Translations under genes and position numbers: made by a program | Part shown: positions 1 to 64,000 of the stretch, piece after piece | Position numbering within the stretch: position 1 is the stretch's first letter | Layout: every line of letters starts with the position of its first letter | The notes under the pieces: generated by a model | What the model was told of the DNA's origin: nothing | Databases searched by the model: none | The model's input: only the letters and a program-made list of their open reading frames with translations | Assembly: GCA_000002445.1 (NCBI GenBank) | Contig: CM000208.1 | Coordinates: forward strand, 3,488,001-3,552,000 | Length of the DNA stretch: 64,000 bases | Source: Trypanosoma brucei | Lineage: Eukaryota | Direction of reading: 5' to 3'

Positions 1-490
1 TTTGTTCTTGTTGTTGTTATTGCTGTTGTCGCTTGTTTTGTTTCTTTTTAATTATTATTATTATTATTTTTTTTTCTTTTTACGTCCTCGTTTTCATTCA
101 TTTTATTAACTTTCTTTGTTTTTATTTTTATTTTTTTCTTTTTAAAATACCGTTTCATTTTAGGAACTTCTCCTCTCTTATTTTATACCATATCATCGTT
201 ATATCACCACCACCATTGCCATCGTATTATTATTATTATTATCATCATCATCATCATCAATATTGTTACCCCCTCCTGTTTGTTCGAGTACAAAAAGCAG
301 AGAGATACAAACCAAACAACAACAACAAGGAAAAATAATAATAATAATAATAAAAAAACAAAAGATGGAAAAAAGGGGGAAAAACAAAAAAACAGAAGAA
401 GAAAAAAACGAACACGTATTTAAAAACTTACAAGTAAAAGAGAAAAAGAGTAAAGAGAAAACGAAAAATAAGAAGCGGGAGAAATGAGAT

Positions 491-557
491 TTATTTGATT
501 CCTCATGTGGACTCCCTTCCCTGGTAGATGCAGGAATCCACATGAGGAATCAAATAA
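491..557. repeat. perfect 21 bp inverted repeat (ttatttgattcctcatgtgga and tccacatgaggaatcaaataa) with a 25 bp spacer, forming a potential hairpin
   Basis: Left arm 491-511 and right arm 537-557 are exact reverse complements. It sits in otherwise homopolymer-rich sequence. Confidence 0.85.
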
Positions 558-1232
558 AACATATAAAAATCAAAACAATACAAAAAAAACAAAAAAAAGG
601 AGGAGGTCGCAGAGGCGAAGCGACGTGCTGAAGAGTGTACTGAAAACAAATGAAAGGAACAAAAAAAAAAGGCAAAAAAAAAGAGAGAGGGGTGTTGAGA
701 CCATTGAATGTTTTTGATTGCCAGCAAAGCGATAAAAACAAAAATAAAAGTAAAAAAAAACTATTCTACCGAAGGAGGGGGGAAGAAGGCTTTTTTTAAA
801 AGGACAAACAAGGGGAATAGGGAAGAAATGAACAAAAAGCAAAAAAAAAAAACACCGCTATCGGAAGTGAGTCATAACACTACGCACGCTATATATATAT
901 ATATATATATGCGCCTCTTTTTATACGGGTGTGCGCGTGCGCTTTCCTTTTTTTTTCTTTCTTTCTCCTCTTCATTCCTAAATATTTATTAGTTCGTGTG
1001 GCATCGAGTGAAATCCGTCGTTGCGTGCGGGGTCGCTAAAAAAAAAAAAACAAAAACAGAAAAGGGTAAAGGGTAAAAACTGTCAACCTCCATTATTCTT
1101 TTTCTTTTCCCTAATTATTTTACCTTCAATTTTATTTTGGCTCCTCTTCTTTTTTTTTAATTTCATTATTTCCTTTTACACCAAACACATTTACACTCCT
1201 TTTTCTTTTTATAAATATACTGCCGTTCTCAC

Positions 1233-1276
<44 letters not shown>

Positions 1277-4200
1277 AATATATATAAATAAATATTTCTT
1301 TCTCTCACTGTACCTCTACCCTTTTAAACATTTCCCAACAACCACTGGGCTCAATAGAAAAAAAAAAAGTGACAACAACGGTATTATCACCGTGAAAAAG
1401 AGAAAGAAAAAGATATGGTAAAAAAAAACATAAATACAAATATAAATAGAAAGAAGGTGGGGAATAATTTAAAAAAAAACTGAAAGAAAAAAAGAAAAAA
1501 ACAAGGGGAAAGAAGTCAAATCCAAAAGACGTTAACGGTGAAATAACACAAATTGGAAGAAAAGATAAAAATGAAGATAAATGGGACTTTTATAATTTAA
1601 TAAAAGAAAAAAAACAACAAAGGAGACATTTTATTTTGCTTCACCGGCTTTCTTTTCTTTTTCCTGCTTTCATGGGAGAAGGAAGGACGAAGGAAAGAGA
1701 AACTTTACAAAAAAAAAAAAGAAACGAAAACGAAAAATTAAAAAAAACAAAAAAAAACAAAAAGCAAAAGGGAATGGAAAAAGTGACACCAGGCGACAAA
1801 GTGGAAAATGAGAAGAAGATAAAAGACAAAAAAACAGAAGGGAGAAGAGGAGGGGAACAAAAAGCAAAAACGTAATATCGCTCGAATAAAAATAAAAATA
1901 GAAACATAATTTTTTTTAAAAAAAAGAAGAGAGTCAACAAAGAGAAAAGTAGAAAAACAAAAAGTTAACAAAAACAAAAAAAATCATAGCGTGGACCCCA
2001 AGGGAAACTATTCTGTACTGTGCTTTTATTCATTTGGTTCACTTTCCTCCCTTGTCAAAGCGTCACCATAACGGTGACAACAAACGGTAGAACGCGATAA
2101 TAATAATAATAATAATAACAGTAATAATAATAATAATTGAACTCATATTTTAGTGCACGCGTGCGTGTGAGTGCAGGTTTAGGTTTGTGTACGCGTGAAC
2201 ACTTATTAATATTATATTTTAAAGGGTTGTTATTATTATCGTTGGTGTTAATATCGTTAGCATTATCATCATTATTATTAGGATCGAAGGAGCAAAACAA
2301 AAATATTTCGAAACATCAACAACAACAAAAAAAAAAAGGGAACTCTGGATAGGACCACGGGAGTTTAAACGGGGAGGATGGAAAAAAAACAAAAATAAAG
2401 AAGAAAAAGAGAGAAAACGGTGGATCTAGTGGAAATGGATGCCAAATAAACAAACAAATATATATATATATTGGTAATGGTATTGATATTGATATTGATA
2501 TATTGATATATTTAATAAAATGGAAAAAGCAAATAACAAGAAAGAGCAAAAGTGAAGACTATCAGACAACAACGACAACAAATGAAAGAATGAAATAAAA
2601 TCAAAAACTATAAAATTTTTAAAAAATTAAAAAAAGGAACTACAGAGACTTATGTGACGAATGAAGGAGCGAAGTGGGCGAACAGGAGCAGCATTAGCTG
2701 GCATACACACATACACATATGTTAATATGTAAATATGTAAATATATAAATTAAATACTAACCTAATATATAAACATATATGTACTTACCGGCACGTAAGC
2801 GTAGACATAGTTCCCTCACGCCCACAGCCCCTACTTCAAACATAAACATATATCCGTAGCACATATAATATTATATTTATATATACAAACATACATATAT
2901 ACGAAATAAGGTCATCCATCACCACTTCCATCAATATCTTTTTTTCTTTTCTTTTCTTATTTCATTGTGCTTTTGAGTTTCTCTCCCCCTCGCTTTTTTT
3001 TTCTTTTTTAACCTTTTGATTTGTTCGTTTGTTTCTCATTCTTTTTTTTTTCCTCCTACTCCCCCCCCCCTCTCCCTTTTTCCCGTAGTAAAGATTATTA
3101 TTATTATTATTTCTTTTTTTTTCCTCTCCCTCTCTCTCTCTCTTCACAGAAAATACAGTAAGGCACACATCTCCCCACTCACAGCACTAAACACAAAAGA
3201 GAGATTTTTCCTTTTTTTTTTGTTTTTTTGTAAAAGGAAAAAAAATGTACATACCAAAAACTAAAACAAAAAGAACAATAATAAAGAAAAAGTGAACGAA
3301 AACGAAAACAATGAGCGACAAGCGTAAACTTAATAAATAAAAAAAATGAAAAAAAATGAAAAATGAAAAAACAGACAAAAACCTCTTCGTGTTATTCCCC
3401 GTCCTCAGACCTCATTCTCATCATCTCACCACACAAATTTTCGCCACTTAAACGCCAGCTGTACTTTCGCCCCCTCCCCCCCCCCCAAAGAAAAAAATAT
3501 AAATATAAATATAAATAAAAATATTAATATTAATATTAACTTCGCGGTGTCACAAACTTCCCTTCTTCCTTTTCTCTCCTTTTCGTATCGAATACCTTCG
3601 CACAAACACACACATATAAATACATATAAAAAAAACGAAAAAAAAAAAATATATATATATATGTATATTTCGTACACGGTGGCATCCCTACTACAAATAT
3701 TTGAGAAGAACAAAACAAGAAAAAAACCTTTGTGTATTCCTCTTTTTTCCTTCTTGGTTATTTTAATTTTTTTAAAAAAAAATTATTTATTTATCGATCT
3801 CTGCATTGTCTTCACCGAATCGCGCACGCTTCATTCTTTTCCTTTGAAATCATTTTAAAAAAAAAACTCGAAATTGTTTCGTATGCGCTTGCGGGCTCTC
3901 ACGCCCCTCCCCCCAAACAGAGAAACCAACTAAAGTTTAAAACAAATGACAATAGTTTCTGTGCATATTTTCCCTCTCCTTAACAAGTACAAGAAAAAAC
4001 AAAAAAAAAAAAAGAAAAGCACACATTCACACACTTTGGTCGCCGCAAATGTGATTTCCATCCCCTTCGTTCTCCTTCCTTTCCCCCTTCTCTCCTTTTC
4101 TATCTTGGAAAAAAAAAATAATAATAAAACAAAATAAAGTAAAATAAAGTAAACAGTTTAATTATCTTCCCCCTTTTCACCCCACACACCCACACCGCAC

Positions 4201-5510
4201 GCACGCACGAACGTAAATTTTTATGCGTTGAGACTCTTCCTTTTCTTTCTTTATTTCTTTACTAATTTATTCATCTCTTGAGTGTTTTGTCATAGTTTTA
4301 TCATTATTTTTTTTTTTTTGCGTCTCCTTCCTTGATGCCGCTCAGCCGCTACACATGCCTTTTCTCGCCTTCCCTTCGTTTCTCTTCGGTGTTTTCTTTT
4401 TGCTTTCCTCCTTCTTCTTTTTCCCCCCTTTTTTCTCTCTTTTCTTTTTCTTGTTTTAGTTTTAATTTTAGTTTTAGTTCTATTTTTATTATTGTTGTTG
4501 CTTTCCCCTTGTTTTGCTCCTCCATTTCCTTCATTCCTTCCCTTGTTTTAATGTTGCGGTTTTTTGTTCTGTTCTCTCCTTCAATGCTTCTTCCTTCTCC
4601 GAAATCGTGTTCGGTACGGGTTCAGATGAGAAGTCACACACACACACAAAAAAAAAAAAAAGAGATTCGGCCTCCTCCCGCTCCCCCTTTAGGTTCCAAA
4701 AAAAAAAAAAAAGAGGCGTAACAGCACTCACAGCACTGTTTCTCCATGTTTCTTTTCCTTCTTCTTCTTTCTTCCTCTTCTTTTGTTCGTTTAACATCAA
4801 TGATATGTTTCGGTGAAAAGATAAAACGAACTGTAGAAGAAAATGGGAGAAGGAGGAAGACCGATGCAGTGGCACACCATCTGCCAAAAGCGCATCTTTC
4901 TTCTGCTCTTCTTTTCTTTTTATTTCTATTCCTTCTCCTTCCTTTCCCATTTTAGTCACTTCCCCTTCACCTTCCCATAACGCCACACGCCACATGCCGT
5001 CCAAAGACAGTTTGGTGACGGTAGAAAAGGTTTTTTTTTCCCCATCCCACCACTTTAAATACCCCTCAAACATAAATAAATAAATTTATATTTATATATA
5101 TATATATATACTTTTTTTTTCGTTTCTCTGTGCGCGAGCGGCTCCACGGCTGACGGTCAAGAATTTCTGAAACTCTGCTCCCTTCCCCTCCCTTCCCTTC
5201 CTCCTTCAGTAACAACACAAAAAGACGCTCCCTCGTCCTCCTCTAAGCGGAAGAGGAGTTCTGGGGTGAAACGAACTTCGAAACAAGAAAAAAAAAAAGG
5301 TCTCGCAACACTCCCCACCTCCTAACCAATAAACACACACTTACAATCATTCCGCTACCAACCAACTCACTATCCTATACCTACGTGTTGAACTGCACGG
5401 AGCACAATTTATCTTTCCAGTCACGCAAAGACAAAAAGGAAGCGTCAAACCTCAGCGTCACTTTCTTCCACAAAGTGTAGTTCTGCAGCCGTTAACACTT
5501 TCACACACAC

Positions 5511-5830
5511 TTACATGGTGGGGCCTCCTCCTCCTCCTCCAAACATCCCGCGCATATTTCCTCCCGATGCTCCAAATCCCCCGCTGCCGAAACCGCCACC
5601 ACCGCCACCACCACCGCCGCCGCGACCACCGCCCATTCCAAAACCACCGCTGTTGCCGCCACGCCCGAAAACGTTGCTCATTCCAAAACCACCGCTGTTG
5701 CCACCCCGACCGCCGCGATAACCACCGCCACCACCGCCGCCACCGCGACCACCGCCCATTCCAAAACCACCGCTGTTGCCACCACGCCCGAAACCGCGAT
5801 AACCGCCGCCACCACCTCCGCGGTTATTGT
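5511..5830 (-). repeat. in-frame tandem DNA repeats encoding the Gly/Arg-rich tail of the helicase
   Basis: The block ccattccaaaaccaccgctgttgccaccacgcccgaaa... recurs at about 5630 and about 5750. At protein level the repeat is GGNSGGFGMGGGRGGGGGGGG. Confidence 0.8.
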
Positions 5831-7367
5831 TGTTGTTATTATTGTTGGGGCGCTTGGCCAGTGCACGAACTTCAGGAGAAATGACCTGATTGGTCTCATT
5901 GAGAAGTGGAATGAGATCATCCACAATGTTGCGGTTCTTCTCGTTAAAAAATGAAATGGCGACGCCCACTTTGCCAGCACGGCCTGTGCGGCCGATGCGA
6001 TGCACGTAATCGTCAATATTGCTCGGCATGTCATATTGGATCACAACCCCGACATTGGGGATGTCGAGTCCGCGAGAAGCTACGTCTGTTGCGACAAGAA
6101 CTTGACAAGCGCCTGACTTAAACAGCCTGAGAGCCTCTTCGCGCTCACGCTGCACACGATCGCCGTGGATAGAAACGCACGCCAACTCGCTATTGCGCAG
6201 GAAACGCTCCAAATAATCGGCATCACGCTTCTTTTCGACAAAAACGAGAACAAGCTTGCCTTCATTTTCACGAAGTAACGTGAGTAGCGCCTGACGCTTG
6301 TCCGGGTCCTCAATCCAGCGAACGTCCTGAGTGATATTCTCCGTTGTGGAGCCCACGCGTCCAACCTGAAGGAACGAGTGGCGGCACATAAACTCCCTGG
6401 CGAGCCGCTGAATCTCAACGGGAAAAGTGGCAGAATAGAGCAGAGTTTGGCGCTGACCTGCCCTTGGCATATCACTGTCTGGACCTTGAACAATCATCCG
6501 AATTTGCGGTTCAAATCCCATATCCAGCATTCGATCAGCTTCATCCAATATCAGGAAGCGGATTTCAGAGAAGCGGACGTATCCACGAGAGAACATATCC
6601 ATAAGTCGTCCAGGGGTCGCAACAAGCAATTTACACCCGCGGGAGAGCTCATGTACCTGGTGGCGTGGATCAGCACCGCCATAGACGACTACACAGCGGA
6701 CAGGCGTATGGTAGGTGAACTTGCGGGCTTCTCCATAGATCTGAAGGGAAAGCTCCCTCGTTGGTGCAAGGATAAGGGCTTGGGGGCTGGAGTGGCTGCC
6801 CGGGCTGTACGGAGGGCGGTTCGAAATATTCAACAGTATCTCGTTGATAGCAGGAATAAGGTACGAAGCTGTTTTCCCCGAACCAGTTTGTGCACACGCC
6901 ATAAGATCCCGATGATTGAGCGCTGTTGGAATACCCAAGCTCTGCACAGGCGTTGGCTTGGTGTACCCACAGCGTTTCACATTTTCCAGCAGCACCGGAA
7001 CCATGTTCATTTCACTGAACGATAACACTGGCGCAATGTCGTTTGGCGTGATAGTCATATTCACCTCTCCGTGTTGGTCAAAGTTGATGCCCGGAGTGTG
7101 ATCCTTAAATATGTCCTCATCGGCTGGCTCCTCACGGTGGTAGCCATGGCCGGAGGTTTCCCCTTGGTACGGCACGTTGCGACGGATAAATTCGCCACGA
7201 CCACGGGAGGGGCCATCAAAACCTTCGCGCGGCCTTTGCTGATAACCACCATAGTTGTTGTACCCAACCTGGTGGCCGGCTTCGCCAAATGCTGGGGCGC
7301 GTGCCCACGGGTTGGCGTTGGGGTTGAACTGCTGATGGCCGCCCTGGCCGAAATTCATGCCGTGCAT
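5511..7367 (-). CDS. ATP-dependent DEAD-box RNA helicase of the DDX3/Ded1 family (HEL67-like) with a C-terminal Gly/Arg-rich RGG/GYRGG repeat tail
   Basis: Translation contains AQTGSGKT (motif I), PTRELSLQI, DEAD, SAT and HRIGRTGR motifs. The C-terminal roughly 100 aa are GGRGG/GYRGG repeats. The ORF track starts at a non-ATG codon. The first in-frame ATG (MHGMNFGQGG...) is at 7367, read as cat at 7365-7367. Confidence 0.85.
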   Translation of the reverse strand: MHGMNFGQGGHQQFNPNANPWARAPAFGEAGHQVGYNNYGGYQQRPREGFDGPSRGRGEFIRRNVPYQGETSGHGYHREEPADEDIFKDHTPGINFDQHGEVNMTITPNDIAPVLSFSEMNMVPVLLENVKRCGYTKPTPVQSLGIPTALNHRDLMACAQTGSGKTASYLIPAINEILLNISNRPPYSPGSHSSPQALILAPTRELSLQIYGEARKFTYHTPVRCVVVYGGADPRHQVHELSRGCKLLVATPGRLMDMFSRGYVRFSEIRFLILDEADRMLDMGFEPQIRMIVQGPDSDMPRAGQRQTLLYSATFPVEIQRLAREFMCRHSFLQVGRVGSTTENITQDVRWIEDPDKRQALLTLLRENEGKLVLVFVEKKRDADYLERFLRNSELACVSIHGDRVQREREEALRLFKSGACQVLVATDVASRGLDIPNVGVVIQYDMPSNIDDYVHRIGRTGRAGKVGVAISFFNEKNRNIVDDLIPLLNETNQVISPEVRALAKRPNNNNNNNNRGGGGGGYRGFGRGGNSGGFGMGGGRGGGGGGGGYRGGRGGNSGGFGMSNVFGRGGNSGGFGMGGGRGGGGGGGGGGFGSGGFGASGGNMRGMFGGGGGGPTM

Positions 7368-8811
7368 TTTCAAATATCTTTTTTTTTTTGTGAGGGGCAA
7401 GATGGGTGCACAAGGTGGTGAAAGACGTGTCAAAGATTTAAAGCAAACAAGTAACGCTCGTGTAAAGAAGGACAGAGGACAAACAGTTAGCATAAACACG
7501 AAAACGGAGCAAAAAAGCAGCGGACCAAAGCATGGATACGCATGTGAGCAGTACGCAAAACAAAACAAAAAGGAATAAAAAATAGATCACGTTAAAAAAG
7601 CATTGAGGTGATCACACGAATGGCTTGGGCTCACCTCAAACAATACTCACATCACTCACGAACACATAATTCGATGTTGGTGTGCCTCATCCAACGTTCC
7701 CTTGAGTGTTTTTGCACACAATATTCAGTGGAAGGGAAAAGTAACAAGATGTAGCAGCAAAGGGGGAAAACAATGGAATACAACAAAACAAAGTAAGCAA
7801 TATAACAAGCTTCAACGGCCCAACATTACACAAAACATGTTTTGCAACCACGTCACTGCACAAAAGCCTCAATCTTTTTTTCCCCACCACCACCAGCATA
7901 AATAAGGGGTCTCATATAATATGCCTGAGATAACCTCTTTTCCTCACAGCAACAGCCCAGTAATTGCATCACCCCACCCCCACCCGTTAAAAATAAAAAA
8001 ATAAAAAGGACAAGGGCAACACCATCGCGTTTGTTTTTGGAACAAATTATGCACGTCCGCGCGCGGATGTACGCACGGAAACTAACAATGAAACTAAACC
8101 TTATGTCTCTCAGCCTCCCGTGAGAATATACGCTGCGTACACTTACACAGAAATTCGGTGAGGCCACGGCAGTGCAAGTAGTCCGCTTTGTAATGGGGCA
8201 CAACATCAGTGACAACTCTTTGGCACGAATTGCAGTGTTGCCTGAGGAAAGAAATCGAGAAAAAAAAGTGTTTACACTTTGATCCTTCCGTCAATATCGT
8301 AAGGTTGCAGCATAAACCCTCCATGCTGTTCATATCTCAGTGCAAGCGCAGATGCAACAGCCGCCGTTCACTATTCCACGGATGGCATAATCATCGGCGG
8401 CATTAAGTTCCTGTCTGTCCTTACCTACAAATAATGATCTCAACAATAAACAAATAGCAAATACACGAAGGAAAAACAAAACGCAGGAGAAGGACACATG
8501 TGAAATGTTACAAGTGAGGCCGACGAAACCTCCGAAACCACAGGTTACACCACTTCTGCGCGGCGAATCCAAACATGCAGAACAACCTACACATTACATA
8601 TCCCTCATTCTTTTCTAGTTCCCACAAGAATCCTTCCCACAACGCACGTAAACGAACTCCACCACAGGTGGTAAACACGTGGCAGTATAACGGACGCTGA
8701 GGAAGTAAAAAAAAAAAAATGTACATATATTGGTCTGTATAGATATGTTTGCGTACGCATAAATTAATACAAGGAAGCGTCTTACACCGGGGTCGATTCA
8801 CTGCCTCCGCC

Positions 8812-10821
8812 TTATCTCCGTTTAACCTTCTTTCCGCTTCTTGTCAACATGAGGTCCTCCCGCAGCCGTTCCACATCGGTCCTGTACGGCTCCCAGAGTT
8901 CCATGAATTCGTATTGGAGAGAAGAGAAGACGGTTGGCTCAAGCGCACGCAGCCCCTGGAAATGTGATTCCACCATTTGATAACCGACAGCCGGAACGGC
9001 AACCAACGGCTTCTCGGCCTCTTTCTTATCGGTAGTTTTTGCCTTCTTGGGTTCTGCCGCCACGGGGGCCACTGGTTTTTCTCGTGCTTCATACGACACC
9101 TTGAACATCTCTTCATTCACTGGGTGTTTGGAAATTACGACATGTGCGATGGAGATGGTCATTTTCGTCAGCAGATCCGTCTCTGTGGCCGCTGCAAACG
9201 ACACCACGGCTGAGGAGGTGGTTCTCTTCCTTCGTTTTGAGCTTTTTGGAAGAGGTTCACGGGGTTTCCAACCACGAACAACAGCACGTGAAAAGAAATT
9301 GGCCGCAACGTCAAACTTCCTCTCCTCAAATGCACCATCGGCCAAGATCAACATCGCTTCCGTAATGCTCTCAGGCGGAATCGATGGTCCCTGAGGAGAG
9401 GAAAGAGATACCTCTACAAACTTTTCGTAATCACGCAGCGCCGCTGCACGATCCTCGTGTGAATTTGATGGATACCTTTCACTGCGCTGGTAGAACGCGT
9501 TGGCTCGTTGCAGGTACGCCATAGCTCTGCAATAATGTTCCCCATGCATACTTAACAGAAGTGATAAGTCTACAATCGCATTATTGAAATTCTCCAGCTT
9601 CGATGCGTACACAGAAGCACGGCGCAAAAGCGTTTGTTGCCGCTCCAGCGCCGTCTGCCGGCGATCGAGGGCTTTAGAAAGTTCCTCCAACTCCGACTGC
9701 GTATCATTCATCATAGCACACACATCGGCTGCACGAAAGTGATACCTTGCGCAGTTGCTGCGCAGATGCTGAAGATTGCGAAGGTTCTCAAGAGCCAGCG
9801 GCACATCACCTGCTGCAATGGCACCTTCGGCGGCCTCCTCGAAGGCATTTACGTATTCTACATTTGAGGCAGCCAGTTTGTAGAACTCGCGCGCCTGCCT
9901 CATCCGCTCGTCTGCTACGCTACAACACACGTGCACTTTTTCAGGGGAAGATTCGGCCGAAGCTTGTGAAAGTGACTCCTCTGCCTGCCGGTCCCTCACA
10001 AGACCCAAACAATAATACGCATGAGACTCATAAAAACTTGGTGAATCAAAGAATTTTGGACTCTTCGATGAAGGGGAAAGTATGGTAGAGTTTGACTCCT
10101 TTGCAAACCGCAACAACTCACGCAAGTGGTGTTCGGCACCCTCATAATGACCTGCCTTCAGAGCACATTGACCGGTGTGAGCCAGCATGGCCATGCTGGG
10201 CTCGTTAATGAAAAGGTACTTTTTGTACTCGTTGTACGCGTCGTTGTAATTTCCTAGATGTTCTTGACAGGAGGCTCGCAAGGCATATGTGGCCGATGTG
10301 AGAGGATCTAAACGGCTGCTTAGTAGAAAGAAATTGAGGGCCTTCTGGTAGTCGCTCTGCCGCATCGCTACCTTCCCTAAGCGAGAGAGAATCCCCGCAA
10401 CACAACTGTGGTTCTGCTCCGCCATGCCTTCGGGTACAATTGCTCCGCTTTGAGTGTCACCCACTGGATGGTTTCCACCCCGCTGCAACTGCTCTAAAGC
10501 AATCTGCAGGTAATTGTTCGCTTCGGTGAGTTTACCCTCATTCTCCAGTGCATCAGCACGGTCAATACACCATTGGACGGAAACTGCAAAATTCCACGCC
10601 GACGACGAGGCACCTTTAATGGTGGCTTCACGACGTGTGGCGAAAGGTACACCACACGTTCCACCGTAGCGGTCGGAGAAGGTGTGATACGCCGGGGGTT
10701 CCCGGCCGGACTCAACTACCGACCGATGGTACTCCTCAACAAGACGCCGCCTGAAAGCCGGGCAATCGTTTTTTGGCGGCACCACTTTGACGGCGGCGGC
10801 CTTTTTCTTTGAATCGCTCAT
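8812..10821 (-). CDS. TPR-repeat-containing hypothetical protein
   Basis: 669 aa ORF with an ATG start (cat at 10819-10821). Repeated 34-residue helical motifs with the A/Y/L spacing typical of TPR, for example ...YQKALNFFLLSSRLDP..., ...AYNEYKKYLFINEP.... Confidence 0.55.
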   Translation of the reverse strand: MSDSKKKAAAVKVVPPKNDCPAFRRRLVEEYHRSVVESGREPPAYHTFSDRYGGTCGVPFATRREATIKGASSSAWNFAVSVQWCIDRADALENEGKLTEANNYLQIALEQLQRGGNHPVGDTQSGAIVPEGMAEQNHSCVAGILSRLGKVAMRQSDYQKALNFFLLSSRLDPLTSATYALRASCQEHLGNYNDAYNEYKKYLFINEPSMAMLAHTGQCALKAGHYEGAEHHLRELLRFAKESNSTILSPSSKSPKFFDSPSFYESHAYYCLGLVRDRQAEESLSQASAESSPEKVHVCCSVADERMRQAREFYKLAASNVEYVNAFEEAAEGAIAAGDVPLALENLRNLQHLRSNCARYHFRAADVCAMMNDTQSELEELSKALDRRQTALERQQTLLRRASVYASKLENFNNAIVDLSLLLSMHGEHYCRAMAYLQRANAFYQRSERYPSNSHEDRAAALRDYEKFVEVSLSSPQGPSIPPESITEAMLILADGAFEERKFDVAANFFSRAVVRGWKPREPLPKSSKRRKRTTSSAVVSFAAATETDLLTKMTISIAHVVISKHPVNEEMFKVSYEAREKPVAPVAAEPKKAKTTDKKEAEKPLVAVPAVGYQMVESHFQGLRALEPTVFSSLQYEFMELWEPYRTDVERLREDLMLTRSGKKVKRR

Positions 10822-11186
10822 CCTAAGGAAAATAATGACAATAGTAACACCAATAGCAGGTTATGAACGGAGTCAACCCTTTTTTTTCACTTTTTTTTCT
10901 CCTTCACGATTCTCAGACCCACCTGAGTAACACCTACACTACACACAGACTCAGGCTAGTGTTCATATGGTAAAAAAAAATAAAGAAAAAAAGCATAACA
11001 TATCAGGCAAGAATCACCAACTGTAATAGTACAAGCAAAGTTAACCTGGCCCTAAGAAGGCCAACCGAGAGGGCACAACAACAGAATCATAGTGGTAGTC
11101 AAACATTCAAGACGAAAAAAAAAAAAGATGCAGATGTACAAACAAGCGAAATCTACACATAACAAAAGGGCGGAAACCCAACAACT

Positions 11187-13343
11187 CTACTCTACATCCA
11201 AGCCCCATCCCTCGGCAACATTCGTCCCAACTGATTCCTCCCCGTCTCTGCTGCTGTTTCCAGCGTCCAAATCATCGCCGCCGCCACTAGTGCTATCAAC
11301 GTTCTTGGAGAGAGCCCCAAGGGGTGCAGAAACAAGAGGCGTCCGCCACTCTACATTCATTTCTGGGTACTCTTGAGCACGGCGATCACGTAATTTCAAT
11401 TGCTCTAGTTCAAGTACCTCATCACAGCGAAGAAGACCCAATCGCGGAATGAAACGGCTGTTTTCATTCGTAGTTTTATCAGGCATATCCAGCATCGTAC
11501 CACATTTGCAGATACCCTTCGACCACTCTCCAACAAAATACTGCTGCTTCTGCGTATAGCACCACAAGCCCGGACCTTCGCGAAGACCAAGGGCCCAGTA
11601 ACCGTCATACCAGTCCCCGCTTGTTAAACGTAAGATCCCCCTACCGTAGTGCTGATCATCACGGAACTCACCCTTGTAGATATCTCCATTAGCGAAGAAC
11701 AACCTCCCAAACCCATCCCGCTTACCCCCGGACCACCCACCCTCGTAAACATCGCCATTCTCCTCCCACGATATTCCTACACCATCGCGCTTTCCTGCGA
11801 GCCATTCCCCACGATAGACACGTACCCACGGTGACTTCACATCTTTTCGCAACCAGAGTGTTCCCTCGCCTTCACGTAATCCGTTGCGGAACTCACCCCG
11901 GTATTTGCTAAGTTTTTTTAGTAGTTCACCGAAGCCGCCAAACTTCCCGTCCTCCCACTGACCTTCGTATGATTCGGTCTTACGAGGCGTAAGAAAGATC
12001 CGTTTACGCATTCCGTGTGTGTCCACTTTTCCATGGAGGCGTTGGGCTCGAGTCTTGCAACGCTCAATGATGGCCGCCTCGGGATCCACCGCTGGGGATT
12101 TCACGGCCCCACGCCGTGGGTCAAACCCGTGTAATTTCCGATATATTTGCAATAATTTCTCCTCTGCCTCATTCAGGGGACAGCCATTAGCATCCGAGCC
12201 ATACAACTCCGCCACAGCTTCAGCACCGAGTAGCTCCTCTTGCCGGCGCAGCTCTTTCAGCAATAGGCCGCGTTCAGACACAACGACTATCGCCTTCAGG
12301 GCACAGCGCAACCGGCGGAAGTACTGCAAGTTTTCAAGCGTGTCAATTGACTCCTTAAACTGCAATGGATTTGTGCATCCAACAACAAAGGAGGCCTCAA
12401 GTCCAGAGATGAACTGGGACATTAATCGTGAAAACTTACACTCCATGAAAAATGACTGACTACTGCAGATGAGGTCATGGTGACCCTCTGGGGTTGTCGC
12501 CCGCGACCTACGCTTCTCACGGTAATTAATAGAATGAATGACTGCTGCTCGAAGAAGAGTTACACTTACGTTGATACCACAACCCTCCTTCAGCTGATCA
12601 CCTGCAACGCCCTTCAAACCGAGGCAGTCTGTCCCTTTGAGATGTACAAATGTCATTGAGCGTATTACAGTCTTTCCCGAATCCACTTTGGGAGTTGTGG
12701 AAACCATAAGCTGCAGGAAACCATGCCAACGACTCTGCCGTTGCTTGGTGCGACGGACACGATTCCTGTTTCCACGTTCAAGTTGTTCGAGAAAATCCTC
12801 AAATGTTGGCACCCTAACTGCCATCAGATTTGGTATGACGAGACGGTCGAAAGTGTCACGGGTAACCGTATACGCTCTCTCTGATCCATCTTCGTCCAGC
12901 AAGTTGTCCTCCACGGAGTCGCGGTTCATCTCCCAATAACGCAGCACAATATCCGTCTCAAATTCCCCCGCAACAGCCCCGAGTCGTTGATAAAGTCCCC
13001 CCACCGTGTCATAAATAAGACCAACAGATTCGTTGTCCCCGAATAAGGTGTGAGTCTTACCTGTAACAGCAAACCCCATGACAACCACGTTGGAGCTGAG
13101 ACCTTGAGCAACCAGATCAATCATCTCCAAGCCTATCGCATGGTATAGCTCCTCCTGCTTTGCAGAGCAGGGGAAGAAATAGTCACAGTCGTACATCAAA
13201 CCTTCTGTGGCATCGGGAGAGTAGGCAAAAAGTTTTCCCTCGCTCTGCCTGACGTGTAATTTCACGCCAAGTATATCCTCTTCCGCAATGGGCCGCTCCC
13301 GCACAGCGATACGGACCCGGTCGAACGAACTGGAATTCTCCAT
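11187..13343 (-). CDS. kinesin-like protein with a degenerate motor (P-loop GFAVTGKTHTLFG) and C-terminal MORN repeats
   Basis: The N-terminus RVRIAVRERPI matches the kinesin motor start. A P-loop-like VVVMGFAVTGKTHTLFG replaces the canonical GQTGSGKT. The C-terminus carries about six YEGxWxxGKxxGxG MORN-type repeats. The ORF-track start at 13490 is GTG. The first ATG (MENSSS) is at 13343. Confidence 0.6.
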   Translation of the reverse strand: MENSSSFDRVRIAVRERPIAEEDILGVKLHVRQSEGKLFAYSPDATEGLMYDCDYFFPCSAKQEELYHAIGLEMIDLVAQGLSSNVVVMGFAVTGKTHTLFGDNESVGLIYDTVGGLYQRLGAVAGEFETDIVLRYWEMNRDSVEDNLLDEDGSERAYTVTRDTFDRLVIPNLMAVRVPTFEDFLEQLERGNRNRVRRTKQRQSRWHGFLQLMVSTTPKVDSGKTVIRSMTFVHLKGTDCLGLKGVAGDQLKEGCGINVSVTLLRAAVIHSINYREKRRSRATTPEGHHDLICSSQSFFMECKFSRLMSQFISGLEASFVVGCTNPLQFKESIDTLENLQYFRRLRCALKAIVVVSERGLLLKELRRQEELLGAEAVAELYGSDANGCPLNEAEEKLLQIYRKLHGFDPRRGAVKSPAVDPEAAIIERCKTRAQRLHGKVDTHGMRKRIFLTPRKTESYEGQWEDGKFGGFGELLKKLSKYRGEFRNGLREGEGTLWLRKDVKSPWVRVYRGEWLAGKRDGVGISWEENGDVYEGGWSGGKRDGFGRLFFANGDIYKGEFRDDQHYGRGILRLTSGDWYDGYWALGLREGPGLWCYTQKQQYFVGEWSKGICKCGTMLDMPDKTTNENSRFIPRLGLLRCDEVLELEQLKLRDRRAQEYPEMNVEWRTPLVSAPLGALSKNVDSTSGGGDDLDAGNSSRDGEESVGTNVAEGWGLDVE

Positions 13344-13674
13344 ATAGTAACGACCCAATGTGCCTCCTTCCAAATTTGATATAACTAAAATGAGCTTGAT
13401 GCCCACGCAGACAGCGAGAAAGGTAGTTAACAATTTTAAAAGAAAAAGACGGAGAAGAAGAGAGAAATTACCTGTTGAAAAACGTTTCACTCTTTTTCGG
13501 TAGTGTGCGGAAGCTCATGTCGCCTCTTTGTCTTCACAAGAGCCTGTGAAACAAAAGGGCCTCATTGAAGGAAAAAAAAACCGAATTCCTCTGTGCATTA
13601 GCAAAAACAAGCAATAATAACAGAAGAGAAATTAATTCAAAGAAAAATAATTGAAACCACCGTTGACCGCCGAT

Positions 13675-14175
13675 TTACTTCTTCGGCTTGCTCTTGGGGA
13701 CGGGCACACGCTCCTGGGGCTGCGTCATAAAAAGTTGCACGTGGCACGGACTGCGCATGTACGGTGTGATACGACCATGTGCACGGAACGTACGGCGACG
13801 CACGCGAGGGGCCTGATCCACCTGAACGTGTTTAATGACCATTTTGCCGGGGTCAAGCCCCTTCTCGATGGCGTTCGCCTCGGCGTTCTTCAACAGCGAC
13901 AGCATTGCCACAACGGACTTGCGCGGCCAGCGTCCCTTCGTCTGCCCCCATTCCTTCGCTTGTGCTGTGTTACCAATCTTTCCATTGTAGCGCTTGAAGG
14001 GAATGCAGCGGGTTTTGGCCAGGACTTGACGGTACAGCTGCTGCGCTTTGCGGAGCTTCATACCGTTGATCACATTAGCCGTCTCGAAGGTATTCTTGTA
14101 GTGGCACCGGAGGTCGGCGATCTTCGCCTTGGCCGTCTTCGAGGAAACCTGTGGCTTGCGGGAGTAATGCACCAT
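13675..14175 (-). CDS. RPL17: 60S ribosomal protein L17 (uL22)
   Basis: 166 aa. MVHYSRKP...KNTFETA...RYNGKIGNTAQAKEWGQTKGRWPRKS...RRRTFRAHGRITPYMRSPCHV is colinear with eukaryotic RPL17. ATG at 14173-14175. Confidence 0.9.
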   Translation of the reverse strand: MVHYSRKPQVSSKTAKAKIADLRCHYKNTFETANVINGMKLRKAQQLYRQVLAKTRCIPFKRYNGKIGNTAQAKEWGQTKGRWPRKSVVAMLSLLKNAEANAIEKGLDPGKMVIKHVQVDQAPRVRRRTFRAHGRITPYMRSPCHVQLFMTQPQERVPVPKSKPKK

Positions 14176-14512
14176 GGCTTGGCGGTAAAGTTCCTATTAT
14201 ATATATATATATATTGGTGTGGCAGTGGAGAAGCGCGGTGCAAAACAGAGCAAAATCGGACAACGAGTATACGAGCAAATAAGAAACAGTGAAAACAAGC
14301 AGAAGCACAGGAATAGAGATCACAAAAAGAGGCACAAAAAATCCACTGCAGCAGAAAATTGGCAGAGCTATGCAAGGGAAAAAAAAAATGCCATCTACAA
14401 CTTACGAGGCGGCCTGCTGTATACAAACGACTGTCAAGGGCATGATGTCCAATCCCACCCACTGAATCCGGTATATTAGTTTGTATCAGATATGTATAAT
14501 ATATATATATAC

Positions 14513-15448
14513 TTACTTTCCCGCCTTACAACCTGCAATAATAGATTTCACGCGCGGAATGACTCTCGCGGCGATCGGTTGCAACCGTGGAACAAGACGT
14601 GGGGCCAGCACCACGGTGACAGCCACCTCCAAAGGCACAAGAAGCTTGTTCAGTAGAATTGAAAGAGCCAAAGCAGTCCAAAATGAGGGATATTTCTTCT
14701 CTCCCTTCCCGTTGCCGCTATCCACATCTGTAGATGGTGCCTCGGAAGTACCGTCCTCTTTTCCAACTTTGAACCCGTACGACCGAGCGTAAGCAACAAC
14801 GTCGATGTGAAGAAAGTACAAGGTAAAGAAAATAATAGCCAATAAAATGTTGTGAACGATGAGGTAAAGGAGCAAACCACCCGCGCCGTAAGCGGCCAGT
14901 TTATGTTTTAAACCAGAAACCCCGTGCGGCGACGGCCCCGATGGCGGAGGAGGATTAACGTCCGGTGGAAAACCGCTACACGAGGACGAGGATGAACCGA
15001 AGCCATCCGTATTCCCTACTATTCCGTTGGTCTTCACACCTAGGGAACCACTGTTTCTAAAAACACGATTCGCTTCGTCAACGAAAAGTTTTTGGCGTCG
15101 GTGATACGTTGGGAAGCGGGTCGTGAACCCCTCAGGGACTTCGAACGTTGTTACATTGGTTACAAGATGATGGTAGTACGGCTTACGGTACTGCAATGAA
15201 AAATATTCACGCCAAACTACACACGGATCGTCATAATGGGGAATCTCATTGCTTGTTATTGTAGCAGCAAACATCGGGCAAGGACGAGCCACACACATCG
15301 CGGCTCTAACCGCCGGTAGGACAACGCCTCTTCCAACAGCATGCTGATCCTTCACACCGTTCGACGGCGGGGCTACGCCGCTTGCCGCGTCATGTGCAAG
15401 ATATCGGCATAAACCTACGTTTAACCTCACACAAGCTATCCGCCGCAT
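14513..15448 (-). CDS. hypothetical protein with a WW-like motif (W...YYHHLVTNVTTFEVP) and C-terminal transmembrane helices
   Basis: ORF of about 311 aa. The first ATG is at 15448, while the track start at 15451 is TTG. The protein has a WW-domain-like W-x(n)-YYHH-x-T-x-T-x(3)-P signature, a poly-Ser/Pro linker and two hydrophobic segments (LLLYLIVHNILLAIIFFTLYFL). Confidence 0.45.
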   Translation of the reverse strand: MRRIACVRLNVGLCRYLAHDAASGVAPPSNGVKDQHAVGRGVVLPAVRAAMCVARPCPMFAATITSNEIPHYDDPCVVWREYFSLQYRKPYYHHLVTNVTTFEVPEGFTTRFPTYHRRQKLFVDEANRVFRNSGSLGVKTNGIVGNTDGFGSSSSSCSGFPPDVNPPPPSGPSPHGVSGLKHKLAAYGAGGLLLYLIVHNILLAIIFFTLYFLHIDVVAYARSYGFKVGKEDGTSEAPSTDVDSGNGKGEKKYPSFWTALALSILLNKLLVPLEVAVTVVLAPRLVPRLQPIAARVIPRVKSIIAGCKAGK

Positions 15449-15685
15449 CAAGTCCTTCTACGCAGTAATATGGAAGAAGATCTTCAAAAAAAAAATTATG
15501 AAGGGAAAGAGTCACTACAGTAGTCACAAAACGGGTAAACGAAACGAACGAAACAGACATGGAAGCACAGACAAGATGCTTTCCAATCGAAGACCTCCTT
15601 AGCAGAGGGGAGCACGTTGTCAAAAAAAAAGAAAATAACAAAAACAGTTGCCGTCCATCGGGCTTTTGCAGTGAGCACCAATGCT

Positions 15686-16486
15686 TTAAGCAGCCACCAT
15701 CTTCCTTCCCATAGAGAGGAACTCGGAGTGCTCGTCGGTGGGGTCGCGCGACACCTCCGTCTCCGCCCAGAGGTCGGGGGTAAGGAAGCCGTATGTCTTG
15801 CGCAGTGCATAGAATGTGGCCATGATGAAATTACCACGCGTACGCGTCTTACCACATGAGCTAGTATATACGTCCTCAACGCCGGCAAACTCAAGAATCT
15901 TCTTCGGCACAGGCGCAGCAACGATACCAGCACCACGTGGAGCAGGGATCAAGCGAACGGCAACGGAGCCGCACTTCCCGGTTACCTTGATAGGGATTGT
16001 ATGCGGTTCACCGATCTTGTTACCCCAGTAGCCACGGCGCACAGGCACAATACTCAGCTTCGCAGCGATCATTGACGCACGGATGGCCAGGGACACCTCC
16101 TTGCCGACGCGGGCGCCGACACCAATGTGGCCGTTACCGTCACCAACAACATTGAAGGCCTTGAAGCGTGTGCGCTGTCCGGCAGACGTTGCCTTCTGCA
16201 CGGGGAAAACAAGCATCATCTCATCACGGAGGTCGCCTTCGCGGATCAGTTGGTCCACGATCTGATGCTCTTTGATGGGCATCGAGAAGAGGAAGATTTC
16301 CTCCAGCGAGGTGATCTTTTGATCCTTCACAAGGCGGCCAAGTTTTGTGCATGGCACCCATTCCTTCTCATCACCACCACCGCCACGACCGCCACGACCA
16401 CCGCGACCGCCGCGACCGCCACGTCCGCCACGGCCACGACCGAAGCCGCGCTGCTCGCCACCTGTACCGCGTGGTGCGTCAGCCAT
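15686..16486 (-). CDS. RPS2: 40S ribosomal protein S2 (uS5), copy 1, with an N-terminal RGG box
   Basis: 266 aa. GRGGRGG N-terminal repeats, then [14 protein letters not shown]...[29 protein letters not shown]...[16 protein letters not shown], which is diagnostic of S2/uS5. ATG at 16484-16486. Confidence 0.92.
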
Positions 16487-16968
16487 TCTCGGTTCAACTA
16501 TGACAGCTTATCGTTTCAAATAACGGAGGAAAAAGCAATAAAAAGAGCAAAGACAAATTTTTTAAAAAAAAAACGAAAGAAGGTGCTGCAGTGATCAAGG
16601 GAAAGGGAACCTCAAAAAGGGAATGAAGTACGCCGACGCCCACAGACAAACATACGTAGTCAAAAATTAATCAGAACGCCTTCTAATCGCAGAGATCGCT
16701 CGGTGAAAGCCACCCGAGTAGCTAGCAGCATGCTAGAAGATATTGTACATCTGTCTCCCCGCGAAAGGGAAAAAAAAACATACAAATAAACATATATACA
16801 CGCTATAATACAGTTCCTTCGACCTCGTCTATTCCCCTGAACTCTATTACCACTACAGTTCCACTCTCTCAATTTTTCCAACACTTAATTTGTGATAATG
16901 AAAAAGTTGGGGAACCCTAACTTCAGGAATATATATGTATGAGTATTTTCACCGGCGTGCCCTCACTC

Positions 16969-19900
16969 CTACACCGTTGCGACTACCTGCGTTAGATGCT
17001 CCATGCGGCGAGCGGTGAGTGTGGCCTCCAGTTGGCCGAGGGCATCCTCGGCATCTACAGCGCCATCGAAGCGCAAAAGCACACCGAGGTCGACAAACAA
17101 CAAACTCTTTATTTGCCGTATAACCTCCGCCAACACCGGAAGGTGCGACTCCATTTCCAGCTTGCGGCTCCACAAGGAGAGTAGCTCTAATCTAGTGGCA
17201 TTGGAACGCAACAACTCAGCGAAATTCAGCAACTCACCCGCAGTAAAAGGGTTGTCAGACACAATAAGTTCCTGCAGAGACGCCAGTACTTCGTCTGGGA
17301 AAGCTTTAGCATCAGCCACTTCGGCATTCTTAATACTAAGAAACCTGAGGCCTGACGGCTTGAGGAACTTAAAGGCTGCCGATACACCCACTGCCCCGAG
17401 AGGTATTTGATCAAGCGACAATCTCTCCAGTGTTCCCTTACACCGAGATAGTAGGCATCCGAGTGCACCACCACCTTCAGCACCACCCAGGTTGTTACGG
17501 GACAACTGTAACTCCCGCAACACAAAGTTGCCTTCCGGGGATGCTCCGGACCACTTCAGAATGTGCTCTGGTCCCAATTCATTGCCATTAAGATGAAGGA
17601 TATCCAAACGGCTGCATAATCTACCCAGTGCCTCGACTTCATCGTCACCCCAACACTGGGAGAGGTCGTTAAAACCTAATAACAGTGTTGTGATATTACC
17701 AGCAGCAACTGCAGACAAAAGTTCAAAAAAACAGGAAGACTTGGAACCCTCTTGGTTGACGTCCGGGCACTCCGATGAATCGGGTAGTCCCTCCCCCAAT
17801 ACCTCCGTACCCGCTTCATGAGACAGCTCGACAAACCCAATGCGATTACCCTCAAGTGAAAGCGAAGTAATCGTCTTGTTGGTACACAAACTCTCAGCCA
17901 GTGCGCGGATGGTTTCCGGGTACATGTCATTGTACGCTAGATCAAGCACCTTAAGCGTGTTATTGCGACGAAGAGCCGCGAAGAGAGAAGAACAACCGGG
18001 CGTAACACCGCTGGGCACATCCACGACACTCGGCGCAACTGCCTCATCCCCATCGCTTGCAACATCTTCAACTACCTTTGCCGCGCGCTTCCTCCCGAAG
18101 ACATTGCGGCGCAAAAGAAGGCACTCTACCGTCTTATTTTCCGCGAGGACGTTTCCGATATGCTTCATTCCGTGGCTTCCAATCTGGCAACTTCCAAGGT
18201 CCAGTACTCGAAGGAAAGGAACGCAGCGTTTTTGTGAAGTAACGGGTATACTCCATTTTCCGAGAACATCCAGAAGCGCCGATATTTCCTCCTCTATGTT
18301 ATTGACATCCCCTTCTCCATCCGGGCTGGGTATGTGCTGATCATCTTCGTGCACCACCGGTTCCTGTTCTTCGTCCCCCCCGTGCTGGTCCTCGTCAAAT
18401 TCCCCACCATAATCACTTGCTGCGCCAAAAGTGGCTGTTTCGTCAATAGCCAAGACGTCTGCACTTGCCCTTGAGTTCCCTGTAATCCACGCCTTAAAGG
18501 TTTGTAACCACAAGAGGTACTCAGATTGCATCCGGTCACGCTCGCGCGACTCCTCAACCAGCGTCCTCTTGTAATCTACTGTCAATTTGTTGAGCAGTCG
18601 GTCCGCATCGTTCGACAAATCCTTTTGGATACGCTCTTCCTCCTCCTCCTCAAGCTGTAACTCGTGCCGTAACGCAGAGGCTAAAGCAACAGCACCTTTA
18701 TTCCCAATGGGGTTGCCACGCAGACGAAGGACCTGTATGTGTGACCACCCGCTCCGGCGCCTGCAGTACTTGTCAATCTCAACACGTTTTTCTTCAGCCA
18801 ATTCCTCACGGATGATGGCGTGCTCCTCCATCAGCAATGAAGCCTCACGTACATATTGATTAGCACAACCCCGGCGTAACTCCCTCTCCTCCTTGTATAA
18901 CCTACGAAATAGGCGGTTGAACTTCCTCTCTAGATGTGGTGGAAGGGGTTTGGGCTTCCCTTCTCCCTCTTCATCCTCCTCCTCTTCTTCTTCCTCCTCC
19001 CCTTCCTCTTCCGCATCCCCGTCAGCCGCGTCCTCCTGCTGCTCCTCATTCCCTTCATCCTCTTCATCCTCCTCGTCGTCATTTTCATTATCCGACCCAT
19101 CTTTCATTAGTGGTGAACCACCTTCCTGTGTGCCATCTTGGTCGGTGCCCTCTTCCTCCACGGGGTCCTCTACTTCCTCGTCATCTTCAAAATCATCCCC
19201 TTCATCCTCTTCTTCATCCTGGCCAATAAAAAAGGAAACGGATTCAAGACCAACACCATCATCCTCCTCGTCCACAACAGCATCTTCCTCCCCATCTTGC
19301 ACATCCTGAGGATAGAGCCGTGTGTCAGACTTCACGAGGGCTTCCAGCAGCTGCTGCGCCGTTATCCCATTGATGTTATTATTATTAAGGTTCAGGTCGA
19401 CAACGAACTTATTAAACTTAATAAATTCGACAAGTTGCGCTAACGCATCGCTGTCATCCTTCGTCAGACCTAAGTCATTGCCTTCAAGATCCAGAACGCG
19501 AATCATCGTATCCTTCAGCATCGGCAGCAGTGACTCAGCAACCCGACCAAACTTTGTGTTGGGCAAACCCAACACCTCAAGCTCCTTTGCTCCATGAAAA
19601 AAATTCTGGAAATCGTCAATTGAAGAACCTTCAACGAACTCACCGGAAACTGTAAGGGAACGAAGATGCCCCAACATACGGTGGTTTGCACATATAACGG
19701 TAAAAATGTCATGAATCGCAACAGTTTTCGCCGGTGCTAACATGAGAGTGACATGTCGCATATTATCCGATGTCCTGTAGTCTTTGGATTGCGCCTCCGT
19801 TCGTACAATGTGATTAAGAAAATCCACTATTTGATCTGAGGGAAGCTGAACATTCGAAAGAGCTTCGGGTGACGGAAACGCATTCCATATGTGTGAGGTA

Positions 19901-20280
19901 TGGTAACCTACAAGTGGCTGACCTCTTGGAGTCGTACAGCGGACCTCATCCTCAACATTCGCAACAAGTGGTTGGGTACCGTTAGAAAAAACGCGCGCGG
20001 CAGAACAACTACTGCATGGCCACCATGCCAAATTAGATCTAGAACATACAATAGACGCGTTGAACCGTAAAATTGAACACTCCACTTCCCGCGCCACCTC
20101 CGCCTCAAGAGCCTTGGCTGCAATGCCGTGTTGGGCCGCGATATCACCCTTTACTTTCGCACTGTTTACCCGTGGAGGAGCAGCAGCAACTCCACTTTCT
20201 GCGGCACAACTCCCCAAATGCAAACTATCAAACTGCACAGCATCGTCGGCGGAGGAAAATGTACACCATGATCGTGACAT
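16969..20280 (-). CDS. leucine-rich-repeat (RNI-like LRR) protein with a long central poly-acidic (D/E) tract
   Basis: About 1103 aa. Repeated LxxLxLxxNxI/LG units (LDLEGNDLG, LDLGSCQIGSHG, LDLAYNDMY, LSLEGNRIG). An acidic run EEEDEGDDFEDDEE...EEEGEEEEEEEEDEEGEG. The real ATG is at 20280. The track adds one GTG codon. Confidence 0.6.
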   Translation of the reverse strand: MSRSWCTFSSADDAVQFDSLHLGSCAAESGVAAAPPRVNSAKVKGDIAAQHGIAAKALEAEVAREVECSILRFNASIVCSRSNLAWWPCSSCSAARVFSNGTQPLVANVEDEVRCTTPRGQPLVGYHTSHIWNAFPSPEALSNVQLPSDQIVDFLNHIVRTEAQSKDYRTSDNMRHVTLMLAPAKTVAIHDIFTVICANHRMLGHLRSLTVSGEFVEGSSIDDFQNFFHGAKELEVLGLPNTKFGRVAESLLPMLKDTMIRVLDLEGNDLGLTKDDSDALAQLVEFIKFNKFVVDLNLNNNNINGITAQQLLEALVKSDTRLYPQDVQDGEEDAVVDEEDDGVGLESVSFFIGQDEEEDEGDDFEDDEEVEDPVEEEGTDQDGTQEGGSPLMKDGSDNENDDEEDEEDEGNEEQQEDAADGDAEEEGEEEEEEEEDEEGEGKPKPLPPHLERKFNRLFRRLYKEERELRRGCANQYVREASLLMEEHAIIREELAEEKRVEIDKYCRRRSGWSHIQVLRLRGNPIGNKGAVALASALRHELQLEEEEEERIQKDLSNDADRLLNKLTVDYKRTLVEESRERDRMQSEYLLWLQTFKAWITGNSRASADVLAIDETATFGAASDYGGEFDEDQHGGDEEQEPVVHEDDQHIPSPDGEGDVNNIEEEISALLDVLGKWSIPVTSQKRCVPFLRVLDLGSCQIGSHGMKHIGNVLAENKTVECLLLRRNVFGRKRAAKVVEDVASDGDEAVAPSVVDVPSGVTPGCSSLFAALRRNNTLKVLDLAYNDMYPETIRALAESLCTNKTITSLSLEGNRIGFVELSHEAGTEVLGEGLPDSSECPDVNQEGSKSSCFFELLSAVAAGNITTLLLGFNDLSQCWGDDEVEALGRLCSRLDILHLNGNELGPEHILKWSGASPEGNFVLRELQLSRNNLGGAEGGGALGCLLSRCKGTLERLSLDQIPLGAVGVSAAFKFLKPSGLRFLSIKNAEVADAKAFPDEVLASLQELIVSDNPFTAGELLNFAELLRSNATRLELLSLWSRKLEMESHLPVLAEVIRQIKSLLFVDLGVLLRFDGAVDAEDALGQLEATLTARRMEHLTQVVATV

Positions 20281-20570
20281 CACAAATATATTTACTCCTA
20301 TCTTACACAGGTAACAATCAGGTCACAACAAGGTAAAAAAGAAAAAGAAAAATAACTAAACTACCAACAAACACACCAAAGTACAAACCGTACATAACTC
20401 TGATTAACATATGCTACGAACCTTCATGCATCACCAAATAAAAAAAATAACAAACAAAAAGACACATTAACCAGAATTTTTAAAAAAAAACAAAAATAAA
20501 AATATACATAAACTAGGATCACCAACAAAAAAAATTATCATACAAAGCAACAACACAACATCTAAACTAT

Positions 20571-20726
20571 TTACCATGAATTAACGACCAACTTAAATAT
20601 TGCCTCCCCTTCGGGATTCTTGTCAGGATGTAACTCGAGCGCCTTCAGTTTGTAAGCCTCTCGTATTCCGTCCTTAGACGCAGTCCTTGGAACCCCCAGG
20701 ATCGCATAATAGTCCGCCTGCTGCAT
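20571..20726 (-). pseudogene. truncated J-domain gene fragment (51 codons) left at the boundary of the 3.1 kb segmental duplication
   Basis: Encodes [51 protein letters not shown]. The first 48 aa are identical to the N-terminus of the DnaJ protein at 35440-36771. Identity ends at the duplication boundary (about 20578) and a stop follows immediately. Confidence 0.75.
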
Positions 20727-21275
20727 ACCGTACTTTTTCCCTTCCCTTTCTCAGCAGTAATAAGGGAGAAGTGCAGTGGTAAAAGAAGTAGAAATAAAAT
20801 AAGAGACAGCGACTTTAAGAAGCAGCAACAGACTCATAGATCCAACAAGACAATCAATAGCGAGCTCGGCAAGCACGTAAGCACCGCCCCCATTTACACA
20901 CAAGAAAAAGGAAACATATACTCCGTTGCTTACACGGTCAAGGGGGAAGGATCATAGGGAAACCAGGCAAGCAAAGCCACAATACGTTTCGCCCCACTAT
21001 CGGCAGGGTAAACCACCACATATTAAAGACGAACAGGAAGACATGGAGACAACACGCCACGCACAGAAGCCACACCCAACGTATATAAGTGCGCGAGTCC
21101 CATCTTCTCACACTAGCCATCTATTACATTCAATACTGCATAGGACAAGGGCGTACAGAGAAAATTCAAGCAACCATTCTGAACCGGTTATCCAACAAAT
21201 AAAAATATGCTGCATTCCCTTAACCATCCACACCACAGCATCCTAAAAGGAATGACGGTAACGCACTACGTATGT

Positions 21276-22433
21276 CTATTCACCGTTCCGCCGTCTCTCC
21301 TCCTCTATCGCATCTTCCCATTCAAGATCCTCCATTATGCTCTCCGACTGCCGCAGTGCAGCTGGAAGGCGCGAAAGGACGAAGCCTACTGCGCAAAGTA
21401 ACACAATGGTCTCACCCCACAGTCCAATATATTCCTGCATGAAGTCCAGCCACGAAATTATCACACGGTATTTAAACGTTCCAAGCGTCATCTCCTGTCC
21501 CCATCCACCACTGCGAGCACTGGTATACCGCATATGCTCTGGAGGCTTTATCCCATAGAGAAGATAGTAATTACGTGCCTCAGGGTTCACAAGAATGTCG
21601 TATGCATCCTTCAGCTCCTCAAGAACCATCGACCGGTCTTCCTCATTCTTCTCCGTCTCTTCCACTAATTTCTTTTTTGTTTCGTATGCTCTCTTCAGTT
21701 CAGTGGGGTCGACTGAGCGTGCGTCCTTCGTATCCTTCGTGTCCAGCAAAACACTGAAAAGTTCACGGTCTACCTGAGAGGCAAGGCGATTGTACGCAAG
21801 CTCCACCTGTTGATTATTGGCTTCGCACGCACGACCACAGTGAACCAGCTGCCCTCGCGCATCCTGATGTTCTTTATACGCCTTACGGATTTCCTGCCGG
21901 ATGCGGTAGTTCTCCCGCCGTCGTTCCTTGTCAAGGTCCTCTCCACCTGCCTCATCAGCAGCAGCTCCGGTAGATTTCGGACGGATTCTCCCCTTCACAC
22001 CCAATATTTCGTAATAGCTCTCCGCTTCACTTGGAGTGACGGCACCATCATGAGTCGGATTGACCTCACCGAACCCTTTGCCACTCTCAATCTGAGGTGG
22101 CTCCAGGTTAAACTCCACGTCATACTTCGCTAACGCAAGCAACGAAATGGCAATCACTACCGCTACGGAGAAAAAAATGCGAAACATAGAGCCAGAATTT
22201 TCATGCTCGCCTACGACAGCATCCCACTCGGCTTGAGTGATTATACCACGGTTGGGGTCCCGTCGAGAGTAGCGGTTGGTATTAGCAAACCGTGAATTGG
22301 GCCGCTGCACACCATACATGGCGTTGTGCCGTGCAAACACATCCTCCCGAGCAGCACGAGCCGCGCTCTCCTCCAGCTTGTTACGCCGCTCCTGAGCCTG
22401 CTGCTGCCGTATTTGCGCTGCTCGAGGTATCAT
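21276..22433 (-). CDS. hypothetical membrane protein with a split or atypical J-domain-like sequence (copy 1 of 2)
   Basis: 385 aa from the first ATG at 22433. The track start is TTG. It has an N-terminal TM helix (MFRIFFSVAVVIAISLLAL), then YYEILGV ... KRAYETKKKLV ... AYDILVNPEARNYY reminiscent of J-domain helices II and IV, and a C-terminal TM segment. It is 99.7% identical to 37321-38478. Confidence 0.5.
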   Translation of the reverse strand: MIPRAAQIRQQQAQERRNKLEESAARAAREDVFARHNAMYGVQRPNSRFANTNRYSRRDPNRGIITQAEWDAVVGEHENSGSMFRIFFSVAVVIAISLLALAKYDVEFNLEPPQIESGKGFGEVNPTHDGAVTPSEAESYYEILGVKGRIRPKSTGAAADEAGGEDLDKERRRENYRIRQEIRKAYKEHQDARGQLVHCGRACEANNQQVELAYNRLASQVDRELFSVLLDTKDTKDARSVDPTELKRAYETKKKLVEETEKNEEDRSMVLEELKDAYDILVNPEARNYYLLYGIKPPEHMRYTSARSGGWGQEMTLGTFKYRVIISWLDFMQEYIGLWGETIVLLCAVGFVLSRLPAALRQSESIMEDLEWEDAIEEERRRNGE

Positions 22434-22943
22434 ACTTAGCAACTTAGAGCTACACTCCCCATTAGTAACAAATTAAAAACAGGATTCAAGGAAGAAGAGG
22501 GGGAAAAAAAAAAGAAACGGTGATACGACGGGGAAAATAATCGAAGGAAAGCAGTTTGGTGCGGAAATAGGATTGCGCAAACAATCGCAATGTAGTCGCC
22601 CACATACCACACAGTCAGTTACGTCCCTGTTATTACGTAAAATGATTAACGTCGATCATATAAATGATTTCATTATTCTTTTATTTTCCCCCACTCATAC
22701 AGAAAACTTCCATTTACTTCCGTTGCATATTCATCTTTCTTCTCTTGCCTTATAATAGTTTTTCTCGCTGTTATTCGCTGGTCCCTTCTTAATGTTCGTT
22801 TCCCCTCCCCACTCCAACCCGGGCGTAGGAAACGTGAAACACAAACATATAATCTCAGATCACACAGTCAGACAAAGAGCTCCCCACGCAGCCTCTCCCA
22901 CCAAACGTGGCTTTCCTACATCCTTTTGTCCACATTCCTATTC

Positions 22944-23630
22944 CTATTGCGGGGGGGATTTGTAGTAACCTGTAACCACAGCGTGGTCACGCTCGAACGG
23001 TTCCAGCGAGGCCTGTTCCTTCGGTCTCAGCCCTGAGTCCTTCAGCTTCTGCACCTCCGATGCAAAAACAGTAGCAGAGTCCGCTGTCGAATCAATGCAA
23101 TTGGCCTTTATCGAAATAACAAAACCACCGTTCTGTTTCAAAAAGTGTTGTGCATTCAGAGCTAATATTCGCGCCTGGTCGGGTTGAGCAACATCCATAA
23201 AGATGCAGTCTACCAAACGCGGTATCAGCATCCGATATTTCTGCGGGTAGCGGGCATCCTCAAGGATCGGGACAATATTACTCCGACGTTTCGACATCTC
23301 CTCCAGGTCACGCCCGCTACGGTGTGAGAACTCCACAGCGTACACAACACCCTCCGGACCCACCAAATCAGACACATGACTAACAGTTGTCCCACTGGCA
23401 GCACCCAGGTATAACACTGTTGAGCCCGGTTCCATGTATATCTGAGCAACACCAGCGTAAATCGCCGCCGCAAGTTTCGACCGGTATGGATTCCACACGC
23501 GGAACTCGCAGGACTCGGTCTCTCCGGCAATTGTACCGCTTACGCGCTTCTCACCGTATATGGAGACACCAGGTACGAGTGACTTTGTGGCAAGAGTGTC
23601 TTTACCCGCAAGGAGGTAGCAGCCACGCAT
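22944..23630 (-). CDS. fibrillarin paralogue lacking the N-terminal GAR domain, a truncated copy and possible pseudogene
   Basis: The fibrillarin methyltransferase core is 100% identical in protein to 38988-39902, over 239 aa. The internal Met codon of the full copy is GTG here (23661-23663) and an in-frame TAA lies 11 codons upstream. The first ATG is at 23630 ([11 protein letters not shown]...). Confidence 0.5.
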
Positions 23631-24060
23631 ACGAGCATGGGGTTGAAATATGTTGCCCTTCACCCCACCGCCGGCTTTGCCTCCGCCTCGTCCGCCAAAT
23701 TATTATACTACCAGTTAATGAAAACATTAACAATTTCGGTGCTACAACATTGTTCTTACGATATCTTATTATTTTCTGATGGGCGATTGTACTGTACAGG
23801 AGTCGTGGGGGGTATATATGAGAAAAAAGAGAGAGGAAAAAGGATAGGGTGTCGACCGCAACAAAAAAAAAAAGCAAAAGCCGTCCAAAAATTATGAGCG
23901 TGTACAAAAATGATCCAAATCCTTTGGCAACCGAAGTATGTAAAAGAAATAGCTGAGGCGATAGGTAAACCCCCGAGCCATACCGATGTATTGTCTGCAA
24001 CACATTCGTAATGTTCGGTGACGATATGGACCCTTTCCCGTTACTCAGCATACTTCTACG

Positions 24061-24723
24061 TCACGTGTTTGAGCGCCCACGCTTCCTAAACACTCGGTGA
24101 AGGGAACGAAGTCTTCTATACTGTTTAACTTCATCACTTTCCTGATCCAGAATCAGGTGGACGGCGAAACTGGTTGCTCCACAAAACGGGCAAACCGATG
24201 CGGGATCGTCATCCACGGGGCAATCCTTTTTTGCAGCAGCTGGTTTCCCAACAGACTCATTCACCGCAGCGCAAGCCACAACGTGCCCGCAAGACCAAAA
24301 CCCAAGAAATTGGTGAAGACCTGAGGCAGAGTCATAACCTGTTACTGGGCACCGAATAAGCACCTTTCTGTCCTTCCCCTCCTCTACGTTCGACACCTCA
24401 CACACATCAGATAGTTTCGATATTTTCATATCGCTGTTCAAATCGCTACTGCTCTGCTTATGGAGTGAACGTTTCTCCAATATGTTATCCAACACCGCCT
24501 TCTTTGAATACAGGCGTCCATAAAGATCAAAAACAACCGGAAGCTGCAGCGGCTCCAGTGACAGACCACAATGCGACCACCGCAAAACCTTTTCCTCCTT
24601 TAATTTTCGCGTCGTTTCTCCTCCACCATTGTCCCCTTTCCGCAGCTCATCAGCGGTGAGGAACACACGTGACTTTTCTAATATCCGCCGCTTGTTTGAG
24701 AGTGCTTGGCCATCGCCGCCCAT
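24061..24723 (-). CDS. Rtf2-family RING-finger protein (replication termination factor 2 / RTFDC1-like)
   Basis: Begins MGGDGQA..., which is conserved in Rtf2 proteins. WSHCGLSLEPLQLPVVFDLYGRLYSKKAV and LIRCPVTGYD...FWSCGHVVACAAV...CPFCG match the C2HC2 Rtf2 RING-like domain. ATG at 24721-24723. Confidence 0.6.
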   Translation of the reverse strand: MGGDGQALSNKRRILEKSRVFLTADELRKGDNGGGETTRKLKEEKVLRWSHCGLSLEPLQLPVVFDLYGRLYSKKAVLDNILEKRSLHKQSSSDLNSDMKISKLSDVCEVSNVEEGKDRKVLIRCPVTGYDSASGLHQFLGFWSCGHVVACAAVNESVGKPAAAKKDCPVDDDPASVCPFCGATSFAVHLILDQESDEVKQYRRLRSLHRVFRKRGRSNT

Positions 24724-25112
24724 CGGGGTATAACTTCATAATCATGCATCAGGGGAAACCAATGCCAAATTAAAAAAAAACAAAGATGGCAACGGTGGAG
24801 AGCAGTTTTGTTTGGCAGTGACGGTAGGACAATCAAAGGGGCACGGCGTCCCGAAAACGACTAAGAGCATCCACCGGTACAAAATGTTGCAGAGGGTACA
24901 CGAATAACAAGAAGGTTTGGCTAAACACATGCATACACAGAGAAGGGGAGAAATACATAAAGGTAAGGGAGGCGAGAGATCCATCAACGTTGGCACTGGA
25001 TGGTCGCCACTCACTATGCTCAAAAACAAACAAAAAACTTACTGAGGGCCCCACTACAATCTTTCTTCCATTCCGGCAGTTGATTCCTCACACCTACCGT
25101 CACTTCGCCAAC

Positions 25113-25487
25113 TCATTCACCAAGACGAATATTCAATAACGGAAAACGCAAAGCTGCCGGTTCAAAGTCGTAGTAAACCGTCACCTCATGATGCGGAATA
25201 TCCTCCTCAGAGGTCATTAGTAGTGCCGACGGAGGGGTTAACCCGAACGCCTCACGCAGCGACTGTTTGAAGTTGCGCACGATAAACCCAGGCTCGACAC
25301 GGTTGAGCCACATTCGAAAACCGTCACTTATTGCCCCTCCATGGTGCTCCTTGATTCTCTCCGCCACTCCGTAAAGTTCAAAATTCCAGTCACAGTTAAA
25401 CTGGTCATCAAAGGCGGACACGCCCACCATTCTGTGGTGAACCACAACATTTGTATATTCTCCCCTCGGCACCGTAAGTCCAGTCAT
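25113..25487 (-). CDS. small hypothetical protein (about 124 aa)
   Basis: An ORF in a gene-dense stretch on the minus strand. The track start is TTG and the first ATG is at 25487 (MTGLTVPRGEY...). No family recognised. Confidence 0.35.
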   Translation of the reverse strand: MTGLTVPRGEYTNVVVHHRMVGVSAFDDQFNCDWNFELYGVAERIKEHHGGAISDGFRMWLNRVEPGFIVRNFKQSLREAFGLTPPSALLMTSEEDIPHHEVTVYYDFEPAALRFPLLNIRLGE

Positions 25488-25770
25488 TCTATGAACGCGA
25501 TCCAACAAGCATACACGTATGGCAGCCAGTCGCTAAAACGCTAGCCTACCTCAATAATACTAACGCTAACAGCAAAAACAATGTTCATACACACCATTAA
25601 ATGAGGGAAAGTTGAGAGAAATTTTTCACTCGGATGCATAGCAGGTTCCACATCTGGCACTACTTATTAGTACACGTATATACGGTACGATACATACAGA
25701 GAGGCACGCATATAAGGCAAGCACAACAAAAGGTGGAGGGTGAAAAGATAATAAAAATCAGACTGCGCCA

Positions 25771-26946
25771 TCATCTGTCTTCAGTTCTCTGCTTGTCATC
25801 AACTGCCCCAAGCAACTTTGACTCCAAAAACGAAAACCGCGCCTCCAACGCGTCAAACCGCCCCGATATCTTTTTGTCCATGTTCTCCAGCATCGTCATG
25901 ATGTTTATCATAGTGGCTGAGATAAGCGGTTGCTCTGGCTCCGTATTCCCCTTCCCGCACGACGTCTGGTAGCTTACACTCGAGCCGGCTATGGGCATGG
26001 CCTCGGAGGAGGAATGCTGCGACAAAGCGGAACGGTCGAGCGGGAGGGGTTCCAGGTATACAACAGGGTCCCAAATAACTCGAACCAAATAGAGTGAATC
26101 CACAGAACTTGTGTACACGCACAGCCGCCACCGCTCATGCCGTCCTCTGTATTGGCACTCGTCAGTACAAAAAAATGTCGCTCGGTGATACGCGCTTCCC
26201 TCGTGAACTAATACCTTTTTGCTGCCGAGGGTAAAGGTCCACTTGTGGCCTAAAAAGGTTTCCTCATTGGGGGTAAATATCTCCGCTCGCGTGACGTATG
26301 TCATGCCGTTCCAGGAAGACGTGGGATGCTGGGCAGATGGACCGATGTAACACTTCTGAAGCTCCACATTGGCCGTCTCGAGACTAGACAGTAGCCCCAA
26401 TATGTCACGCTCGCCAATAAGGGGCGAGTTCCCCCAGTAAGGTGTTTCACAGTCCGTGTTACCCTGCTGGGGGGTAACCACTGTCGGTATCCTGTAGCGC
26501 TTGCCGGAAAAATGCATAACCGAATCATCTCCACTGCAACAAGAAAGATTCGTTTGCGGTCCGCGATCGACGGGCTCGGGACCATACTTCCCAACGAGTA
26601 TTGCCATCAATTGTTCTTCCTTCCCCTTATATGCAGCCAAATATTCCGATATTCTGCTCAGATTCTTTGGGTTGTACTGCTCGTAAAAGCGATGAAGTCG
26701 TTGATAGTACCTCGTGCAAGCGTCCCCATCCACACCAGATTGCTTCTCGTGGGCATAGCCGGAGTTACTCTCCCGCGACTCCCAAGCACTCTCAGTTAAA
26801 TTCGAGTGCATCCCTGATCGCACGCTGCACAGCAGTTGCTGAGGAGGAATATTTGAAGGGGGAGAACCACTTGAAGGAGTTGTGTTGCACTCCCGGTTAT
26901 GCGGCTTCGCACACTCGTCTGTTTCGGGGGGCGACAGGCCCTCCAT
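25771..26946 (-). CDS. hypothetical protein (391 aa) containing a YEQYNPKNLSRISEYLAAYKGKEEQLMAILVGKYGPEP motif
   Basis: Clean ATG at 26944-26946. Long ORF with a Ser/Pro-rich N-terminus. The internal motif looks like a conserved helical module, but I cannot assign it to a named family from memory. Confidence 0.45.
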   Translation of the reverse strand: MEGLSPPETDECAKPHNRECNTTPSSGSPPSNIPPQQLLCSVRSGMHSNLTESAWESRESNSGYAHEKQSGVDGDACTRYYQRLHRFYEQYNPKNLSRISEYLAAYKGKEEQLMAILVGKYGPEPVDRGPQTNLSCCSGDDSVMHFSGKRYRIPTVVTPQQGNTDCETPYWGNSPLIGERDILGLLSSLETANVELQKCYIGPSAQHPTSSWNGMTYVTRAEIFTPNEETFLGHKWTFTLGSKKVLVHEGSAYHRATFFCTDECQYRGRHERWRLCVYTSSVDSLYLVRVIWDPVVYLEPLPLDRSALSQHSSSEAMPIAGSSVSYQTSCGKGNTEPEQPLISATMINIMTMLENMDKKISGRFDALEARFSFLESKLLGAVDDKQRTEDR

Positions 26947-28511
26947 GGAGGTAAGGTTTTCTTTCCCTCAGGTTTCAAAAGGGTCAGCCTCCCCCTCATG
27001 CACATATTCCAAGTAGCACCCAGTAACCAAAGTAAAAAAAAAAGAAATTAGCGGTACCGGCATGCATGCAAAGGAGATGAACAACCGATGCAAAGCGGCA
27101 GTTCAGATACGACCGTACAAATATGAGGCCAGAGAGTTATGACAACGCACAAATGCACGGGGGCGAAGCATTGGCCACCTTCGCTGCCCCGGTAGAGCCT
27201 CCAAGTGGAAACCAGCATATTATTCGACCCACACAACCCCAATCGAAGAAAAGGAATCAAAAAGAGGGACAACGGGAAATAGAAAACCAGAAGACAAAAT
27301 GCAATTCCAGTATCCGTCAAGGATTTAAAATCCATGAATCGGCGCATAAAGGGCAGCACCTCACCGAGGGAAACGGAAAAAAAAAGTCCATCATGGCATG
27401 GAACTGAGCGATTTTCCAGTTTTTTTTTTATTTTTATTCTGCACAGCGCATGGTGGCTGAGTTCATTGCTGTCACGTTCTTCAAACCGGCCTGAGTCAAT
27501 CCCCCTCCTGAGAAAACAACAGCAGGACCTCTCCAATACCCCACGGCCGCTAAACCGTATACTCCACTTCGTGTTAGACATATTGTTGCTACTAAAACAT
27601 TAGACGCATAACCGCTTGTAGAATCCGCTACCTCACTTGGTGGGCCCGAAAATGTGAAATCATTCCAGTGGCCGTCCCATTGCTCAAACTGCGCTTAACC
27701 TCACACACTCCTCCACCGGGCGAAACCGCGTGGAGAGATACAGATAATCCATTAACATCCGTCATCGGCTTAATCCACCTCGTGAAAGCACTGCGCTGGT
27801 CTGCGTATCGGGCAAAGACTCAACAAAGAAGGTAACTCAATCACCTCCTTCCACCTGCTGCGGCAAAACACAAGCAAGACGCATCAACACTTAAGCAAAT
27901 GAACAGAGAGATGAAAAAAAAATTTTTAAAAAAGAAAGAAGAAACGTGAAGACATATCGAGTTAATAAATTTTTTTTTTTAAAGTCAAACTCATTTATCC
28001 TCAACCGCGCCTCCCCCTCCAGCCCCGCGACTTTCCCCTCGCGAAGTCAACAACCGTTGGGGGGAGAAAGAAAAACGCTGCGGAATTGGCGCAAGTTGCC
28101 AAGGTGCAGAAATGAGAATTAAGGTGGTGAACACATGTTAATTTTACTCGGTAATTATTCCGCGCTTCAAAAAGAAAATAAACCTTCTCGCCTTACTCCC
28201 ATCATCATTCTTAGCCCCCCTCGCATGAAACACCGCTGCAACCCACCGACCCTCCCCCAACTATTCAGATGTTGGAATACGGAGAACTGGTTAGGAGAGG
28301 GAAGATCTCGGTTTTTTTTCTCAATTCCCCACACTCCTGTCATGCGTCTTCACCCTTCTTAGGAATTCTCAAATGCATCCACTCTCTCGTCACTCTTTTT
28401 GTGTCTTATTGCAGGCTCACAATGGCCTCGACGCTTACACCACCAGGCCCCCTGAGTTGCACAATGAGACAAGCCAAGAAGGTACGAAATGCAACAGCCG
28501 AACCACAATTA

Positions 28512-29435
28512 TCAATCGCGGAATACTGAGTCCAATGGGTTCGGTTCCGGCGCGGGATTTAGCGCCTTGTGAATCTTTGATTTCGCTTTAACGGCCTCGT
28601 TCATGTGTACCTTCTCCAGCCGCCGCGTCTTCCTGTCGCGACGCTGCTCCGTGGGGGTCCTGGCCAGCGCATTTTTCCAAATGACGTTCCCCTTGAAGCA
28701 CCCGTTGAATATGGACGTCGGCTCCAACGTAAAACGTGGTCCAATTTCCATCAATGACTTTGGCTCCGTGTCAATTATCTGGTAGTGACGGAACCATATG
28801 TGTCCATCAAGGTAGAAAAAGCACAAAATGTGGTCAACAAACGGCTTAGATCTTGGGTGATACCGTGGGGTATTGAATGTCATTTGGAGAAGCGACTTCA
28901 CGACCCGTAGGTGTGGTTGGGTCTCAAAATCCCTGTCAAAGTGGAGGAGCGGCCTACTATACTTCAAGCAGTTTCCAGCCATGCGTAGTTCATCTGCCGT
29001 GTGAACATTTGTTAATTGCATCTTCACACTGGGACCCCGCGGAGCCTGAGCAATCCAAAGGTAACTGATATCCTGGCGGTGAGCCTCAATAAAGAGTGAA
29101 CTATTGCACTGGTGAAGCTCGCAAAGTTCAATCACACTATCTCCTAGGCCACCAGTACGACCAAGCTTCGGGTGCTCCCGAGCGTGCGGCATTAAATTCC
29201 GAATGTCAAGAAGAAGATGGCGGTCTCGACTAGATATATTACGGGAGCCCAAAACTAGGCACTTCTGCCGGTTTGTCATCCGCTTATCCGTTGTTGCGCG
29301 TTTCAACTGCATTTCGCCGATCATTGACTCCTCCACCACACCCCTTTCCCCATGAACTTCTTGCTTTGTTTCCTGGGTCCCTCCATGTTCCTCACTTGAA
29401 TCGGCGAGCCGCTGACGTTTCTCCCTCTTAACCAT
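28512..29435 (-). CDS. Brix-domain ribosome-biogenesis protein (BRX1 / RPF / IMP4 family)
   Basis: 307 aa. ATG at 29433-29435. The Brix-domain core is RDRHLLLDIRNLMPHAREHPKL...SSLFIEAHRQDISYLWIAQAPRGPSVKMQLTNVHT...RPLLHFDRDFETQPHLRVVKSLLQMTF...HILCFFYLDGHIWFRHYQI. Basic N- and C-terminal extensions. Confidence 0.75.
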   Translation of the reverse strand: MVKREKRQRLADSSEEHGGTQETKQEVHGERGVVEESMIGEMQLKRATTDKRMTNRQKCLVLGSRNISSRDRHLLLDIRNLMPHAREHPKLGRTGGLGDSVIELCELHQCNSSLFIEAHRQDISYLWIAQAPRGPSVKMQLTNVHTADELRMAGNCLKYSRPLLHFDRDFETQPHLRVVKSLLQMTFNTPRYHPRSKPFVDHILCFFYLDGHIWFRHYQIIDTEPKSLMEIGPRFTLEPTSIFNGCFKGNVIWKNALARTPTEQRRDRKTRRLEKVHMNEAVKAKSKIHKALNPAPEPNPLDSVFRD

Positions 29436-29788
29436 TGACTACTTCCTTCTTTGCAAACAACCTTTTCCACCGCAACACTTTCACAAGTCAATTTAGAAGA
29501 GATAAGATACAATATGAAAGAGACCTGAAACCTCTTTAAACAAATATGGACACGCATTTGCATTATGTGGGCGCAACCCCTGTGCATCAAAAGCCGATAT
29601 TCATCACCAGTCCTCCCAGAGCAAAAAGTTTTTTATTCCTTTTAAAAAAGGCACTGCGCTCATAACAGTAAGAGGAAGAAAAAGCTGGTCTGAGAAGCAA
29701 AGAACAAACCGAACAGGGTTGTGCAACTATTACGGTAGCAAGCATCACCACCCTCTACGTGCCTCCGTATACACAGGGGACAACATTT

Positions 29789-30760
29789 TCATATGACGTC
29801 AAACTGCATGAGAAAAAAACCTACTAAGGACATAATGAGTAAGATGCAACAAACGTATAAGAAAACACTCATTGGCTTCATTTCCTTAACGAGCTTCTTC
29901 AGGCGTACGTTCAGAGTGTGCAGCTGCTCGGTTTGTTTATTCATGACCTGTTCCGTGTTATCTAAATGCTTATTTTGCATATCAATCTGCCCGCCAATCT
30001 CCAGTGCTAGGGTATGCAACCTAGACACTCCCTTTGAAACTACTTCAAGAGAATTTTGTATTTTCTTGTCCTGGGCCGCAATTGTCTTCATCGCCTCCGC
30101 CGTGTCCTCGTGATCCTCCAAGCGGCCTCCACCCACCGTGTCGTCTTCAAGGTTAGCCCCCGCGTACGGATCAACATGACCACCACCGTCCTTTTTGTCT
30201 CGCCACAATGAGCCAAGTTCGCCACGAAGTTGAGCCCTACGACCGACAAGCAATTCCTGACCCACATTCACCCCGCTCGTTGCAGCAATTCGCTGGTGAT
30301 CAGACTCCTTTACCAGCTCCAGAGTAGCAAGACAATCCTTATATTGTCCAGATTTGGCAGAATGTGCCTTCTCCAACAAAGCAATCTTGTGTGGTTTCGC
30401 TTTCTTCCTTCTGGTTTCCTTTTCAAGGGCAGCACCGGACTTATTCACTTCTTGCTTCATTTCTTCCAGTATAGTTTCAAGGTTTCTTATGTCTTTATGT
30501 ATGGCAAGTGATTGTTCCACAGCTATTCGGTCCTGACCGTGGCGCGCAGCGCCCTCATTGCGTTCCTTAATATTTTCCTTAACTCGCTCGACGCAGCGAA
30601 TGAACGCTAACGTCAAATCACGAAAGGGGTCGCCGGTCGTTTCTATCTCTTTGGGCTCATCCGTACGGCCCGCACGCTCACGCACACGGCGGATCCTCTT
30701 TATTGTCTCCCGCAGCATGGCACGCATGAAGCCATCCCTGTTGGGTAAGTAATTAGGCAT
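29789..30760 (-). CDS. Qc (or Qb)-SNARE-like tail-anchored protein (syntaxin 6/8-like SNARE motif)
   Basis: 323 aa. ATG at 30758-30760. A C-terminal heptad SNARE motif LHTLALEIGGQIDMQNKHLDNTEQVMNKQTEQLHTLNVRLKKLV with a central Q. It is followed by a single TM anchor (VFLYVCCILLIMSLVGFFLM) at the extreme C-terminus. Confidence 0.5.
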   Translation of the reverse strand: MPNYLPNRDGFMRAMLRETIKRIRRVRERAGRTDEPKEIETTGDPFRDLTLAFIRCVERVKENIKERNEGAARHGQDRIAVEQSLAIHKDIRNLETILEEMKQEVNKSGAALEKETRRKKAKPHKIALLEKAHSAKSGQYKDCLATLELVKESDHQRIAATSGVNVGQELLVGRRAQLRGELGSLWRDKKDGGGHVDPYAGANLEDDTVGGGRLEDHEDTAEAMKTIAAQDKKIQNSLEVVSKGVSRLHTLALEIGGQIDMQNKHLDNTEQVMNKQTEQLHTLNVRLKKLVKEMKPMSVFLYVCCILLIMSLVGFFLMQFDVI

Positions 30761-31236
30761 TTCCTGCTCTCAATAAACCCCTACACAACCAACTGCAGAA
30801 CAAGAATATATATATATATATATATATAGTTAAAAGCAAAAATGATAAAGCGTTTGCACGGGTGAATGGAGCGGAAATGTACCACACAAAAAACTGCCGA
30901 GCCTCCAACAAGAAAACAGCACACCACCTACACACTTATCGCTGTAACCAATCGACAGATATATTAACACTGTAAACCGCGAGGTGTTGTAAAGAACCTT
31001 TCTTATTAGATATACAGAGAAAAAAAACGGGAACCGCAAAGGGAAAAGAAAGTAAAACGCCCGCGTCGTTCGATTCATTCCTTGGATTGCCCATCACTTT
31101 TCTCTCCTTAAGGTGGAACATTCTTCCCTCACTCCTTTCATTGGCCTTTTTCTCTTTCGTCTCCCCATTCCTTTACTATTTCCCCTCTCCCTTGCTCGTG
31201 CGGACCCGCGCCCCCAGCTCCCATACTGGAAAACGA

Positions 31237-32265
31237 TTACCATACACCCTCACCGTTGCCAAGCTGACGGTTGATGGTTGTAGAATCGCGAAGGGAACGA
31301 AGAGGGTGTTCTCCCAAATCGGGTTGACGCACTCTGTTCATTGTGGGGCCGAAGTTCCGCTGCGGGAGTTGCGAGGGAGGGCCATAAGAATTGTATTGCA
31401 TTCCTTGGTGAAAAGGTCTTGTACTGCTCTCCAGTGGCCGCCAACCCATTGACGACAAGTCGACACCATGGTTAGGCTGCGGATTCCAGTGCGTATTTCG
31501 AGTGATATCCGACACTGCGACCGGATTCGGGAAAATACGAGCTGCAGCCGACGGTTCCGCCCGGTAGAAATGCTGGGACTGCGTGGTGGGCAAACCCAGC
31601 TGTGGTGGTTGTTCACCCGGTTGTCCAGAAAAGGTAAACGTGCATAAATTCTCTGACGCCACAGCTGTCACTCGTGGAGGCAGCACAGTTTGCTCCTCAA
31701 AGATACGGTCAATCTCAAGCACATAATACTTCACTGGAGGTGCCTGTTCCATTTCCTCTTCCTGTGGTTCGATGGGTACGTCCACAACGGGAATCTCTTC
31801 CTGTATAGTAATGTACGGAGGTTCTTCGTTGTTGCTCGGTGGTTCCATAGTTATAGGAACCTCATCCTGAACCTCAGCTGGTGAGTCTACAGCATCCTCC
31901 GTCACCGCAATCGTATCACCTCCATTCAAAAAGGTTACGGGTTCGGGTTCGGGTTCCGACTCCGGCTCCGGGGCCGGTAGAGCAACCACAACTTCGTTCT
32001 TACCGCGGGCGATCTCTAAAAACGAAGGTGAACTACCACCCCTCGCCCATGCATTAGAAGGAGGCACACGAACCTTTTGTTGCACCAAAGGGCCTTTGGT
32101 TGAAGGGGGGTCGGTTGGTCGCGAGTCCCCACCTTTGTTGCCTACGGGAGCCCTTTTTTTTGCCTCGTTTAGCGGTTGATTTTGCTTTTCCTCTTTATTT
32201 GGCCGACTGCGCGTACCATCCTTCTCATCCGCCTTCACGGGTCGTCCTTTACCTCTCGCGTTCAT
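31237..32265 (-). CDS. hypothetical Pro/Glu-rich low-complexity protein
   Basis: 342 aa from the first ATG at 32265. The track adds TTG-Leu. It contains a PEPESEPEPEP acidic repeat and P/Q-rich segments. No recognisable domain. Confidence 0.4.
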   Translation of the reverse strand: MNARGKGRPVKADEKDGTRSRPNKEEKQNQPLNEAKKRAPVGNKGGDSRPTDPPSTKGPLVQQKVRVPPSNAWARGGSSPSFLEIARGKNEVVVALPAPEPESEPEPEPVTFLNGGDTIAVTEDAVDSPAEVQDEVPITMEPPSNNEEPPYITIQEEIPVVDVPIEPQEEEMEQAPPVKYYVLEIDRIFEEQTVLPPRVTAVASENLCTFTFSGQPGEQPPQLGLPTTQSQHFYRAEPSAAARIFPNPVAVSDITRNTHWNPQPNHGVDLSSMGWRPLESSTRPFHQGMQYNSYGPPSQLPQRNFGPTMNRVRQPDLGEHPLRSLRDSTTINRQLGNGEGVW

Positions 32266-32527
32266 TAACAATCAACCGACAAAATAAAAATTACTACAGA
32301 CAATCCTTTTCTAGCAGAAAAATAACAAAAACCCTTTAGAGGCACCCCGAAAGGGGAAGAACATGAGGAAAAAGAACGAAGCATTCATAATACAACCACA
32401 AGCACTAAAAAGATAGGAGGAAAAAGAACAAGGTAAACGTACAAAGAGGCAACACACTCAAAACATTAAATTAAAAATACCAAACCGAAAAATAAAGCAG
32501 AAACAATCCTGTACAGCCCGGATCTCG

Positions 32528-33328
32528 TTAAGCAGCCACCATCTTCCTTCCCATAGAGAGGAACTCGGAGTGCTCGTCGGTGGGGTCGCGCGACACCTCC
32601 GTCTCCGCCCAGAGGTCGGGGGTAAGGAAGCCGTATGTCTTGCGCAGTGCATAGAATGTGGCCATGATGAAATTACCACGCGTACGCGTCTTACCACATG
32701 AGCTAGTATATACGTCCTCAACGCCGGCAAACTCAAGAATCTTCTTCGGCACAGGCGCAGCAACGATACCAGCACCACGTGGAGCAGGGATCAAGCGAAC
32801 GGCAACGGAGCCGCACTTCCCGGTTACCTTGATAGGGATTGTATGCGGTTCACCGATCTTGTTACCCCAGTAGCCACGGCGCACAGGCACAATACTCAGC
32901 TTCGCAGCGATCATTGACGCACGGATGGCCAGGGACACCTCCTTGCCGACGCGGGCGCCGACACCAATGTGGCCGTTACCGTCACCAACAACATTGAAGG
33001 CCTTGAAGCGTGTGCGCTGTCCGGCAGACGTTGCCTTCTGCACGGGGAAAACAAGCATCATCTCATCACGGAGGTCGCCTTCGCGGATCAGTTGGTCCAC
33101 GATCTGATGCTCTTTGATGGGCATCGAGAAGAGGAAGATTTCCTCCAGCGAGGTGATCTTTTGATCCTTCACAAGGCGGCCAAGTTTTGTGCATGGCACC
33201 CATTCCTTCTCATCACCACCACCGCCACGACCGCCACGACCACCGCGACCGCCGCGACCGCCACGTCCGCCACGGCCACGACCGAAGCCGCGCTGCTCGC
33301 CACCTGTACCGCGTGGTGCGTCAGCCAT
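32528..33328 (-). CDS. RPS2: 40S ribosomal protein S2 (uS5), copy 2
   Basis: The 266 aa product is identical to copy 1. DNA identity begins at the stop codon and ends 4 nt upstream of the ATG. The track's MRM start at 33334 is GTG. The true ATG is at 33326-33328. Confidence 0.92.
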
Positions 33329-33675
33329 TCTCACTGTTCTTGGACGTCTGCTTTGGGCGGGTCGACGGAAGTCGGCAGTGTTGAGTAGAAGTAGAAGAAA
33401 AAGAGGGAAATCGACAGGTAGGGAATCATATATATATATATATATTTATATGCAAATGTGTTAAAAAACTCAGAAATTCATGGTGATCAAATAGAAACAC
33501 CGCCGAAGCAGTGTCATTTAACGACAAAAAGTTGTTTGTCTGCGAGAAAAGTAATATCTGATGCCCTGACACGGTAAAGGATTTAACCCCTACATCGCTG
33601 CATCAGATGGGTATATCAGGGCGGTAGACAAAAGAGGAATTATTAGCAGGGGACAGTGGTTTAGATGACGAGTTC

Positions 33676-34851
33676 CTAGAGTTTTGTCTCCCTCTCCAGA
33701 AGACGCAAAAAATTTCCCGGCACAAGTCCCTTCCGCTCCAATTTCTTGTCATCAGTTGCGGTAGTTGCCTGGCACCAACCATTTTCCGTGTAGTCATCAA
33801 CAATAAACCGGTCCCCGGTCTTGAATCCAATAAACCCCTCTTTCTCGGGGGATACATAATCAAACATGGCTACGTAGACACGTCCACCATTACAGTGTTG
33901 CGCATCGTGTCGATTTGACGAGCGAGCCGTTGCCTCTACTGTCTCATCAGACCACTCCTCCTCACTACTACAATCTTCACTCTCAGACAGTTCATCCTGT
34001 AATTCATCATCCTCCTCACTCAGGGTCAAGTCAGAATCTTTTCGTCTTAAAGACTGCCGAGCTGTCCAGTTACGGTACCGAAGATGTGCCCGGTACAGTA
34101 TTTCCATGAGTATAAATAGTGCAACCCTTAAAACCCACGACTTCCATCTTCCGCCTGCTGGAGGCGCAGAAGACCCACTGGGGGCTAATTCCGCGGCTTT
34201 TGCAACCGCTGCTCCAGAAATCCCTTTTGGTACTGCACCCTCCTGACTCTTTACTATAGACTTCAGAGCCTTTATACTGTAGTACGTTCCAAAGCCAACC
34301 CCAAACAGTTCTAAGCCCGACCGCATTAATTGGAAAAGAATCTGAAGCACATGACCAACGACCTCGATGGTTGAGTGTATAGCCAGCTGCTTCTTCTGTT
34401 GGCGATGCCTTTCTACAGCCTCCTTTTCTTGTCGCCGGCGCGCCCGTCTCTCCCGGCGAGTTTCGGTTGCTAAGGGTTTAGCAAACTGCAGAGGCTGCTG
34501 CTGGTCAGGCTGGGAAGGTAACAACCCACCACCAGCCTGGTCACCGGGAAGCGCTAAGGCCCCATTCATGCCATTGCCGCCTATAGCACCACCAACTGGA
34601 TTGCCCAGAATGCCGTTCATCCCCATGCCACCATAGGTACCGCTCATTGAAGAAAGACCTCCTCCATACATTGAACTCATCCCGCCACCAAGGCCACCAT
34701 AAACTGAGCTCATCCCTCCGCCATAGCCACCGTACATTGAAGACATTCCAGTGCCGTACATCGATGGCATCCCTGCACCATAACCACCGTACATTGAAGA
34801 CATTCCACTGCCGTACATCGATGGCATCCCTGCACCATAACCACCGTACAT
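33676..34851 (-). CDS. PEX13: peroxin PEX13-like glycosomal import protein with an N-terminal YG/MYGG repeat region, a central membrane region, a C-terminal SH3 domain and a C-terminal TKL tripeptide
   Basis: The N-terminus has (S)MYGGYGAGMP repeats, encoded by a 57 bp DNA tandem repeat. Hydrophobic core. A C-terminal SH3-like sequence RVYVAMFDYVSPEKEGFIGFKTGDRFIVDDYTENGWCQ...GLVPGNFL. It ends ...ETKL. The YG-rich plus SH3 architecture is diagnostic of PEX13. The first ATG is at 34851, while the track start at 34926 is GTG. Confidence 0.7.
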   Translation of the reverse strand: MYGGYGAGMPSMYGSGMSSMYGGYGAGMPSMYGTGMSSMYGGYGGGMSSVYGGLGGGMSSMYGGGLSSMSGTYGGMGMNGILGNPVGGAIGGNGMNGALALPGDQAGGGLLPSQPDQQQPLQFAKPLATETRRERRARRRQEKEAVERHRQQKKQLAIHSTIEVVGHVLQILFQLMRSGLELFGVGFGTYYSIKALKSIVKSQEGAVPKGISGAAVAKAAELAPSGSSAPPAGGRWKSWVLRVALFILMEILYRAHLRYRNWTARQSLRRKDSDLTLSEEDDELQDELSESEDCSSEEEWSDETVEATARSSNRHDAQHCNGGRVYVAMFDYVSPEKEGFIGFKTGDRFIVDDYTENGWCQATTATDDKKLERKGLVPGNFLRLLERETKL

Positions 34852-34860
34852 TTTTCCTTC
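34690..34860 (-). repeat. 57 bp in-frame tandem repeat (about 3 units) encoding the MYGGYGAGMPSMYG(S/T)GMSS repeats of PEX13
   Basis: cattgaagacattcca[c/g]tgccgtacatcgatggcatccctgcaccataaccaccgtaca is repeated back to back. Confidence 0.8.
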
Positions 34861-35439
34861 GCTTCGAGTATACACGCGCTGATATATGTAGATATACTTG
34901 GGTGCGTGCACGTCCTCTAGAAACACTTTCCTTTCCCTTTCACCTTTACACTTTTTTCGCAGTGTTAAGCTCGATTGCCATGGGGGGGGGGGTGAGTGAC
35001 AAGGAAGCAGAGTATAGATTTCGGCAAGATAGAATAGGTTATGTTGATGGAATCAATATTACAGCTGATGCAAAGCGTATTTCACGTTAACCCGCACACA
35101 TACTTGATAATAAAGCCGCCCTCTCATGTTCCGTGACGTGAAATTGATTCGCAAGCGGCAGACGCAAGGAAGAAAAAAAACGCGCAACAACCCAGCCCCA
35201 GGAGTAGCTCTGGGGGCAAAAAAAAAAACTGGTGACTAAAGAGGGCACGACGGCAGGGGGGTCAACAGCAGAGGAAGAAAAAAAATTGGAGGCGTTAATA
35301 ACAACAACAACTTGTAAAAACAAAAACGAGAAAAAACCTTCGTACATAAAGGGAGAGTATGCTTCTACACACATGCTACCGCGTGAAGGAAATCTTTTTA
35401 ATTATTGGTGAACACTTGGAGAAACAAATTGGAGAAGGT

Positions 35440-36771
35440 TTATAGTTTCCACTCATCCAAGTTAATTGGTTGACCTGATCGCTTCGCCTCCCGCAATGCA
35501 TCAAGCTTCGCCTGCATTTCGGCCTCAATGCGGTCGGTTTCACGTCTCATTGCCTCCACGTCGTCTTGATGACGCTGGCGTTCCAAGACAATTTGTTCCA
35601 ACAAGGCCTTTCGTTTCCCATCAAGCTCTCGTGTTGCCTTCAGGCGTGCTTCCTCCTGCTCAGCGGTCAGTTGGCGCAATGTCTCTTCCTGGTGCTGCTC
35701 CTCCTGACGTTGGAGCTCTTCTTGCCTCAACCGCGCTTCCTCTTCCTGTTTCCGCTTCGCCTCTCGAGCTTTCTCCGATGCTTCGTGTTGAGCTTGTTGA
35801 GCAAGGGCTTCTATTATCTTCAGCTCCGCTTTTTGCAATTCCGATGCTATATCTTGTTCGCGCTGCCTCTGGCGTTCACGGCGTGAGCGTTCCTGTTCAG
35901 TTGTGTCTTGCTGAGCCTGTTCCTTCTCAGTAGCCAAGCGTCGCCGCTCCTCCTCTAGTTCTCTCTTTTTAGTAGCAAGCTCCTTGAGATGGGTATCGAG
36001 ATCCACCTGCTGTTTCTTCTGAAACTCAGCATACTCAGCCATCTTCTGTTTCTCTTGTTCGGCCTTGTGTTGCCTTGTAGCCGCCTCCCTCTCACGGCGA
36101 CGGTTCTCTTCTTCCCACGCCATCCTTGCCCTCTCGCGCTCCAACTCCTCTTCCCGTTCGCGCTCTCTCTTCTCCTGGAGATTCCTCCATTCCTCCGCTC
36201 GCTTCTTTTCCTCGGTCTCCAACTGTTTTGCATAGTCTAGTTTAGCTTTGCAAACCTCTTCGGCCTGTCTAAGTTCTTCTTGTTTTCTTTTGAACCATTC
36301 TGAGAAGCTTGTTTCCGAGTTGCCGGGTCTACGAAAGCCTTCACAGTTATTTTTCGAATTCGGGGCACTGCCCCCGTACGTCCCCTTTGTATACTGCATA
36401 AAGATATCTTCAAACAATTTCTCTTCTGACATCGGGTTTGCTCTAGAAGTACGCGTACCATAAGAATTGGGAACAGGGCCCGCCGCGTTCGCTGCCCTTT
36501 CAGTGGCATTTGGTCTCGGTACATTGTGGGCTCGCGCCGTAGGACCATCCCGCCGAACTTCTCTCAGGCCTATCTCTTGATCATACTTTCGACGCTTAGT
36601 GGGCGAACGCAATATCTGGTATGCATTAACGACCAACTTAAATATTGCCTCCCCTTCGGGATTCTTGTCAGGATGTAACTCGAGCGCCTTCAGTTTGTAA
36701 GCCTCTCGTATTCCGTCCTTAGACGCAGTCCTTGGAACCCCCAGGATCGCATAATAGTCCGCCTGCTGCAT
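35440..36771 (-). CDS. DnaJ (J-domain) protein with a long charged coiled-coil (E/R/K/Q-rich) C-terminal region
   Basis: 443 aa. ATG at 36769-36771. The N-terminal canonical J domain is [60 protein letters not shown], with the HPD motif. The remainder is highly charged ER/EK repeats, such as EEERRRLATEKEQAQQ. Confidence 0.8.
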   Translation of the reverse strand: MQQADYYAILGVPRTASKDGIREAYKLKALELHPDKNPEGEAIFKLVVNAYQILRSPTKRRKYDQEIGLREVRRDGPTARAHNVPRPNATERAANAAGPVPNSYGTRTSRANPMSEEKLFEDIFMQYTKGTYGGSAPNSKNNCEGFRRPGNSETSFSEWFKRKQEELRQAEEVCKAKLDYAKQLETEEKKRAEEWRNLQEKREREREEELERERARMAWEEENRRREREAATRQHKAEQEKQKMAEYAEFQKKQQVDLDTHLKELATKKRELEEERRRLATEKEQAQQDTTEQERSRRERQRQREQDIASELQKAELKIIEALAQQAQHEASEKAREAKRKQEEEARLRQEELQRQEEQHQEETLRQLTAEQEEARLKATRELDGKRKALLEQIVLERQRHQDDVEAMRRETDRIEAEMQAKLDALREAKRSGQPINLDEWKL

Positions 36772-39738
36772 ACCGTACTTTTTCCCTTCCCTTTCTCAGC
36801 AGTAATAAGGGAGAAGTGCAGTGGTAAAAGAAGTAGAAATAAAATAAGAGACAGCGACTTTAAGAAGCAGCAACAGACTCATAGATCCAACAAGACAATC
36901 AATAGCGAGCTCGGCAAGCACGTAAGCACCGCCCCCATTTACACACAAGAAAAAGGAAACATATACTCCGTTGCTTACACGGTCAAGGGGGAAGGATCAT
37001 AGGGAAACCAGGCAAGCAAAGCCACAATACGTTTCGCCCCACTATCGGCAGGGTAAACCACCACATATTAAAGACGAACAGGAAGACATGGAGACAACAC
37101 GCCACGCACAGAAGCCACACCCAACGTATATAAGTGCGCGAGTCCCATCTTCTCACACTAGCCATCTATTACATTCAATACTGCATAGGACAAGGGCGTA
37201 CAGAGAAAATTCAAGCAACCATTCTGAACCGGTTATCCAACAAATAAAAATATGCTGCATTCCCTTAACCATCCACACCACAGCATCCTAAAAGGAATGA
37301 CGGTAACGCACTACGTATGTCTATTCACCGTTCCGCCGTCTCTCCTCCTCTATCGCATCTTCCCATTCAAGATCCTCCATTATGCTCTCCGACTGCCGCA
37401 GTGCAGCTGGAAGGCGCGAAAGGACGAAGCCTACTGCGCAAAGTAACACAATGGTCTCACCCCACAGTCCAATATATTCCTGCATGAAGTCCAGCCACGA
37501 AATTATCACACGGTATTTAAACGTTCCAAGCGTCATCTCCTGTCCCCATCCACCACTGCGAGCACTGGTATACCGCATATGCTCTGGAGGCTTTATCCCA
37601 TAGAGAAGATAGTAATTACGTGCCTCAGGGTTCACAAGAATGTCGTATGCATCCTTCAGCTCCTCAAGAACCATCGACCGGTCTTCCTCATTCTTCTCCG
37701 TCTCTTCCACTAATTTCTTTTTTGTTTCGTATGCTCTCTTCAGTTCAGTGGGGTCGACTGAGCGTGCGTCCTTCGTATCCTTCGTGTCCAGCAAAACACT
37801 GAAAAGTTCACGGTCTACCTGAGAGGCAAGGCGATTGTACGCAAGCTCCACCTGTTGATTCTTGGCTTCGCACGCACGACCACAGTGAACCAGCTGCCCT
37901 CGCGCATCCTGATGTTCTTTATACGCCTTACGGATTTCCTGCCGGATGCGGTAGTTCTCCCGCCGTCGTTCCTTGTCAAGGTCCTCTCCACCTGCCTCAT
38001 CAGCAGCAGCTCCGGTAGATTTCGGACGGATTCTCCCCTTCACACCCAATATTTCGTAATAGCTCTCCGCTTCACTTGGAGTGACGGCACCATCATGAGT
38101 CGGATTGACCTCACCGAACCCTTTGCCACTCTCAATCTGAGGTGGCTCCAGGTTAAACTCCACGTCATACTTCGCTAACGCAAGCAACGAAATGGCAATC
38201 ACTACCGCTACGGAGAAAAAAATGCGAAACATAGAGCCAGAATTTTCATGCTCGCCTACGACAGCATCCCACTCGGCTTGAGTGATTATACCACGGTTGG
38301 GGTCCCGTCGAGAGTAGCGGTTGGTATTAGCAAACCGTGAATTGGGCCGCTGCACACCATACATGGCGTTGTGCCGTGCAAACACATCCTCCCGAGCAGC
38401 ACGAGCCGCGCTCTCCTCCAGCTTGTTACGCCGCTCCTGAGCCTGCTGCTGCCGTATTTGCGCTGCTCGAGGTATCATACTTAGCAACTTAGAGCTACAC
38501 TCCCCATTAGTAACAAATTAAAAACAGGATTCAAGGAAGAAGAGGGGAAAAAAAAAAGAAACGGTGATACGACGGGGAAAATAATCGAAGGAAAGCAGTT
38601 TGGTGCGGAAATAGGATTGCGCAAACAATCGCAATGTAGTCGCCCACATACCACACAGTCAGTTACGTCCCTGTTATTACGTAAAATGATTAACGTCGAT
38701 CATATAAATGATTTCATTATTCTTTTATTTTCCCCCACTCATACAGAAAACTTCCATTTACTTCCGTTGCATATTCATCTTTCTTCTCTTGCCTTATAAT
38801 AGTTTTTCTCGCTGTTATTCGCTGGTCCCTTCTTAATGTTCGTTTCCCCTCCCCACTCCAACCCGGGCATAGGAAACGTGAAACACAAACATATAATCTC
38901 AGATCACACAGTCAGACAAAGAGCTCCCCGCGCAGCCTCTCCCACCAAACGTGGCTTTCCTACATCCTTTTGTCCACATTCCTATTCCTATTGCGGGGGG
39001 GATTTGTAGTAACCTGTAACCACAGCGTGGTCACGCTCGAACGGTTCCAGCGAGGCCTGTTCCTTCGGTCTCAGCCCTGAGTCCTTCAGCTTCTGCACCT
39101 CCGATGCAAAAACAGTAGCAGAGTCCGCTGTCGAATCAATGCAATTGGCCTTTATCGAAATAACAAAACCACCGTTCTGTTTCAAAAAGTGTTGTGCATT
39201 CAGAGCTAATATTCGCGCCTGGTCGGGTTGAGCAACATCCATAAAGATGCAGTCTACCAAACGCGGTATCAGCATCCGATATTTCTGCGGGTAGCGGGCA
39301 TCCTCAAGGATCGGGACAATATTACTCCGACGTTTCGACATCTCCTCCAGGTCACGCCCGCTACGGTGTGAGAACTCCACAGCGTACACAACACCCTCCG
39401 GACCCACCAAATCAGACACATGACTAACAGTTGTCCCACTGGCAGCACCCAGGTATAACACTGTTGAGCCCGGTTCCATGTATATCTGAGCAACACCAGC
39501 GTAAATCGCCGCCGCAAGTTTCGACCGGTATGGATTCCACACGCGGAACTCGCAGGACTCGGTCTCTCCGGCAATTGTACCGCTTACGCGCTTCTCACCG
39601 TATATGGAGACACCAGGTACGAGTGACTTTGTGGCAAGAGTGTCTTTACCCGCAAGGAGGTAGCAGCCACGCATACGAGCATGGGGTTGGAATATGTTGC
39701 CCTTCATCCCACCGCCGGCTTTGCCTCCGCCTCGTCCA
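36623..39738. repeat. segmental duplication copy A2, the likely source copy, whose flanking genes are intact
   Basis: Same block as 20578-23694. Here the left end continues into a full DnaJ gene and the right end into a full GAR-domain fibrillarin. Confidence 0.9.
37321..38478 (-). CDS. hypothetical membrane protein with a split J-domain-like sequence (copy 2 of 2)
   Basis: Identical to 21276-22433 except for a few substitutions (N to K, I to R). It lies inside the 3.1 kb duplicated block. Confidence 0.5.
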   Translation of the reverse strand: MIPRAAQIRQQQAQERRNKLEESAARAAREDVFARHNAMYGVQRPNSRFANTNRYSRRDPNRGIITQAEWDAVVGEHENSGSMFRIFFSVAVVIAISLLALAKYDVEFNLEPPQIESGKGFGEVNPTHDGAVTPSEAESYYEILGVKGRIRPKSTGAAADEAGGEDLDKERRRENYRIRQEIRKAYKEHQDARGQLVHCGRACEAKNQQVELAYNRLASQVDRELFSVLLDTKDTKDARSVDPTELKRAYETKKKLVEETEKNEEDRSMVLEELKDAYDILVNPEARNYYLLYGIKPPEHMRYTSARSGGWGQEMTLGTFKYRVIISWLDFMQEYIGLWGETIVLLCAVGFVLSRLPAALRQSESIMEDLEWEDAIEEERRRNGE

Positions 39739-39902
39739 CCTCCGCGGCCCCCACCTCGGCCTCCTCCGCGACCGCCACGGCCGGAGCCACGACCCCCGCC
39801 GCGTCCACCACCGCCGCCGCCGCCGAAAGCTCCCCGTCCTCTACCGCCACGGCCAAAGCCGCCACCACCAGCACCGCGGCCGCCCCCTCTACCACCGCGC
39901 AT
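38988..39902 (-). CDS. NOP1: fibrillarin (rRNA 2'-O-methyltransferase NOP1) with an N-terminal GAR domain
   Basis: 304 aa. ATG at 39900-39902. The N-terminal roughly 65 aa are RGG/GGRG repeats. The core [40 protein letters not shown]...[37 protein letters not shown]...[11 protein letters not shown]...[13 protein letters not shown]...[13 protein letters not shown] is canonical fibrillarin. Confidence 0.92.
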
Positions 39903-40332
39903 TGCTACTCAGATTACTTCGGGCACCTAATTATTAAAAAACGTTAAGATAAAGTTGATCGATATATGAATTTTAAAGGACCGGAGGAGAACTTTTACGA
40001 TAAACTGTTGCATGTTAATAAAAAGCATAACTTTTATGCAGTGACGGACAATAGATGAAATAGCAGCAAGTAATAGTAATTCAGCGTCACCAGACCCGGT
40101 ACAAAAGGAGGATAAATTGCGCTTGTGTATATTTCATGAAGCACCCGCTTCCTTTTTTTCAGTTCTGCTTTCCTGCATGGACGAGCGGGGCGAGAGAAGA
40201 AGCAAGTCAGATGTGCTTAAGCAAAAAAATGGGGGCGCCACATAATCGTCCTCGCTTCCACTTATTTTTGGAGTACGTACACTCACTCTTGTGCATACAA
40301 ACAGCCTTATTGGTATTGTGGTCACGGTCACG

Positions 40333-40902
40333 CTATCCACTCCCTGACTGTGACAACTTACCCAGAATGCTCCTCATCCGCTCCGTATTTTTGGAGTACT
40401 TATTGACCTTGTTGAAAGCCACCATTTTCCCCACATTGACCCACACAGCGTTTTCATCCGAGCATGGCTTCTGTTTTTCTTGTACTTCCTGCTCCTTCAC
40501 GTGCTTCGCTTTGACCTCCTTTATCTTTTCCTCGCGCATCTTATTCTGTTCCTTCAAATATGCCTGGGCTGCTTCTGTCAGTTGCCTCTCTTTTTCCCTT
40601 GATTTCGCGTCAATTTCAGCAGTTCGGGCATCTATACCCTTTTTAGCAGCTTGGCAGACGGCAATGGTGGCGCTCGATTGCTGCACCGGCGCTGCTGTTT
40701 GCGGTGGAATTTGTGGGGTTTGGGGAGTTTGAGGTATCACCGCGGCCTCCGATGCTTGTGGCATTGCCGGGACTCCAGAAGGGGCCTCCGAACTGATCGT
40801 ATTGTCACCTTCCTCACTGTTGGGGAGGGCTGGTCCAGCGTTTCCATTGAATGAGTTCTGGTTAATGTCCTGCCCTGTTTGACTCTCGTTTAGGAAGTCC
40901 AT
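40333..40902 (-). CDS. hypothetical protein (189 aa), with a Pro/Gln-rich N-terminus and a charged coiled-coil C-terminus
   Basis: Clean ATG at 40900-40902. No recognisable domain. Confidence 0.4.
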   Translation of the reverse strand: MDFLNESQTGQDINQNSFNGNAGPALPNSEEGDNTISSEAPSGVPAMPQASEAAVIPQTPQTPQIPPQTAAPVQQSSATIAVCQAAKKGIDARTAEIDAKSREKERQLTEAAQAYLKEQNKMREEKIKEVKAKHVKEQEVQEKQKPCSDENAVWVNVGKMVAFNKVNKYSKNTERMRSILGKLSQSGSG

Positions 40903-41740
40903 AGCGGTTCAAGGTATCTTCGTAGAGTGGTGTCGGTGAAACTATCACGTATTTTCCAGCGAAAGGAAGAAAGAGACAGAGAACAAGAGGGTAGATAATC
41001 CCCCAGGCACGAGAAACGAACCAAAGTGTTGGTTTAGAGCTCCACTAGGAAAAAGGATATCCAAAGCACTGGTATACACTTAACTCAATTAGGCCCCTTG
41101 CCGGAAGCGCCATACAAGAAGGAAAAAAAGAGTGGCGCATCCCCACACAGAGGATCCCAACATAACCACATGAAGCGCACAAGTTAAAGGGAGAGGCAGC
41201 AAGTAACAGCGAGCGCCAATGCAGACTGGAAAGAATGTCCCCTTCAATCACTCCACCACCCCTCCCCCTCACCGAAGGTTGGACCCCAAGATAATGTGCA
41301 TGATAATATATTAGGCGGCACGAACAACACTGCTGTCCCCCCTGCCTTAACTCTACTCTCTTTCCTTTGCTCTATCTCTAGTGCGAGTCATCTGCGGGTA
41401 ACAACTCGGCCAGGAAGGGAAAACATGAAGAAAAAACGACAGCCATACCTTTCACCCATGTGTTCAACTGAATCAGCGCAGTTGGGTCGACCAGGCTGAA
41501 CTTCTTCCAACACGCCACCCCTTTGGCAACAACTCTTCCAATCTTCCACCCTTTCTTACCTTTGGTTAACCTCCTCGCTTTTCGCTCCGTCATCCACTTT
41601 TTCTTTTTTTTTTTACCTTCCACCAACTTTCAGAAATCTACCCCCCCCCTTTTCTCCCCAGTTCTCCAAGCACGACGGCGTGAAATCCCTTCATGAAAGA
41701 AGCGGGAAAAGGCTTAAAAATAGTAGATAGAAAGGGTTGG

Positions 41741-43663
41741 CTACACCTTCTTGACTTGGGACGCCCGAACGAAGACACCCTTCCCTTTCGGGCATGTAAA
41801 GTATTGTTTTTTATCAATAAACGAAGATCCATCGTTAGTCCCTTCATTTCCTTCAAACATTTCCAATCCTATCCAGATACCGGCACCAAAAGCTGTAGGG
41901 CCATTGAAGCGAACAGCCGCACGGAATCCTTTATACGTGACAATGTCACCTATATGCAAATCTTTCGCCGAGCTAACGTGATTAACGGCGGCGGAACGAC
42001 CGGGTGTAGTGGAACGGGTGCCGAAGCGCCCGGGTGTGGTGGTCCTTGTTGAAGTATGGCTCACCGGCAGAGAGCTGTTCGCCAGCCGAGACACACCGGC
42101 ACGCGCTGCCGACGTGCTCCGACCCGTGGTGGTAGTTCGGGACGGCGTACCGCTGCGCATCGGTGTTGAGCCGATGGTACGCGAGTGTGTGGCCCCAGCA
42201 ACCCGAACGGGAGTTCCACGTCGAACGGTACTTGCCGCGCTTCTCGCAAGTGGGCTCCGTGTCGTTAACCTGTTGCCTGCTGGTCGTGACATGGAGCCGT
42301 TGGAACTTTCGTTGGCGCTGCTACGCCCTGGACGCACGCCTGTGCGTGCAGGGGAAGTAACCCGCAGCGAGCTGCTTGTGCCGGCGGCGCGGCCTGCACC
42401 GACACGCGAAGCCGTGGAAGGAGTCTCGGCTCGCCGCGGGGTGCTCGTGCGGCGGTTTTCTTTCTCGCGTGTCGCTCGGCTCTCCTCCCGCCGCTCCTGT
42501 GCCTCTCGCAGTCTCTGGTTTTCACGTTGCAGGAGTGTAATACACTGGTGCAACGCCTGTGCCTCCTTGTTGAACATTTTGCAAGCTTGAGCCACCTCAG
42601 GAGTGGGCAATGTTTCAAGGATTTTTGGTACCATAACCGATTGTCGTGGGCGCGCTACATCCTCTAACCATTGATGCCCAAGCGCGTCGTTGAGAGACAT
42701 TCGTTTGTGGGGATCCTTGTTTAGCAACCTCTCAATGAAATCAAAGGCGATGGGCGATATGCCCTGCGGCTCGGGCAGCGTCGTGTCCATGATGAAACGA
42801 AAAACCTCCTTCTCTGGGGCGTGGGCAGCTGCGGAGTAGGGAAAGCTCCCGGAGAGCATAATGTAAGTCACGACACCAACCGACCATGTGTCTGCCTTGA
42901 AACCATCGTAGTGTGTTTGAGTAAATTTTGCATAAAACATTTCTGGTGGGCCGTACCGAGGCGTGCCAATGACATCTGAGCAAACGATGCGCTTACCAAT
43001 AAGGCGCTCAGCGCCAGGGTATTGCATGGATAAACTAATAGGATCTAATGCATCGCGCTCCTCCGCGGACGTACATATGCCTTTGGACCGCTTAGCAAGA
43101 CCAAAGTCCGTCAACTTGATGTTATCGTCATCACTAACAAGCAGATTCTCCGGTTTTATGTCACGGTGAATAACATCGTGGATGTGACAATGTAGCACAG
43201 CTTTTATTATCTGATATGTGTAGTATTTCGACGTTTCCTCAGACAGTTTCCCCTCCGGTGCTTGGAGAATTATTTCACACAAGTCACCACACTGAACCTC
43301 CTCAAAGAAAAGAAGAAACTCCTCCTCTGTCTCAATGTACTCTAAAAATGTGACAACATTACCATGCGACGGAATGTGACGTAGTACATCGATCTCCCGT
43401 TTCACCTCTGCCATGGCGCGCTCCACATTTCCCTTGGTCAGAGACAAAAGGTACTCCTTCTGTATTATCTTCACAACAACCTTCATTCCTGGTTGAAATG
43501 ACGGTGGCTCGTACGGATCAATAACCGAACAGCGCTTGACTACGCTCCACGCCCCACGCCCGGCGACAGAATCGTTATGGATGATATATTTATTATCTAC
43601 ATGAGTGACATCCGCCGTTGGTGGGTTTTCTTGTGCAGTCACTTCTGTGTCAGTGGATTCCAT
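41741..43663 (-). CDS. Ser/Thr protein kinase (CAMK-like catalytic domain) with a Ser/Thr/Arg-rich linker and a C-terminal CAP-Gly domain
   Basis: The kinase has a lysine in VVVKII, HRDIKPENLL, DFGLAK and GTPRYGPPE. The linker is STPxR/SRTxT low complexity. A C-terminal GDIVTYKGFRAAVRFNGPTAFGAGIWIGLEMFEGNEGTNDGSSFIDKKQYFTCPKGKGVFV matches the CAP-Gly consensus (GxxV...G.VRF.G.T.F..G.W.G.E.......G.NDG......YF.C....G.F). The first ATG (MESTD) is at 43663. The track start is TTG. Confidence 0.75.
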   Translation of the reverse strand: MESTDTEVTAQENPPTADVTHVDNKYIIHNDSVAGRGAWSVVKRCSVIDPYEPPSFQPGMKVVVKIIQKEYLLSLTKGNVERAMAEVKREIDVLRHIPSHGNVVTFLEYIETEEEFLLFFEEVQCGDLCEIILQAPEGKLSEETSKYYTYQIIKAVLHCHIHDVIHRDIKPENLLVSDDDNIKLTDFGLAKRSKGICTSAEERDALDPISLSMQYPGAERLIGKRIVCSDVIGTPRYGPPEMFYAKFTQTHYDGFKADTWSVGVVTYIMLSGSFPYSAAAHAPEKEVFRFIMDTTLPEPQGISPIAFDFIERLLNKDPHKRMSLNDALGHQWLEDVARPRQSVMVPKILETLPTPEVAQACKMFNKEAQALHQCITLLQRENQRLREAQERREESRATREKENRRTSTPRRAETPSTASRVGAGRAAGTSSSLRVTSPARTGVRPGRSSANESSNGSMSRPAGNRLTTRSPLARSAASTVRRGTPVRVAGATHSRTIGSTPMRSGTPSRTTTTGRSTSAARAGVSRLANSSLPVSHTSTRTTTPGRFGTRSTTPGRSAAVNHVSSAKDLHIGDIVTYKGFRAAVRFNGPTAFGAGIWIGLEMFEGNEGTNDGSSFIDKKQYFTCPKGKGVFVRASQVKKV

Positions 43664-45285
43664 TTCAATAAGAAACCCCAACGCAGAGAGATTATCACTG
43701 GTATATAAAAGGGAAGCAACGCTGCCTTTTTTTGCTTTCTTACACCTAATTTATTTTTACACCGTTTCATTAAGAACACACGTTGAGAGAAAAAAAGGCA
43801 GAAAAGACAATTTCATTGCGAAGCAAATATAACCAAAAGAGAGGGGGGATAGTAGTGCCGGCACCAGCCACGGGTGTACAGGGGAAAGGGGGAAAAAAAG
43901 CAATTGATGAAATTGATGAGAGGAAGGAAGAACAAGAAGGGGGATGAAAGCATTCAGCCTTTTTCTTTTTTTTCCTTCTAACGGGAAGCCAAGAAGCACC
44001 ACTCGTGGACGTAAATAGTTAGTGGGGCACCATTCTTCCATATTACCCCCGGGGGAGATAAACACTAGGTATATCTTTAAATGTATATACCGGCGAGCTG
44101 ACACCACAGAGCCGTCACAAGCAAGGCGATGGTCCCCCCTACGAGCAAAAACAAACAAACAACAAATAAATGGAGAAAAAAGTTACGAAAAACAGGTGGC
44201 AGTCACGTAGAGGCAATGGGAAGGAGAGAGAAAAGCATAACAACCGAAGAACAAAAACAAACGAGTTGGAAACCAAAGAGGATGACAGAAGCGTATTTAT
44301 CCCCACGGATACGTAAAGCAGCAGGGGCCACGTCCTACATCATGTAAGTACCAAAAAGCATGCCCTGGAGAACTTCCTACTCCCAAGAAGTAAAAATAAG
44401 AGGCAACATCCACCGCCACACACGCCTCCAGCTTAGAAAGGGTATCACATGCAATAATGCGGCACCACCTAGCCTGCCTTCAGCTCTCATTTTAACAAAT
44501 ATGTCAGACATACACATTTTGCACGGAAGAAAGCAAACGAATCGAGAGGATCCCACTGCAAGACGGGAGGCAAAAGGGTGAAAACAACGTCACTCACGCA
44601 CGTGTACGCAAACACGGTCTGTAGGGATGACCCAGGACACACGCTTCAACCCTTCACAGAGGCGAAACTGGAAACACAAATAAGAGAAGCAAAAGGCAAA
44701 TAAAATGAATAATAAACCTTGGGTCTTCAAGCAAAGGGGCAGCACCGGAAAAAGGAACATTCACAACACTGACACCGTTAGTGTAAGTGTCGCCTCTTAT
44801 TGAAAATTAGGTCCAGTATTCCCTATTCTGGCCTCTCCAGAGTGCATTCACCTTGCATTCGTTCCACGTGCTCAAACGTTGGAGGTACAACCGACCCCAG
44901 ACTCTAGCATCCGCCACAAACACAGTCCCTCAGGTGAAACGCCTTTTCACAAATCCCTTTCTCCTACCTGGTTCCGTGGAGAATTCCCCCCCCCTCTCTC
45001 TACTCCCTTTGTCACCCACTCTACCACTTATCCAACCACTAATCACCAAATTTCCTTCCTTTTCCCCTCCCCTTTCTGTCCCTTTCCATCATTCCATCCA
45101 CCATAGGTGCCATTGCTCACTACCACATTCCTTCAAATTGTGCTGTCCTCTTCCCCCACCCCTTACATCAAACAGCACGTTTTGCCTCCTATAGCACGCC
45201 AGTCTGCATTATTCGCTTTTTCTCCTCCCCTAAAAAAAAAAAAATCATTCCTACAAATTAATTTTATCTTTAAACTCAGTCGCCG

Positions 45286-46140
45286 CTAGACCTTTAAGAA
45301 GGGATGTTGCAAGAGCGTTGCAGCGTCGGGGCGCTCCGCAACGGTGCGACGGAAACATAAGTCAAGAAAATCGTACGCCTCCTGCGATCCTAAGGCATTA
45401 GGGTCCTTTGGGATAGCATCGGGCCAACCTGTGGACATGGCGAGTTTGTTCATTATATGCATCACATTAGCCATGGGTGTCCACGGTGCACGACCCGTAA
45501 TCATCTCGGCAACCGTGCACCCAGCCGACCAAATATCCGCCTTAAATGGATCGTACCCATTCTCATCCGTAATAACTTCTGGGGCCATCCAGTAAGGAGT
45601 GCCTGCAAGCGTGGATGTCGCCGCCTGCCGAAGAGTTCCATATGTGGTCATAACCTTCGCTTGGTCGAAATCGGCGAGCTTTGCTATGCCTGTGTCCATT
45701 GATATAAGCAGGTTGTCCCCCTTTATATCACGGTGAGCAACTTTATTCCGGTGCAAATATTCCAATCCAGAAAACATTTGGCGGGAATACACACGCACCA
45801 CTGGGTACGGCAGATGACCATTGGGGAGAGTCTTCATGAGCGACGAAACGGAGCCGCCAGTGACAAACTCGAGATACAAGTACAAACGTTTGGGCGTGCT
45901 CTCGTTATCGATGCGGCTGTGAAGGTATCGAATGACGTTTTCATGCACCAACTTCTTGTGAACCTCCACCTCGGTGTTAGTTGGGGAATCTTCCGCCAAT
46001 TCCAACTCCTTAACAGCAACAAACTGCCCACTGGGAAGGATGCCGGCATATACTGAGCCAAAGCTCCCGCTACCAAGTTTCTTACCCATCGTTATTTGGT
46101 TCAACTCAGCCACATCCACGGAACACATGCCTGCGGGCAT
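45286..46140 (-). CDS. protein kinase, STE/MAP3K-like catalytic domain only (284 aa), with an atypical DFD in place of DFG
   Basis: GSGSFGSV glycine loop, VAVK, HRDIKGDNLL, KLADFDQA (DFD), GTPYWMAPEV. ATG at 46138-46140. Confidence 0.75.
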   Translation of the reverse strand: MPAGMCSVDVAELNQITMGKKLGSGSFGSVYAGILPSGQFVAVKELELAEDSPTNTEVEVHKKLVHENVIRYLHSRIDNESTPKRLYLYLEFVTGGSVSSLMKTLPNGHLPYPVVRVYSRQMFSGLEYLHRNKVAHRDIKGDNLLISMDTGIAKLADFDQAKVMTTYGTLRQAATSTLAGTPYWMAPEVITDENGYDPFKADIWSAGCTVAEMITGRAPWTPMANVMHIMNKLAMSTGWPDAIPKDPNALGSQEAYDFLDLCFRRTVAERPDAATLLQHPFLKV

Positions 46141-46897
46141 TTCACTTAGTCTTTTCCCGCCCTCTTCCCGGGTATGGATGGGTTCCTTTTGTTTTCCTTT
46201 GTGTGAACGGCTGATTACCTTATTACTTTTCCTTTTTGGTTTTCACCGTAGATATGGCAAAGAAGCCAAAACAATCCTTGATGACTGTCATTTAAGCGCA
46301 GCCAGTCGCGGGCGGCCATGCACGCAGCACCAGATAAAGTAGAGGAGGGAAATCCGGTGTGAACTACGAGCAGAAGGTATCATTCAAATAGCCCGACTGA
46401 GCTGACGAAGTGAACCTGCACAAAAATTAGAAAAGGCGATTCTCACGAAGTTCCCTTAAAATAAATTGCTGTTAAGAAACGCGCGGGCATTTTATCCTTA
46501 TTATATCTTTTCTTTACTTATATTTACCCTTTTTTTTCTTTGTTCCGGCGATTGTACGTAACACCTCCTTTGTCGCACCAGTGGCACTCCTATCCTCATC
46601 CCGCTCCATCCCAGGCTCTGCTATGCCACCATCATCAACACCGCCTCCCTCCGCCTCTACAATCCCTTCCCCACCGTTCATGCACTCCGGTCCCATCGAC
46701 CTTTCGCGTGGACTAAATGAGGGAAAAGAAAGGGAGGAAAAGGGCAAGGCAGTAGCTTAGCGGCGTACTTCATCCGTCTTCTAGCCGCTCCTGAATCAAA
46801 GCTATCTTTCTCGCTCCCCAGTTTCTCTCATACTTTCCTTAACAAAAAAAAAAAAGACACTGCGATGTCTTATCACACACACACACACGGCGTTTCA

Positions 46898-48046
46898 CTA
46901 CTCCTTGCGCTTCTTCTCTAGCGAAAACGGAAGCTTGCTCGTTGTCAGCAGCAATTCGTCGGTGTATGGAGGAAGCTCTGGCGCCTTCTGCATTTTCAAG
47001 CCAGTCACAACTTCAATCTTTTTGGCTGTCACGAGCAACGTCACCTTGAAATGCCCAACTACCTCGCCGTCCTTCTCGTAGAGCACAGGGTACGGAACAA
47101 CGGCACTATGTTTTACCATCTCCGATAGACCGAGGCGAGCTTTCTTCGTCTCTAAGTTGCGGAAGGCAAAAGGAAATGTTCCATATTTTGACTCAATCTC
47201 TCGCTGAAGCTCACGTGCCGACTCCATCTTCATGGTGTACTTGCTGTCCAGGGCTACCTTGAAGACGGAGGGACGAAGATCCCGCTCCTTCAGTTTGCCC
47301 TTTCCAGAGCTCATGACAATGTCCAATGTCCACACCTGCCCAGCTTCCAAAGTGTAGTCATGGACAAGATGCTCAGCCACCTTCTTTTGGGGAATACAGC
47401 GGAAGCTGTCCACAATGTAGCGCTTCAGCATGTGCGAAAGCACTCCCTCCGCGGGTGTTACGCCGTAGTGAGCAGCAGCTTTTTCGATGACCTCTGTTAC
47501 CTCATACACATTTGTGCCTGGACGCATCTTGCGCACAGCAGTGTTAAGGATCTTGTAAGCAGCTGTAATTACCTTCGCTGCCTTCTCATCCGAACCAAGC
47601 TCTTTGTTTTCCGTCACCTGTACCGTATGCGCTACCTGAGCACAGTATCCATCAATGTGAATGCCCAAGTCAACGTGTACAACATCACCAAGTTGCACCA
47701 CTTGTGAGGCTGCATCGTCACCGGGAGATGGGCAATTGTGCGCCACGCAGTTGTTCAGCGAAATGCAAGTGGGAAAGGCAATACCCTTCTCTGTGCCCCT
47801 AAACATCGTCCTCAACTTCTTCGCGATCGTTTCATCACCCAGTTTGCACAAGTCGTAAACCTTTGCACCAGGTACGATGGCGTCAAGAAGAACCTGCAGC
47901 GTCTCGTTACACCAGACAGCGGCCTTCTTGTACCGCATCACGACATCAGAGTTGTTGATAGTGGTATCTTCTTCTTCCTCTTCGGCTTGTTCATCCACGT
48001 CTTCCCATTCCTCAATCTTCCCCTCCTCACCTTCTGGCCGAGACAT
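46898..48046 (-). CDS. proliferation-associated 2G4 / EBP1-like protein (M24 methionine-aminopeptidase fold, probably non-peptidase) with an acidic N-terminal extension
   Basis: The M24-like core is VVMRYKKAAVWCNETLQVLLDAIVPGAKVYDLCKLGDETI...IAFPTCISLNNCVAHNCP...GDVVHVDLGIHIDGYCAQVAHT. It has a K-rich C-terminus (EKKRKE) and the N-terminus EEEEEDTT. ATG at 48044-48046. Confidence 0.7.
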   Translation of the reverse strand: MSRPEGEEGKIEEWEDVDEQAEEEEEDTTINNSDVVMRYKKAAVWCNETLQVLLDAIVPGAKVYDLCKLGDETIAKKLRTMFRGTEKGIAFPTCISLNNCVAHNCPSPGDDAASQVVQLGDVVHVDLGIHIDGYCAQVAHTVQVTENKELGSDEKAAKVITAAYKILNTAVRKMRPGTNVYEVTEVIEKAAAHYGVTPAEGVLSHMLKRYIVDSFRCIPQKKVAEHLVHDYTLEAGQVWTLDIVMSSGKGKLKERDLRPSVFKVALDSKYTMKMESARELQREIESKYGTFPFAFRNLETKKARLGLSEMVKHSAVVPYPVLYEKDGEVVGHFKVTLLVTAKKIEVVTGLKMQKAPELPPYTDELLLTTSKLPFSLEKKRKE

Positions 48047-49926
48047 CGCTTATTATGGTTTGGTGATAGTGATAAAGGCACAAAATGTTTACTAACACCC
48101 GTGTGACAGATATGAGCCGTGCTCCTCAACTTCAAAAAGGAAAAAACTGAGCAGAGGCAGGGTAGGAATAAAAGAGAACAAACACCGAAAGAGAGAAGGG
48201 TCAGTGAACATAGTATCATCCACACGAAGGCCACAACACCAACAGCAAAGTCAATGACAGCAACCAAAAACAAAAAACGGACAGATACCCTGGGGAGAAG
48301 GAGGGGGAGTCGCTCTCTTTACAACAGTTAGAGGAGGACAAGAAGTGGCACCTTCGAAAATTACCGGGGAAAGTTGCAAGGAAAGTGCAGCAGATAGGGT
48401 GGGGCCAGACCCTCTGCACATCCGATTAAGCACCAGAAGAGCCAACAGTACGCCCCTCACCACGGGGCATTATCAACAAGTGACAGCGTCCATGTTCAAA
48501 ACTTGCCAGAGTACACTGAAGTGCAAGATCGTGAACATTTAAAAATAACAAAAAAGGCGCTGCGAAACAATATCTCAAACGATGAAGGGCAAACATGACA
48601 GAACCTTGATTCAGGAATGCGGGACAATAACGTACAATGATTATTCGATATGTGTGGGTGTCCCCCATGTCGTCACCGTCGCAACTGCAGCACGGGTCGG
48701 TGCACCATGACACGTACCTCAACAGTCTGTAGCGAAAGATCACATTAGAGAAGTTCAATCAGACAAATTGTAAAGTGAGAGAATCTTAGCAACCTCATTT
48801 GTCATGAAAATTACACTCTCCCTCCTCAACCACCACCACTAAAAAAAAAAATACGAAAAATGCAAGATTATCCGACAGAACAGCACCTTCAAGCCACTTC
48901 ATGTGGGGGAGCGACGTATTGTGCGGCAAAGAAGATATCAAGTTCAAGGAGTGTTTACACAAAGTAAAAGGCAAACGTACATAACGCAAATCACAGCTCA
49001 AAGAGGCTGAACCCTTTCCTAATCGTATATTAAAAAGAGGAGTGCACACGACAGCATGGCTGAATGTGCCAATCAATGCAGCAAAACATTCGCTTCCCTT
49101 CCACCTCATTTCGTAATATCACCGCAGCCTTATTCTCTAATGATTTATTAATAATAACATCCATTTCCTGAGGGGCACAAACAGTGCAGATATGTAATTT
49201 ACCAACCCTTCAATGAAAACACGCAAGAATTTGTTGCTGGGACCCTCAAACACAAACATGATCGACACAACGCCACTCGGTGAGCCAACGGGCACCATTG
49301 CACTGCAAAGTCAACCGAAGACCACCGGAAATCATCACAAAACTATGCACAGCGTGGACAAATGCTCCGTATCCAGTACGAAAGTTGGGAGCAGCAGTAG
49401 CAGTGCCTTCGTATTTAATCACGCCCACCCTCACCCTCTGAGATTATTCCATTCCACCGCACAATGTGTTGTCGGCATATAGCTTGACAAAACAGGACCC
49501 CATACCCTTGCCAAGTGCAGGAAGACTTTCACCAAAACAAGTAACCAGATGGGTGGCTCACGTCCCACTGTTTTAATTCAACTCCCACGTGGGTGCGATC
49601 AGCGACTCAATATCATTGTGTGAGGTCCGCAGCACAAGCGGGTTTCCATGCAACACATAAAGGCATTCTTACGTTAGACGCCCGTAAAATGAGTGGTACG
49701 GCACAAAACCACAAATTGTTCAAAAACTAGTCCACCATAAGAGTATACACAACCCAACCACGCTCTCGACCGTCAGTCATGTCTACCAGAGGTCAACCGG
49801 ACTCAAAAAAAAAAAAAACGTCCCCTCCGGTGAGGCACCCAATGTCCAGGCAAAAACAAGAAAAAAGCACACCAAAATTATTCGAAACGATCCACATGTA
49901 AAAATGCCGCGGATCCTCACCCGAGG

Positions 49927-51090
49927 TTAAAAGTTGAACGCTTCATCGTCAAGTCCAGGTTTGGGAGGCAGTTGCGATCCGGCAGAATCTGATCCGGGAG
50001 GTCCTCCCCCAAAAAACAAGGTCGTAGATGAACTAGCCCGGTCCCTTCCTAGTGTAGCTGCAGAAGAAGCTCCCTCGCATCCACCAAAGCTTGTCGTACT
50101 GACACTTAACCTGCGTGCAGCACCGGCAGCATGAAATGGGTTGTGAGGCTGGCCGGTGGCGATACCCGCATACATTGCCGTCGCTGTACCCCCAGCCTCC
50201 GCCGCACTTCCTGTGCCAGTGAAGTAAGGATGCCGAAGACACTGCGTAGCTGTTAGACGGTCACTCGGGTTAAACTTCAACATCTGTTCCATTAAATCGA
50301 TGGCGTTTGGTGGAGCACCAGCCAATAACTGTCGTAGTGGCGTTGGAGCCACCGTTGGAAAGCGCATATTTAGGCGACGCAAGAGCTGGTAACCTTCATC
50401 CCACTCTGCGGTAGTTGGAGCCCCAAGAATTGAACAGATCTTGAACAGTTGGTCATTACCTGACGACCCCGGAAAGAGGGGTCGGTTCAGATAAAGCTCA
50501 GCAAATATGACACCGCAAGCCCATATATCTACAGGGGAATTGTAGTGAGTGGAACGGAGGATTATTTCCGGTGCCCTGTACCACCGAGTCGACACATATT
50601 CCGTGAACGGTGGCCGAGAACGAATTTCCTTAGCTAATCCAAAGTCGGCCACCTTCACAACATCCCCCTTCGTCAGCAAATTTTCAGGTTTCAGATCGCG
50701 ATGCATGAAACCGTTCTTGTGCATGGCCTGTACCGCTAAAAGAGTCTGGCACATAATGCTTCGAATTTCCCGGTCATTGAAAATGCTTTGAACACCTCCC
50801 ATTTGTTCGGACCGCATCCGTTGAATCCCAAAGAGGTTCATTTCCATATACTCAAATATAAGAAAGAGTTCGTTGTTCTCGCGAACAACCTCCCTTAGCT
50901 TTACGATGTTAGGATGGTGCACCTTCCTAAGAAACTGAACCTCACGTAGTTGTAAACACTCCTCCCAGTTAGAGAAACGTTGCTTCATCTTTTTAACGGC
51001 AACAACTTCTCCTGTGCTGGTGTTTTGGGCCTTACTCACGACACCGAACGAACCGTCACCTAGCTGACCCAATATCGTATACCGATTCAT
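49927..51090 (-). CDS. CMGC protein kinase of the RCK (MAK/ICK/MOK/LF4-like) type with a TEY activation-loop motif and a Gly/Ala/Ser-rich C-terminal tail
   Basis: GDGSFGVV, VAVKKMK, HRDLKPENLL, DFGLAKE, TEYVSTRWYRAPE, DIWACGVIFAEL. ATG at 51088-51090. Confidence 0.75.
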   Translation of the reverse strand: MNRYTILGQLGDGSFGVVSKAQNTSTGEVVAVKKMKQRFSNWEECLQLREVQFLRKVHHPNIVKLREVVRENNELFLIFEYMEMNLFGIQRMRSEQMGGVQSIFNDREIRSIMCQTLLAVQAMHKNGFMHRDLKPENLLTKGDVVKVADFGLAKEIRSRPPFTEYVSTRWYRAPEIILRSTHYNSPVDIWACGVIFAELYLNRPLFPGSSGNDQLFKICSILGAPTTAEWDEGYQLLRRLNMRFPTVAPTPLRQLLAGAPPNAIDLMEQMLKFNPSDRLTATQCLRHPYFTGTGSAAEAGGTATAMYAGIATGQPHNPFHAAGAARRLSVSTTSFGGCEGASSAATLGRDRASSSTTLFFGGGPPGSDSAGSQLPPKPGLDDEAFNF

Positions 51091-51756
51091 CTCCTCCGCA
51101 CTTTCGTAAAGCAGATAACCGAAAGAAGTTTATCACTCACCTATTACTGCCCTGTATGAAGTTTTATCTCTATTAAAATATGTGTTACCTTTCCTTCCCC
51201 CCTTGGGTATCTCTGACAGTGGGGGCCACCTTTTCGTATTTCCCTCTCCTACCTCCGATAGTATACGGACCAGCGTATACGAGTTGGAGAATGTCACTAA
51301 CTTAATGCGTATATTATATAATAACCAAACACAAAATCACTCTGTCAAGTTAAAAAAAAAAATTAGAAAGGAAGAGGAGGGAAAAGTCAACATGTGTAAC
51401 AGGGATTTGGAAGGCAGGACAGATAACACAAAAACATGAATACGTCTCCAGGAAACCTTGACAAACGTACCCCGTGCTGCGAGGAAGTAACCACGCCAGC
51501 TTCAGTGTTGTGAATTCAAATAGAAAAAAAGTAAATTAGGAGGGACAAAAAAACATCCCCTACCCCTGCCGGCTCCCCTTTCCCCTACCTTCACAATCGC
51601 GCATGCAAATATCACTCCTGATCGTCGCCACCCTTCCCGTAACATCATACATTTCACTCGCAACAATGATAACTTGTAAATAACGGAATAACATGCAGGA
51701 ACATCGAAACAGAGCGTGATAGGCGCATGAACATAGTCGTAAAACGAGTTGGATAT

Positions 51757-52239
51757 TCACTTCTTCGGCTGGGGTTTCGCGGATCCAAACGGTTGTCCGG
51801 CCTTCACTCCGCGGAGATGGATTCCAAACGCCCGTTCCATCTTCACAAGGACGCGCTCCTCAGGCACAGCCTTACCGTTTTCGTACTCAGTCACCACACC
51901 CACTCGCTCAGCGATTTGTTGTGCGAGCATCTGTTGGGTCCATCCTTTCGCTTGGCGTGCCTTCTGGATTGCTAGGCGAAGTCCATTGTCCACACGCTTC
52001 ACCTTCAGTGTCTCGGTATCCTCATCCAACCGTTTTGCGTTTGCACCTGGTCCTCCTTTCTGCACGTTGGAGCGGAAATGCTCCTTCTTGATTACCTCCA
52101 CATTGCCACCCCTCTGCAGTGCTCGGTTCGCCTCCGCTTCACTTACACGAGTCGGCCTCTGCTGAGTGTTTTTCCTGTTGTGGATGTTAAACACTTGCGG
52201 CTCCCAGTCCTGGCCCGTCATGATTTGACCGCGAGCCAT
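51757..52239 (-). CDS. MBF1: multiprotein bridging factor 1 (MBF1), with an HTH_3 domain
   Basis: 160 aa. AKGWTQQMLAQQIAERVGVVTEYENGKAVPEERVLVKMERAFGIHLRG is the MBF1 helix-turn-helix. An MBF1 N-terminal domain precedes it. ATG at 52237-52239. Confidence 0.8.
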   Translation of the reverse strand: MARGQIMTGQDWEPQVFNIHNRKNTQQRPTRVSEAEANRALQRGGNVEVIKKEHFRSNVQKGGPGANAKRLDEDTETLKVKRVDNGLRLAIQKARQAKGWTQQMLAQQIAERVGVVTEYENGKAVPEERVLVKMERAFGIHLRGVKAGQPFGSAKPQPKK

Positions 52240-52894
52240 CTTTTAGCTTAACACTATAATTAAGAAAGACCCCTTCACTTTTCTAATTAGTGCTGCGTAT
52301 TTTAAAAGCGAAAAAATTAAAAATTAAAGAGGTTAAAGATGTGGCAGGGACGGTAACTGACGACGAGACAAAAAAAAGAAAAAAAAAGACTCGCACAGCT
52401 ACTGCACCCACGAAACCTTTAAAAAACATTCGTAAACAGAGCGTTAAACGCCACACGCACTAACGTAGGGCAGCATACATCAATTGCTAATTATCATTTA
52501 AGTGAACGACAAAAAACAATGAATCGCTAAAACATTATCCCCCATAAATCGGGAGTAACAAATAAAAACCAGCAACGGCACATTCTATTCCTAACATTCA
52601 ACAATAGTGTCCATGCATACACTTCAAACTGCAAGACTACTACTTACCTACGCTAAAGAATTAAAACAAACGTCACCGTGCTAACAGAAATTAATATGCA
52701 TCAAAGCCACTTCCACAGTTTGCGCTCGTTGCCGCTCATGATAATCGTGACCTTCTTGGCCTTTGCCCTATTTTTTTTCTCTTAAAACAAACATATATCT
52801 CATCAAAGGCAGGTTCCCCCGCGCGCACTGCGTCCGTGATCCCGCACCCTACTGAAAACAGAAGATGACGGTACAACGTACCTCAATGAAATCA

Positions 52895-53818
52895 CTAATT
52901 CGATCTGCGCCACTCCACATAAATGGGTTTCAGCGCATCCACGCCGGAAAGTACACCAGCGCCAGCGATACCGCGTAGGATGTTTGCACCAGCGCCTCGC
53001 ATCAGGGACGCAGCTCCCTCCTGTTTAATCACCTGCAACATACAATCCATCGAGTTCTTGTACTTCACAGCAGCACCTGATGTCATCATCATGCGCCGGC
53101 GAACGGTGTCCAACGGGTAAGAAAGAAGCCCCGCCACAATAGTCACAGCCCATCCAAGGAAGAAGTTTACGATGAATGTGTCCACAGGAAGCATTGGCTG
53201 AAGGGTGTCGTAAAGACCAAAGTAGAAACCACGGTACACAACAATACCAATACAGGATACCACAAAGCCACGATACAACCCAGCGATGCCATCACTCTTC
53301 CATGTCTTGACATAGCAGTCCACAATACCGTTAAATTGGCGCTCCCCACCACCCTTCACAGACTTCGTGTCGTTAGCGAGACGGGTACGGACGTAGTCCA
53401 AGGAATACACAAAACAAAGAGATGCAGCACCAGCGAGACCACCAGATGCCATGTTACCCATAAACCACTTGCCATAGCCATCCTTCTCCTTTTTGTAATT
53501 GAACATCCTCTTAAATTTATCCTTAAAGGCGAAATTCAGCGCCTGAGTTGGAAAGTAACGCAGAACATTTGACAGGTTACCTCGCCAAAGCGGATACACG
53601 CCCTCCGTGCTGATGGTGCGCCGAAAGCAGTCAACGACACCGTTGTATGGCTTGTCCAGTCGGCCTTGCTTCATCATCTCTCCCTGGTTCTGTACGAGCA
53701 GTTTTACTCTTTCGATTGGAGCAGCCGCCGTCTTGGATAAACCGGCAGCGACACCACCAATCATAAACTCCTCAAGGAACCCAAGTTTGGGGGCCGGTTC
53801 CCGCTTTTTATCCGTCAT
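52895..53818 (-). CDS. mitochondrial ADP/ATP carrier (AAC, SLC25 family), tandem copy 1
   Basis: 307 aa with three mitochondrial-carrier repeats. The RRRMMM AAC signature (DTVRRRMMM), with [26 protein letters not shown] and GNMASGG. ATG at 53816-53818. Confidence 0.92.
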
Positions 53819-54274
53819 CCTGATAATGCAAAAAGGTGTGCGATACTTCCTGAGAGAAAAATATATATAGCAGTAAGGAATTATAATTCTTTTTTTTTTA
53901 CAAACTTTAAGAAATGCAAGGGATGGTTGGGAACATTGCCTAATCGAAAGTGCGTGCTAAATATAACGATCGAAAATTGCTCCGTCATAAAAAAGTAATT
54001 AAAACAAAAATAACAAATTTACCGAATGCCCCACGATGGTAACAGCCACACTGTACACCACGCGCTGTGCCCCGTTATTTCCCAGTGAGTTTCTACAGAT
54101 TGCGCTCGTTGCCGCTCATGATAATCGTGACCTTCTTGGCCTTTGCCCTATTTTTTTTCTCTTAAAACAAACATATATCTCATCAAAGGCAGGTTCCCCC
54201 GCGCGCACTGCGTCCGTGATCCCGCACCCTACTGAAAACAGAAGATGACGGTACAACGTACCTCAATGAAATCA

Positions 54275-55198
54275 CTAATTCGATCTGCGCCACTCCACAT
54301 AAATGGGTTTCAGCGCATCCACGCCGGAAAGTACACCAGCGCCAGCGATACCGCGTAGGATGTTTGCACCAGCGCCTCGCATCAGGGACGCAGCTCCCTC
54401 CTGTTTAATCACCTGCAACATACAATCCATCGAGTTCTTGTACTTCACAGCAGCACCTGATGTCATCATCATGCGCCGGCGAACGGTGTCCAACGGGTAA
54501 GAAAGAAGCCCCGCCACAATAGTCACAGCCCATCCAAGGAAGAAGTTTACGATGAATGTGTCCACAGGAAGCATTGGCTGAAGGGTGTCGTAAAGACCAA
54601 AGTAGAAACCACGGTACACAACAATACCAATACAGGATACCACAAAGCCACGATACAACCCAGCGATGCCATCACTCTTCCATGTCTTGACATAGCAGTC
54701 CACAATACCGTTAAATTGGCGCTCCCCACCACCCTTCACAGACTTCGTGTCGTTAGCGAGACGGGTACGGACGTAGTCCAAGGAATACACAAAACAAAGA
54801 GATGCAGCACCAGCGAGACCACCAGATGCCATGTTACCCATAAACCACTTGCCATAGCCATCCTTCTCCTTTTTGTAATTGAACATCCTCTTAAATTTAT
54901 CCTTAAAGGCGAAATTCAGCGCCTGAGTTGGAAAGTAACGCAGAACATTTGACAGGTTACCTCGCCAAAGCGGATACACGCCCTCCGTGCTGATGGTGCG
55001 CCGAAAGCAGTCAACGACACCGTTGTATGGCTTGTCCAGTCGGCCTTGCTTCATCATCTCTCCCTGGTTCTGTACGAGCAGTTTTACTCTTTCGATTGGA
55101 GCAGCCGCCGTCTTGGATAAACCGGCAGCGACACCACCAATCATAAACTCCTCAAGGAACCCAAGTTTGGGGGCCGGTTCCCGCTTTTTATCCGTCAT
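54275..55198 (-). CDS. mitochondrial ADP/ATP carrier, tandem copy 2 (identical)
   Basis: Identical 307 aa translation. Spaced exactly 1380 bp from copy 1. Confidence 0.92.
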
Positions 55199-55654
55199 CC
55201 TGATAATGCAAAAAGGTGTGCGATACTTCCTGAGAGAAAAATATATATAGCAGTAAGGAATTATAATTCTTTTTTTTTTACAAACTTTAAGAAATGCAAG
55301 GGATGGTTGGGAACATTGCCTAATCGAAAGTGCGTGCTAAATATAACGATCGAAAATTGCTCCGTCATAAAAAAGTAATTAAAACAAAAATAACAAATTT
55401 ACCGAATGCCCCACGATGGTAACAGCCACACTGTACACCACGCGCTGTGCCCCGTTATTTCCCAGTGAGTTTCTACAGATTGCGCTCGTTGCCGCTCATG
55501 ATAATCGTGACCTTCTTGGCCTTTGCCCTATTTTTTTTCTCTTAAAACAAACATATATCTCATCAAAGGCAGGTTCCCCCGCGCGCACTGCGTCCGTGAT
55601 CCCGCACCCTACTGAAAACAGAAGATGACGGTACAACGTACCTCAATGAAATCA

Positions 55655-56578
55655 CTAATTCGATCTGCGCCACTCCACATAAATGGGTTTCAGCGCATCC
55701 ACGCCGGAAAGTACACCAGCGCCAGCGATACCGCGTAGGATGTTTGCACCAGCGCCTCGCATCAGGGACGCAGCTCCCTCCTGTTTAATCACCTGCAACA
55801 TACAATCCATCGAGTTCTTGTACTTCACAGCAGCACCTGATGTCATCATCATGCGCCGGCGAACGGTGTCCAACGGGTAAGAAAGAAGCCCCGCCACAAT
55901 AGTCACAGCCCATCCAAGGAAGAAGTTTACGATGAATGTGTCCACAGGAAGCATTGGCTGAAGGGTGTCGTAAAGACCAAAGTAGAAACCACGGTACACA
56001 ACAATACCAATACAGGATACCACAAAGCCACGATACAACCCAGCGATGCCATCACTCTTCCATGTCTTGACATAGCAGTCCACAATACCGTTAAATTGGC
56101 GCTCCCCACCACCCTTCACAGACTTCGTGTCGTTAGCGAGACGGGTACGGACGTAGTCCAAGGAATACACAAAACAAAGAGATGCAGCACCAGCGAGACC
56201 ACCAGATGCCATGTTACCCATAAACCACTTGCCATAGCCATCCTTCTCCTTTTTGTAATTGAACATCCTCTTAAATTTATCCTTAAAGGCGAAATTCAGC
56301 GCCTGAGTTGGAAAGTAACGCAGAACATTTGACAGGTTACCTCGCCAAAGCGGATACACGCCCTCCGTGCTGATGGTGCGCCGAAAGCAGTCAACGACAC
56401 CGTTGTATGGCTTGTCCAGTCGGCCTTGCTTCATCATCTCTCCCTGGTTCTGTACGAGCAGTTTTACTCTTTCGATTGGAGCAGCCGCCGTCTTGGATAA
56501 ACCGGCAGCGACACCACCAATCATAAACTCCTCAAGGAACCCAAGTTTGGGGGCCGGTTCCCGCTTTTTATCCGTCAT
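55655..56578 (-). CDS. mitochondrial ADP/ATP carrier, tandem copy 3 (identical)
   Basis: Identical 307 aa translation. Spaced exactly 1380 bp from copy 2. Confidence 0.92.
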
Positions 56579-59500
56579 CCTGATAATGCAAAAAGGTGTG
56601 CGATACTTCCTGAGAGAAAAATATATATAGCAGTAAGGAATTATTTAGCAAAAAATAATTTTTTGCGGTGAGGGTTAATAGTTTAGTAGTTATCGATGAT
56701 GTACTTACAAAAATTCTTTATTATGCTAACATATCTATCTTTCTTTTTGGTGAAAGAAATTTAAGCAGTTATAATTGACTCATGTTGATTCCATATACCC
56801 TTCTTGACGCTGAGTGTTTTTTTAATTTCGTTTATCACCTTTTGCATCTTTTTTTCTTGTAGCCACGGGACACCACCAAAATATTCCTGTTATTACCATC
56901 AAAAGCATTGAGGAAGGACGAGTAATCTACACTATATATGCAAATCTTGGCTCAATGTTGTCATTAGTCATACGGTCCATATGCACCAGACGCGGCTAGT
57001 CGGGCCGAAAAATGCGTGCAATTTTCTCAACCAATCTTTCTGCACGTAGACGCATGCCCTTAAATGTTCGTATATTTACGTATACATGTATATTTGGGGC
57101 ACTTGATATTCGATGCGTTACAAGGAATTCCTTGTTTCCTCTCCGTTTAAATGCCTACGAGAAATGAAAAGTAGATTGGGGGAAATACACACAGCTGCTT
57201 TGCCTAAGTTTTGCCTTGTTTTTCTATATAGTCTAAACAACAATACTTTAATTCATGCCTAAATATCCATTTTTATGTACCTCATTGCAAAAGATGAATC
57301 AATCTGAAGAAAAATAATGTAAATATGAAAGGGATGTGAGAAACCACGCTGACACAGGAAAGTAACAAACAATTTAAGAGGAAGGCACCAAGTGCATGAG
57401 ATAAAATGTTTAGATATAATTTTATATCAAGATGGAGCACACATGCGCAAATGGCAACTACCTCGGTTGGTCAACAAAAACTCTCTTACGGAGAGTGGGC
57501 GACAGAAGTCACTTCTGAGAACCTGAAAACGGGTGAAACAATGCGAAATTGCGCTCATATATACAGTTCCGTGCTCATATGCATACGTTTAATACGTTAT
57601 TCGTTTTTCGTCTCGCTTGTTTTCCAAATTACCGGCACCTACGATGTGTATGAAAGAGAAAGTCAAAAGAACTAAGAAAGAAAAATCCGAAGATGGTCAA
57701 GAGTACTTCGGAATTAAAATCATCGCATAGCGAAACTCAAGCACTTCGGGACCCCCATTTAACAAAGTTCGTGTAGTTGGCCAAGCGACTATCTCAATTC
57801 TGACTATGCCTTCCATACAAATCGCCTTTAATTTTCTTTTCACCTTTTAATATGAAAGTTACCATCAATCTTAGATATAGCAGCATCAGCAGCAAACGGC
57901 ACGTCCAATATATCAAATGACCGATTATTTCTGTTGCACTTAAAATAAAGAACGTCAGTGGTTGTTTCAATCGCAGCAGGACAGATACACGTTTTCTGAC
58001 ACTAGAGCGTCCAGTGAATTAACTACTTCCACCACGCGTGCTTCATTGATCACGATTAGTTAAGTGTGTGTGGGAAAACGGTAACCTTAGGGTTCATGTC
58101 TCCGGTAGCTGAACCTCAAATTTTTCACTTATCACCCACTACACAACTTCACATTTTAAACATAGCCGGTGCTCGCAGAACTATTTCCGTGATCTTCTTT
58201 TTACTATTCTTTCCCTATCACATTGATTCGTAGAATGCGTTTAAGTCACCCCAATGAATAAACTCAAACCTTTCAAGTGTCTTAGAAACCGGAGAGGTGA
58301 TCTCACACCCACGACTACATCCCACTACAGGTGGGGAAATCCTCCTTTTAGGTGCATCTACAACAATCTGAAGATCCAAACCTACCCCCCCCCCCCAAGT
58401 AAAACCCTTATGTGACAAAAACAAGGTCCCTATACGCATCAGAAACTGCATAAACCAAACGATGTACCGCACAAGCTGAAAGTTCTAGCTTTGTACCGAT
58501 ATATCATCGTTACTGTTATAGCAATTAGATCCGTGAAAGAAGTTCAAACTGTATCGAGCGTCAAGAAGTAGCGTCCATAAATGGTAATTATAATAATATA
58601 CGGCCAGTTGTCACCGTGCGAAAACGCAACTCATATATTAGCACCGCTTCCAAGATGGAGATGGTCTGAACATGGGGAACGACCCTGACGGAAAGTATCG
58701 TGAGGTTCCAAAGCCCATCAGGGCTAAACCCCGCAGTCCATATACTCGACTCGGTCACGGGGGTGCATAACGAAATCAGCATCACCACCGTCCGCAACAA
58801 GAAACCCCTGCGGATACCTTTCACAGAGTAAATAAAATTCTCTAAACAAAATTACCTTAGGATGTTGTGTCACAAAAACAAACTAAACCCAGCATCCACT
58901 AGGCCTCTGCACCTTTTCCAGTAATATATCGGATGAATCGGAGCGCTGAGTCGAACGCGGTACTCTAGGTTAGGCATTTCATTTCCTCTCACGGTACCAA
59001 CGCCTCGCTTTTTTTTTATAATTCATTGCTTTGTGGCATGCGAGGCGTAAAGCTCAGCCGCCGCTCTCTTAGAAGCGGTCCTGCCTTCATTAAGACATTT
59101 GGTGTGTCAGCGACATTATCCGTGCTTCTTTCATTGTGAAATCTAACCGTAGTCATAGTAGCAGGCAAATGTCTTCCTCCATTGCCAACAGGACCTCCAT
59201 ATTTATTTTTTATTTAAAAGCCTTTAGTCTGTAAAGTTACGCTGAACTCCTGACAAACAGCAGCACAATGAGTATGATCTAACAATCCACTGGACAGAAC
59301 AGTGGCAGCACGCTCCACATGTCACTCATCGAACAATGACCGAATTTTCCATATTTCTATCTCCTCTAAATTCACATCACCGAGCTCATGTTTTTCTCAA
59401 GCATTACTCAACATGGAAACAAATCCGCTCCACACATCATTTTTTTCTGTTAACGGCGGCAAACAAGCGACAATGATTATTACCCGAAGTCGGTAGTAAA

Positions 59501-60117
59501 AGAGTGTCCATGGCCCTAACGCATAGCTTTTCATGCGACCATCCAGCCTTCCGTACCATAACTGATACCCTTCAGACACTCCAACGGCGATCGAGCACAA
59601 AACTATCCTTGTTCATGCTCCGACACGCATCCGCTGGCAATAACAACCAAATATCTTATTGATAAAACCAGAATTTCCATGAAAAAAGAGATAATCCATA
59701 GAGGAAAGTTGGTTCACCCACTGGCATCGCACTTTCAGATTTTGGTAGGTTGACGCAGTATTACTTCAAACAATCACCAATTCCCTGGACGATACATGCG
59801 TCATTACATTTTATTTTCGAAGTTCCCACATTGGTATAAAGCCACAGTTTTCATTGACCCACCGAACCGAGAAAGAAAATCATTTCGGTACCGCCTTAAC
59901 GATGAACGTTTTTCTCTTTTTTTTTTTTAGCAATGCCCGAAGAAACCTCACTCTTCTATACAGCATTGTTAGCTCCATAGCGGTCGATGAGACTGTGAAC
60001 GCAACGTTTCCCGTAAAGATATCGGCACACGTCCATTTAAAATAATATCAAGTCAGCAGCTGCTGCTGACACTTAAACTCCCGATTCCTTACAAAAAAAG
60101 AGAGGGAAAAGAGAAGT

Positions 60118-60234
<117 letters not shown>

Positions 60235-63200
60235 CCTCGAAAGTGATCACCAAATCGCCAACCCTAATTCCCCATATCCTGCCGGTCCCACGGCGCATCC
60301 GTTGGTTATGCCTCCCTACACACCTGACAAAAAGCAACCACATACCCCTCGAACTTCCTATCTTTGTAGTTTCATGAAGGTTTCCGACCTATCGCCACAG
60401 TTGTTTTACCCCGACCCCAACGAATTATCAACATTGCTGGTGGATCACCATTTTGAAGACTACCCATTCTCGCCGTGAAAGCAGTCCTAATTGTGGATAA
60501 AGCAAGAGAGGGCGCACACCCTGAACCCGCCGGTGACGTGCCTCGTCATGGCTAGCCCTCCCATACCAACGCAGAAACCACAACAGGGGCAGCCGACGCA
60601 TCGGCGCCCACTGAGGAGCGATGCGGCCGCACTGCCTGCTGCTCGTATTGGTCCTCATGAGATAATAAGAGCCACCCCTCCCCGCGCCCCAAAATCAGTC
60701 AGTACACGTGCCTTCGCATTGTTCAATGCAACGCCGCTAATTTAGGTGACGTGACCGCTGGTCCAACGCCCCTGTACAGTTATTCCCCCTCGGCAGTGCT
60801 TATCGCACCCTCGCGGGAGCTTCCCCACGCCGCCGCCGGCGAATGCATCCGGCAGCCCGGCTGTCAGTTGTAGCACGTACCAGAACGCGTTTTCAGTTTC
60901 GTTGCGGCACCATTTCTCCGCAGCACGTAGTGGAAGAAGTGGAAACTCCTCACGCCAGATCCCCTCCATGGCTACCCACGACCATTCCCTACATTGTCAG
61001 CATTTCTAGAGGTATTTTCCGCCTCCTAACCTGGCACTGCTTCTCCCCCATCGTCTTGTTTTCAGGTGATCGCATGCAACCACCCACCGGTTCATCCACT
61101 AGCGTTCTGTTGCAGCCCCTGGGGCGCCGTCGGGTTACCCAGCTCCGCACGGACGCGAAAAGAAACATGATGAAGGGGAGTGGGCGCGGCTCCTCGTCCT
61201 TTTGACGAGAGTACGCGCACTTGGCGGTACCATAACACTACTGGAAGACAATATGCAAACTGCCTCCAATCCCCTATATACCCGTATGATCCCCCCTTCA
61301 ACAACACACTGTCCACGAAAATATTTCAACTACTGGTAACTCAATGGGTGTGGTAACGTTTCATTGAAATCGCCGCACCGGCTTCATGATTCCGACAGCC
61401 TCCAGGAACTTATGCACCTCCTCTCCATGGAGTAAAAGGTCTGATTTAATTGCGCGATGTGAAACGTATGTTGGAAACAATAGTGTTGATGTGAATCTGT
61501 CTGGTGTCCGTGGTTCATCCGTGTGTCGGCCTCCTGCCCCTCAGCTCAAATCTCTCCCCTAAACACGCACTGTGATATGCTCCGTGGCGCCTCAGTGGAT
61601 TGACTATGTGCGTAAACGTTTATTGGCATATTATGTGTCACATATTACTTTCCATCAGTCCTTTAATCTTGACTTAGCATTAACGCTTGCTCATTCGGAG
61701 GAGCCGTATCGTTACAACGGTTCTGCCCCCACATTGTACAGTATCATGGTTTAACTTCCGTCTTGAGGTGAGTGAAAAGCACGTACCGAAGCTGGGCACA
61801 AAGATGCTGTATTAAATTTGTTTCTTCTACTTAACACTTTCTTTAGGGGAAACAATTCTATAAATAATCTCTGCTTTTGTTTGACACTCATTATAACACA
61901 ACGTCGCGAAGTTTCTGCCAGTTCCTACGCCGTGCATGGTGTGCATGATTCCTGGCAGTCAACACTGTGCACCCAATCCTATGACGTGGATGCTGCACTC
62001 CTGTGTTGCAGGCCGCTACGTTCATAGCGGGCGCCATCCTCGTTTATGCTCTATGATACGCCTGCGATGTTATAGCTCAGTTTTTGTGCAGCGGCGAGTG
62101 ACCAGCGGCCACTTTCCCACACATCCCGACTCTCCACGTCGATGCAGATTCTATCGCTATGTCGGCAACCTGAAGTCTATTTCCCCCTTTTCTGCATCTC
62201 GCGTGTCACCATTCCACGTACGTATTGAAACGTTACTTGGAGTACCTTTTGTGCTCCACCAATCTCCGCTCATTCTCCGCCAATGAGAAAGGTGAACGGG
62301 AGCTGCCTAGGGTGTTCCAGTAGCCTGATCACCGCCTTTGTTAGGTTAGATGAAACCAAGTGCTCCCGAAGCCGCAATACAACAATGTACAGACTTCGTG
62401 GTGTGTGAACAATGATGCTTTCTTTCTCTTGTCGCACCACCGGCGCCATGTTACACACAAAGAAACCGTGCTGGACGTTGGAGGTTCCATTTCCGCAGAC
62501 ATGTTAAAAAAGGGAAGGAACTTCATTTTAATTATTAACAAAGGGGTGCCGAGTGCCGTAACTTTTCCATGCCCTATGCTGAACTATCCATTTTTTGAGA
62601 GTGGCTCGTCTAAGCGAGCTGCTGCTCCTCGTTCTGTTGGGAAGGAGGCTGCGGAGAGGGTGGGCGCGTTGCCTCCATGAACTTTACGTATTTATTGCAC
62701 TGTCCTCTGCTTTGGTCCACTTTGTGAAATGCGTCTGAGGCACTCACCAACTCGTCGGTCGTCATATGTTCTCGCAGCGTTTTCTCTGCCATATCCTTCG
62801 GGGAGGCATTGCAGTGAGAGTGCCATGTGGGACGCGGGTCGGAGAAGTGGTTGATGTTGCGGAAGCCTTCGAAGTTATAGCGCAAATGCTCCTCTTCTCC
62901 TTTCGTGCGGCATGATTCTCACACTGAGGCTTCCACTAAGCAGGCTGCAACTCGTCTGCTGACTTTTTGGCTTATTCTTTTCCCATATTTCAGTGTTGAA
63001 GTGTCTCTCTTGCCGCCGTCGGGAATCGAGCACAGTCATATGAAGGCGCTTGCTTCGGCAGCCAAAGGTGGTTCCGTTCAGTATTTGTTTGTGGGGACAT
63101 TTGTCTTCCTTACCTTTTCGGCCACCTCTTTTCCCATGGAGTAAGGCCTCTGGTACTGTTCTGCCCGATAATCTTTGCCCCGTTCGTTCCATCATGAATA

Positions 63201-64000
63201 ATAGTTACAAAAGTGTGTGTCTGTACGGCAGCGGATATTTCTCCAGTCCCCAATCGCTTCGGTTGCTTTTACTCTTTTGAAGCACGGTTCGGAAAGCGGT
63301 AGCTCAGTGCACTTCCATGGAAATAGCGATCACAGACAGGATATCAGTTGTTTGTCTGAGCTGACGTGGGCATGAAACAGTATCATGTGCTGTCTTTTGT
63401 CGGCAGTGACCAAATGTGTCAAGGCGAGCCTCGGGGAATCGTTTTGCTGTTCCTGTTGTGGCTCCTACTTTCCGTGGGGAGGGTAAGCGGAAGCGAGCGT
63501 GTCAGTTCAAGGAATTGAAGAAGGTGCACTGTTACGCGGACAAATTCGCGTCCGGGAATACTCCAACTAACAACCACACACGCACACTGCTCTTCCACCT
63601 GAGGCTGTTACGCCAGTTCCCTTTCAAGTGGCGTTGAGCTGATCAACCTCTGCTGCAGACGAGAAATTGCTCTGAAACAAGGGGCAGGAGACGATCCTTT
63701 CCCTAACCGCCTGTCTCAAAGAGCGATTTGCCTTTCCGGAGGACCTAACCTCATTTCGCTCACTCTTTGGGAGATGAGTCGGGAGTCTGCCTTGGCACCA
63801 CCACTGCAAAGTAGTTTTGACGGGTCTTGCGTCGTCGATGGGTCCGCCTTCGCGTATCTGGAGTCCCTCCGAGGATTCCGCATGTCCGAGTGCAGGTCTG
63901 TGGCGCGCCCCAGGGCGAGTTCATGTGGTGGCGCTGCCGCTGAAGCCTAGTGTTGCTGCGGGTGGTTTGCAGGTGCTCAGTTTTCTTTTCCGGAGGGAGG

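What the first reader, a model, noticed from the sequence alone, without database searches (positions are those of the whole stretch)
33676..34851. PEX13-like protein ending in TKL, a PTS1-like tripeptide, with 57 bp DNA tandem repeats encoding its YG-rich N-terminus
The SH3 plus YG-rich architecture identifies a PEX13 docking-complex peroxin. The C-terminal -TKL resembles a type-1 peroxisomal/glycosomal targeting signal, which is unexpected on a membrane peroxin. The N-terminal Gly/Tyr repeats are encoded by near-perfect 57 bp repeats, so repeat number is likely variable.
Basis: partly seen in the sequence, partly recalled or inferred. Interest (0 to 1): 0.55.

Follow-up and report, generated by a model that had tools for sequence, protein, structure and literature searches.

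The report
Known trypanosome peroxin PEX13.1 gene
This is the already characterised Trypanosoma brucei glycosome import protein PEX13.1 (Tb927.10.14720), whose odd C-terminal -TKL signal has been published and tested by deletion, so the finding is correct but not new.

Summary
A minus-strand ORF runs from the ATG at 34851 to the TAG at 33676-33678. It encodes 391 aa with 11 Tyr-Gly dipeptides in the first 75 residues, two hydrophobic helices, an SH3 domain (residues 326-384) and a C-terminal -TKL. The first 141 nt are 2.5 copies of a 57-bp unit; units 1 and 2 match at 56 of 57 positions.

The protein is identical to T. b. brucei TREU927 XP_827950.1 (Tb10.61.1950). [quoted passage not shown] The proposed TKL-deletion test has been done (Bauer et al. 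2016). The tripeptide is not needed for glycosome targeting, but it is needed for ER localisation in low glucose.

The prediction that repeat number varies is not supported within T. brucei: three subspecies genomes all encode 391 aa. Their differences cluster in the repeat in a pattern that looks like gene conversion. Between species, a 33-bp repeat ranges from 3.3 to 5.3 copies.

One small addition: deeper kinetoplastid homologues end in Q-K-[F/M/I], H-K-F or T-R-M instead of TKL, with a tail of nearly fixed length.

Verdict: already known, low interest.

The parts
33676..34851 (-). Complete CDS of TbPEX13.1 (Tb927.10.14720): 391 codons plus a TAG stop
   Evidence: ORF list and translation. 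100% identical to XP_827950.1, T. b. brucei TREU927. Gene ID and name come from PMC4689576 and the supplement of PMC9512073.
34627..34851 (-). Tyr-Gly/Met-Ser-rich N-terminal region (residues 1-75, 11 YG dipeptides), predicted disordered
   Evidence: Composition count. AF2 pLDDT is below 50 for residues 1-126. The same region is YG/MG-rich in all homologues.
34711..34851 (-). 57-bp tandem repeat, 2.5 copies, each unit encoding a 19-aa unit MYGGYGAGMPSMYG(S/T)GMSS
   Evidence: TRF score 256, 95% matches. Units 1 and 2 are 56/57 identical, against a maximum of 33/57 in 300 shuffles. Same copy number in gambiense and equiperdum.
34664..34741 (-). Degenerate 33-bp (11-aa) repeat, the ancestral unit shared with other trypanosomatid PEX13.1 genes
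   Evidence: TRF period 33, 2.4 copies, 75% matches. The 33-bp repeat has 3.9, 5.3 and 3.3 copies in T. cruzi, T. grayi and L. major.
34267..34389 (-). First hydrophobic/amphipathic helix (about residues 155-195) holding the most conserved motif of the family, RSGLELFGVGFGTYYSIKA. The literature predicts a transmembrane segment here.
   Evidence: Kyte-Doolittle peak at 155-176. AF2 helix 132-204 with pLDDT 74-84. Invariant columns R177, S178, E181, L182, V185, G188, Y191, S192.
34078..34146 (-). Second hydrophobic helix (about residues 236-258, WKSWVLRVALFILMEILYRAHL), a predicted transmembrane segment
   Evidence: Kyte-Doolittle peak at 239-258. AF2 helix 234-276. The literature states two TM regions.
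33892..34044 (-). Acidic Ser/Glu/Asp-rich linker (residues 270-320), predicted disordered
   Evidence: Sequence. AF2 pLDDT is below 50 for residues 272-320.
33700..33876 (-). SH3 domain (residues 326-384)
   Evidence: Pfam SH3_2 at 28.2 bits against a 21.8 cut-off. PDB 7z35, T. cruzi PEX13 SH3, E=1.3e-24 by sequence and top Foldseek hit. Bauer et al. deleted residues 325-384 as 'the SH3 domain'.
33679..33687 (-). C-terminal tripeptide Thr-Lys-Leu (PTS1-like), followed by TAG at 33676-33678
   Evidence: Read directly from the sequence. Conserved as TKL in 11 of 12 homologues of the first search. AF2 pLDDT is below 50 for residues 388-391, i.e. a flexible tail. TbGALE, which also ends in -TKL, is glycosomal.

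Best explanation
The ORF is TbPEX13.1 (Tb927.10.14720) of Trypanosoma brucei brucei TREU927, chromosome 10. It is an essential integral membrane protein of the glycosome (a specialised peroxisome) and part of the docking/translocation complex for matrix-protein import.

Shown in the literature for this protein:
- It localises to glycosomes, and both its N-terminus and its C-terminal SH3 domain face the cytosol.
- It interacts with PEX14, PEX5 and PEX13.2.
- Silencing it is lethal and mislocalises both PTS1 and PTS2 proteins.
- Deleting the C-terminal tripeptide leaves glycosome targeting intact but abolishes the ER localisation seen in low glucose.

Inferred:
- The flexible, cytosol-exposed -TKL most likely acts as a ligand for the PTS1-binding TPR domain of PEX5, or for an equivalent C-terminus reader. 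In that role it would affect trafficking or retention of PEX13.1, or receptor docking, rather than serve as a matrix-import signal.
- By analogy with yeast and human PEX13 (my own knowledge), the disordered YG-rich N-terminus contributes a cohesive Tyr/Gly phase to the translocon.
- The YG region is encoded by short tandem DNA repeats. In the T. brucei lineage an ancestral 33-bp unit was remodelled into a 57-bp unit. Slippage and gene conversion keep the units similar, and copy number changes between species but not detectably within T. brucei.
For: Identity: the protein is 100% identical to XP_827950.1 / Tb10.61.1950. The gene order Brix, two ORFs without a Pfam match (annotated syntaxin and hypothetical protein), RPS2, PEX13, DnaJ, hypothetical, 304-aa ORF (annotated fibrillarin) matches Tb927.10.14680-14750. 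Supplementary Figure 10 of PMC9512073 lists Tb927.10.14720 as PEX13.1 with a YG half, two TM regions, an SH3 domain and a PTS1.

Architecture re-derived here: SH3, YG composition and hydrophobic helices, AF2 model.

Function from papers.

Selection on the tail: TKL is invariant in trypanosomatid orthologues while the residues just before it vary (ERE, EGE, EGG, EHF, ERT, ERA, ERI). Deeper homologues keep x-[K/R]-hydrophobic. -TKL works as a PTS1 on TbGALE.

Repeat dynamics.
Against: No sequence bridge to canonical PEX13 was found. Pfam Peroxin-13_N is absent from all 13 family members. A profile of the central module finds only 24 proteins among 1.84 billion representatives, all with the same kinetoplastid-type architecture. 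Homology to other eukaryotes' PEX13, as opposed to functional equivalence, therefore rests on architecture and published experiments.

Direct binding of -TKL to PEX5 is not reported in the papers I could read. Bauer et al. call its function 'unclear'. Their methods section also writes the deleted tripeptide as 'SKL', an inconsistency in that paper.
Confidence: 0.97

Rival explanations
1. The -TKL ending is a chance C-terminus with no function, since any tripeptide can look like the loose PTS1 consensus.
For: PTS1-like tripeptides are short and degenerate. The tripeptide is not needed for glycosomal localisation. The C-terminus faces the cytosol, so it cannot be acting as a matrix-import signal for the whole protein.
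Against: TKL is identical in every full-length trypanosomatid orthologue down to 32% overall identity, while the preceding residues vary. Deeper kinetoplastid homologues keep a basic residue at -2 and a hydrophobic one at -1, and the tail length is almost fixed. Deletion changes localisation in low glucose. Attempts to tag the C-terminus failed.
Confidence: 0.03
2. The protein is a generic SH3 adaptor with a low-complexity Gly-rich tail, not a true homologue of PEX13. On this view kinetoplastids recruited an unrelated SH3 membrane protein to the import complex, so the architecture is convergent.
For: No Peroxin-13_N Pfam match in any member. The SH3 domain scores as well against Fyn, Src and Yes as against anything except the T. 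cruzi orthologue. The central module has no relatives outside a set of 24 proteins. The literature reports only 7-18% identity to other PEX13s.
Against: The order of elements (YG-rich region, two membrane helices, C-terminal SH3) is the same as in yeast and animal PEX13. The interaction partners PEX14 and PEX5 and the import phenotype also match. Whichever is true, its function as the PEX13 of glycosomes is experimentally established.
Confidence: 0.1
3. The near-perfect 57-bp repeat is an assembly artefact or a hypervariable minisatellite whose copy number differs between strains.
For: Units 1 and 2 differ at 1 of 57 nt, the kind of repeat that often varies or is mis-assembled.
Against: Three independent assemblies (TREU927 = the window, gambiense DAL972, equiperdum) all have a 1176-nt CDS with 2.5 units. 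The 90% cluster in a collection of 15 billion proteins holds only these three 391-aa sequences.
Confidence: 0.05

Closest known systems
TbPEX13.1 (Tb927.10.14720; Verplaetse, Rigden & Michels 2009; Brennand et al. 2012; Bauer et al. 2016)
   Same: It is the same gene. The sequence is identical to the TREU927 protein, with the same length, SH3 coordinates (325-384), YG-rich N-terminus, two TM regions and C-terminal -TKL.
   Different: Nothing differs. The window is the reference-strain locus.
Canonical PEX13 of yeast and animals (Pfam Peroxin-13_N plus a C-terminal SH3 domain)
   Same: Same order of modules: YG-rich N-terminal region, two membrane segments, cytosolic C-terminal SH3. Same partners (PEX14, PEX5) and same role in matrix-protein import.
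   Different: No N-terminal proline-rich/KPWE region and no detectable Peroxin-13_N sequence match. Identity is only 7-18%. [quoted passage not shown] Kinetoplastids also have a second paralogue, PEX13.2, which lacks the SH3 domain.
T. cruzi PEX13 SH3 domain, PDB 7z35
   Same: Orthologous SH3 domain: 57% identity over the domain, TM-score 0.84 normalised to the target. The construct also ends in -ETKL.
   Different: Different species. Only 56 of the 81 construct residues are in the searched chain, so the tail is probably not ordered in the crystal (my inference from the lengths).
PTS1-bearing glycosomal matrix proteins, e.g. TbGALE ending in -TKL
   Same: Identical C-terminal tripeptide. TbGALE is experimentally glycosomal.
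   Different: PEX13.1 is an integral membrane protein whose C-terminus stays in the cytosol, and its targeting does not depend on the tripeptide. The only other reported combination of a transmembrane domain and a PTS1 in trypanosomes is MDo2.

Membership tests
PEX13 (peroxin 13, docking/translocon component) | Gly/Tyr-rich (YG) N-terminal region | tested here: met
   11 YG dipeptides and 30 Gly in the first 80 residues. Conserved in all homologues.
PEX13 (peroxin 13, docking/translocon component) | Two membrane-spanning or hydrophobic helices in the central part | tested here: met
   Kyte-Doolittle peaks at 155-176 and 239-258. AF2 helices 132-204 and 234-276 with pLDDT 74-87. The hydropathy is modest, with a maximum of 1.41. 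The literature predicts two TM regions and shows that PEX13.2 resists carbonate extraction.
PEX13 (peroxin 13, docking/translocon component) | C-terminal SH3 domain (present in the yeast and animal type) | tested here: met
   Pfam SH3_2 above its gathering score. PDB 7z35, PEX13 SH3 of T. cruzi, E=1.3e-24. Foldseek top hit.
PEX13 (peroxin 13, docking/translocon component) | Sequence match to Pfam Peroxin-13_N (PF04088) | tested here: not met
   No hit at E<=10 in any of the 13 family members or in 10 more distant homologues at E<=0.1. This agrees with the published 7-18% identity. The family is a highly divergent PEX13 lineage, classified by function.
PEX13 (peroxin 13, docking/translocon component) | Location in the peroxisomal/glycosomal membrane, binding to PEX14 and PEX5, and requirement for matrix-protein import | not testable with these tools
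   Published for this protein: glycosomal localisation, yeast two-hybrid and co-IP with PEX14, PEX5 and PEX13.2, and RNAi lethality with import defects.
Kinetoplastid PEX13.1 subfamily | YG region without an upstream Pro-rich motif, two TM regions, an SH3 domain, and a C-terminal PTS1-like tripeptide | tested here: met
   All are present. The protein starts directly with MYGGYG. It is identical to Tb927.10.14720, the type member.
PTS1 (type-1 peroxisomal targeting signal) | C-terminal tripeptide fitting [S/A/C and similar small residues]-[K/R/H]-[L/M] | tested here: met
   -TKL sits at the true C-terminus. The same tripeptide targets TbGALE to glycosomes. The strict consensus quoted is (S/A/C)-(K/R/H)-L, so Thr is a relaxed variant.
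PTS1 (type-1 peroxisomal targeting signal) | Necessary for import or targeting of the bearer via PEX5 | not testable with these tools
   Published result: deletion does not prevent glycosomal localisation. It therefore does not behave as a classical PTS1 for this protein. PEX5 binding is not reported in the papers I read.

The most novel reading that the evidence does not exclude
The extreme C-terminus of PEX13.1 may be a conserved 'pseudo-cargo' ligand across all Kinetoplastea. It would be a flexible tail of fixed length (about 8-9 residues beyond the last SH3 strand) ending in x-[K/R]-hydrophobic: TKL in trypanosomatids; QKM, QKF, QKI, HKF, NKF or TRM in bodonid-like and environmental lineages. 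This tail would dock the PTS1-binding TPR pocket of PEX5 directly onto the translocon, or gate PEX13.1 exit from the ER. That would be a receptor-translocon contact with no counterpart in yeast or human PEX13. The non-TKL endings and the fixed tail length seen here do not appear in the text I could read, and the supplementary figures are held only as images. The function of the tripeptide is still called unclear.
Probability: 0.3. Interest if true: 0.5.

Novelty: already known. Interest (0 to 1): 0.1.

Why it matters
Glycosome import is a validated drug-target pathway in trypanosomatid parasites, and PEX13.1 is essential. The PTS1-like tail on a membrane peroxin is a real, still unexplained oddity. 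It was published in 2009, reviewed repeatedly, and tested by deletion in 2016, so the scan finding adds nothing new to the field.

This re-examination adds three small points. Repeat number is stable in the three T. brucei subspecies genomes, with gene-conversion-like patchwork between units. The repeat unit is 33 bp in other trypanosomatids and has been remodelled to 57 bp in T. brucei. Deep kinetoplastid homologues replace TKL with Q-K-[F/M/I]-type endings on a tail of fixed length.

Tried and rejected
1. Exact-protein look-up with the window reference including the stop codon found nothing. Look-ups with P0001 and P0014 worked.

2. A literature search for the PDB code 7Z35 found no paper, so no published analysis of the tail in that structure could be read.

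3. I looked for a sequence bridge to canonical PEX13 and found none.
- A Pfam scan of all 13 family members at E<=10 gave only SH3 families and noise.
- The family profile against PDB sequences gave the T. cruzi PEX13 SH3, then generic Fyn, Src and PACSIN SH3 domains. No yeast or human PEX13 SH3 appeared in the top 60.
- A profile of the central module (A2) against 1.84 billion representatives gave 24 hits, all of the same architecture.

4. I asked whether the other 391-aa ORF in the window (25771-26946) is a paralogue. It is not: BLASTP E=0.028 over 31 residues and no Pfam domain.

5. The full-length AF2 model has low overall confidence (pLDDT 57, pTM 0.23) because more than half of the protein is predicted disordered. 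I used only the helices and the SH3 domain. I did not run Foldseek against AFDB, because only the SH3 domain would drive the matches.

Full report
**1. Observation**

The region 33676-34851 holds a minus-strand ORF. From the first ATG at 34849-34851 it translates to 391 residues and a TAG stop at 33676-33678. The protein ends ...GNFLRLLERETKL. The longest mechanical ORF extends upstream to a GTG at 34926. However, every orthologue begins MYGG... at the ATG, and the database entries are 391 aa.

The N-terminal 80 residues contain 30 Gly, 15 Met, 14 Ser and 11 Tyr, and each Tyr is followed by Gly. Pfam finds a single SH3 domain at residues 326-384. SH3_2 scores 28.2 bits against a cut-off of 21.8, while SH3_9 and SH3_1 fall just below theirs.

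Tandem Repeats Finder reports a 57-bp period at 34711-34852 with 2.5 copies, 95% matches and score 256. It also reports a degenerate 33-bp period at 34664-34741. On the coding strand, units 1 and 2 are 56/57 identical. Unit 3 matches only over about its first 28 nt. In 300 codon shuffles of the first 100 codons the best 57-nt tandem identity was 33/57, so the repeat is far beyond what the biased composition produces. The only caveat is that the "57 bp repeats" amount to two full units plus half a unit.

**2. Identity**

The protein is identical over all 391 residues to XP_827950.1 / EAN78838.1, [quoted passage not shown], old locus tag Tb10.61.1950. It differs by A26G from T. b. gambiense DAL972, and by A26G plus T34S from T. 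b. equiperdum, where NCBI calls it "peroxin 13".

All ORFs of 220 aa or more in the window lie on the minus strand, as expected for a trypanosomatid polycistronic unit. The local order is:

| Window position | Product | Basis |
|---|---|---|
| 28512-29435 | Brix-domain protein | Pfam match |
| 29789-30760 | listed as syntaxin, putative | annotation table; no Pfam match here |
| 31237-32271 | listed as hypothetical protein, conserved | annotation table; no Pfam match here |
| 32528-33334 | ribosomal protein S2/uS5 | Pfam match |
| 33676-34851 | this gene | see above |
| 35440-36771 | DnaJ protein | Pfam match |
| 37321-38487 | listed as hypothetical protein, conserved | annotation table; no Pfam match here |
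| 38988-39902 | 304-aa ORF, listed as fibrillarin, putative | annotation table; not scanned here |

[quoted passage not shown] The same DnaJ-PEX13-RPS2 neighbourhood is seen in gambiense, equiperdum, T. cruzi and T. grayi.

**3. What is already published**

[quoted passage not shown] Its Supplementary Figure 10 lists Tb927.10.14720 as the T. brucei PEX13.1. It says all kinetoplastid sequences have the YG-rich N-terminal half, two predicted TM regions, and an SH3(-like) domain followed by a PTS1.

Functional data are as follows.
- Both termini face the cytosol.
- The protein interacts with PEX14, PEX5 and PEX13.2.
- Silencing is lethal and mislocalises PTS1 and PTS2 proteins.

Bauer et al. 2016 (PMC5215699) deleted the C-terminal tripeptide. 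[quoted passage not shown] Their methods section writes the deleted tripeptide as "SKL", which is inconsistent with the gene.

The tripeptide -TKL is a working PTS1 elsewhere in T. brucei, since TbGALE is glycosomal. A 2024 preprint notes that the combination of a transmembrane domain and a PTS1 had been reported only for PEX13.1 before MDo2. A crystal structure of the T. cruzi PEX13 SH3 domain exists as PDB 7z35, released in 2023. It matches this protein at E=1.3e-24 and is the top Foldseek hit.

**4. Independent re-derivation of the anatomy**

An AlphaFold2 model built on the 13-sequence alignment gives the following.

| Residues | Prediction |
|---|---|
| 1-126 | disordered |
| 132-204 | long helix, pLDDT 74-84; contains the family's most conserved motif, RSGLELFGVGFGTYYSIKA |
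| 234-276 | second helix |
| 272-320 | disordered acidic linker |
| 321-384 | SH3 domain, pLDDT 75-89 |
| 388-391 | last four residues, pLDDT below 50 |

The low confidence of the last four residues fits a free, flexible tail. Hydropathy peaks lie at 155-176 and 239-258.

**5. Membership versus function**

By sequence alone the protein cannot be tied to canonical PEX13.
- None of the 13 family members hits Pfam Peroxin-13_N, even at E<=10.
- The family profile against PDB sequences returns the T. cruzi orthologue and then generic Fyn, Yes, Src and PACSIN SH3 domains.
- A profile of the central module (A2, residues 126-262) searched against 1.84 billion representative proteins finds only 24 proteins at E<=0.001. 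Those I retrieved all show the same architecture: a YG/MG-rich region, the module, and where the sequence is complete an SH3 domain.

This agrees with the published figure of 7-18% identity to other PEX13s.

**6. The tail across the family**

In the first homologue set, 11 of 12 sequences end in TKL; one other (P0008) is truncated and the remaining one (P0013) ends in HKF. These cover T. melophagium, theileri, grayi, cruzi, rangeli and conorhini, L. major and several unnamed sequences. The three residues before the tripeptide vary.

More distant homologues from the exhaustive search have these endings:

| Ending | Sequences |
|---|---|
| TKL | P0016-P0019, P0021, P0023, P0026 |
| TKM | P0022 |
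| QKM | P0027 (Cryptobia/Trypanoplasma borreli, EukProt EP00758) and P0025 |
| QKF | P0024, P0030, P0031, P0034, P0035 |
| QKI | P0033 |
| HKF | P0013 |
| NKF | P0029 |
| TRM | P0028 |
| RLL | P0032 (most divergent) |

Apart from P0032 they keep a basic residue at -2 and a hydrophobic residue at -1. The distance from the conserved PGN[F/Y] motif of the last SH3 strand to the C-terminus is almost constant, at 10-11 residues after the Asn. This argues for selection on a C-terminal ligand of defined reach, not on TKL as such. Whether Q-K-F/M endings are PEX5 ligands is not known.

**7. The repeat**

The three T. brucei-group genomes have CDSs of identical length, 1176 nt, with 2.5 units of 57 bp each. 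The 90%-identity cluster in a collection of 15 billion proteins contains only these three 391-aa sequences. The prediction of variable repeat number is therefore not supported within the available sample.

The repeat is nonetheless where the variation sits. Of the 5-6 nucleotide differences between the window and the other two subspecies, 4-5 lie in the first 171 nt. The differences at nt 69, 75 and 77 together convert the 5' part of unit 2 from the unit-1 version (TREU927) to the unit-3 version (gambiense, equiperdum). The difference at nt 101 in equiperdum makes unit 2 match unit 1. This patchwork looks like gene conversion or unequal exchange between units.

In other species the 5' end carries a 33-bp (11-aa, GGYGGGMSSMY-like) tandem repeat with a different copy number: 3.9 in T. 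cruzi, 5.3 in T. grayi and 3.3 in L. major. Copy number therefore does change on the between-species scale. The 57-bp unit of T. brucei (33 + 24 bp) is a lineage-specific remodelling.

**8. Mechanism**

Shown by others: PEX13.1 is an essential membrane component of the glycosomal import complex, and the tripeptide affects ER versus glycosome distribution but not glycosomal targeting.

Inferred here: the exposed, flexible, conserved x-K/R-hydrophobic C-terminus most likely serves as a ligand for the PTS1 pocket of PEX5, or for another reader of C-termini. It would influence receptor docking or PEX13.1 trafficking.

From my own knowledge of yeast and human PEX13: the YG-rich region probably forms the cohesive Tyr/Gly phase of the translocon. 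I did not test this here.

**9. Verdict**

Novelty: already known. Interest: low.

Noticed in passing
window 15686-16490 and 32528-33332: The ribosomal protein S2 (uS5) coding sequence is present twice, 100% identical over 805 bp and 16.8 kb apart. The second copy lies immediately downstream of PEX13.1.
   Followed up: partly
window 20576-23693 and 36621-39737: A 3.1-kb dispersed duplication at 99.8% identity. It covers the 5' end of the DnaJ ORF (35440-36771), a 388-aa ORF with no Pfam match (21276-22442 and 37321-38487), and part of the next ORF, annotated as fibrillarin in the published gene list. PEX13.1 and most of the DnaJ gene sit between the second copies of the two duplications.
   Followed up: partly
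window 52711-56644: Three tandem copies, with a 1380-bp period and 99.8-99.9% identity, of a 307-aa mitochondrial carrier family ORF (52895-53818, 54275-55198, 55655-56578).
   Followed up: partly
window 60154-60233: A perfect (TG)40 dinucleotide microsatellite.
   Followed up: no
window 5656-5816: A 78-bp tandem repeat (2 copies, 80% matches) inside the 685-aa minus-strand ORF 5511-7568. The + strand is C/A-rich, so it probably encodes a Gly-rich stretch on the coding strand.
   Followed up: no
window 33216-33274: A 9-bp repeat (6.6 copies, 88% matches) encodes the RGG/GRG-rich N-terminus ([10 protein letters not shown]...) of the RPS2 gene next to PEX13.1.
   Followed up: no
window 34681-34794 (CDS nt 58-171); L001 and L002 3058-3171: Between T. 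brucei subspecies, 4-5 of the 5-6 CDS differences cluster in repeat units 2-3. The changes at nt 69, 75 and 77 switch the 5' half of unit 2 between the unit-1 and unit-3 versions, a gene-conversion-like patchwork.
   Followed up: yes
P0013, P0022, P0024-P0035 (homologues; L006 2422-3639 for P0013): Distant PEX13.1 homologues, including Cryptobia borreli, end in QKM, QKF, QKI, HKF, NKF, TRM or TKM instead of TKL. The tail length after the PGN[F/Y] motif is almost fixed. One sequence, P0032, ends in RLL.
   Followed up: partly
window 35440-36771: The neighbouring DnaJ-domain protein is a 443-aa, highly charged (E/R/K/Q-rich) protein ending in -WKL. It is syntenic with PEX13.1 in T. brucei, T. 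cruzi and T. grayi. I did not examine whether -WKL has any targeting meaning.
   Followed up: no
PMC5215699, methods section: The paper that deleted the PEX13.1 PTS1 describes the removed tripeptide as 'SKL', whereas the gene encodes TKL. This is probably a slip in the text.
   Followed up: no

What the first reader, a model, noticed from the sequence alone, without database searches (positions are those of the whole stretch)
41741..43663. Protein kinase fused to a C-terminal CAP-Gly domain
CAP-Gly domains normally sit in CLIP-170, p150Glued or tubulin-folding cofactors, where they bind the EEY/F tails of alpha-tubulin and EB1. A CAMK-like kinase followed by a long Ser/Thr/Arg-rich phospho-regulatable linker and a CAP-Gly is an unusual architecture. 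It suggests a kinase recruited to microtubule plus ends or to tyrosinated tubulin in the flagellum or subpellicular array.
Basis: partly seen in the sequence, partly recalled or inferred. Interest (0 to 1): 0.65.

Follow-up and report, generated by a model that had tools for sequence, protein, structure and literature searches.

The report
Known trypanosome kinase AKB1 with CAP-Gly
The ORF really does encode a CAMK-like protein kinase with a C-terminal CAP-Gly microtubule-binding domain, but it is the already named Trypanosoma brucei cytokinesis kinase AKB1 (Tb927.10.14770), and the architecture was tabulated in 2005, so the finding is correct but not new.

Summary
Observation confirmed. Window 41741-43663 (- strand) is one uninterrupted 640-codon ORF. 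Pfam finds Pkinase (E=4.4e-50) and a C-terminal CAP_GLY domain (E=5e-15, 55.6 bits against a 26.5 cut-off). The modelled CAP-Gly domain superposes on human p150Glued CAP-Gly at 1.0 A rmsd.

The protein is 100% identical to T. brucei Q388C7 (Tb927.10.14770), "Associated kinase of Tb14-3-3" (AKB1). This is a CAMK-group kinase with published kinase activity, 14-3-3 association and cytokinesis phenotypes, and loss of fitness in mice. Curated GO terms list microtubule binding, homodimerisation and autophosphorylation. The 2005 TriTryp kinome paper already lists one cap-gly CAMK each in T. brucei, T. cruzi and L. major.

What I add:
- The full layout (kinase, about 50-residue helix, about 160-residue disordered basic Ser/Thr linker, CAP-Gly) is kept in all 35 aligned relatives, down to Bodo saltans and unnamed deeper lineages.
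- The linker carries seven R-x-x-S/T-P and seven S/T-P-x-K/R motifs, about ten times the shuffle expectation. Six sites are conserved in position.
- The CAP-Gly motif is GTNDG, never GKNDG, in any relative, followed by a family-specific two-residue insertion. Canonical EEY/F-tail binding therefore cannot be assumed.

Verdict: already known, low interest. The ligand specificity of the variant CAP-Gly appears to be open.

The parts
41741..43663 (-). Complete AKB1 coding sequence (640 codons plus TAG stop), identical to Tb927.10.14770 / Q388C7
   Evidence: ORF and translation. 640/640 identity to P0121, which is Q388C7_TRYB2, EAN78843.1, T. b. gambiense CBH16690.1 and T. equiperdum 'Associated kinase of Tb14-3-3'.
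42665..43588 (-). Protein kinase domain (aa 26-333), CAMK-like, with all catalytic residues present: K65, E90, H166-R167-D168, N173 and D186-F187-G188, each invariant in 31/31 relatives
   Evidence: Pfam Pkinase E=4.4e-50. Best solved relatives are DAPK1, SNRK, CASK, PhK-gamma and AMPK. Residue conservation. AF2 pLDDT >90.
42968..43099 (-). Extended activation segment (aa 189-232): about 52 residues between DFG and P-P-E, with an ordered family-specific insert. Asp230 (D/E in 28/31 relatives) sits three residues before the G-T-P-x-Y motif.
   Evidence: Alignment blocks, conservation counts, and pLDDT 81-93 with two short helices at 208-212 and 218-221. Reading Asp230 as a phosphomimetic is an inference.
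42446..42601 (-). Long single helix (aa 355-406). Its first half has a heptad-like hydrophobic seam and its second half is an Arg/Glu-rich charged helix. Probable dimerisation element.
   Evidence: AF2 helix H355-406 at pLDDT about 90. Conserved F-D-x-E-x-x-x-L-H-x-C-I-A-x-L-x-R-E-x-x-x-L-R consensus. Heptad count. A curated GO term 'protein homodimerization activity' exists for the gene. Assigning dimerisation to this helix is an inference.
41969..42445 (-). Disordered basic Ser/Thr-rich linker (aa 407-565; pI 12; +25/-2; 36% S+T) with repeated R-x-x-S/T-P-x-R motifs
   Evidence: pLDDT <50 and composition. There are 7 R..[ST]P and 7 [ST]P.[KR] motifs against shuffle means of 0.65 and 0.76, with 0 of 5000 shuffles reaching the observed counts. 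T414, S437, S470, T484 (31/31), T543 and T553 are conserved in position.
42437..42454 (-). RRTSTP (aa 404-409), the only match to the 14-3-3 mode-I consensus R-x-x-pS/T-x-P
   Evidence: Motif scan. It is present only in the six Trypanosoma sequences and absent in Leishmaniinae and bodonids.
42071..42073 (-). Ser531, an experimentally detected and cell-cycle-regulated phosphosite
   Evidence: Benz & Urbaniak 2019, S2 Table: Tb927.10.14770 S531, localisation probability 0.998, log2 FCmax 1.70, peaking in early S phase. The protein level is flat, with log2 FCmax 0.285. The surrounding S-S-L-P (SxIP-like) motif is not conserved.
41744..41968 (-). C-terminal CAP-Gly domain (aa 566-640). The protein ends three residues after the Pfam match.
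   Evidence: Pfam CAP_GLY E=5e-15. PDB sequence hits. AF2 pLDDT 90.3. Foldseek TM 0.8-0.9 and rmsd 1.0 A to p150Glued CAP-Gly.
41828..41842 (-). Variant ligand-binding motif G608-T609-N610-D611-G612, followed by a family-specific two-residue insertion (S614-F615)
   Evidence: Pairwise alignment to p150Glued GKNDG. Position 609 is T in 23, L in 3, V in 2, and A, I and S in 1 each of 31 relatives, and is never K. N610 is kept in 28/31; S614 and D617 are invariant. Most other CAP-Gly domains lack the two inserted residues (consensus gap).

Best explanation
This is the Trypanosoma brucei gene for AKB1 (Tb927.10.14770), a catalytically competent CAMK-group Ser/Thr kinase that regulates cytokinesis.

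Shown here:
- It has four modules: (1) an active-type kinase domain with a long ordered activation-segment insert; (2) a roughly 50-residue helix; (3) a roughly 160-residue disordered, strongly basic Ser/Thr-rich linker studded with conserved R-x-x-S/T-P-x-R sites; (4) a C-terminal CAP-Gly domain of p150Glued type.
- The whole layout is conserved across Kinetoplastea and in deeper unnamed relatives.

Taken from the literature: kinase activity, association with Tb14-3-3, cytokinesis and cell-division defects on over- or under-expression, loss of fitness in mice, curated microtubule binding, homodimerisation and autophosphorylation, and cell-cycle-regulated pS531.

Inferred mechanism:
- The helix dimerises the protein.
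- The two CAP-Gly domains, together with the basic linker, hold the kinase on microtubule structures. This is the arrangement CLIP-170 and p150Glued use, where a CAP-Gly sits next to a basic Ser-rich region on a coiled-coil dimer.
- Multi-site proline-directed phosphorylation of the linker (by CRK/MAPK-type kinases, and possibly autophosphorylation at R-x-x-S/T) lowers its positive charge and creates 14-3-3 docking sites. This would tune microtubule residence and kinase output through the cell cycle.
- CAP-Gly motif position 2 is Thr rather than Lys, and the adjacent loop is two residues longer, so the exact ligand may differ from the canonical EEY/F tail.
For: Identity: 640/640 to Q388C7, named 'Associated kinase of Tb14-3-3', and equated with Tb927.10.14770 (CAMK, AKB1) in PMC5522463. 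Domains. Catalytic residues are invariant. Architecture is conserved in 35 aligned relatives, including T. cruzi, T. vivax, Leishmania, Phytomonas and Bodo saltans, and in three more distant kinase+CAP-Gly proteins found with the CAP-Gly profile. Helix and disorder. Linker motif enrichment and positional conservation. Charge. Experimental pS531 peaks in early S phase at constant protein level, and curated GO terms list microtubule binding, homodimerisation and autophosphorylation. Phenotypes: PMC5522463 and PMC7618733. The Leishmania orthologue is cited among cell-division-linked CK1.2 partners in the basal-body/MTOC context. Human dynactin-1's best T. brucei BLAST hit is this gene (5e-10, not reciprocal), so its CAP-Gly is the most p150-like in the genome.
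Against: The primary AKB1 paper (Inoue et al. 2015, PMID 25681612) is not held. What it showed about the CAP-Gly domain, localisation and the 14-3-3 site is therefore known to me only through citations and GO terms. The Lys of GKNDG is absent in every relative, and Lys-to-Ala is reported as deleterious for EEY/F binding in canonical domains. The only mode-I 14-3-3 motif is restricted to Trypanosoma. The conserved sites have Pro at +1, which by general knowledge is a poor fit to 14-3-3 consensus motifs. Assigning dimerisation to the helix, and charge-tuned microtubule release, are inferences. No localisation data could be retrieved.
Confidence: 0.72

Rival explanations
1. The CAP-Gly domain is a diverged protein-protein interaction module that no longer reads tubulin or EB1 EEY/F tails. 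CYLD CAP-Gly domains are a precedent: they bind ubiquitin or other partners. Under this reading microtubule association, if real, comes mainly from the basic linker binding acidic tubulin tails electrostatically.
For: Motif position 2 is never Lys in 35 relatives. Lys-to-Ala is deleterious for peptide binding in canonical domains. A conserved two-residue insertion follows the motif, next to the binding groove. The linker has net charge +23 and pI 12. CYLD CAP-Gly3-ubiquitin structures are among the fold matches.
Against: Every other groove position aligned to p150Glued is kept: F592, W597, N610, D611, G612, Y621, F622, F631 and R633 are invariant or nearly so. The closest solved relatives, at 39-40% identity and 1.0 A rmsd, are the EB1- and tubulin-tail-binding p150Glued and CLIP-170 domains, not CYLD. 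Non-Lys variants such as GMHDG and GVHDG are common among other CAP-Gly domains, and Lys occupies only 47% of 471 domains in the nearest representatives, so the change need not abolish function.
Confidence: 0.2
2. The CAP-Gly and linker act mainly as an intramolecular regulatory unit. They would auto-inhibit the kinase until released by phosphorylation and 14-3-3 binding, as the C-terminal regulatory segments of other CAMKs do. On this view they are not a localisation device.
For: CAMK-group relatives (DAPK1, CaMKII, PhK-gamma) are regulated by segments C-terminal to the kinase domain (family knowledge; nearest hits). aa 334-354, directly after the kinase core, is ordered in the model at pLDDT 88-95. 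14-3-3 association and autophosphorylation are on record.
Against: The curated GO function includes microtubule binding. The CAP-Gly is separated from the kinase by about 160 disordered residues. No tool available here could score an interdomain contact, because the output carries no PAE. The two roles are also not mutually exclusive.
Confidence: 0.06
3. The kinase-CAP-Gly juxtaposition is an assembly or gene-fusion artefact of this window.
For: None found.
Against: It is a single uninterrupted ORF. The identical 640-aa protein occurs in four Trypanozoon genomes. The same architecture occurs in more than 35 independent sequences from genomes and metagenomes.
Confidence: 0.01

Closest known systems
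Trypanosoma brucei AKB1 (Tb927.10.14770; UniProt Q388C7), 'associated kinase of Tb14-3-3', Inoue et al. 2015 J Biochem 158:49
   Same: The two are identical over all 640 residues, so this is the same gene. It is listed as a CAMK with proven kinase activity, cytokinesis and cell-division phenotypes and in-vivo loss of fitness. Curated GO terms cover microtubule binding, homodimerisation and autophosphorylation.
   Different: Nothing differs at sequence level. The points added here are conservation of the whole layout beyond trypanosomatids, the GTNDG variant with its insertion, and the statistics for the repeated R-x-x-S/T-P-x-R sites. I could not check whether the 2015 paper already covers these, because it is not held.
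CAP-Gly +TIPs: dynactin p150Glued and CLIP-170
   Same: Same CAP-Gly fold (TM 0.8-0.9, rmsd 1.0 A, 39-40% identity), with conserved groove aromatics and Arg. A CAP-Gly lies next to a basic Ser-rich region on a protein with a long helix and reported dimerisation, which is the same design logic for microtubule binding (family knowledge).
   Different: The CAP-Gly is C-terminal rather than N-terminal. The effector is a kinase, not a motor adaptor. The motif is GTNDG with a two-residue insertion instead of GKNDG. There are no zinc knuckles and no EEY/F tail (the protein ends ...QVKKV). It is not an orthologue, since the dynactin-1 BLAST hit is not reciprocal.
Doublecortin-like kinase DCLK1 and MARK/Par-1 (CAMK-group kinases tied to microtubules)
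   Same: Each is a CAMK-type catalytic domain joined through a Ser/Pro-rich phospho-regulated linker to a microtubule-directed function. DCLK1 and MARK1 appear among the kinase-domain relatives. This is the nearest analogue for how AKB1 may work.
   Different: The microtubule-binding module is a DCX domain, placed N-terminally in DCLK. MARK has no CAP-Gly. Neither is an orthologue, and their kinase domains are about 28-30% identical to AKB1.
T. brucei tubulin-binding cofactor B CAP-Gly (PDB 4b6m)
   Same: It is another trypanosome CAP-Gly domain whose binding motif departs from GKNDG (GKGDG, a trypanosomatid-specific Asn-to-Gly change). The fold match is rmsd 1.1-1.4 A.
   Different: A different motif position is changed: Asn in TBC-B and Lys in AKB1. 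Sequence identity is only 31%. TBC-B is a tubulin-folding cofactor with a ubiquitin-like domain, not a kinase.
KIF13B (kinesin-3 with C-terminal CAP-Gly)
   Same: An enzyme (a motor) carries a single CAP-Gly at its extreme C-terminus that biases it towards tyrosinated microtubules (bioRxiv 10.1101/2022.08.09.503328 abstract). Its CAP-Gly is a sequence and fold match.
   Different: It has the canonical GKNDG motif and a motor domain rather than a kinase domain, and it is a metazoan protein.

Membership tests
Eukaryotic protein kinase superfamily (Pfam PF00069) | HMM match above the gathering threshold | tested here: met
   E=4.4e-50, 171 bits against a 31.7 cut-off.
Eukaryotic protein kinase superfamily (Pfam PF00069) | Catalytic residues: beta3 Lys, alphaC Glu, HRD, catalytic-loop Asn, DFG and Gly-rich loop | tested here: met
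   K65, E90, H166-R167-D168, N173 and D186-F187-G188 are invariant in 31/31 relatives, with the loop G35-x-G37-x-x-S40. Kinase activity is reported in the literature.
CAMK group | Nearest characterised kinase domains belong to the CAMK group | tested here: met
   The top PDB hits are DAPK1/2/3, SNRK, CASK, PhK-gamma, AMPK/Snf1, CIPK and MARK1. The top named non-orthologous database hits are CaMKII and DCLK1. The gene is classified CAMK in PMC1266030 and PMC5522463. No dedicated kinome-group HMM was run.
CAP-Gly domain (Pfam PF01302) | HMM match above the gathering threshold over the full domain | tested here: met
   E=5e-15, 55.6 bits against 26.5, covering profile positions 2-65 of 65. A family profile scores E=5e-18 against the p150Glued CAP-Gly.
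CAP-Gly domain (Pfam PF01302) | CAP-Gly fold | tested here: met
   The AF2 model has pLDDT 90.3. The 45 best Foldseek PDB matches are all CAP-Gly domains, and the best have TM 0.81-0.93 and rmsd 0.9-1.0 A.
CAP-Gly domain (Pfam PF01302) | Conserved GKNDG ligand-binding motif | tested here: not met
   The motif is G-T-N-D-G. The Lys is replaced in all 35 relatives by T, S, A, V, I or L, while Gly, Asn, Asp and Gly are kept. This does not remove the domain from the family, because only 47% of 471 CAP-Gly domains in the nearest representative proteins have Lys there. It does remove the basis for assuming canonical EEY/F binding.
CAP-Gly domain (Pfam PF01302) | Binding of C-terminal EEY/F peptides (alpha-tubulin, EB1) | not testable with these tools
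   This needs binding assays. Curated GO lists microtubule binding for the gene, but I could not see the underlying experiment.
AKB1 orthologue group (Tb927.10.14770) | Sequence identity with the named T. brucei protein | tested here: met
   640/640 identical to P0121, which is Q388C7 / EAN78843.1.
14-3-3 client proteins | Mode-I (R-S-x-pS/T-x-P) or mode-II docking motif | tested here: inconclusive
   There is one mode-I match, RRTSTP at aa 404-409, kept only in Trypanosoma (6 of 35), and one loose mode-II-like match, RLANSSLP, which contains the detected pS531 and is not conserved. Physical association is taken from the literature title and name.
SxIP-type EB1-dependent +TIPs | [S/T]-x-[I/L]-P motif in a basic Ser-rich region, conserved among orthologues | tested here: not met
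   SSLP at aa 530-533 exists in T. brucei only. Other relatives have no such motif, or one at a non-homologous position.
CLIP-170 / p150Glued families | N-terminal CAP-Gly(s), long coiled coil, and family-specific C-terminal regions (zinc knuckles and an ETF tail, or dynactin-binding regions) | tested here: not met
   The CAP-Gly is C-terminal and the N-terminus is a kinase. Pfam finds no other domain. The BLAST relation to dynactin-1 is non-reciprocal.

The most novel reading that the evidence does not exclude
The AKB1-family CAP-Gly has Thr or an aliphatic residue in place of the GKNDG Lys, plus an invariant two-residue loop insertion, fixed since before trypanosomatids and bodonids diverged. 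It could be a reader tuned to the kinetoplastid tubulin code. In kinetoplastids both alpha-tubulin (-EEY) and, unusually, beta-tubulin (-EQY in T. brucei, -EAY in L. mexicana) carry a removable C-terminal tyrosine (PMC11761321). AKB1 would then be a tyrosination-sensing kinase that reports newly assembled, still tyrosinated microtubules (posterior end, new flagellum and basal-body region) to the 14-3-3 and cytokinesis machinery. That would give a direct enzymatic link between a tubulin modification and cell-cycle signalling.
Probability: 0.15. Interest if true: 0.6.

Novelty: already known. Interest (0 to 1): 0.15.

Why it matters
As a discovery it matters little. The gene is annotated, named and experimentally characterised, and its domain combination has been in print since 2005.

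It still has practical interest. AKB1 is needed for fitness of bloodstream T. brucei in mice and for Leishmania amastigote formation. Fusion of a kinase to a CAP-Gly domain is rare, and it is conserved across kinetoplastids.

What appears to be open, and is made concrete here, is what the variant GTNDG CAP-Gly actually binds. A second open point is whether the six positionally conserved R-x-x-S/T-P sites act as the switch between microtubule association and 14-3-3 binding. If the ligand proved to be tyrosinated alpha- or beta-tubulin, AKB1 would be a rare case of a kinase that reads the tubulin code directly.

Tried and rejected
- The primary AKB1 paper (PMID 25681612) is not held. Its content is used only through citing papers and curated GO terms.
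- TrypTag localisation: searching the 15 supplementary files held for PMC9981465 for Tb927.10.14770 gave no occurrence, so the localisation check could not be done.
- Leishmania gene id: the guesses failed. LinJ.19.0940 is annotated as 4-coumarate-CoA ligase, although the LmxM.19.0940 id itself remains unresolved. LmxM.19.0150 is an STE kinase. I therefore could not look up the Leishmania kinome localisation or phenotype tables.
- EB1 recruitment through an SxIP motif was rejected as a conserved mechanism. SSLP (aa 530-533) is T. brucei-specific, although it contains the cell-cycle-regulated pS531.
- A canonical 14-3-3 mode-I site as the conserved docking point was rejected, because RRTSTP occurs only in Trypanosoma.
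- Naming the organisms of the deeper kinase+CAP-Gly relatives (P0016-P0038, P0180, P0220, P0254) failed. Cluster look-ups returned only Logan, ENA and JGI records without taxon names, so the range beyond Kinetoplastea (Bodo saltans is the deepest named member) stays undefined.
- A first regex-based tally of motif variants missed 199 of 474 domains. I replaced it with a tally by profile column.
- tRNA and Rfam scans of the whole window found nothing.
Full report
Yes. The minus strand of window 41741-43663 is one open reading frame. It runs from the first ATG (43661-43663) to a TAG stop (41741-41743) and encodes 640 residues.

Pfam finds a protein kinase domain (PF00069, aa 58-333, E=4.4e-50, 171 bits). 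It also finds a full-length CAP-Gly domain at the extreme C-terminus (PF01302, aa 572-637, profile positions 2-65 of 65, E=5e-15, 55.6 bits against a curated cut-off of 26.5).

The CAP-Gly stretch alone matches solved CAP-Gly domains of p150Glued, CLIPR-59, KIF13B, CAP350 and CLIP-170 at E=2.7e-12 to 1e-5. A profile of 19 family members raises this to 5e-18.

An AlphaFold2 model of aa 560-640 (pLDDT 90.3) superposes on p150Glued CAP-Gly crystal structures with TM 0.80-0.93 and rmsd 0.9-1.0 A. The 45 best Foldseek hits are all CAP-Gly domains.

The kinase domain's nearest solved relatives are DAPK1, SNRK, CASK, phosphorylase kinase gamma, AMPK/Snf1 and MARK, so "CAMK-like" is correct.

**2. What is it?**
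The protein is 640/640 identical to a database entry that carries these accessions: EAN78843.1 / Q388C7 (T. brucei brucei TREU927), CBH16690.1 (T. b. gambiense) and a T. equiperdum record named "Associated kinase of Tb14-3-3". PMC5522463 equates this with Tb927.10.14770, "CAMK, AKB1".

The window is thus a stretch of a Trypanozoon chromosome. Every ORF of at least 250 aa lies on the minus strand, as expected for a polycistronic unit. The neighbours are fibrillarin, clathrin light chain, two other protein kinases, an M24 peptidase and three tandem mitochondrial carrier genes.

**3. What was already known?**
- Parsons et al. 2005 (PMC1266030, Table 2) list a "cap-gly" accessory domain on exactly one CAMK kinase in each of T. 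brucei, T. cruzi and L. major. Their comment is "cytoskeleton associated", and they note the same domain on VPS15 in other kinomes.
- Inoue et al. 2015 named the kinase AKB1 after finding it among Tb14-3-3-binding proteins.
- According to PMC5522463 it has proven kinase activity. [quoted passage not shown]
- AKB1 RNAi causes loss of fitness in mice, and in culture only after 96 h.
- A 2022 review lists AKB1 among kinases with loss-of-fitness phenotypes both in T. brucei bloodstream forms and during Leishmania amastigote formation.
- A 2026 study cites Leishmania AKB1 among the cell-division-linked CK1.2-associated proteins it discusses in the basal-body/MTOC context.
- The supplement of Benz & Urbaniak 2019 reproduces the curated GO functions for the gene: ATP binding, microtubule binding, protein homodimerisation and kinase activity, with autophosphorylation as a process.
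- The same supplement reports phospho-Ser531, which peaks in early S phase (log2 1.70) while protein abundance stays flat (log2 FCmax 0.285).
- I could not read the 2015 paper itself.

**4. Anatomy and what I can add**
I aligned 35 relatives that all carry both domains. They are Trypanosoma grayi, melophagium, vivax, cruzi and conorhini, Novymonas, Leishmania, Leptomonas, Phytomonas, Porcisia, Bodo saltans and many unnamed environmental sequences, at 78-35% identity.

*(a) Kinase.*
- K65, E90, HRD 166-168, N173 and DFG 186-188 are invariant.
- A conserved P-Y-x-P-P insert lies between strands beta2 and beta3.
- The activation segment is unusually long, with about 52 residues between DFG and P-P-E. 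It is nevertheless confidently modelled (pLDDT 81-93) and conserved.
- The residue three positions before the G-T-P-x-Y motif is Asp or Glu in 28 of 31 relatives.
- By analogy with phosphorylase kinase gamma, this could replace activation-loop phosphorylation. That is my inference.

*(b) Helix.*
- Residues 355-406 form one long helix (pLDDT about 90).
- Its first half has a heptad-like hydrophobic seam and its second half is rich in Arg and Glu.
- It is the obvious candidate for the reported homodimerisation, which again is an inference.

*(c) Linker.*
- Residues 407-565 are predicted disordered.
- The linker is 36% Ser+Thr, has 25 basic against 2 acidic residues, and has pI 12.
- It contains seven R-x-x-[S/T]-P and seven [S/T]-P-x-[K/R] motifs. 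Composition-preserving shuffles give 0.65 and 0.76, and none of 5000 shuffles reached the observed counts.
- Six sites are conserved in position: T414 (29/31), S437 (28/31), S470 (26/31), T484 (31/31), T543 (26/31) and T553 (21/31).
- These fit proline-directed (CDK/MAPK-type) consensus sites, and they carry the Arg at -3 that CAMKs favour.
- The only 14-3-3 mode-I motif (RRTSTP, aa 404-409) is confined to Trypanosoma. The SxIP-like SSLP around pS531 is T. brucei-specific.

*(d) CAP-Gly.*
- Aligned to p150Glued, the groove residues are kept: F592, W597, N610, D611, G612, Y621, F622, F631 and R633. The p150 numbering behind this comparison is from my own knowledge.
- The motif reads GTNDG. Position 609 is Thr, Ser or an aliphatic residue, and never Lys, in any relative.
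- Two extra residues (S614 invariant, F615) follow the motif.
- Fleming et al. (PMC3806363) state that mutating either the Lys or the Asn of GKNDG to Ala is deleterious for EE[Y/F] peptide binding. They also report that T. brucei TBC-B carries a trypanosomatid-specific variant, GKGDG.
- The deviation is not unprecedented. Among 471 CAP-Gly domains in the 147 non-kinase proteins closest to the AKB1-type profile, only 47% have Lys and 7% Arg at that column. Most of them lack the two-residue insertion.

**5. Distribution**
I searched 1.84 billion representative proteins with the CAP-Gly profile. The top of the list is dominated by multi-CAP-Gly proteins and ankyrin-CAP-Gly proteins.

The single-domain, C-terminal hits include three further kinase+CAP-Gly proteins of 598, 861 and 1168 aa. 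They share the family signatures (G-R/S-G-A/T-W-S/A-V-V, G-T-x-R-Y-x-A-P-E-M-F, S/T-P-rich linker, G[TL][NH][DN]G). One of them (P0254) has a short, ordinary-length activation segment, so the insert is not universal. None of these deep relatives carries an organism name. The deepest named member is the free-living bodonid Bodo saltans.

**6. How it most likely works**
The shown facts are the four-module architecture, its conservation, the catalytic competence of the kinase, the disordered poly-basic multi-site linker and one cell-cycle-regulated phosphosite. From the literature come the kinase activity, 14-3-3 association, microtubule binding, dimerisation, autophosphorylation and the cytokinesis role.

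My inferred mechanism is as follows:
- AKB1 is a dimer, formed through the helix.
- Its two CAP-Gly domains and basic linkers anchor it on microtubule structures. This is the same design as CLIP-170 and p150Glued.
- Multi-site phosphorylation of the R-x-x-S/T-P-x-R sites reduces the positive charge and generates 14-3-3 binding, which would modulate residence and output during the cell cycle.

The closest functional analogues are DCLK1, a CAMK kinase tethered to microtubules by another module through a Ser/Pro-rich linker, and KIF13B, an enzyme with a C-terminal CAP-Gly.

The main rival, at about 0.2, is that the Lys-less CAP-Gly no longer reads EEY/F tails and the basic linker does the microtubule binding. 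A second rival, at about 0.06, is a primarily auto-inhibitory role. An assembly artefact is excluded.

**7. Novelty and score**
However, the gene, its name, its domain combination and its link to microtubules and cell division are all already published, so I rate the novelty as "already known" and the interest as low (0.15).

The most novel reading still open is that the conserved GTNDG-plus-insertion CAP-Gly is tuned to the kinetoplastid tubulin code. In these organisms beta-tubulin as well as alpha-tubulin carries a removable C-terminal tyrosine (-EQY or -EAY). That would make AKB1 a tyrosination-sensing kinase. I put this at about 0.15 probability. It would be of moderate-to-high interest if shown, and peptide-binding experiments with the isolated domain can test it directly.

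Noticed in passing
window 11187-13490 (-): A 767-aa ORF combines a kinesin motor domain (PF00225, E=1.9e-28) with C-terminal MORN repeats (PF02493, E=1.7e-15). This is another uncommon pairing of a cytoskeletal enzyme with an accessory domain.
   Followed up: no
window 52895-56578 (-): Three tandem ORFs of 307 aa each lie at a 1380-bp period, and the one scanned encodes a mitochondrial carrier protein (PF00153, E=5.9e-68). This looks like a tandem gene array typical of trypanosomatid dosage amplification.
   Followed up: partly
window 45286-46140 (-) and 49927-51090 (-): Two further protein kinase genes (284 aa and 387 aa, Pkinase E=2e-57 and 2e-72) lie just upstream of AKB1 in the same polycistron, separated by an M24 peptidase-like gene.
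   Followed up: no
window 1-4000: This is a strongly AT-rich stretch (GC 0.30-0.32 against about 0.49 elsewhere) with many AT, AAAT and poly-A microsatellites and no ORF of 250 aa or more. It lies downstream of the last gene of the minus-strand unit, a DEAD-box helicase at 5511-7568 with a Gly-rich repeat. I found no tRNA or Rfam match. It could be a long 3' UTR or intergenic region, or the end of the transcription unit.
   Followed up: partly
window 33676-34926 (-) and 14513-15451 (-): A 416-aa protein has a C-terminal SH3 domain (SH3_2 28.1 bits against a cut-off of 21.8). A 312-aa protein has a FAM210 domain and a borderline WW domain (24.7 bits against a cut-off of 26.9).
   Followed up: no
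window 43517-43519 (codon 49 of AKB1): The cluster representative P0001, from a Logan read-assembly, differs from the window and from the reference strains by a single residue: His instead of Asp49, in the conserved I-x-P-Y-x-P-P insert between beta2 and beta3. This is apparently a strain polymorphism or an assembly error.
   Followed up: partly
window 56001-60000: GC content drops locally to 0.41-0.43, downstream of the start of the mitochondrial carrier array. I did not examine it.
   Followed up: no

Follow-up and report, generated by a model that had tools for sequence, protein, structure and literature searches.

The mitochondrial ADP/ATP carrier (AAC) of Trypanosoma brucei, also called TbMCP5, is encoded by the genes Tb927.10.14820, -14830 and -14840 (GenBank EAN78848-EAN78850), which the literature describes as "three identical and consecutive genes." TbMCP5 acts as an ADP/ATP carrier, according to a statement in PMC4422618 that cites Pena-Diaz 2012, and AAC knock-out phenotypes have been described (PMC10593219).

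Several other T. brucei arrays, including those of tubulins, histones, glycerol kinase and PGK, are under concerted evolution (Jackson 2007, PMC1855330). The AAC array resembles them in its same-strand, head-to-tail polycistronic copies, in what appear to be separate RNA-processing signals for each unit, in homogenised noncoding sequence, in an abundant product, and in a number of units that is unstable or hard to assemble. It differs in being invariant, whereas most arrays surveyed by Jackson (2007, PMC1855330) contain variants. It lies outside the 47 arrays (of at least four copies) of that survey because only three AAC copies are annotated.

The stretch of 64,000 nucleotides analyzed here, termed the window, is part of T. 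brucei TREU927 chromosome 10 (about 3,488,001-3,552,000), and the array that it contains is the TbAAC/TbMCP5 locus. The protein, the three consecutive genes, the neighbors (MBF1, a kinase and an M24 aminopeptidase) and the coordinates are all equal. Neighboring proteins in the window match EAN78844-47 exactly, and three published poly(A) coordinates (Kolev 2010, Table S13) fit the window with one offset, 3,488,000. For copy 1, the poly(A) coordinate and 3' UTR length lead to a stop at 3543655, which is window position 55655 plus the offset. For copy 2, the poly(A) site at 3541979 plus 296 gives 3542275 (window 54275 plus the offset), and for copy 3, the site at 3540781 plus 114 gives 3540895.

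The array is thus already known. It matters little as a discovery, as it is annotated, its product is biochemically characterized and the entire array has been removed by experiment. What is added here is descriptive detail only, namely the count of 2.85 units, the unit boundaries and a comparison of assemblies. The preliminary description of this DNA did not recognize that the array was already known, annotated and studied for its function. The locus is nonetheless a clean textbook case of expression tuning by gene dosage in polycistronic units, and it shows concerted evolution at silent sites. Our explanation, to which we assign a probability of about 0.92, is that identical head-to-tail copies at the start of a polycistronic unit raise AAC dosage and are homogenized by concerted evolution.

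The repeat tract and its three gene copies

Self-comparison of the window with a shift of 1380 bases detects a tandem tract of ~3934 bp that consists of 2.85 head-to-tail units of 1380 bp (Table 1). Units show no mismatch at 52720-55264, which makes 52720-56644 a perfect repeat. The only two mismatches are at 52714 and 52719, and unit similarity ends below 52711 and above 55264 (position 56644 after addition of 1380). Because 2545 positions match in a row, a chance origin of the repeat is excluded. A repeat search of the window also found three copies, with spacings of 1380 and 1380. Tandem Repeats Finder missed the array because its maximum period is 500.

These limits agree to within a few bases with the tract of 52717-56643 reported in the preliminary description, and its claim that identity extends without substitutions through the intergenic spacers is borne out. 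The term "three-gene array" used there holds for the three identical 307-aa coding sequences (CDSs) but not for complete units, as the array comprises three CDSs and two complete spacers of 456 bp. At its outer ends, the sequence common to the units includes only 66 bp 5' of the first ATG and 184 bp 3' of the last stop codon. A 206-bp segment of the spacer occurs in the two spacer copies only; blastn found no homologue of it in either array flank or in the rest of the window.

Table 1. Features of the AAC array and its surroundings (window positions). Tb927.10 identifiers of single copies follow the order of numbering.
Feature	Position	Strand	Basis or identifier
Whole tandem tract	52711..56644	minus	offset-1380 self-comparison and 1380/1380 copy spacing
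AAC copy 1, transcribed first, 307 aa	55655..56578	minus	Tb10.61.1810 (GeneDB v4), presumably Tb927.10.14840
AAC copy 2, 307 aa	54275..55198	minus	Tb10.61.1820, presumably Tb927.10.14830
AAC copy 3, last, adjoins MBF1, 307 aa	52895..53818	minus	Tb10.61.1830, presumably Tb927.10.14820
66-bp 5' segment common to three copies	56579..56644, also 55199-55264, 53819-53884	minus	direct sequence reading
First 184 nt 3' of stop, common to all copies	52711..52894, also 54091-54274, 55471-55654	minus	self-comparison
Complete 456-bp spacer, copies 2/3	53819..54274	minus	self-comparison, sequence reading
Identical 456-bp spacer, copies 1/2	55199-55654	minus	self-comparison, sequence reading
Spacer-only segment, 206 bp	53885..54090, also 55265-55470	minus	blastn against flanks and whole window
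MBF1 (multiprotein bridging factor 1)	51757..52239	minus	Pfam MBF1 and HTH_3; exact match EAN78847
Upstream stretch, 7.4 kb, no ORF of at least 150 aa	56645..64000		ORF lists; part of divergent strand-switch region

The ORF list of the window contains three 307-aa ORFs with identical translations, all on the minus strand; the strand is a point that we add to the preliminary description. The gene directly downstream of the array encodes MBF1, which is a syntenic neighbor of the AAC gene or genes in every trypanosomatid examined. A 307-aa ORF at 28512-29435 was considered as a dispersed fourth copy and rejected, as it encodes an unrelated Brix-domain protein. Antisense 87-aa ORFs in each unit (for example, 53607-53870 on the plus strand) were interpreted as incidental to the repetition and not as genes. 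Scans of the window for tRNAs and Rfam families were empty.

Pfam PF00153 (Mito_carr) matches three stretches of the 307-aa protein (E = 5.9e-68, 225 bits against a cut-off of 22.3). The carrier signature P-x-[DE]-x-x-[KR] is recognizable in each repeat, as PIERVK at residue 34, SLDYVR at 139 and PLDTVR at 235; repeat 2 has S in place of P, as do fungal AACs. The AAC-specific motif RRRMMM is found at residues 240-245 and aligns with the same motif of 6GCI, which is also the best structural match (6gci_A, E = 1.7e-132, residues 14-298). Further matches to solved carriers are 4c9g_A (6.4e-126), 4c9j_A (8.4e-123) and 1okc_A (4.8e-91). The sequence is that of T. brucei TbMCP5/TbAAC (exact match to EAN78848-EAN78850 and Q388C4_TRYB2). 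Judged by these sequence features, the protein is a canonical mitochondrial ADP/ATP carrier, as the preliminary description had proposed; ADP/ATP exchange activity itself is taken from the literature.

The protein is thus like the carriers of Thermothelomyces thermophila (6GCI), yeast (Aac2/Aac3, 4C9G/4C9J) and cattle (AAC1, 1OKC) in full-length alignment, in its three carrier repeats and in the RRRMMM motif. However, the AAC paralogues of yeast and mammals are dispersed, divergent in sequence and separately regulated, whereas the T. brucei copies are identical and adjacent.

Number of units in different assemblies

Assemblies of T. brucei and its close relatives give 1, 3 or 8 AAC copies, plus one collapsed unit, although assembly method is confounded with strain in this comparison. 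The collapsed unit is a stand-alone contig of 1402 bp in a short-read assembly, which represents one unit closed on itself with a self-overlap of 22 bp. The differences between assemblies may be technical, and the 8-copy assembly was built from only 7,508 PacBio reads. Thus, the earlier proposal that copy number is polymorphic and assembly-dependent fits the range of counts, but its polymorphism part is confounded with assembly method.

Jackson (2007, PMC1855330) and the paper on the T. b. gambiense genome both state that the number of units assembled for arrays of this kind may be arbitrary or reduced by collapse. It is a serious possibility, if somewhat short of an even chance, that the tandem array is real but the number three is a convention of the assembly, the true TREU927 array being longer or shorter. 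Perfect 1380-bp repeats are uncountable from Sanger reads of ~700 bases, and the spread of counts among close relatives speaks for this reading, as does the stand-alone unit contig. However, large-insert clones were used to finish TREU927 chromosome 10, which constrains the length of the array. Moreover, a later study in another strain regarded the locus as consisting of three genes and removed it by means of two cassettes, although units were not counted there. This possibility touches copy number only and is compatible with the main explanation. The same recombination between units that would homogenize the array would also make the number of units unstable, and because the repeats are identical, this number is hard to assemble. 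The practical lesson is that AAC copy number should not be taken from assemblies, and that, in work on AAC expression or knock-outs, the three annotated genes have to be handled together, as a single multi-mapping unit whose length is uncertain.

Transcription, RNA processing and gene dosage

Every ORF of at least 150 aa in the window is encoded by the minus strand, and the region upstream of the array contains no such ORF. In T. b. gambiense, the gene that comes next upstream of AAC has the opposite orientation. A unit "Tb10.61.1810 -> Tb10.61.2745, -, Divergent" is listed in Kolev 2010 (Table S14). The AAC array therefore opens a minus-strand polycistronic RNA polymerase II unit, the start of which is taken from the literature.

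Pooled mRNA from the three AAC genes amounts to 47.2 molecules per cell in published abundance data, ~16 times the median gene (3 per cell); 75% of genes have 1-10 mRNAs per cell. Trypanosomes have, to our knowledge, no gene-specific Pol II promoters, and repetition of a gene is thus a means to multiply its pre-mRNA. Extra AAC copies in the polycistronic unit would accordingly yield more AAC pre-mRNA. The suggestion in the preliminary description that the copies serve dosage agrees with polycistronic transcription and with the abundance of the pooled mRNA, and we infer that there is selection for AAC dosage.

Each unit appears to be equipped for separate processing. The 66-bp 5' segment holds a 29-nt tract that is 79% pyrimidine, and the first AG after this tract is at 56611/56610 (55231/55230 and 53851/53850 in the other copies). 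Trans-splicing in trypanosomes follows a polypyrimidine-AG rule, by which this AG is presumed to be the spliced-leader acceptor and would give a 5' UTR of 31 nt. The AAC genes are absent from the supplements of Nilsson 2010, in which mapped spliced-leader acceptor sites were sought. On the 3' side, the shared 184 nt include a poly(A) site at +114 (window 52781, 54161 and 55541), and 114 nt is the predominant 3' UTR length for both Tb10.61.1830 and Tb10.61.1810 (Kolev 2010, Table S13). Because every 1380-bp unit has its own polypyrimidine tract with AG and its own polyadenylation region, each would yield a separate, identical mRNA.

An alternative, which we consider unlikely, is that the copies are not equivalent and that the array encodes differently regulated (for example, stage-specific) mRNAs instead of serving dosage alone. 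The level of trypanosome mRNAs is regulated mainly by 3' UTRs. Past the stop codon, the last copy has just 184 nt in common with the others and then runs into unique sequence towards MBF1, which would give it a unique distal 3' UTR; the first copy, for its part, is set apart by its upstream context. Differences also exist between the mapped poly(A) sites. For the middle copy, the predominant site (window 53979) lies inside the spacer-only segment and corresponds to a 3' UTR of 296 nt, with the next AG 128 nt further downstream, whereas the last copy has a mean 3' UTR of 261 nt (dispersion 147) despite its predominant length of 114 nt (Kolev 2010, Table S13). However, these per-copy values are ambiguous, because reads in shared sequence are unassignable to single copies. 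All copies have the same CDS, presumed splice acceptor, 5' UTR and proximal 184 nt with the poly(A) site at +114, and isoform-specific regulation of AAC copies was not found in the literature examined.

Probable concerted evolution in strains and species

Identity among the copies had been attributed earlier to either very recent amplification or ongoing concerted evolution. Strain comparison bears on this choice. In GCA_003543875.1, whose strain we take to be T. b. equiperdum, all 8 CDS copies share 8 synonymous differences from all 3 copies in the window, and T. b. gambiense has 7 of these 8. Within arrays, CDS differences number 0 in the window and 0-1 in the 8-copy array. Copies that are uniform within each genome but differ at 8 sites between genomes imply homogenization, or separate re-expansion, after the strains split.

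More distant trypanosomatids also have several AAC copies at the syntenic site: four in T. vivax, two in T. theileri and two in Leishmania panamensis. These loci are like that of T. brucei in the order AAC - MBF1 - protein kinase and in copies that are 99-100% identical per genome. AAC CDSs of different species are only 71-83% identical, and 44-60% identical at third codon positions. In T. theileri and L. panamensis, which differ from T. brucei in having two copies homogenized over the CDS only, the CDS alone is 99-99.8% identical between the two copies and the flanks are unrelated; in L. panamensis, 9 kb separates the two copies. Only one AAC gene occupies the syntenic site of T. cruzi (four assemblies), and AAC duplication is thus not universal.

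High identity within species against much lower identity between species, the syntenic copies and the 8 shared synonymous differences favor concerted evolution, with repeated array turnover, over one recent burst; the second of the two explanations offered earlier is therefore preferred on sequence grounds. Independent amplifications in several lineages are formally conceivable. Unequal crossing-over, gene conversion or both may keep homogenizing the units, by which synonymous sites and spacers would stay identical.

One amplification event, so recent in the T. brucei lineage that the copies have had no time to diverge and are not being homogenized further, would account for the absence of substitutions through the spacers and for the single copy of T. 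cruzi, but we judge it less probable still than functional differences between the copies: besides the fixed synonymous differences between two T. brucei-group genomes and the multiple copies at the same site in three other species, the array ends (-66 and +184) are alike in three assemblies, the 206-bp spacer-only segment is without the flank counterpart that a fresh simple duplication would retain, and the CDS-only homogenization in T. theileri and L. panamensis is a signature of gene conversion.

In trypanosomes of the equiperdum/evansi type that are dyskinetoplastic or have an impaired kinetoplast, the mitochondrial membrane potential derives from ATP hydrolysis by F1-ATPase and electrogenic exchange of ATP4- for ADP3- by AAC (PMC4340940). 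The 8 copies of T. b. equiperdum against 3 in TREU927 could therefore be biological, an expanded array having been selected in such kinetoplast-impaired types, although this is the least probable of the readings given here. If it were true, the AAC locus would have adapted, through its copy number, to the lack of a functional proton-pumping Fo.

The T. vivax locus has four identical CDSs in an array of 1381-bp units that is 99.97% identical with spacers included, but its spacer is unrelated in sequence to that of T. brucei. The periods of 1380 and 1381 bp were considered as a possible trace of a shared ancestral unit or else a coincidence of length; the spacers align at 52% identity, compared with 51% after shuffling.

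The ADP/ATP carrier array

The minus-strand AAC array, whose product is a well-studied protein, is a tandem gene array of the kind ordinary in trypanosomes; it is real, was read correctly in the preliminary description, and was already known. Shifting the window by 1380 bases against itself leaves no mismatches across 52720-55264; two mismatches lie at 52714 and 52719. Similarity at this offset is lost abruptly below 52711 and above 55264 (equivalent to 56644 in the last unit), and the repeat tract of 52711-56644 amounts to 2.85 units of 1380 bp. The same three copies were recovered in a repeat search of the window; Tandem Repeats Finder cannot detect periods above 500, and hence not this unit. 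The offset comparison and the ORFs bear out the coordinates, unit length, protein length and perfection first reported for the array, with the refinements that the genes are on the minus strand and that the outer unit is incomplete.

Features of the AAC unit, and of the gene found upstream of AAC in two other species
Feature	Position	Length	Strand	Remarks
AAC copy 1 ORF	55655-56578	307 aa	-	translation identical to copies 2 and 3
AAC copy 2 ORF	54275-55198	307 aa	-	translation identical to copies 1 and 3
AAC copy 3 ORF	52895-53818	307 aa	-	translation identical to copies 1 and 2
5' segment		66 bp	-	common to all three AAC copies
First AG after pyrimidine tract	56611/56610, 55231/55230, 53851/53850		-	31 nt before each AAC ATG
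AAC CDS		924 bp	-	second part of unit
AAC 3' sequence		390 bp	-	third part of unit
Spacer-only segment	53885-54090 and 55265-55470	206 bp	-	present between AAC copies only
Upstream AttH + polyprenyl_synt gene	L007 7140-9347 and L010 6897-9137 (T. cruzi and T. theileri loci)

The identification of the product as an ADP/ATP carrier is upheld by several lines of evidence. Pfam PF00153 matches the protein in three mitochondrial-carrier repeats (E = 5.9e-68). The carrier motifs are present as PIERVK, SLDYVR and PLDTVR, and residues 240-245 form RRRMMM, the hallmark of ADP/ATP carriers. Over its whole length, the protein aligns with ADP/ATP carriers of solved structure (6GCI, 4C9G, 4C9J and 1OKC; E = 1.7e-132 to 4.8e-91). 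Its exact sequence is deposited for T. brucei TREU927 under the consecutive accessions EAN78848, EAN78849 and EAN78850 and as UniProt Q388C4, and the identical sequence is also found in T. b. gambiense and T. equiperdum. The products of the four genes downstream of the array exactly match EAN78844-EAN78847. Another minus-strand ORF, at 28512-29435, is also exactly 307 aa long; its product, a Brix-domain protein, has no relation to the carrier, and the equal length is coincidental.

Predominant poly(A) sites and 3' UTR lengths have been published for Tb10.61.1830, -1820 and -1810 (Kolev et al. 2010 Table S13, PMC2936537). Together these values place the stop codons of the three genes at 3540895, 3542275 and 3543655, which are window positions 52895, 54275 and 55655 plus exactly 3,488,000. 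This offset sets the window at 3,488,001-3,552,000 of TREU927 chromosome 10 (v4). All three genes were deleted together by Taleva et al. (PMC10593219), and their gene IDs recur in PMC4340940. A passage of PMC4422618 cites Pena-Diaz et al. 2012 as having established the carrier activity of TbMCP5.

RNA processing and the transcription unit

Within the 5' segment of the unit, 29 nt form a 79% pyrimidine tract, after which comes the first AG. This AG is a putative spliced-leader acceptor, judging from its sequence context. The last copy has only the first 184 bp of the 3' sequence in common with the others, followed by unique sequence towards MBF1, the multiprotein bridging factor 1 gene at 51757-52239. 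No relatives of the spacer-only segment were detectable in either array flank or in the rest of the window. Trypanosome polyadenylation is coupled to downstream trans-splicing. Of the published AAC poly(A) sites (Kolev et al. 2010, PMC2936537), +114 falls within sequence common to all copies and +296 within the spacer-only segment. The next AG follows 128 nt downstream of +296, which fits this coupling.

All ORFs of at least 150 aa in the window are on the minus strand within 4531-56578, and the window ORF lists contain none of this length in 56579-64000. A minus-strand Pol II unit classed as "Divergent" has been reported to start at Tb10.61.1810 (Kolev 2010 Table S14, PMC2936537), and the nearest upstream neighbour of AAC in T. 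b. gambiense lies 8.6 kb away on the opposite strand. Thus, the AAC array is the first coding sequence of its unit.

The 7.4 kb upstream of the array (56645-64000) belong to a divergent strand-switch region, of which they form the half on the minus-strand side. Around 56.5-57.5 kb, GC content dips to about 37%. Between 56.6 and 64 kb, a single G/C homopolymer reaches 8 bases or more: a plus-strand C12 run at 58385-58396, some 1.8 kb before the start codon of AAC copy 1. Read on the sense strand of the AAC unit, this run is G12. Tracts of G are known from Pol II start regions in trypanosomes. The strand-switch region also holds a compound microsatellite at 60118-60233, in which (TC)18 is directly followed by a perfect (TG)40. 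The poly(A) site of a novel transcript, Tb10.NT.162, maps to chr10:3544859 (window 56859), a short way upstream of AAC copy 1 (Kolev 2010, PMC2936537).

An intact gene of 735-746 aa with the Pfam domains AttH and polyprenyl_synt lies directly upstream of AAC in T. cruzi and T. theileri. The T. vivax counterpart DNA (L006 6370-8523) is broken across three reading frames, its sole called ORF being 143 aa, and the T. brucei window carries a faint trace at 59067-59684 on the minus strand (211 aa aligned at 22% identity, E about 2e-5). This pattern looks like gene decay in salivarian trypanosomes, or else like frameshift errors in the assembled T. vivax sequence.

In procyclic cells, AAC mRNA is present at 47.2 per cell, compared with 3 for the median gene and 1-10 for 75% of genes; the value pools the three AAC genes because reads from identical copies are indistinguishable. 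This level is consistent with the proposed selection for dosage by repetition without proving it. A survey of T. brucei tandem arrays has discussed the dosage rationale and concerted evolution, its analysis being limited to arrays with at least four annotated copies (Jackson 2007, PMC1855330).

Copy number and probable array homogenization

The AAC locus has one copy in T. b. gambiense DAL972, three in the window and eight in the T. b. equiperdum assembly GCA_003543875.1, and array ends agree among the compared T. brucei-group assemblies. All eight equiperdum copies carry the same eight synonymous substitutions (CDS positions 87, 267, 321, 603, 789, 810, 843 and 858) relative to all three window copies, and the single DAL972 copy carries seven of the eight. 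The sole within-array substitution, which is also the sole non-synonymous difference seen in the T. brucei group, is G874A (Gly292Ser) in the first equiperdum copy (L003 8621-9544); this copy matches a separate deposited protein, RHW69368.1. In the spacers of this assembly, A/G homopolymers vary in length by 1-3 bases, with periods of 1380-1383; these differences may be long-read errors.

Other trypanosomatids were compared at the syntenic position, upstream of MBF1 and a kinase. The T. vivax array has four CDSs, all identical, at a period of 1381 bp and is 99.97% identical with spacers included (L006 9958-15120). This period is one base from that of T. brucei. The array boundaries relative to the CDS are -43/+53 rather than -66/+184, and the spacers of the two species are unalignable, their likeness being no better than that of shuffled sequence. 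The near-equal periods are either coincidental or a sign that spacer length is constrained. Two AAC copies are present in T. theileri (99% identity) and in L. panamensis (9 kb apart, 99.8% identity), with identity confined to the CDS in both, and T. cruzi has a single copy in four assemblies. Between species, CDS identity is 71-83%, and 44-60% at third codon positions.

CDS-only identity in old duplicates and silent variants fixed array-wide in each strain are characteristic of gene conversion or unequal exchange. Of the two origins first proposed, recent amplification or concerted evolution, the latter is therefore favoured. Independent re-expansion in each lineage is a form of the same array turnover, and cannot be separated from homogenization on these comparisons. 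A single recent duplication would account for the identity of the copies, but fits neither the CDS-only identity of old duplicates nor the eight strain-specific silent sites fixed across whole arrays.

In the short-read T. equiperdum assembly GCA_001457755.2, the AAC unit stands alone as a contig of 1402 bp that begins and ends with the same 22 bases. This contig represents a single unit joined to its own end, the way short-read assemblers render collapsed tandem repeats. As a statement on assemblies, the expectation that copy number is polymorphic and assembly-dependent thus agrees with the one, three and eight copies and the collapsed unit. The eight-copy assembly, with T. b. equiperdum RHW protein accessions, is presumably that of strain IVM-t1. 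The IVM-t1 assembly was built from just 7,508 PacBio reads plus MiSeq. Assembly may also collapse longer arrays to pairs or triplets (Jackson 2007, PMC1855330). The larger T. equiperdum array could be read as adaptive because kinetoplast-deficient trypanosomes rely on AAC for membrane potential (PMC4340940). However, adaptation is unlikely, and present evidence does not tell it from an assembly effect.

The unit in GCA_001457755.2 is 100% identical to the TREU927 unit, and about 0.9% of sites differ from TREU927 in the other T. b. equiperdum assembly. The two "equiperdum" genomes thus have different AAC haplotypes, in line with the polyphyly reported for monomorphic Trypanozoon.
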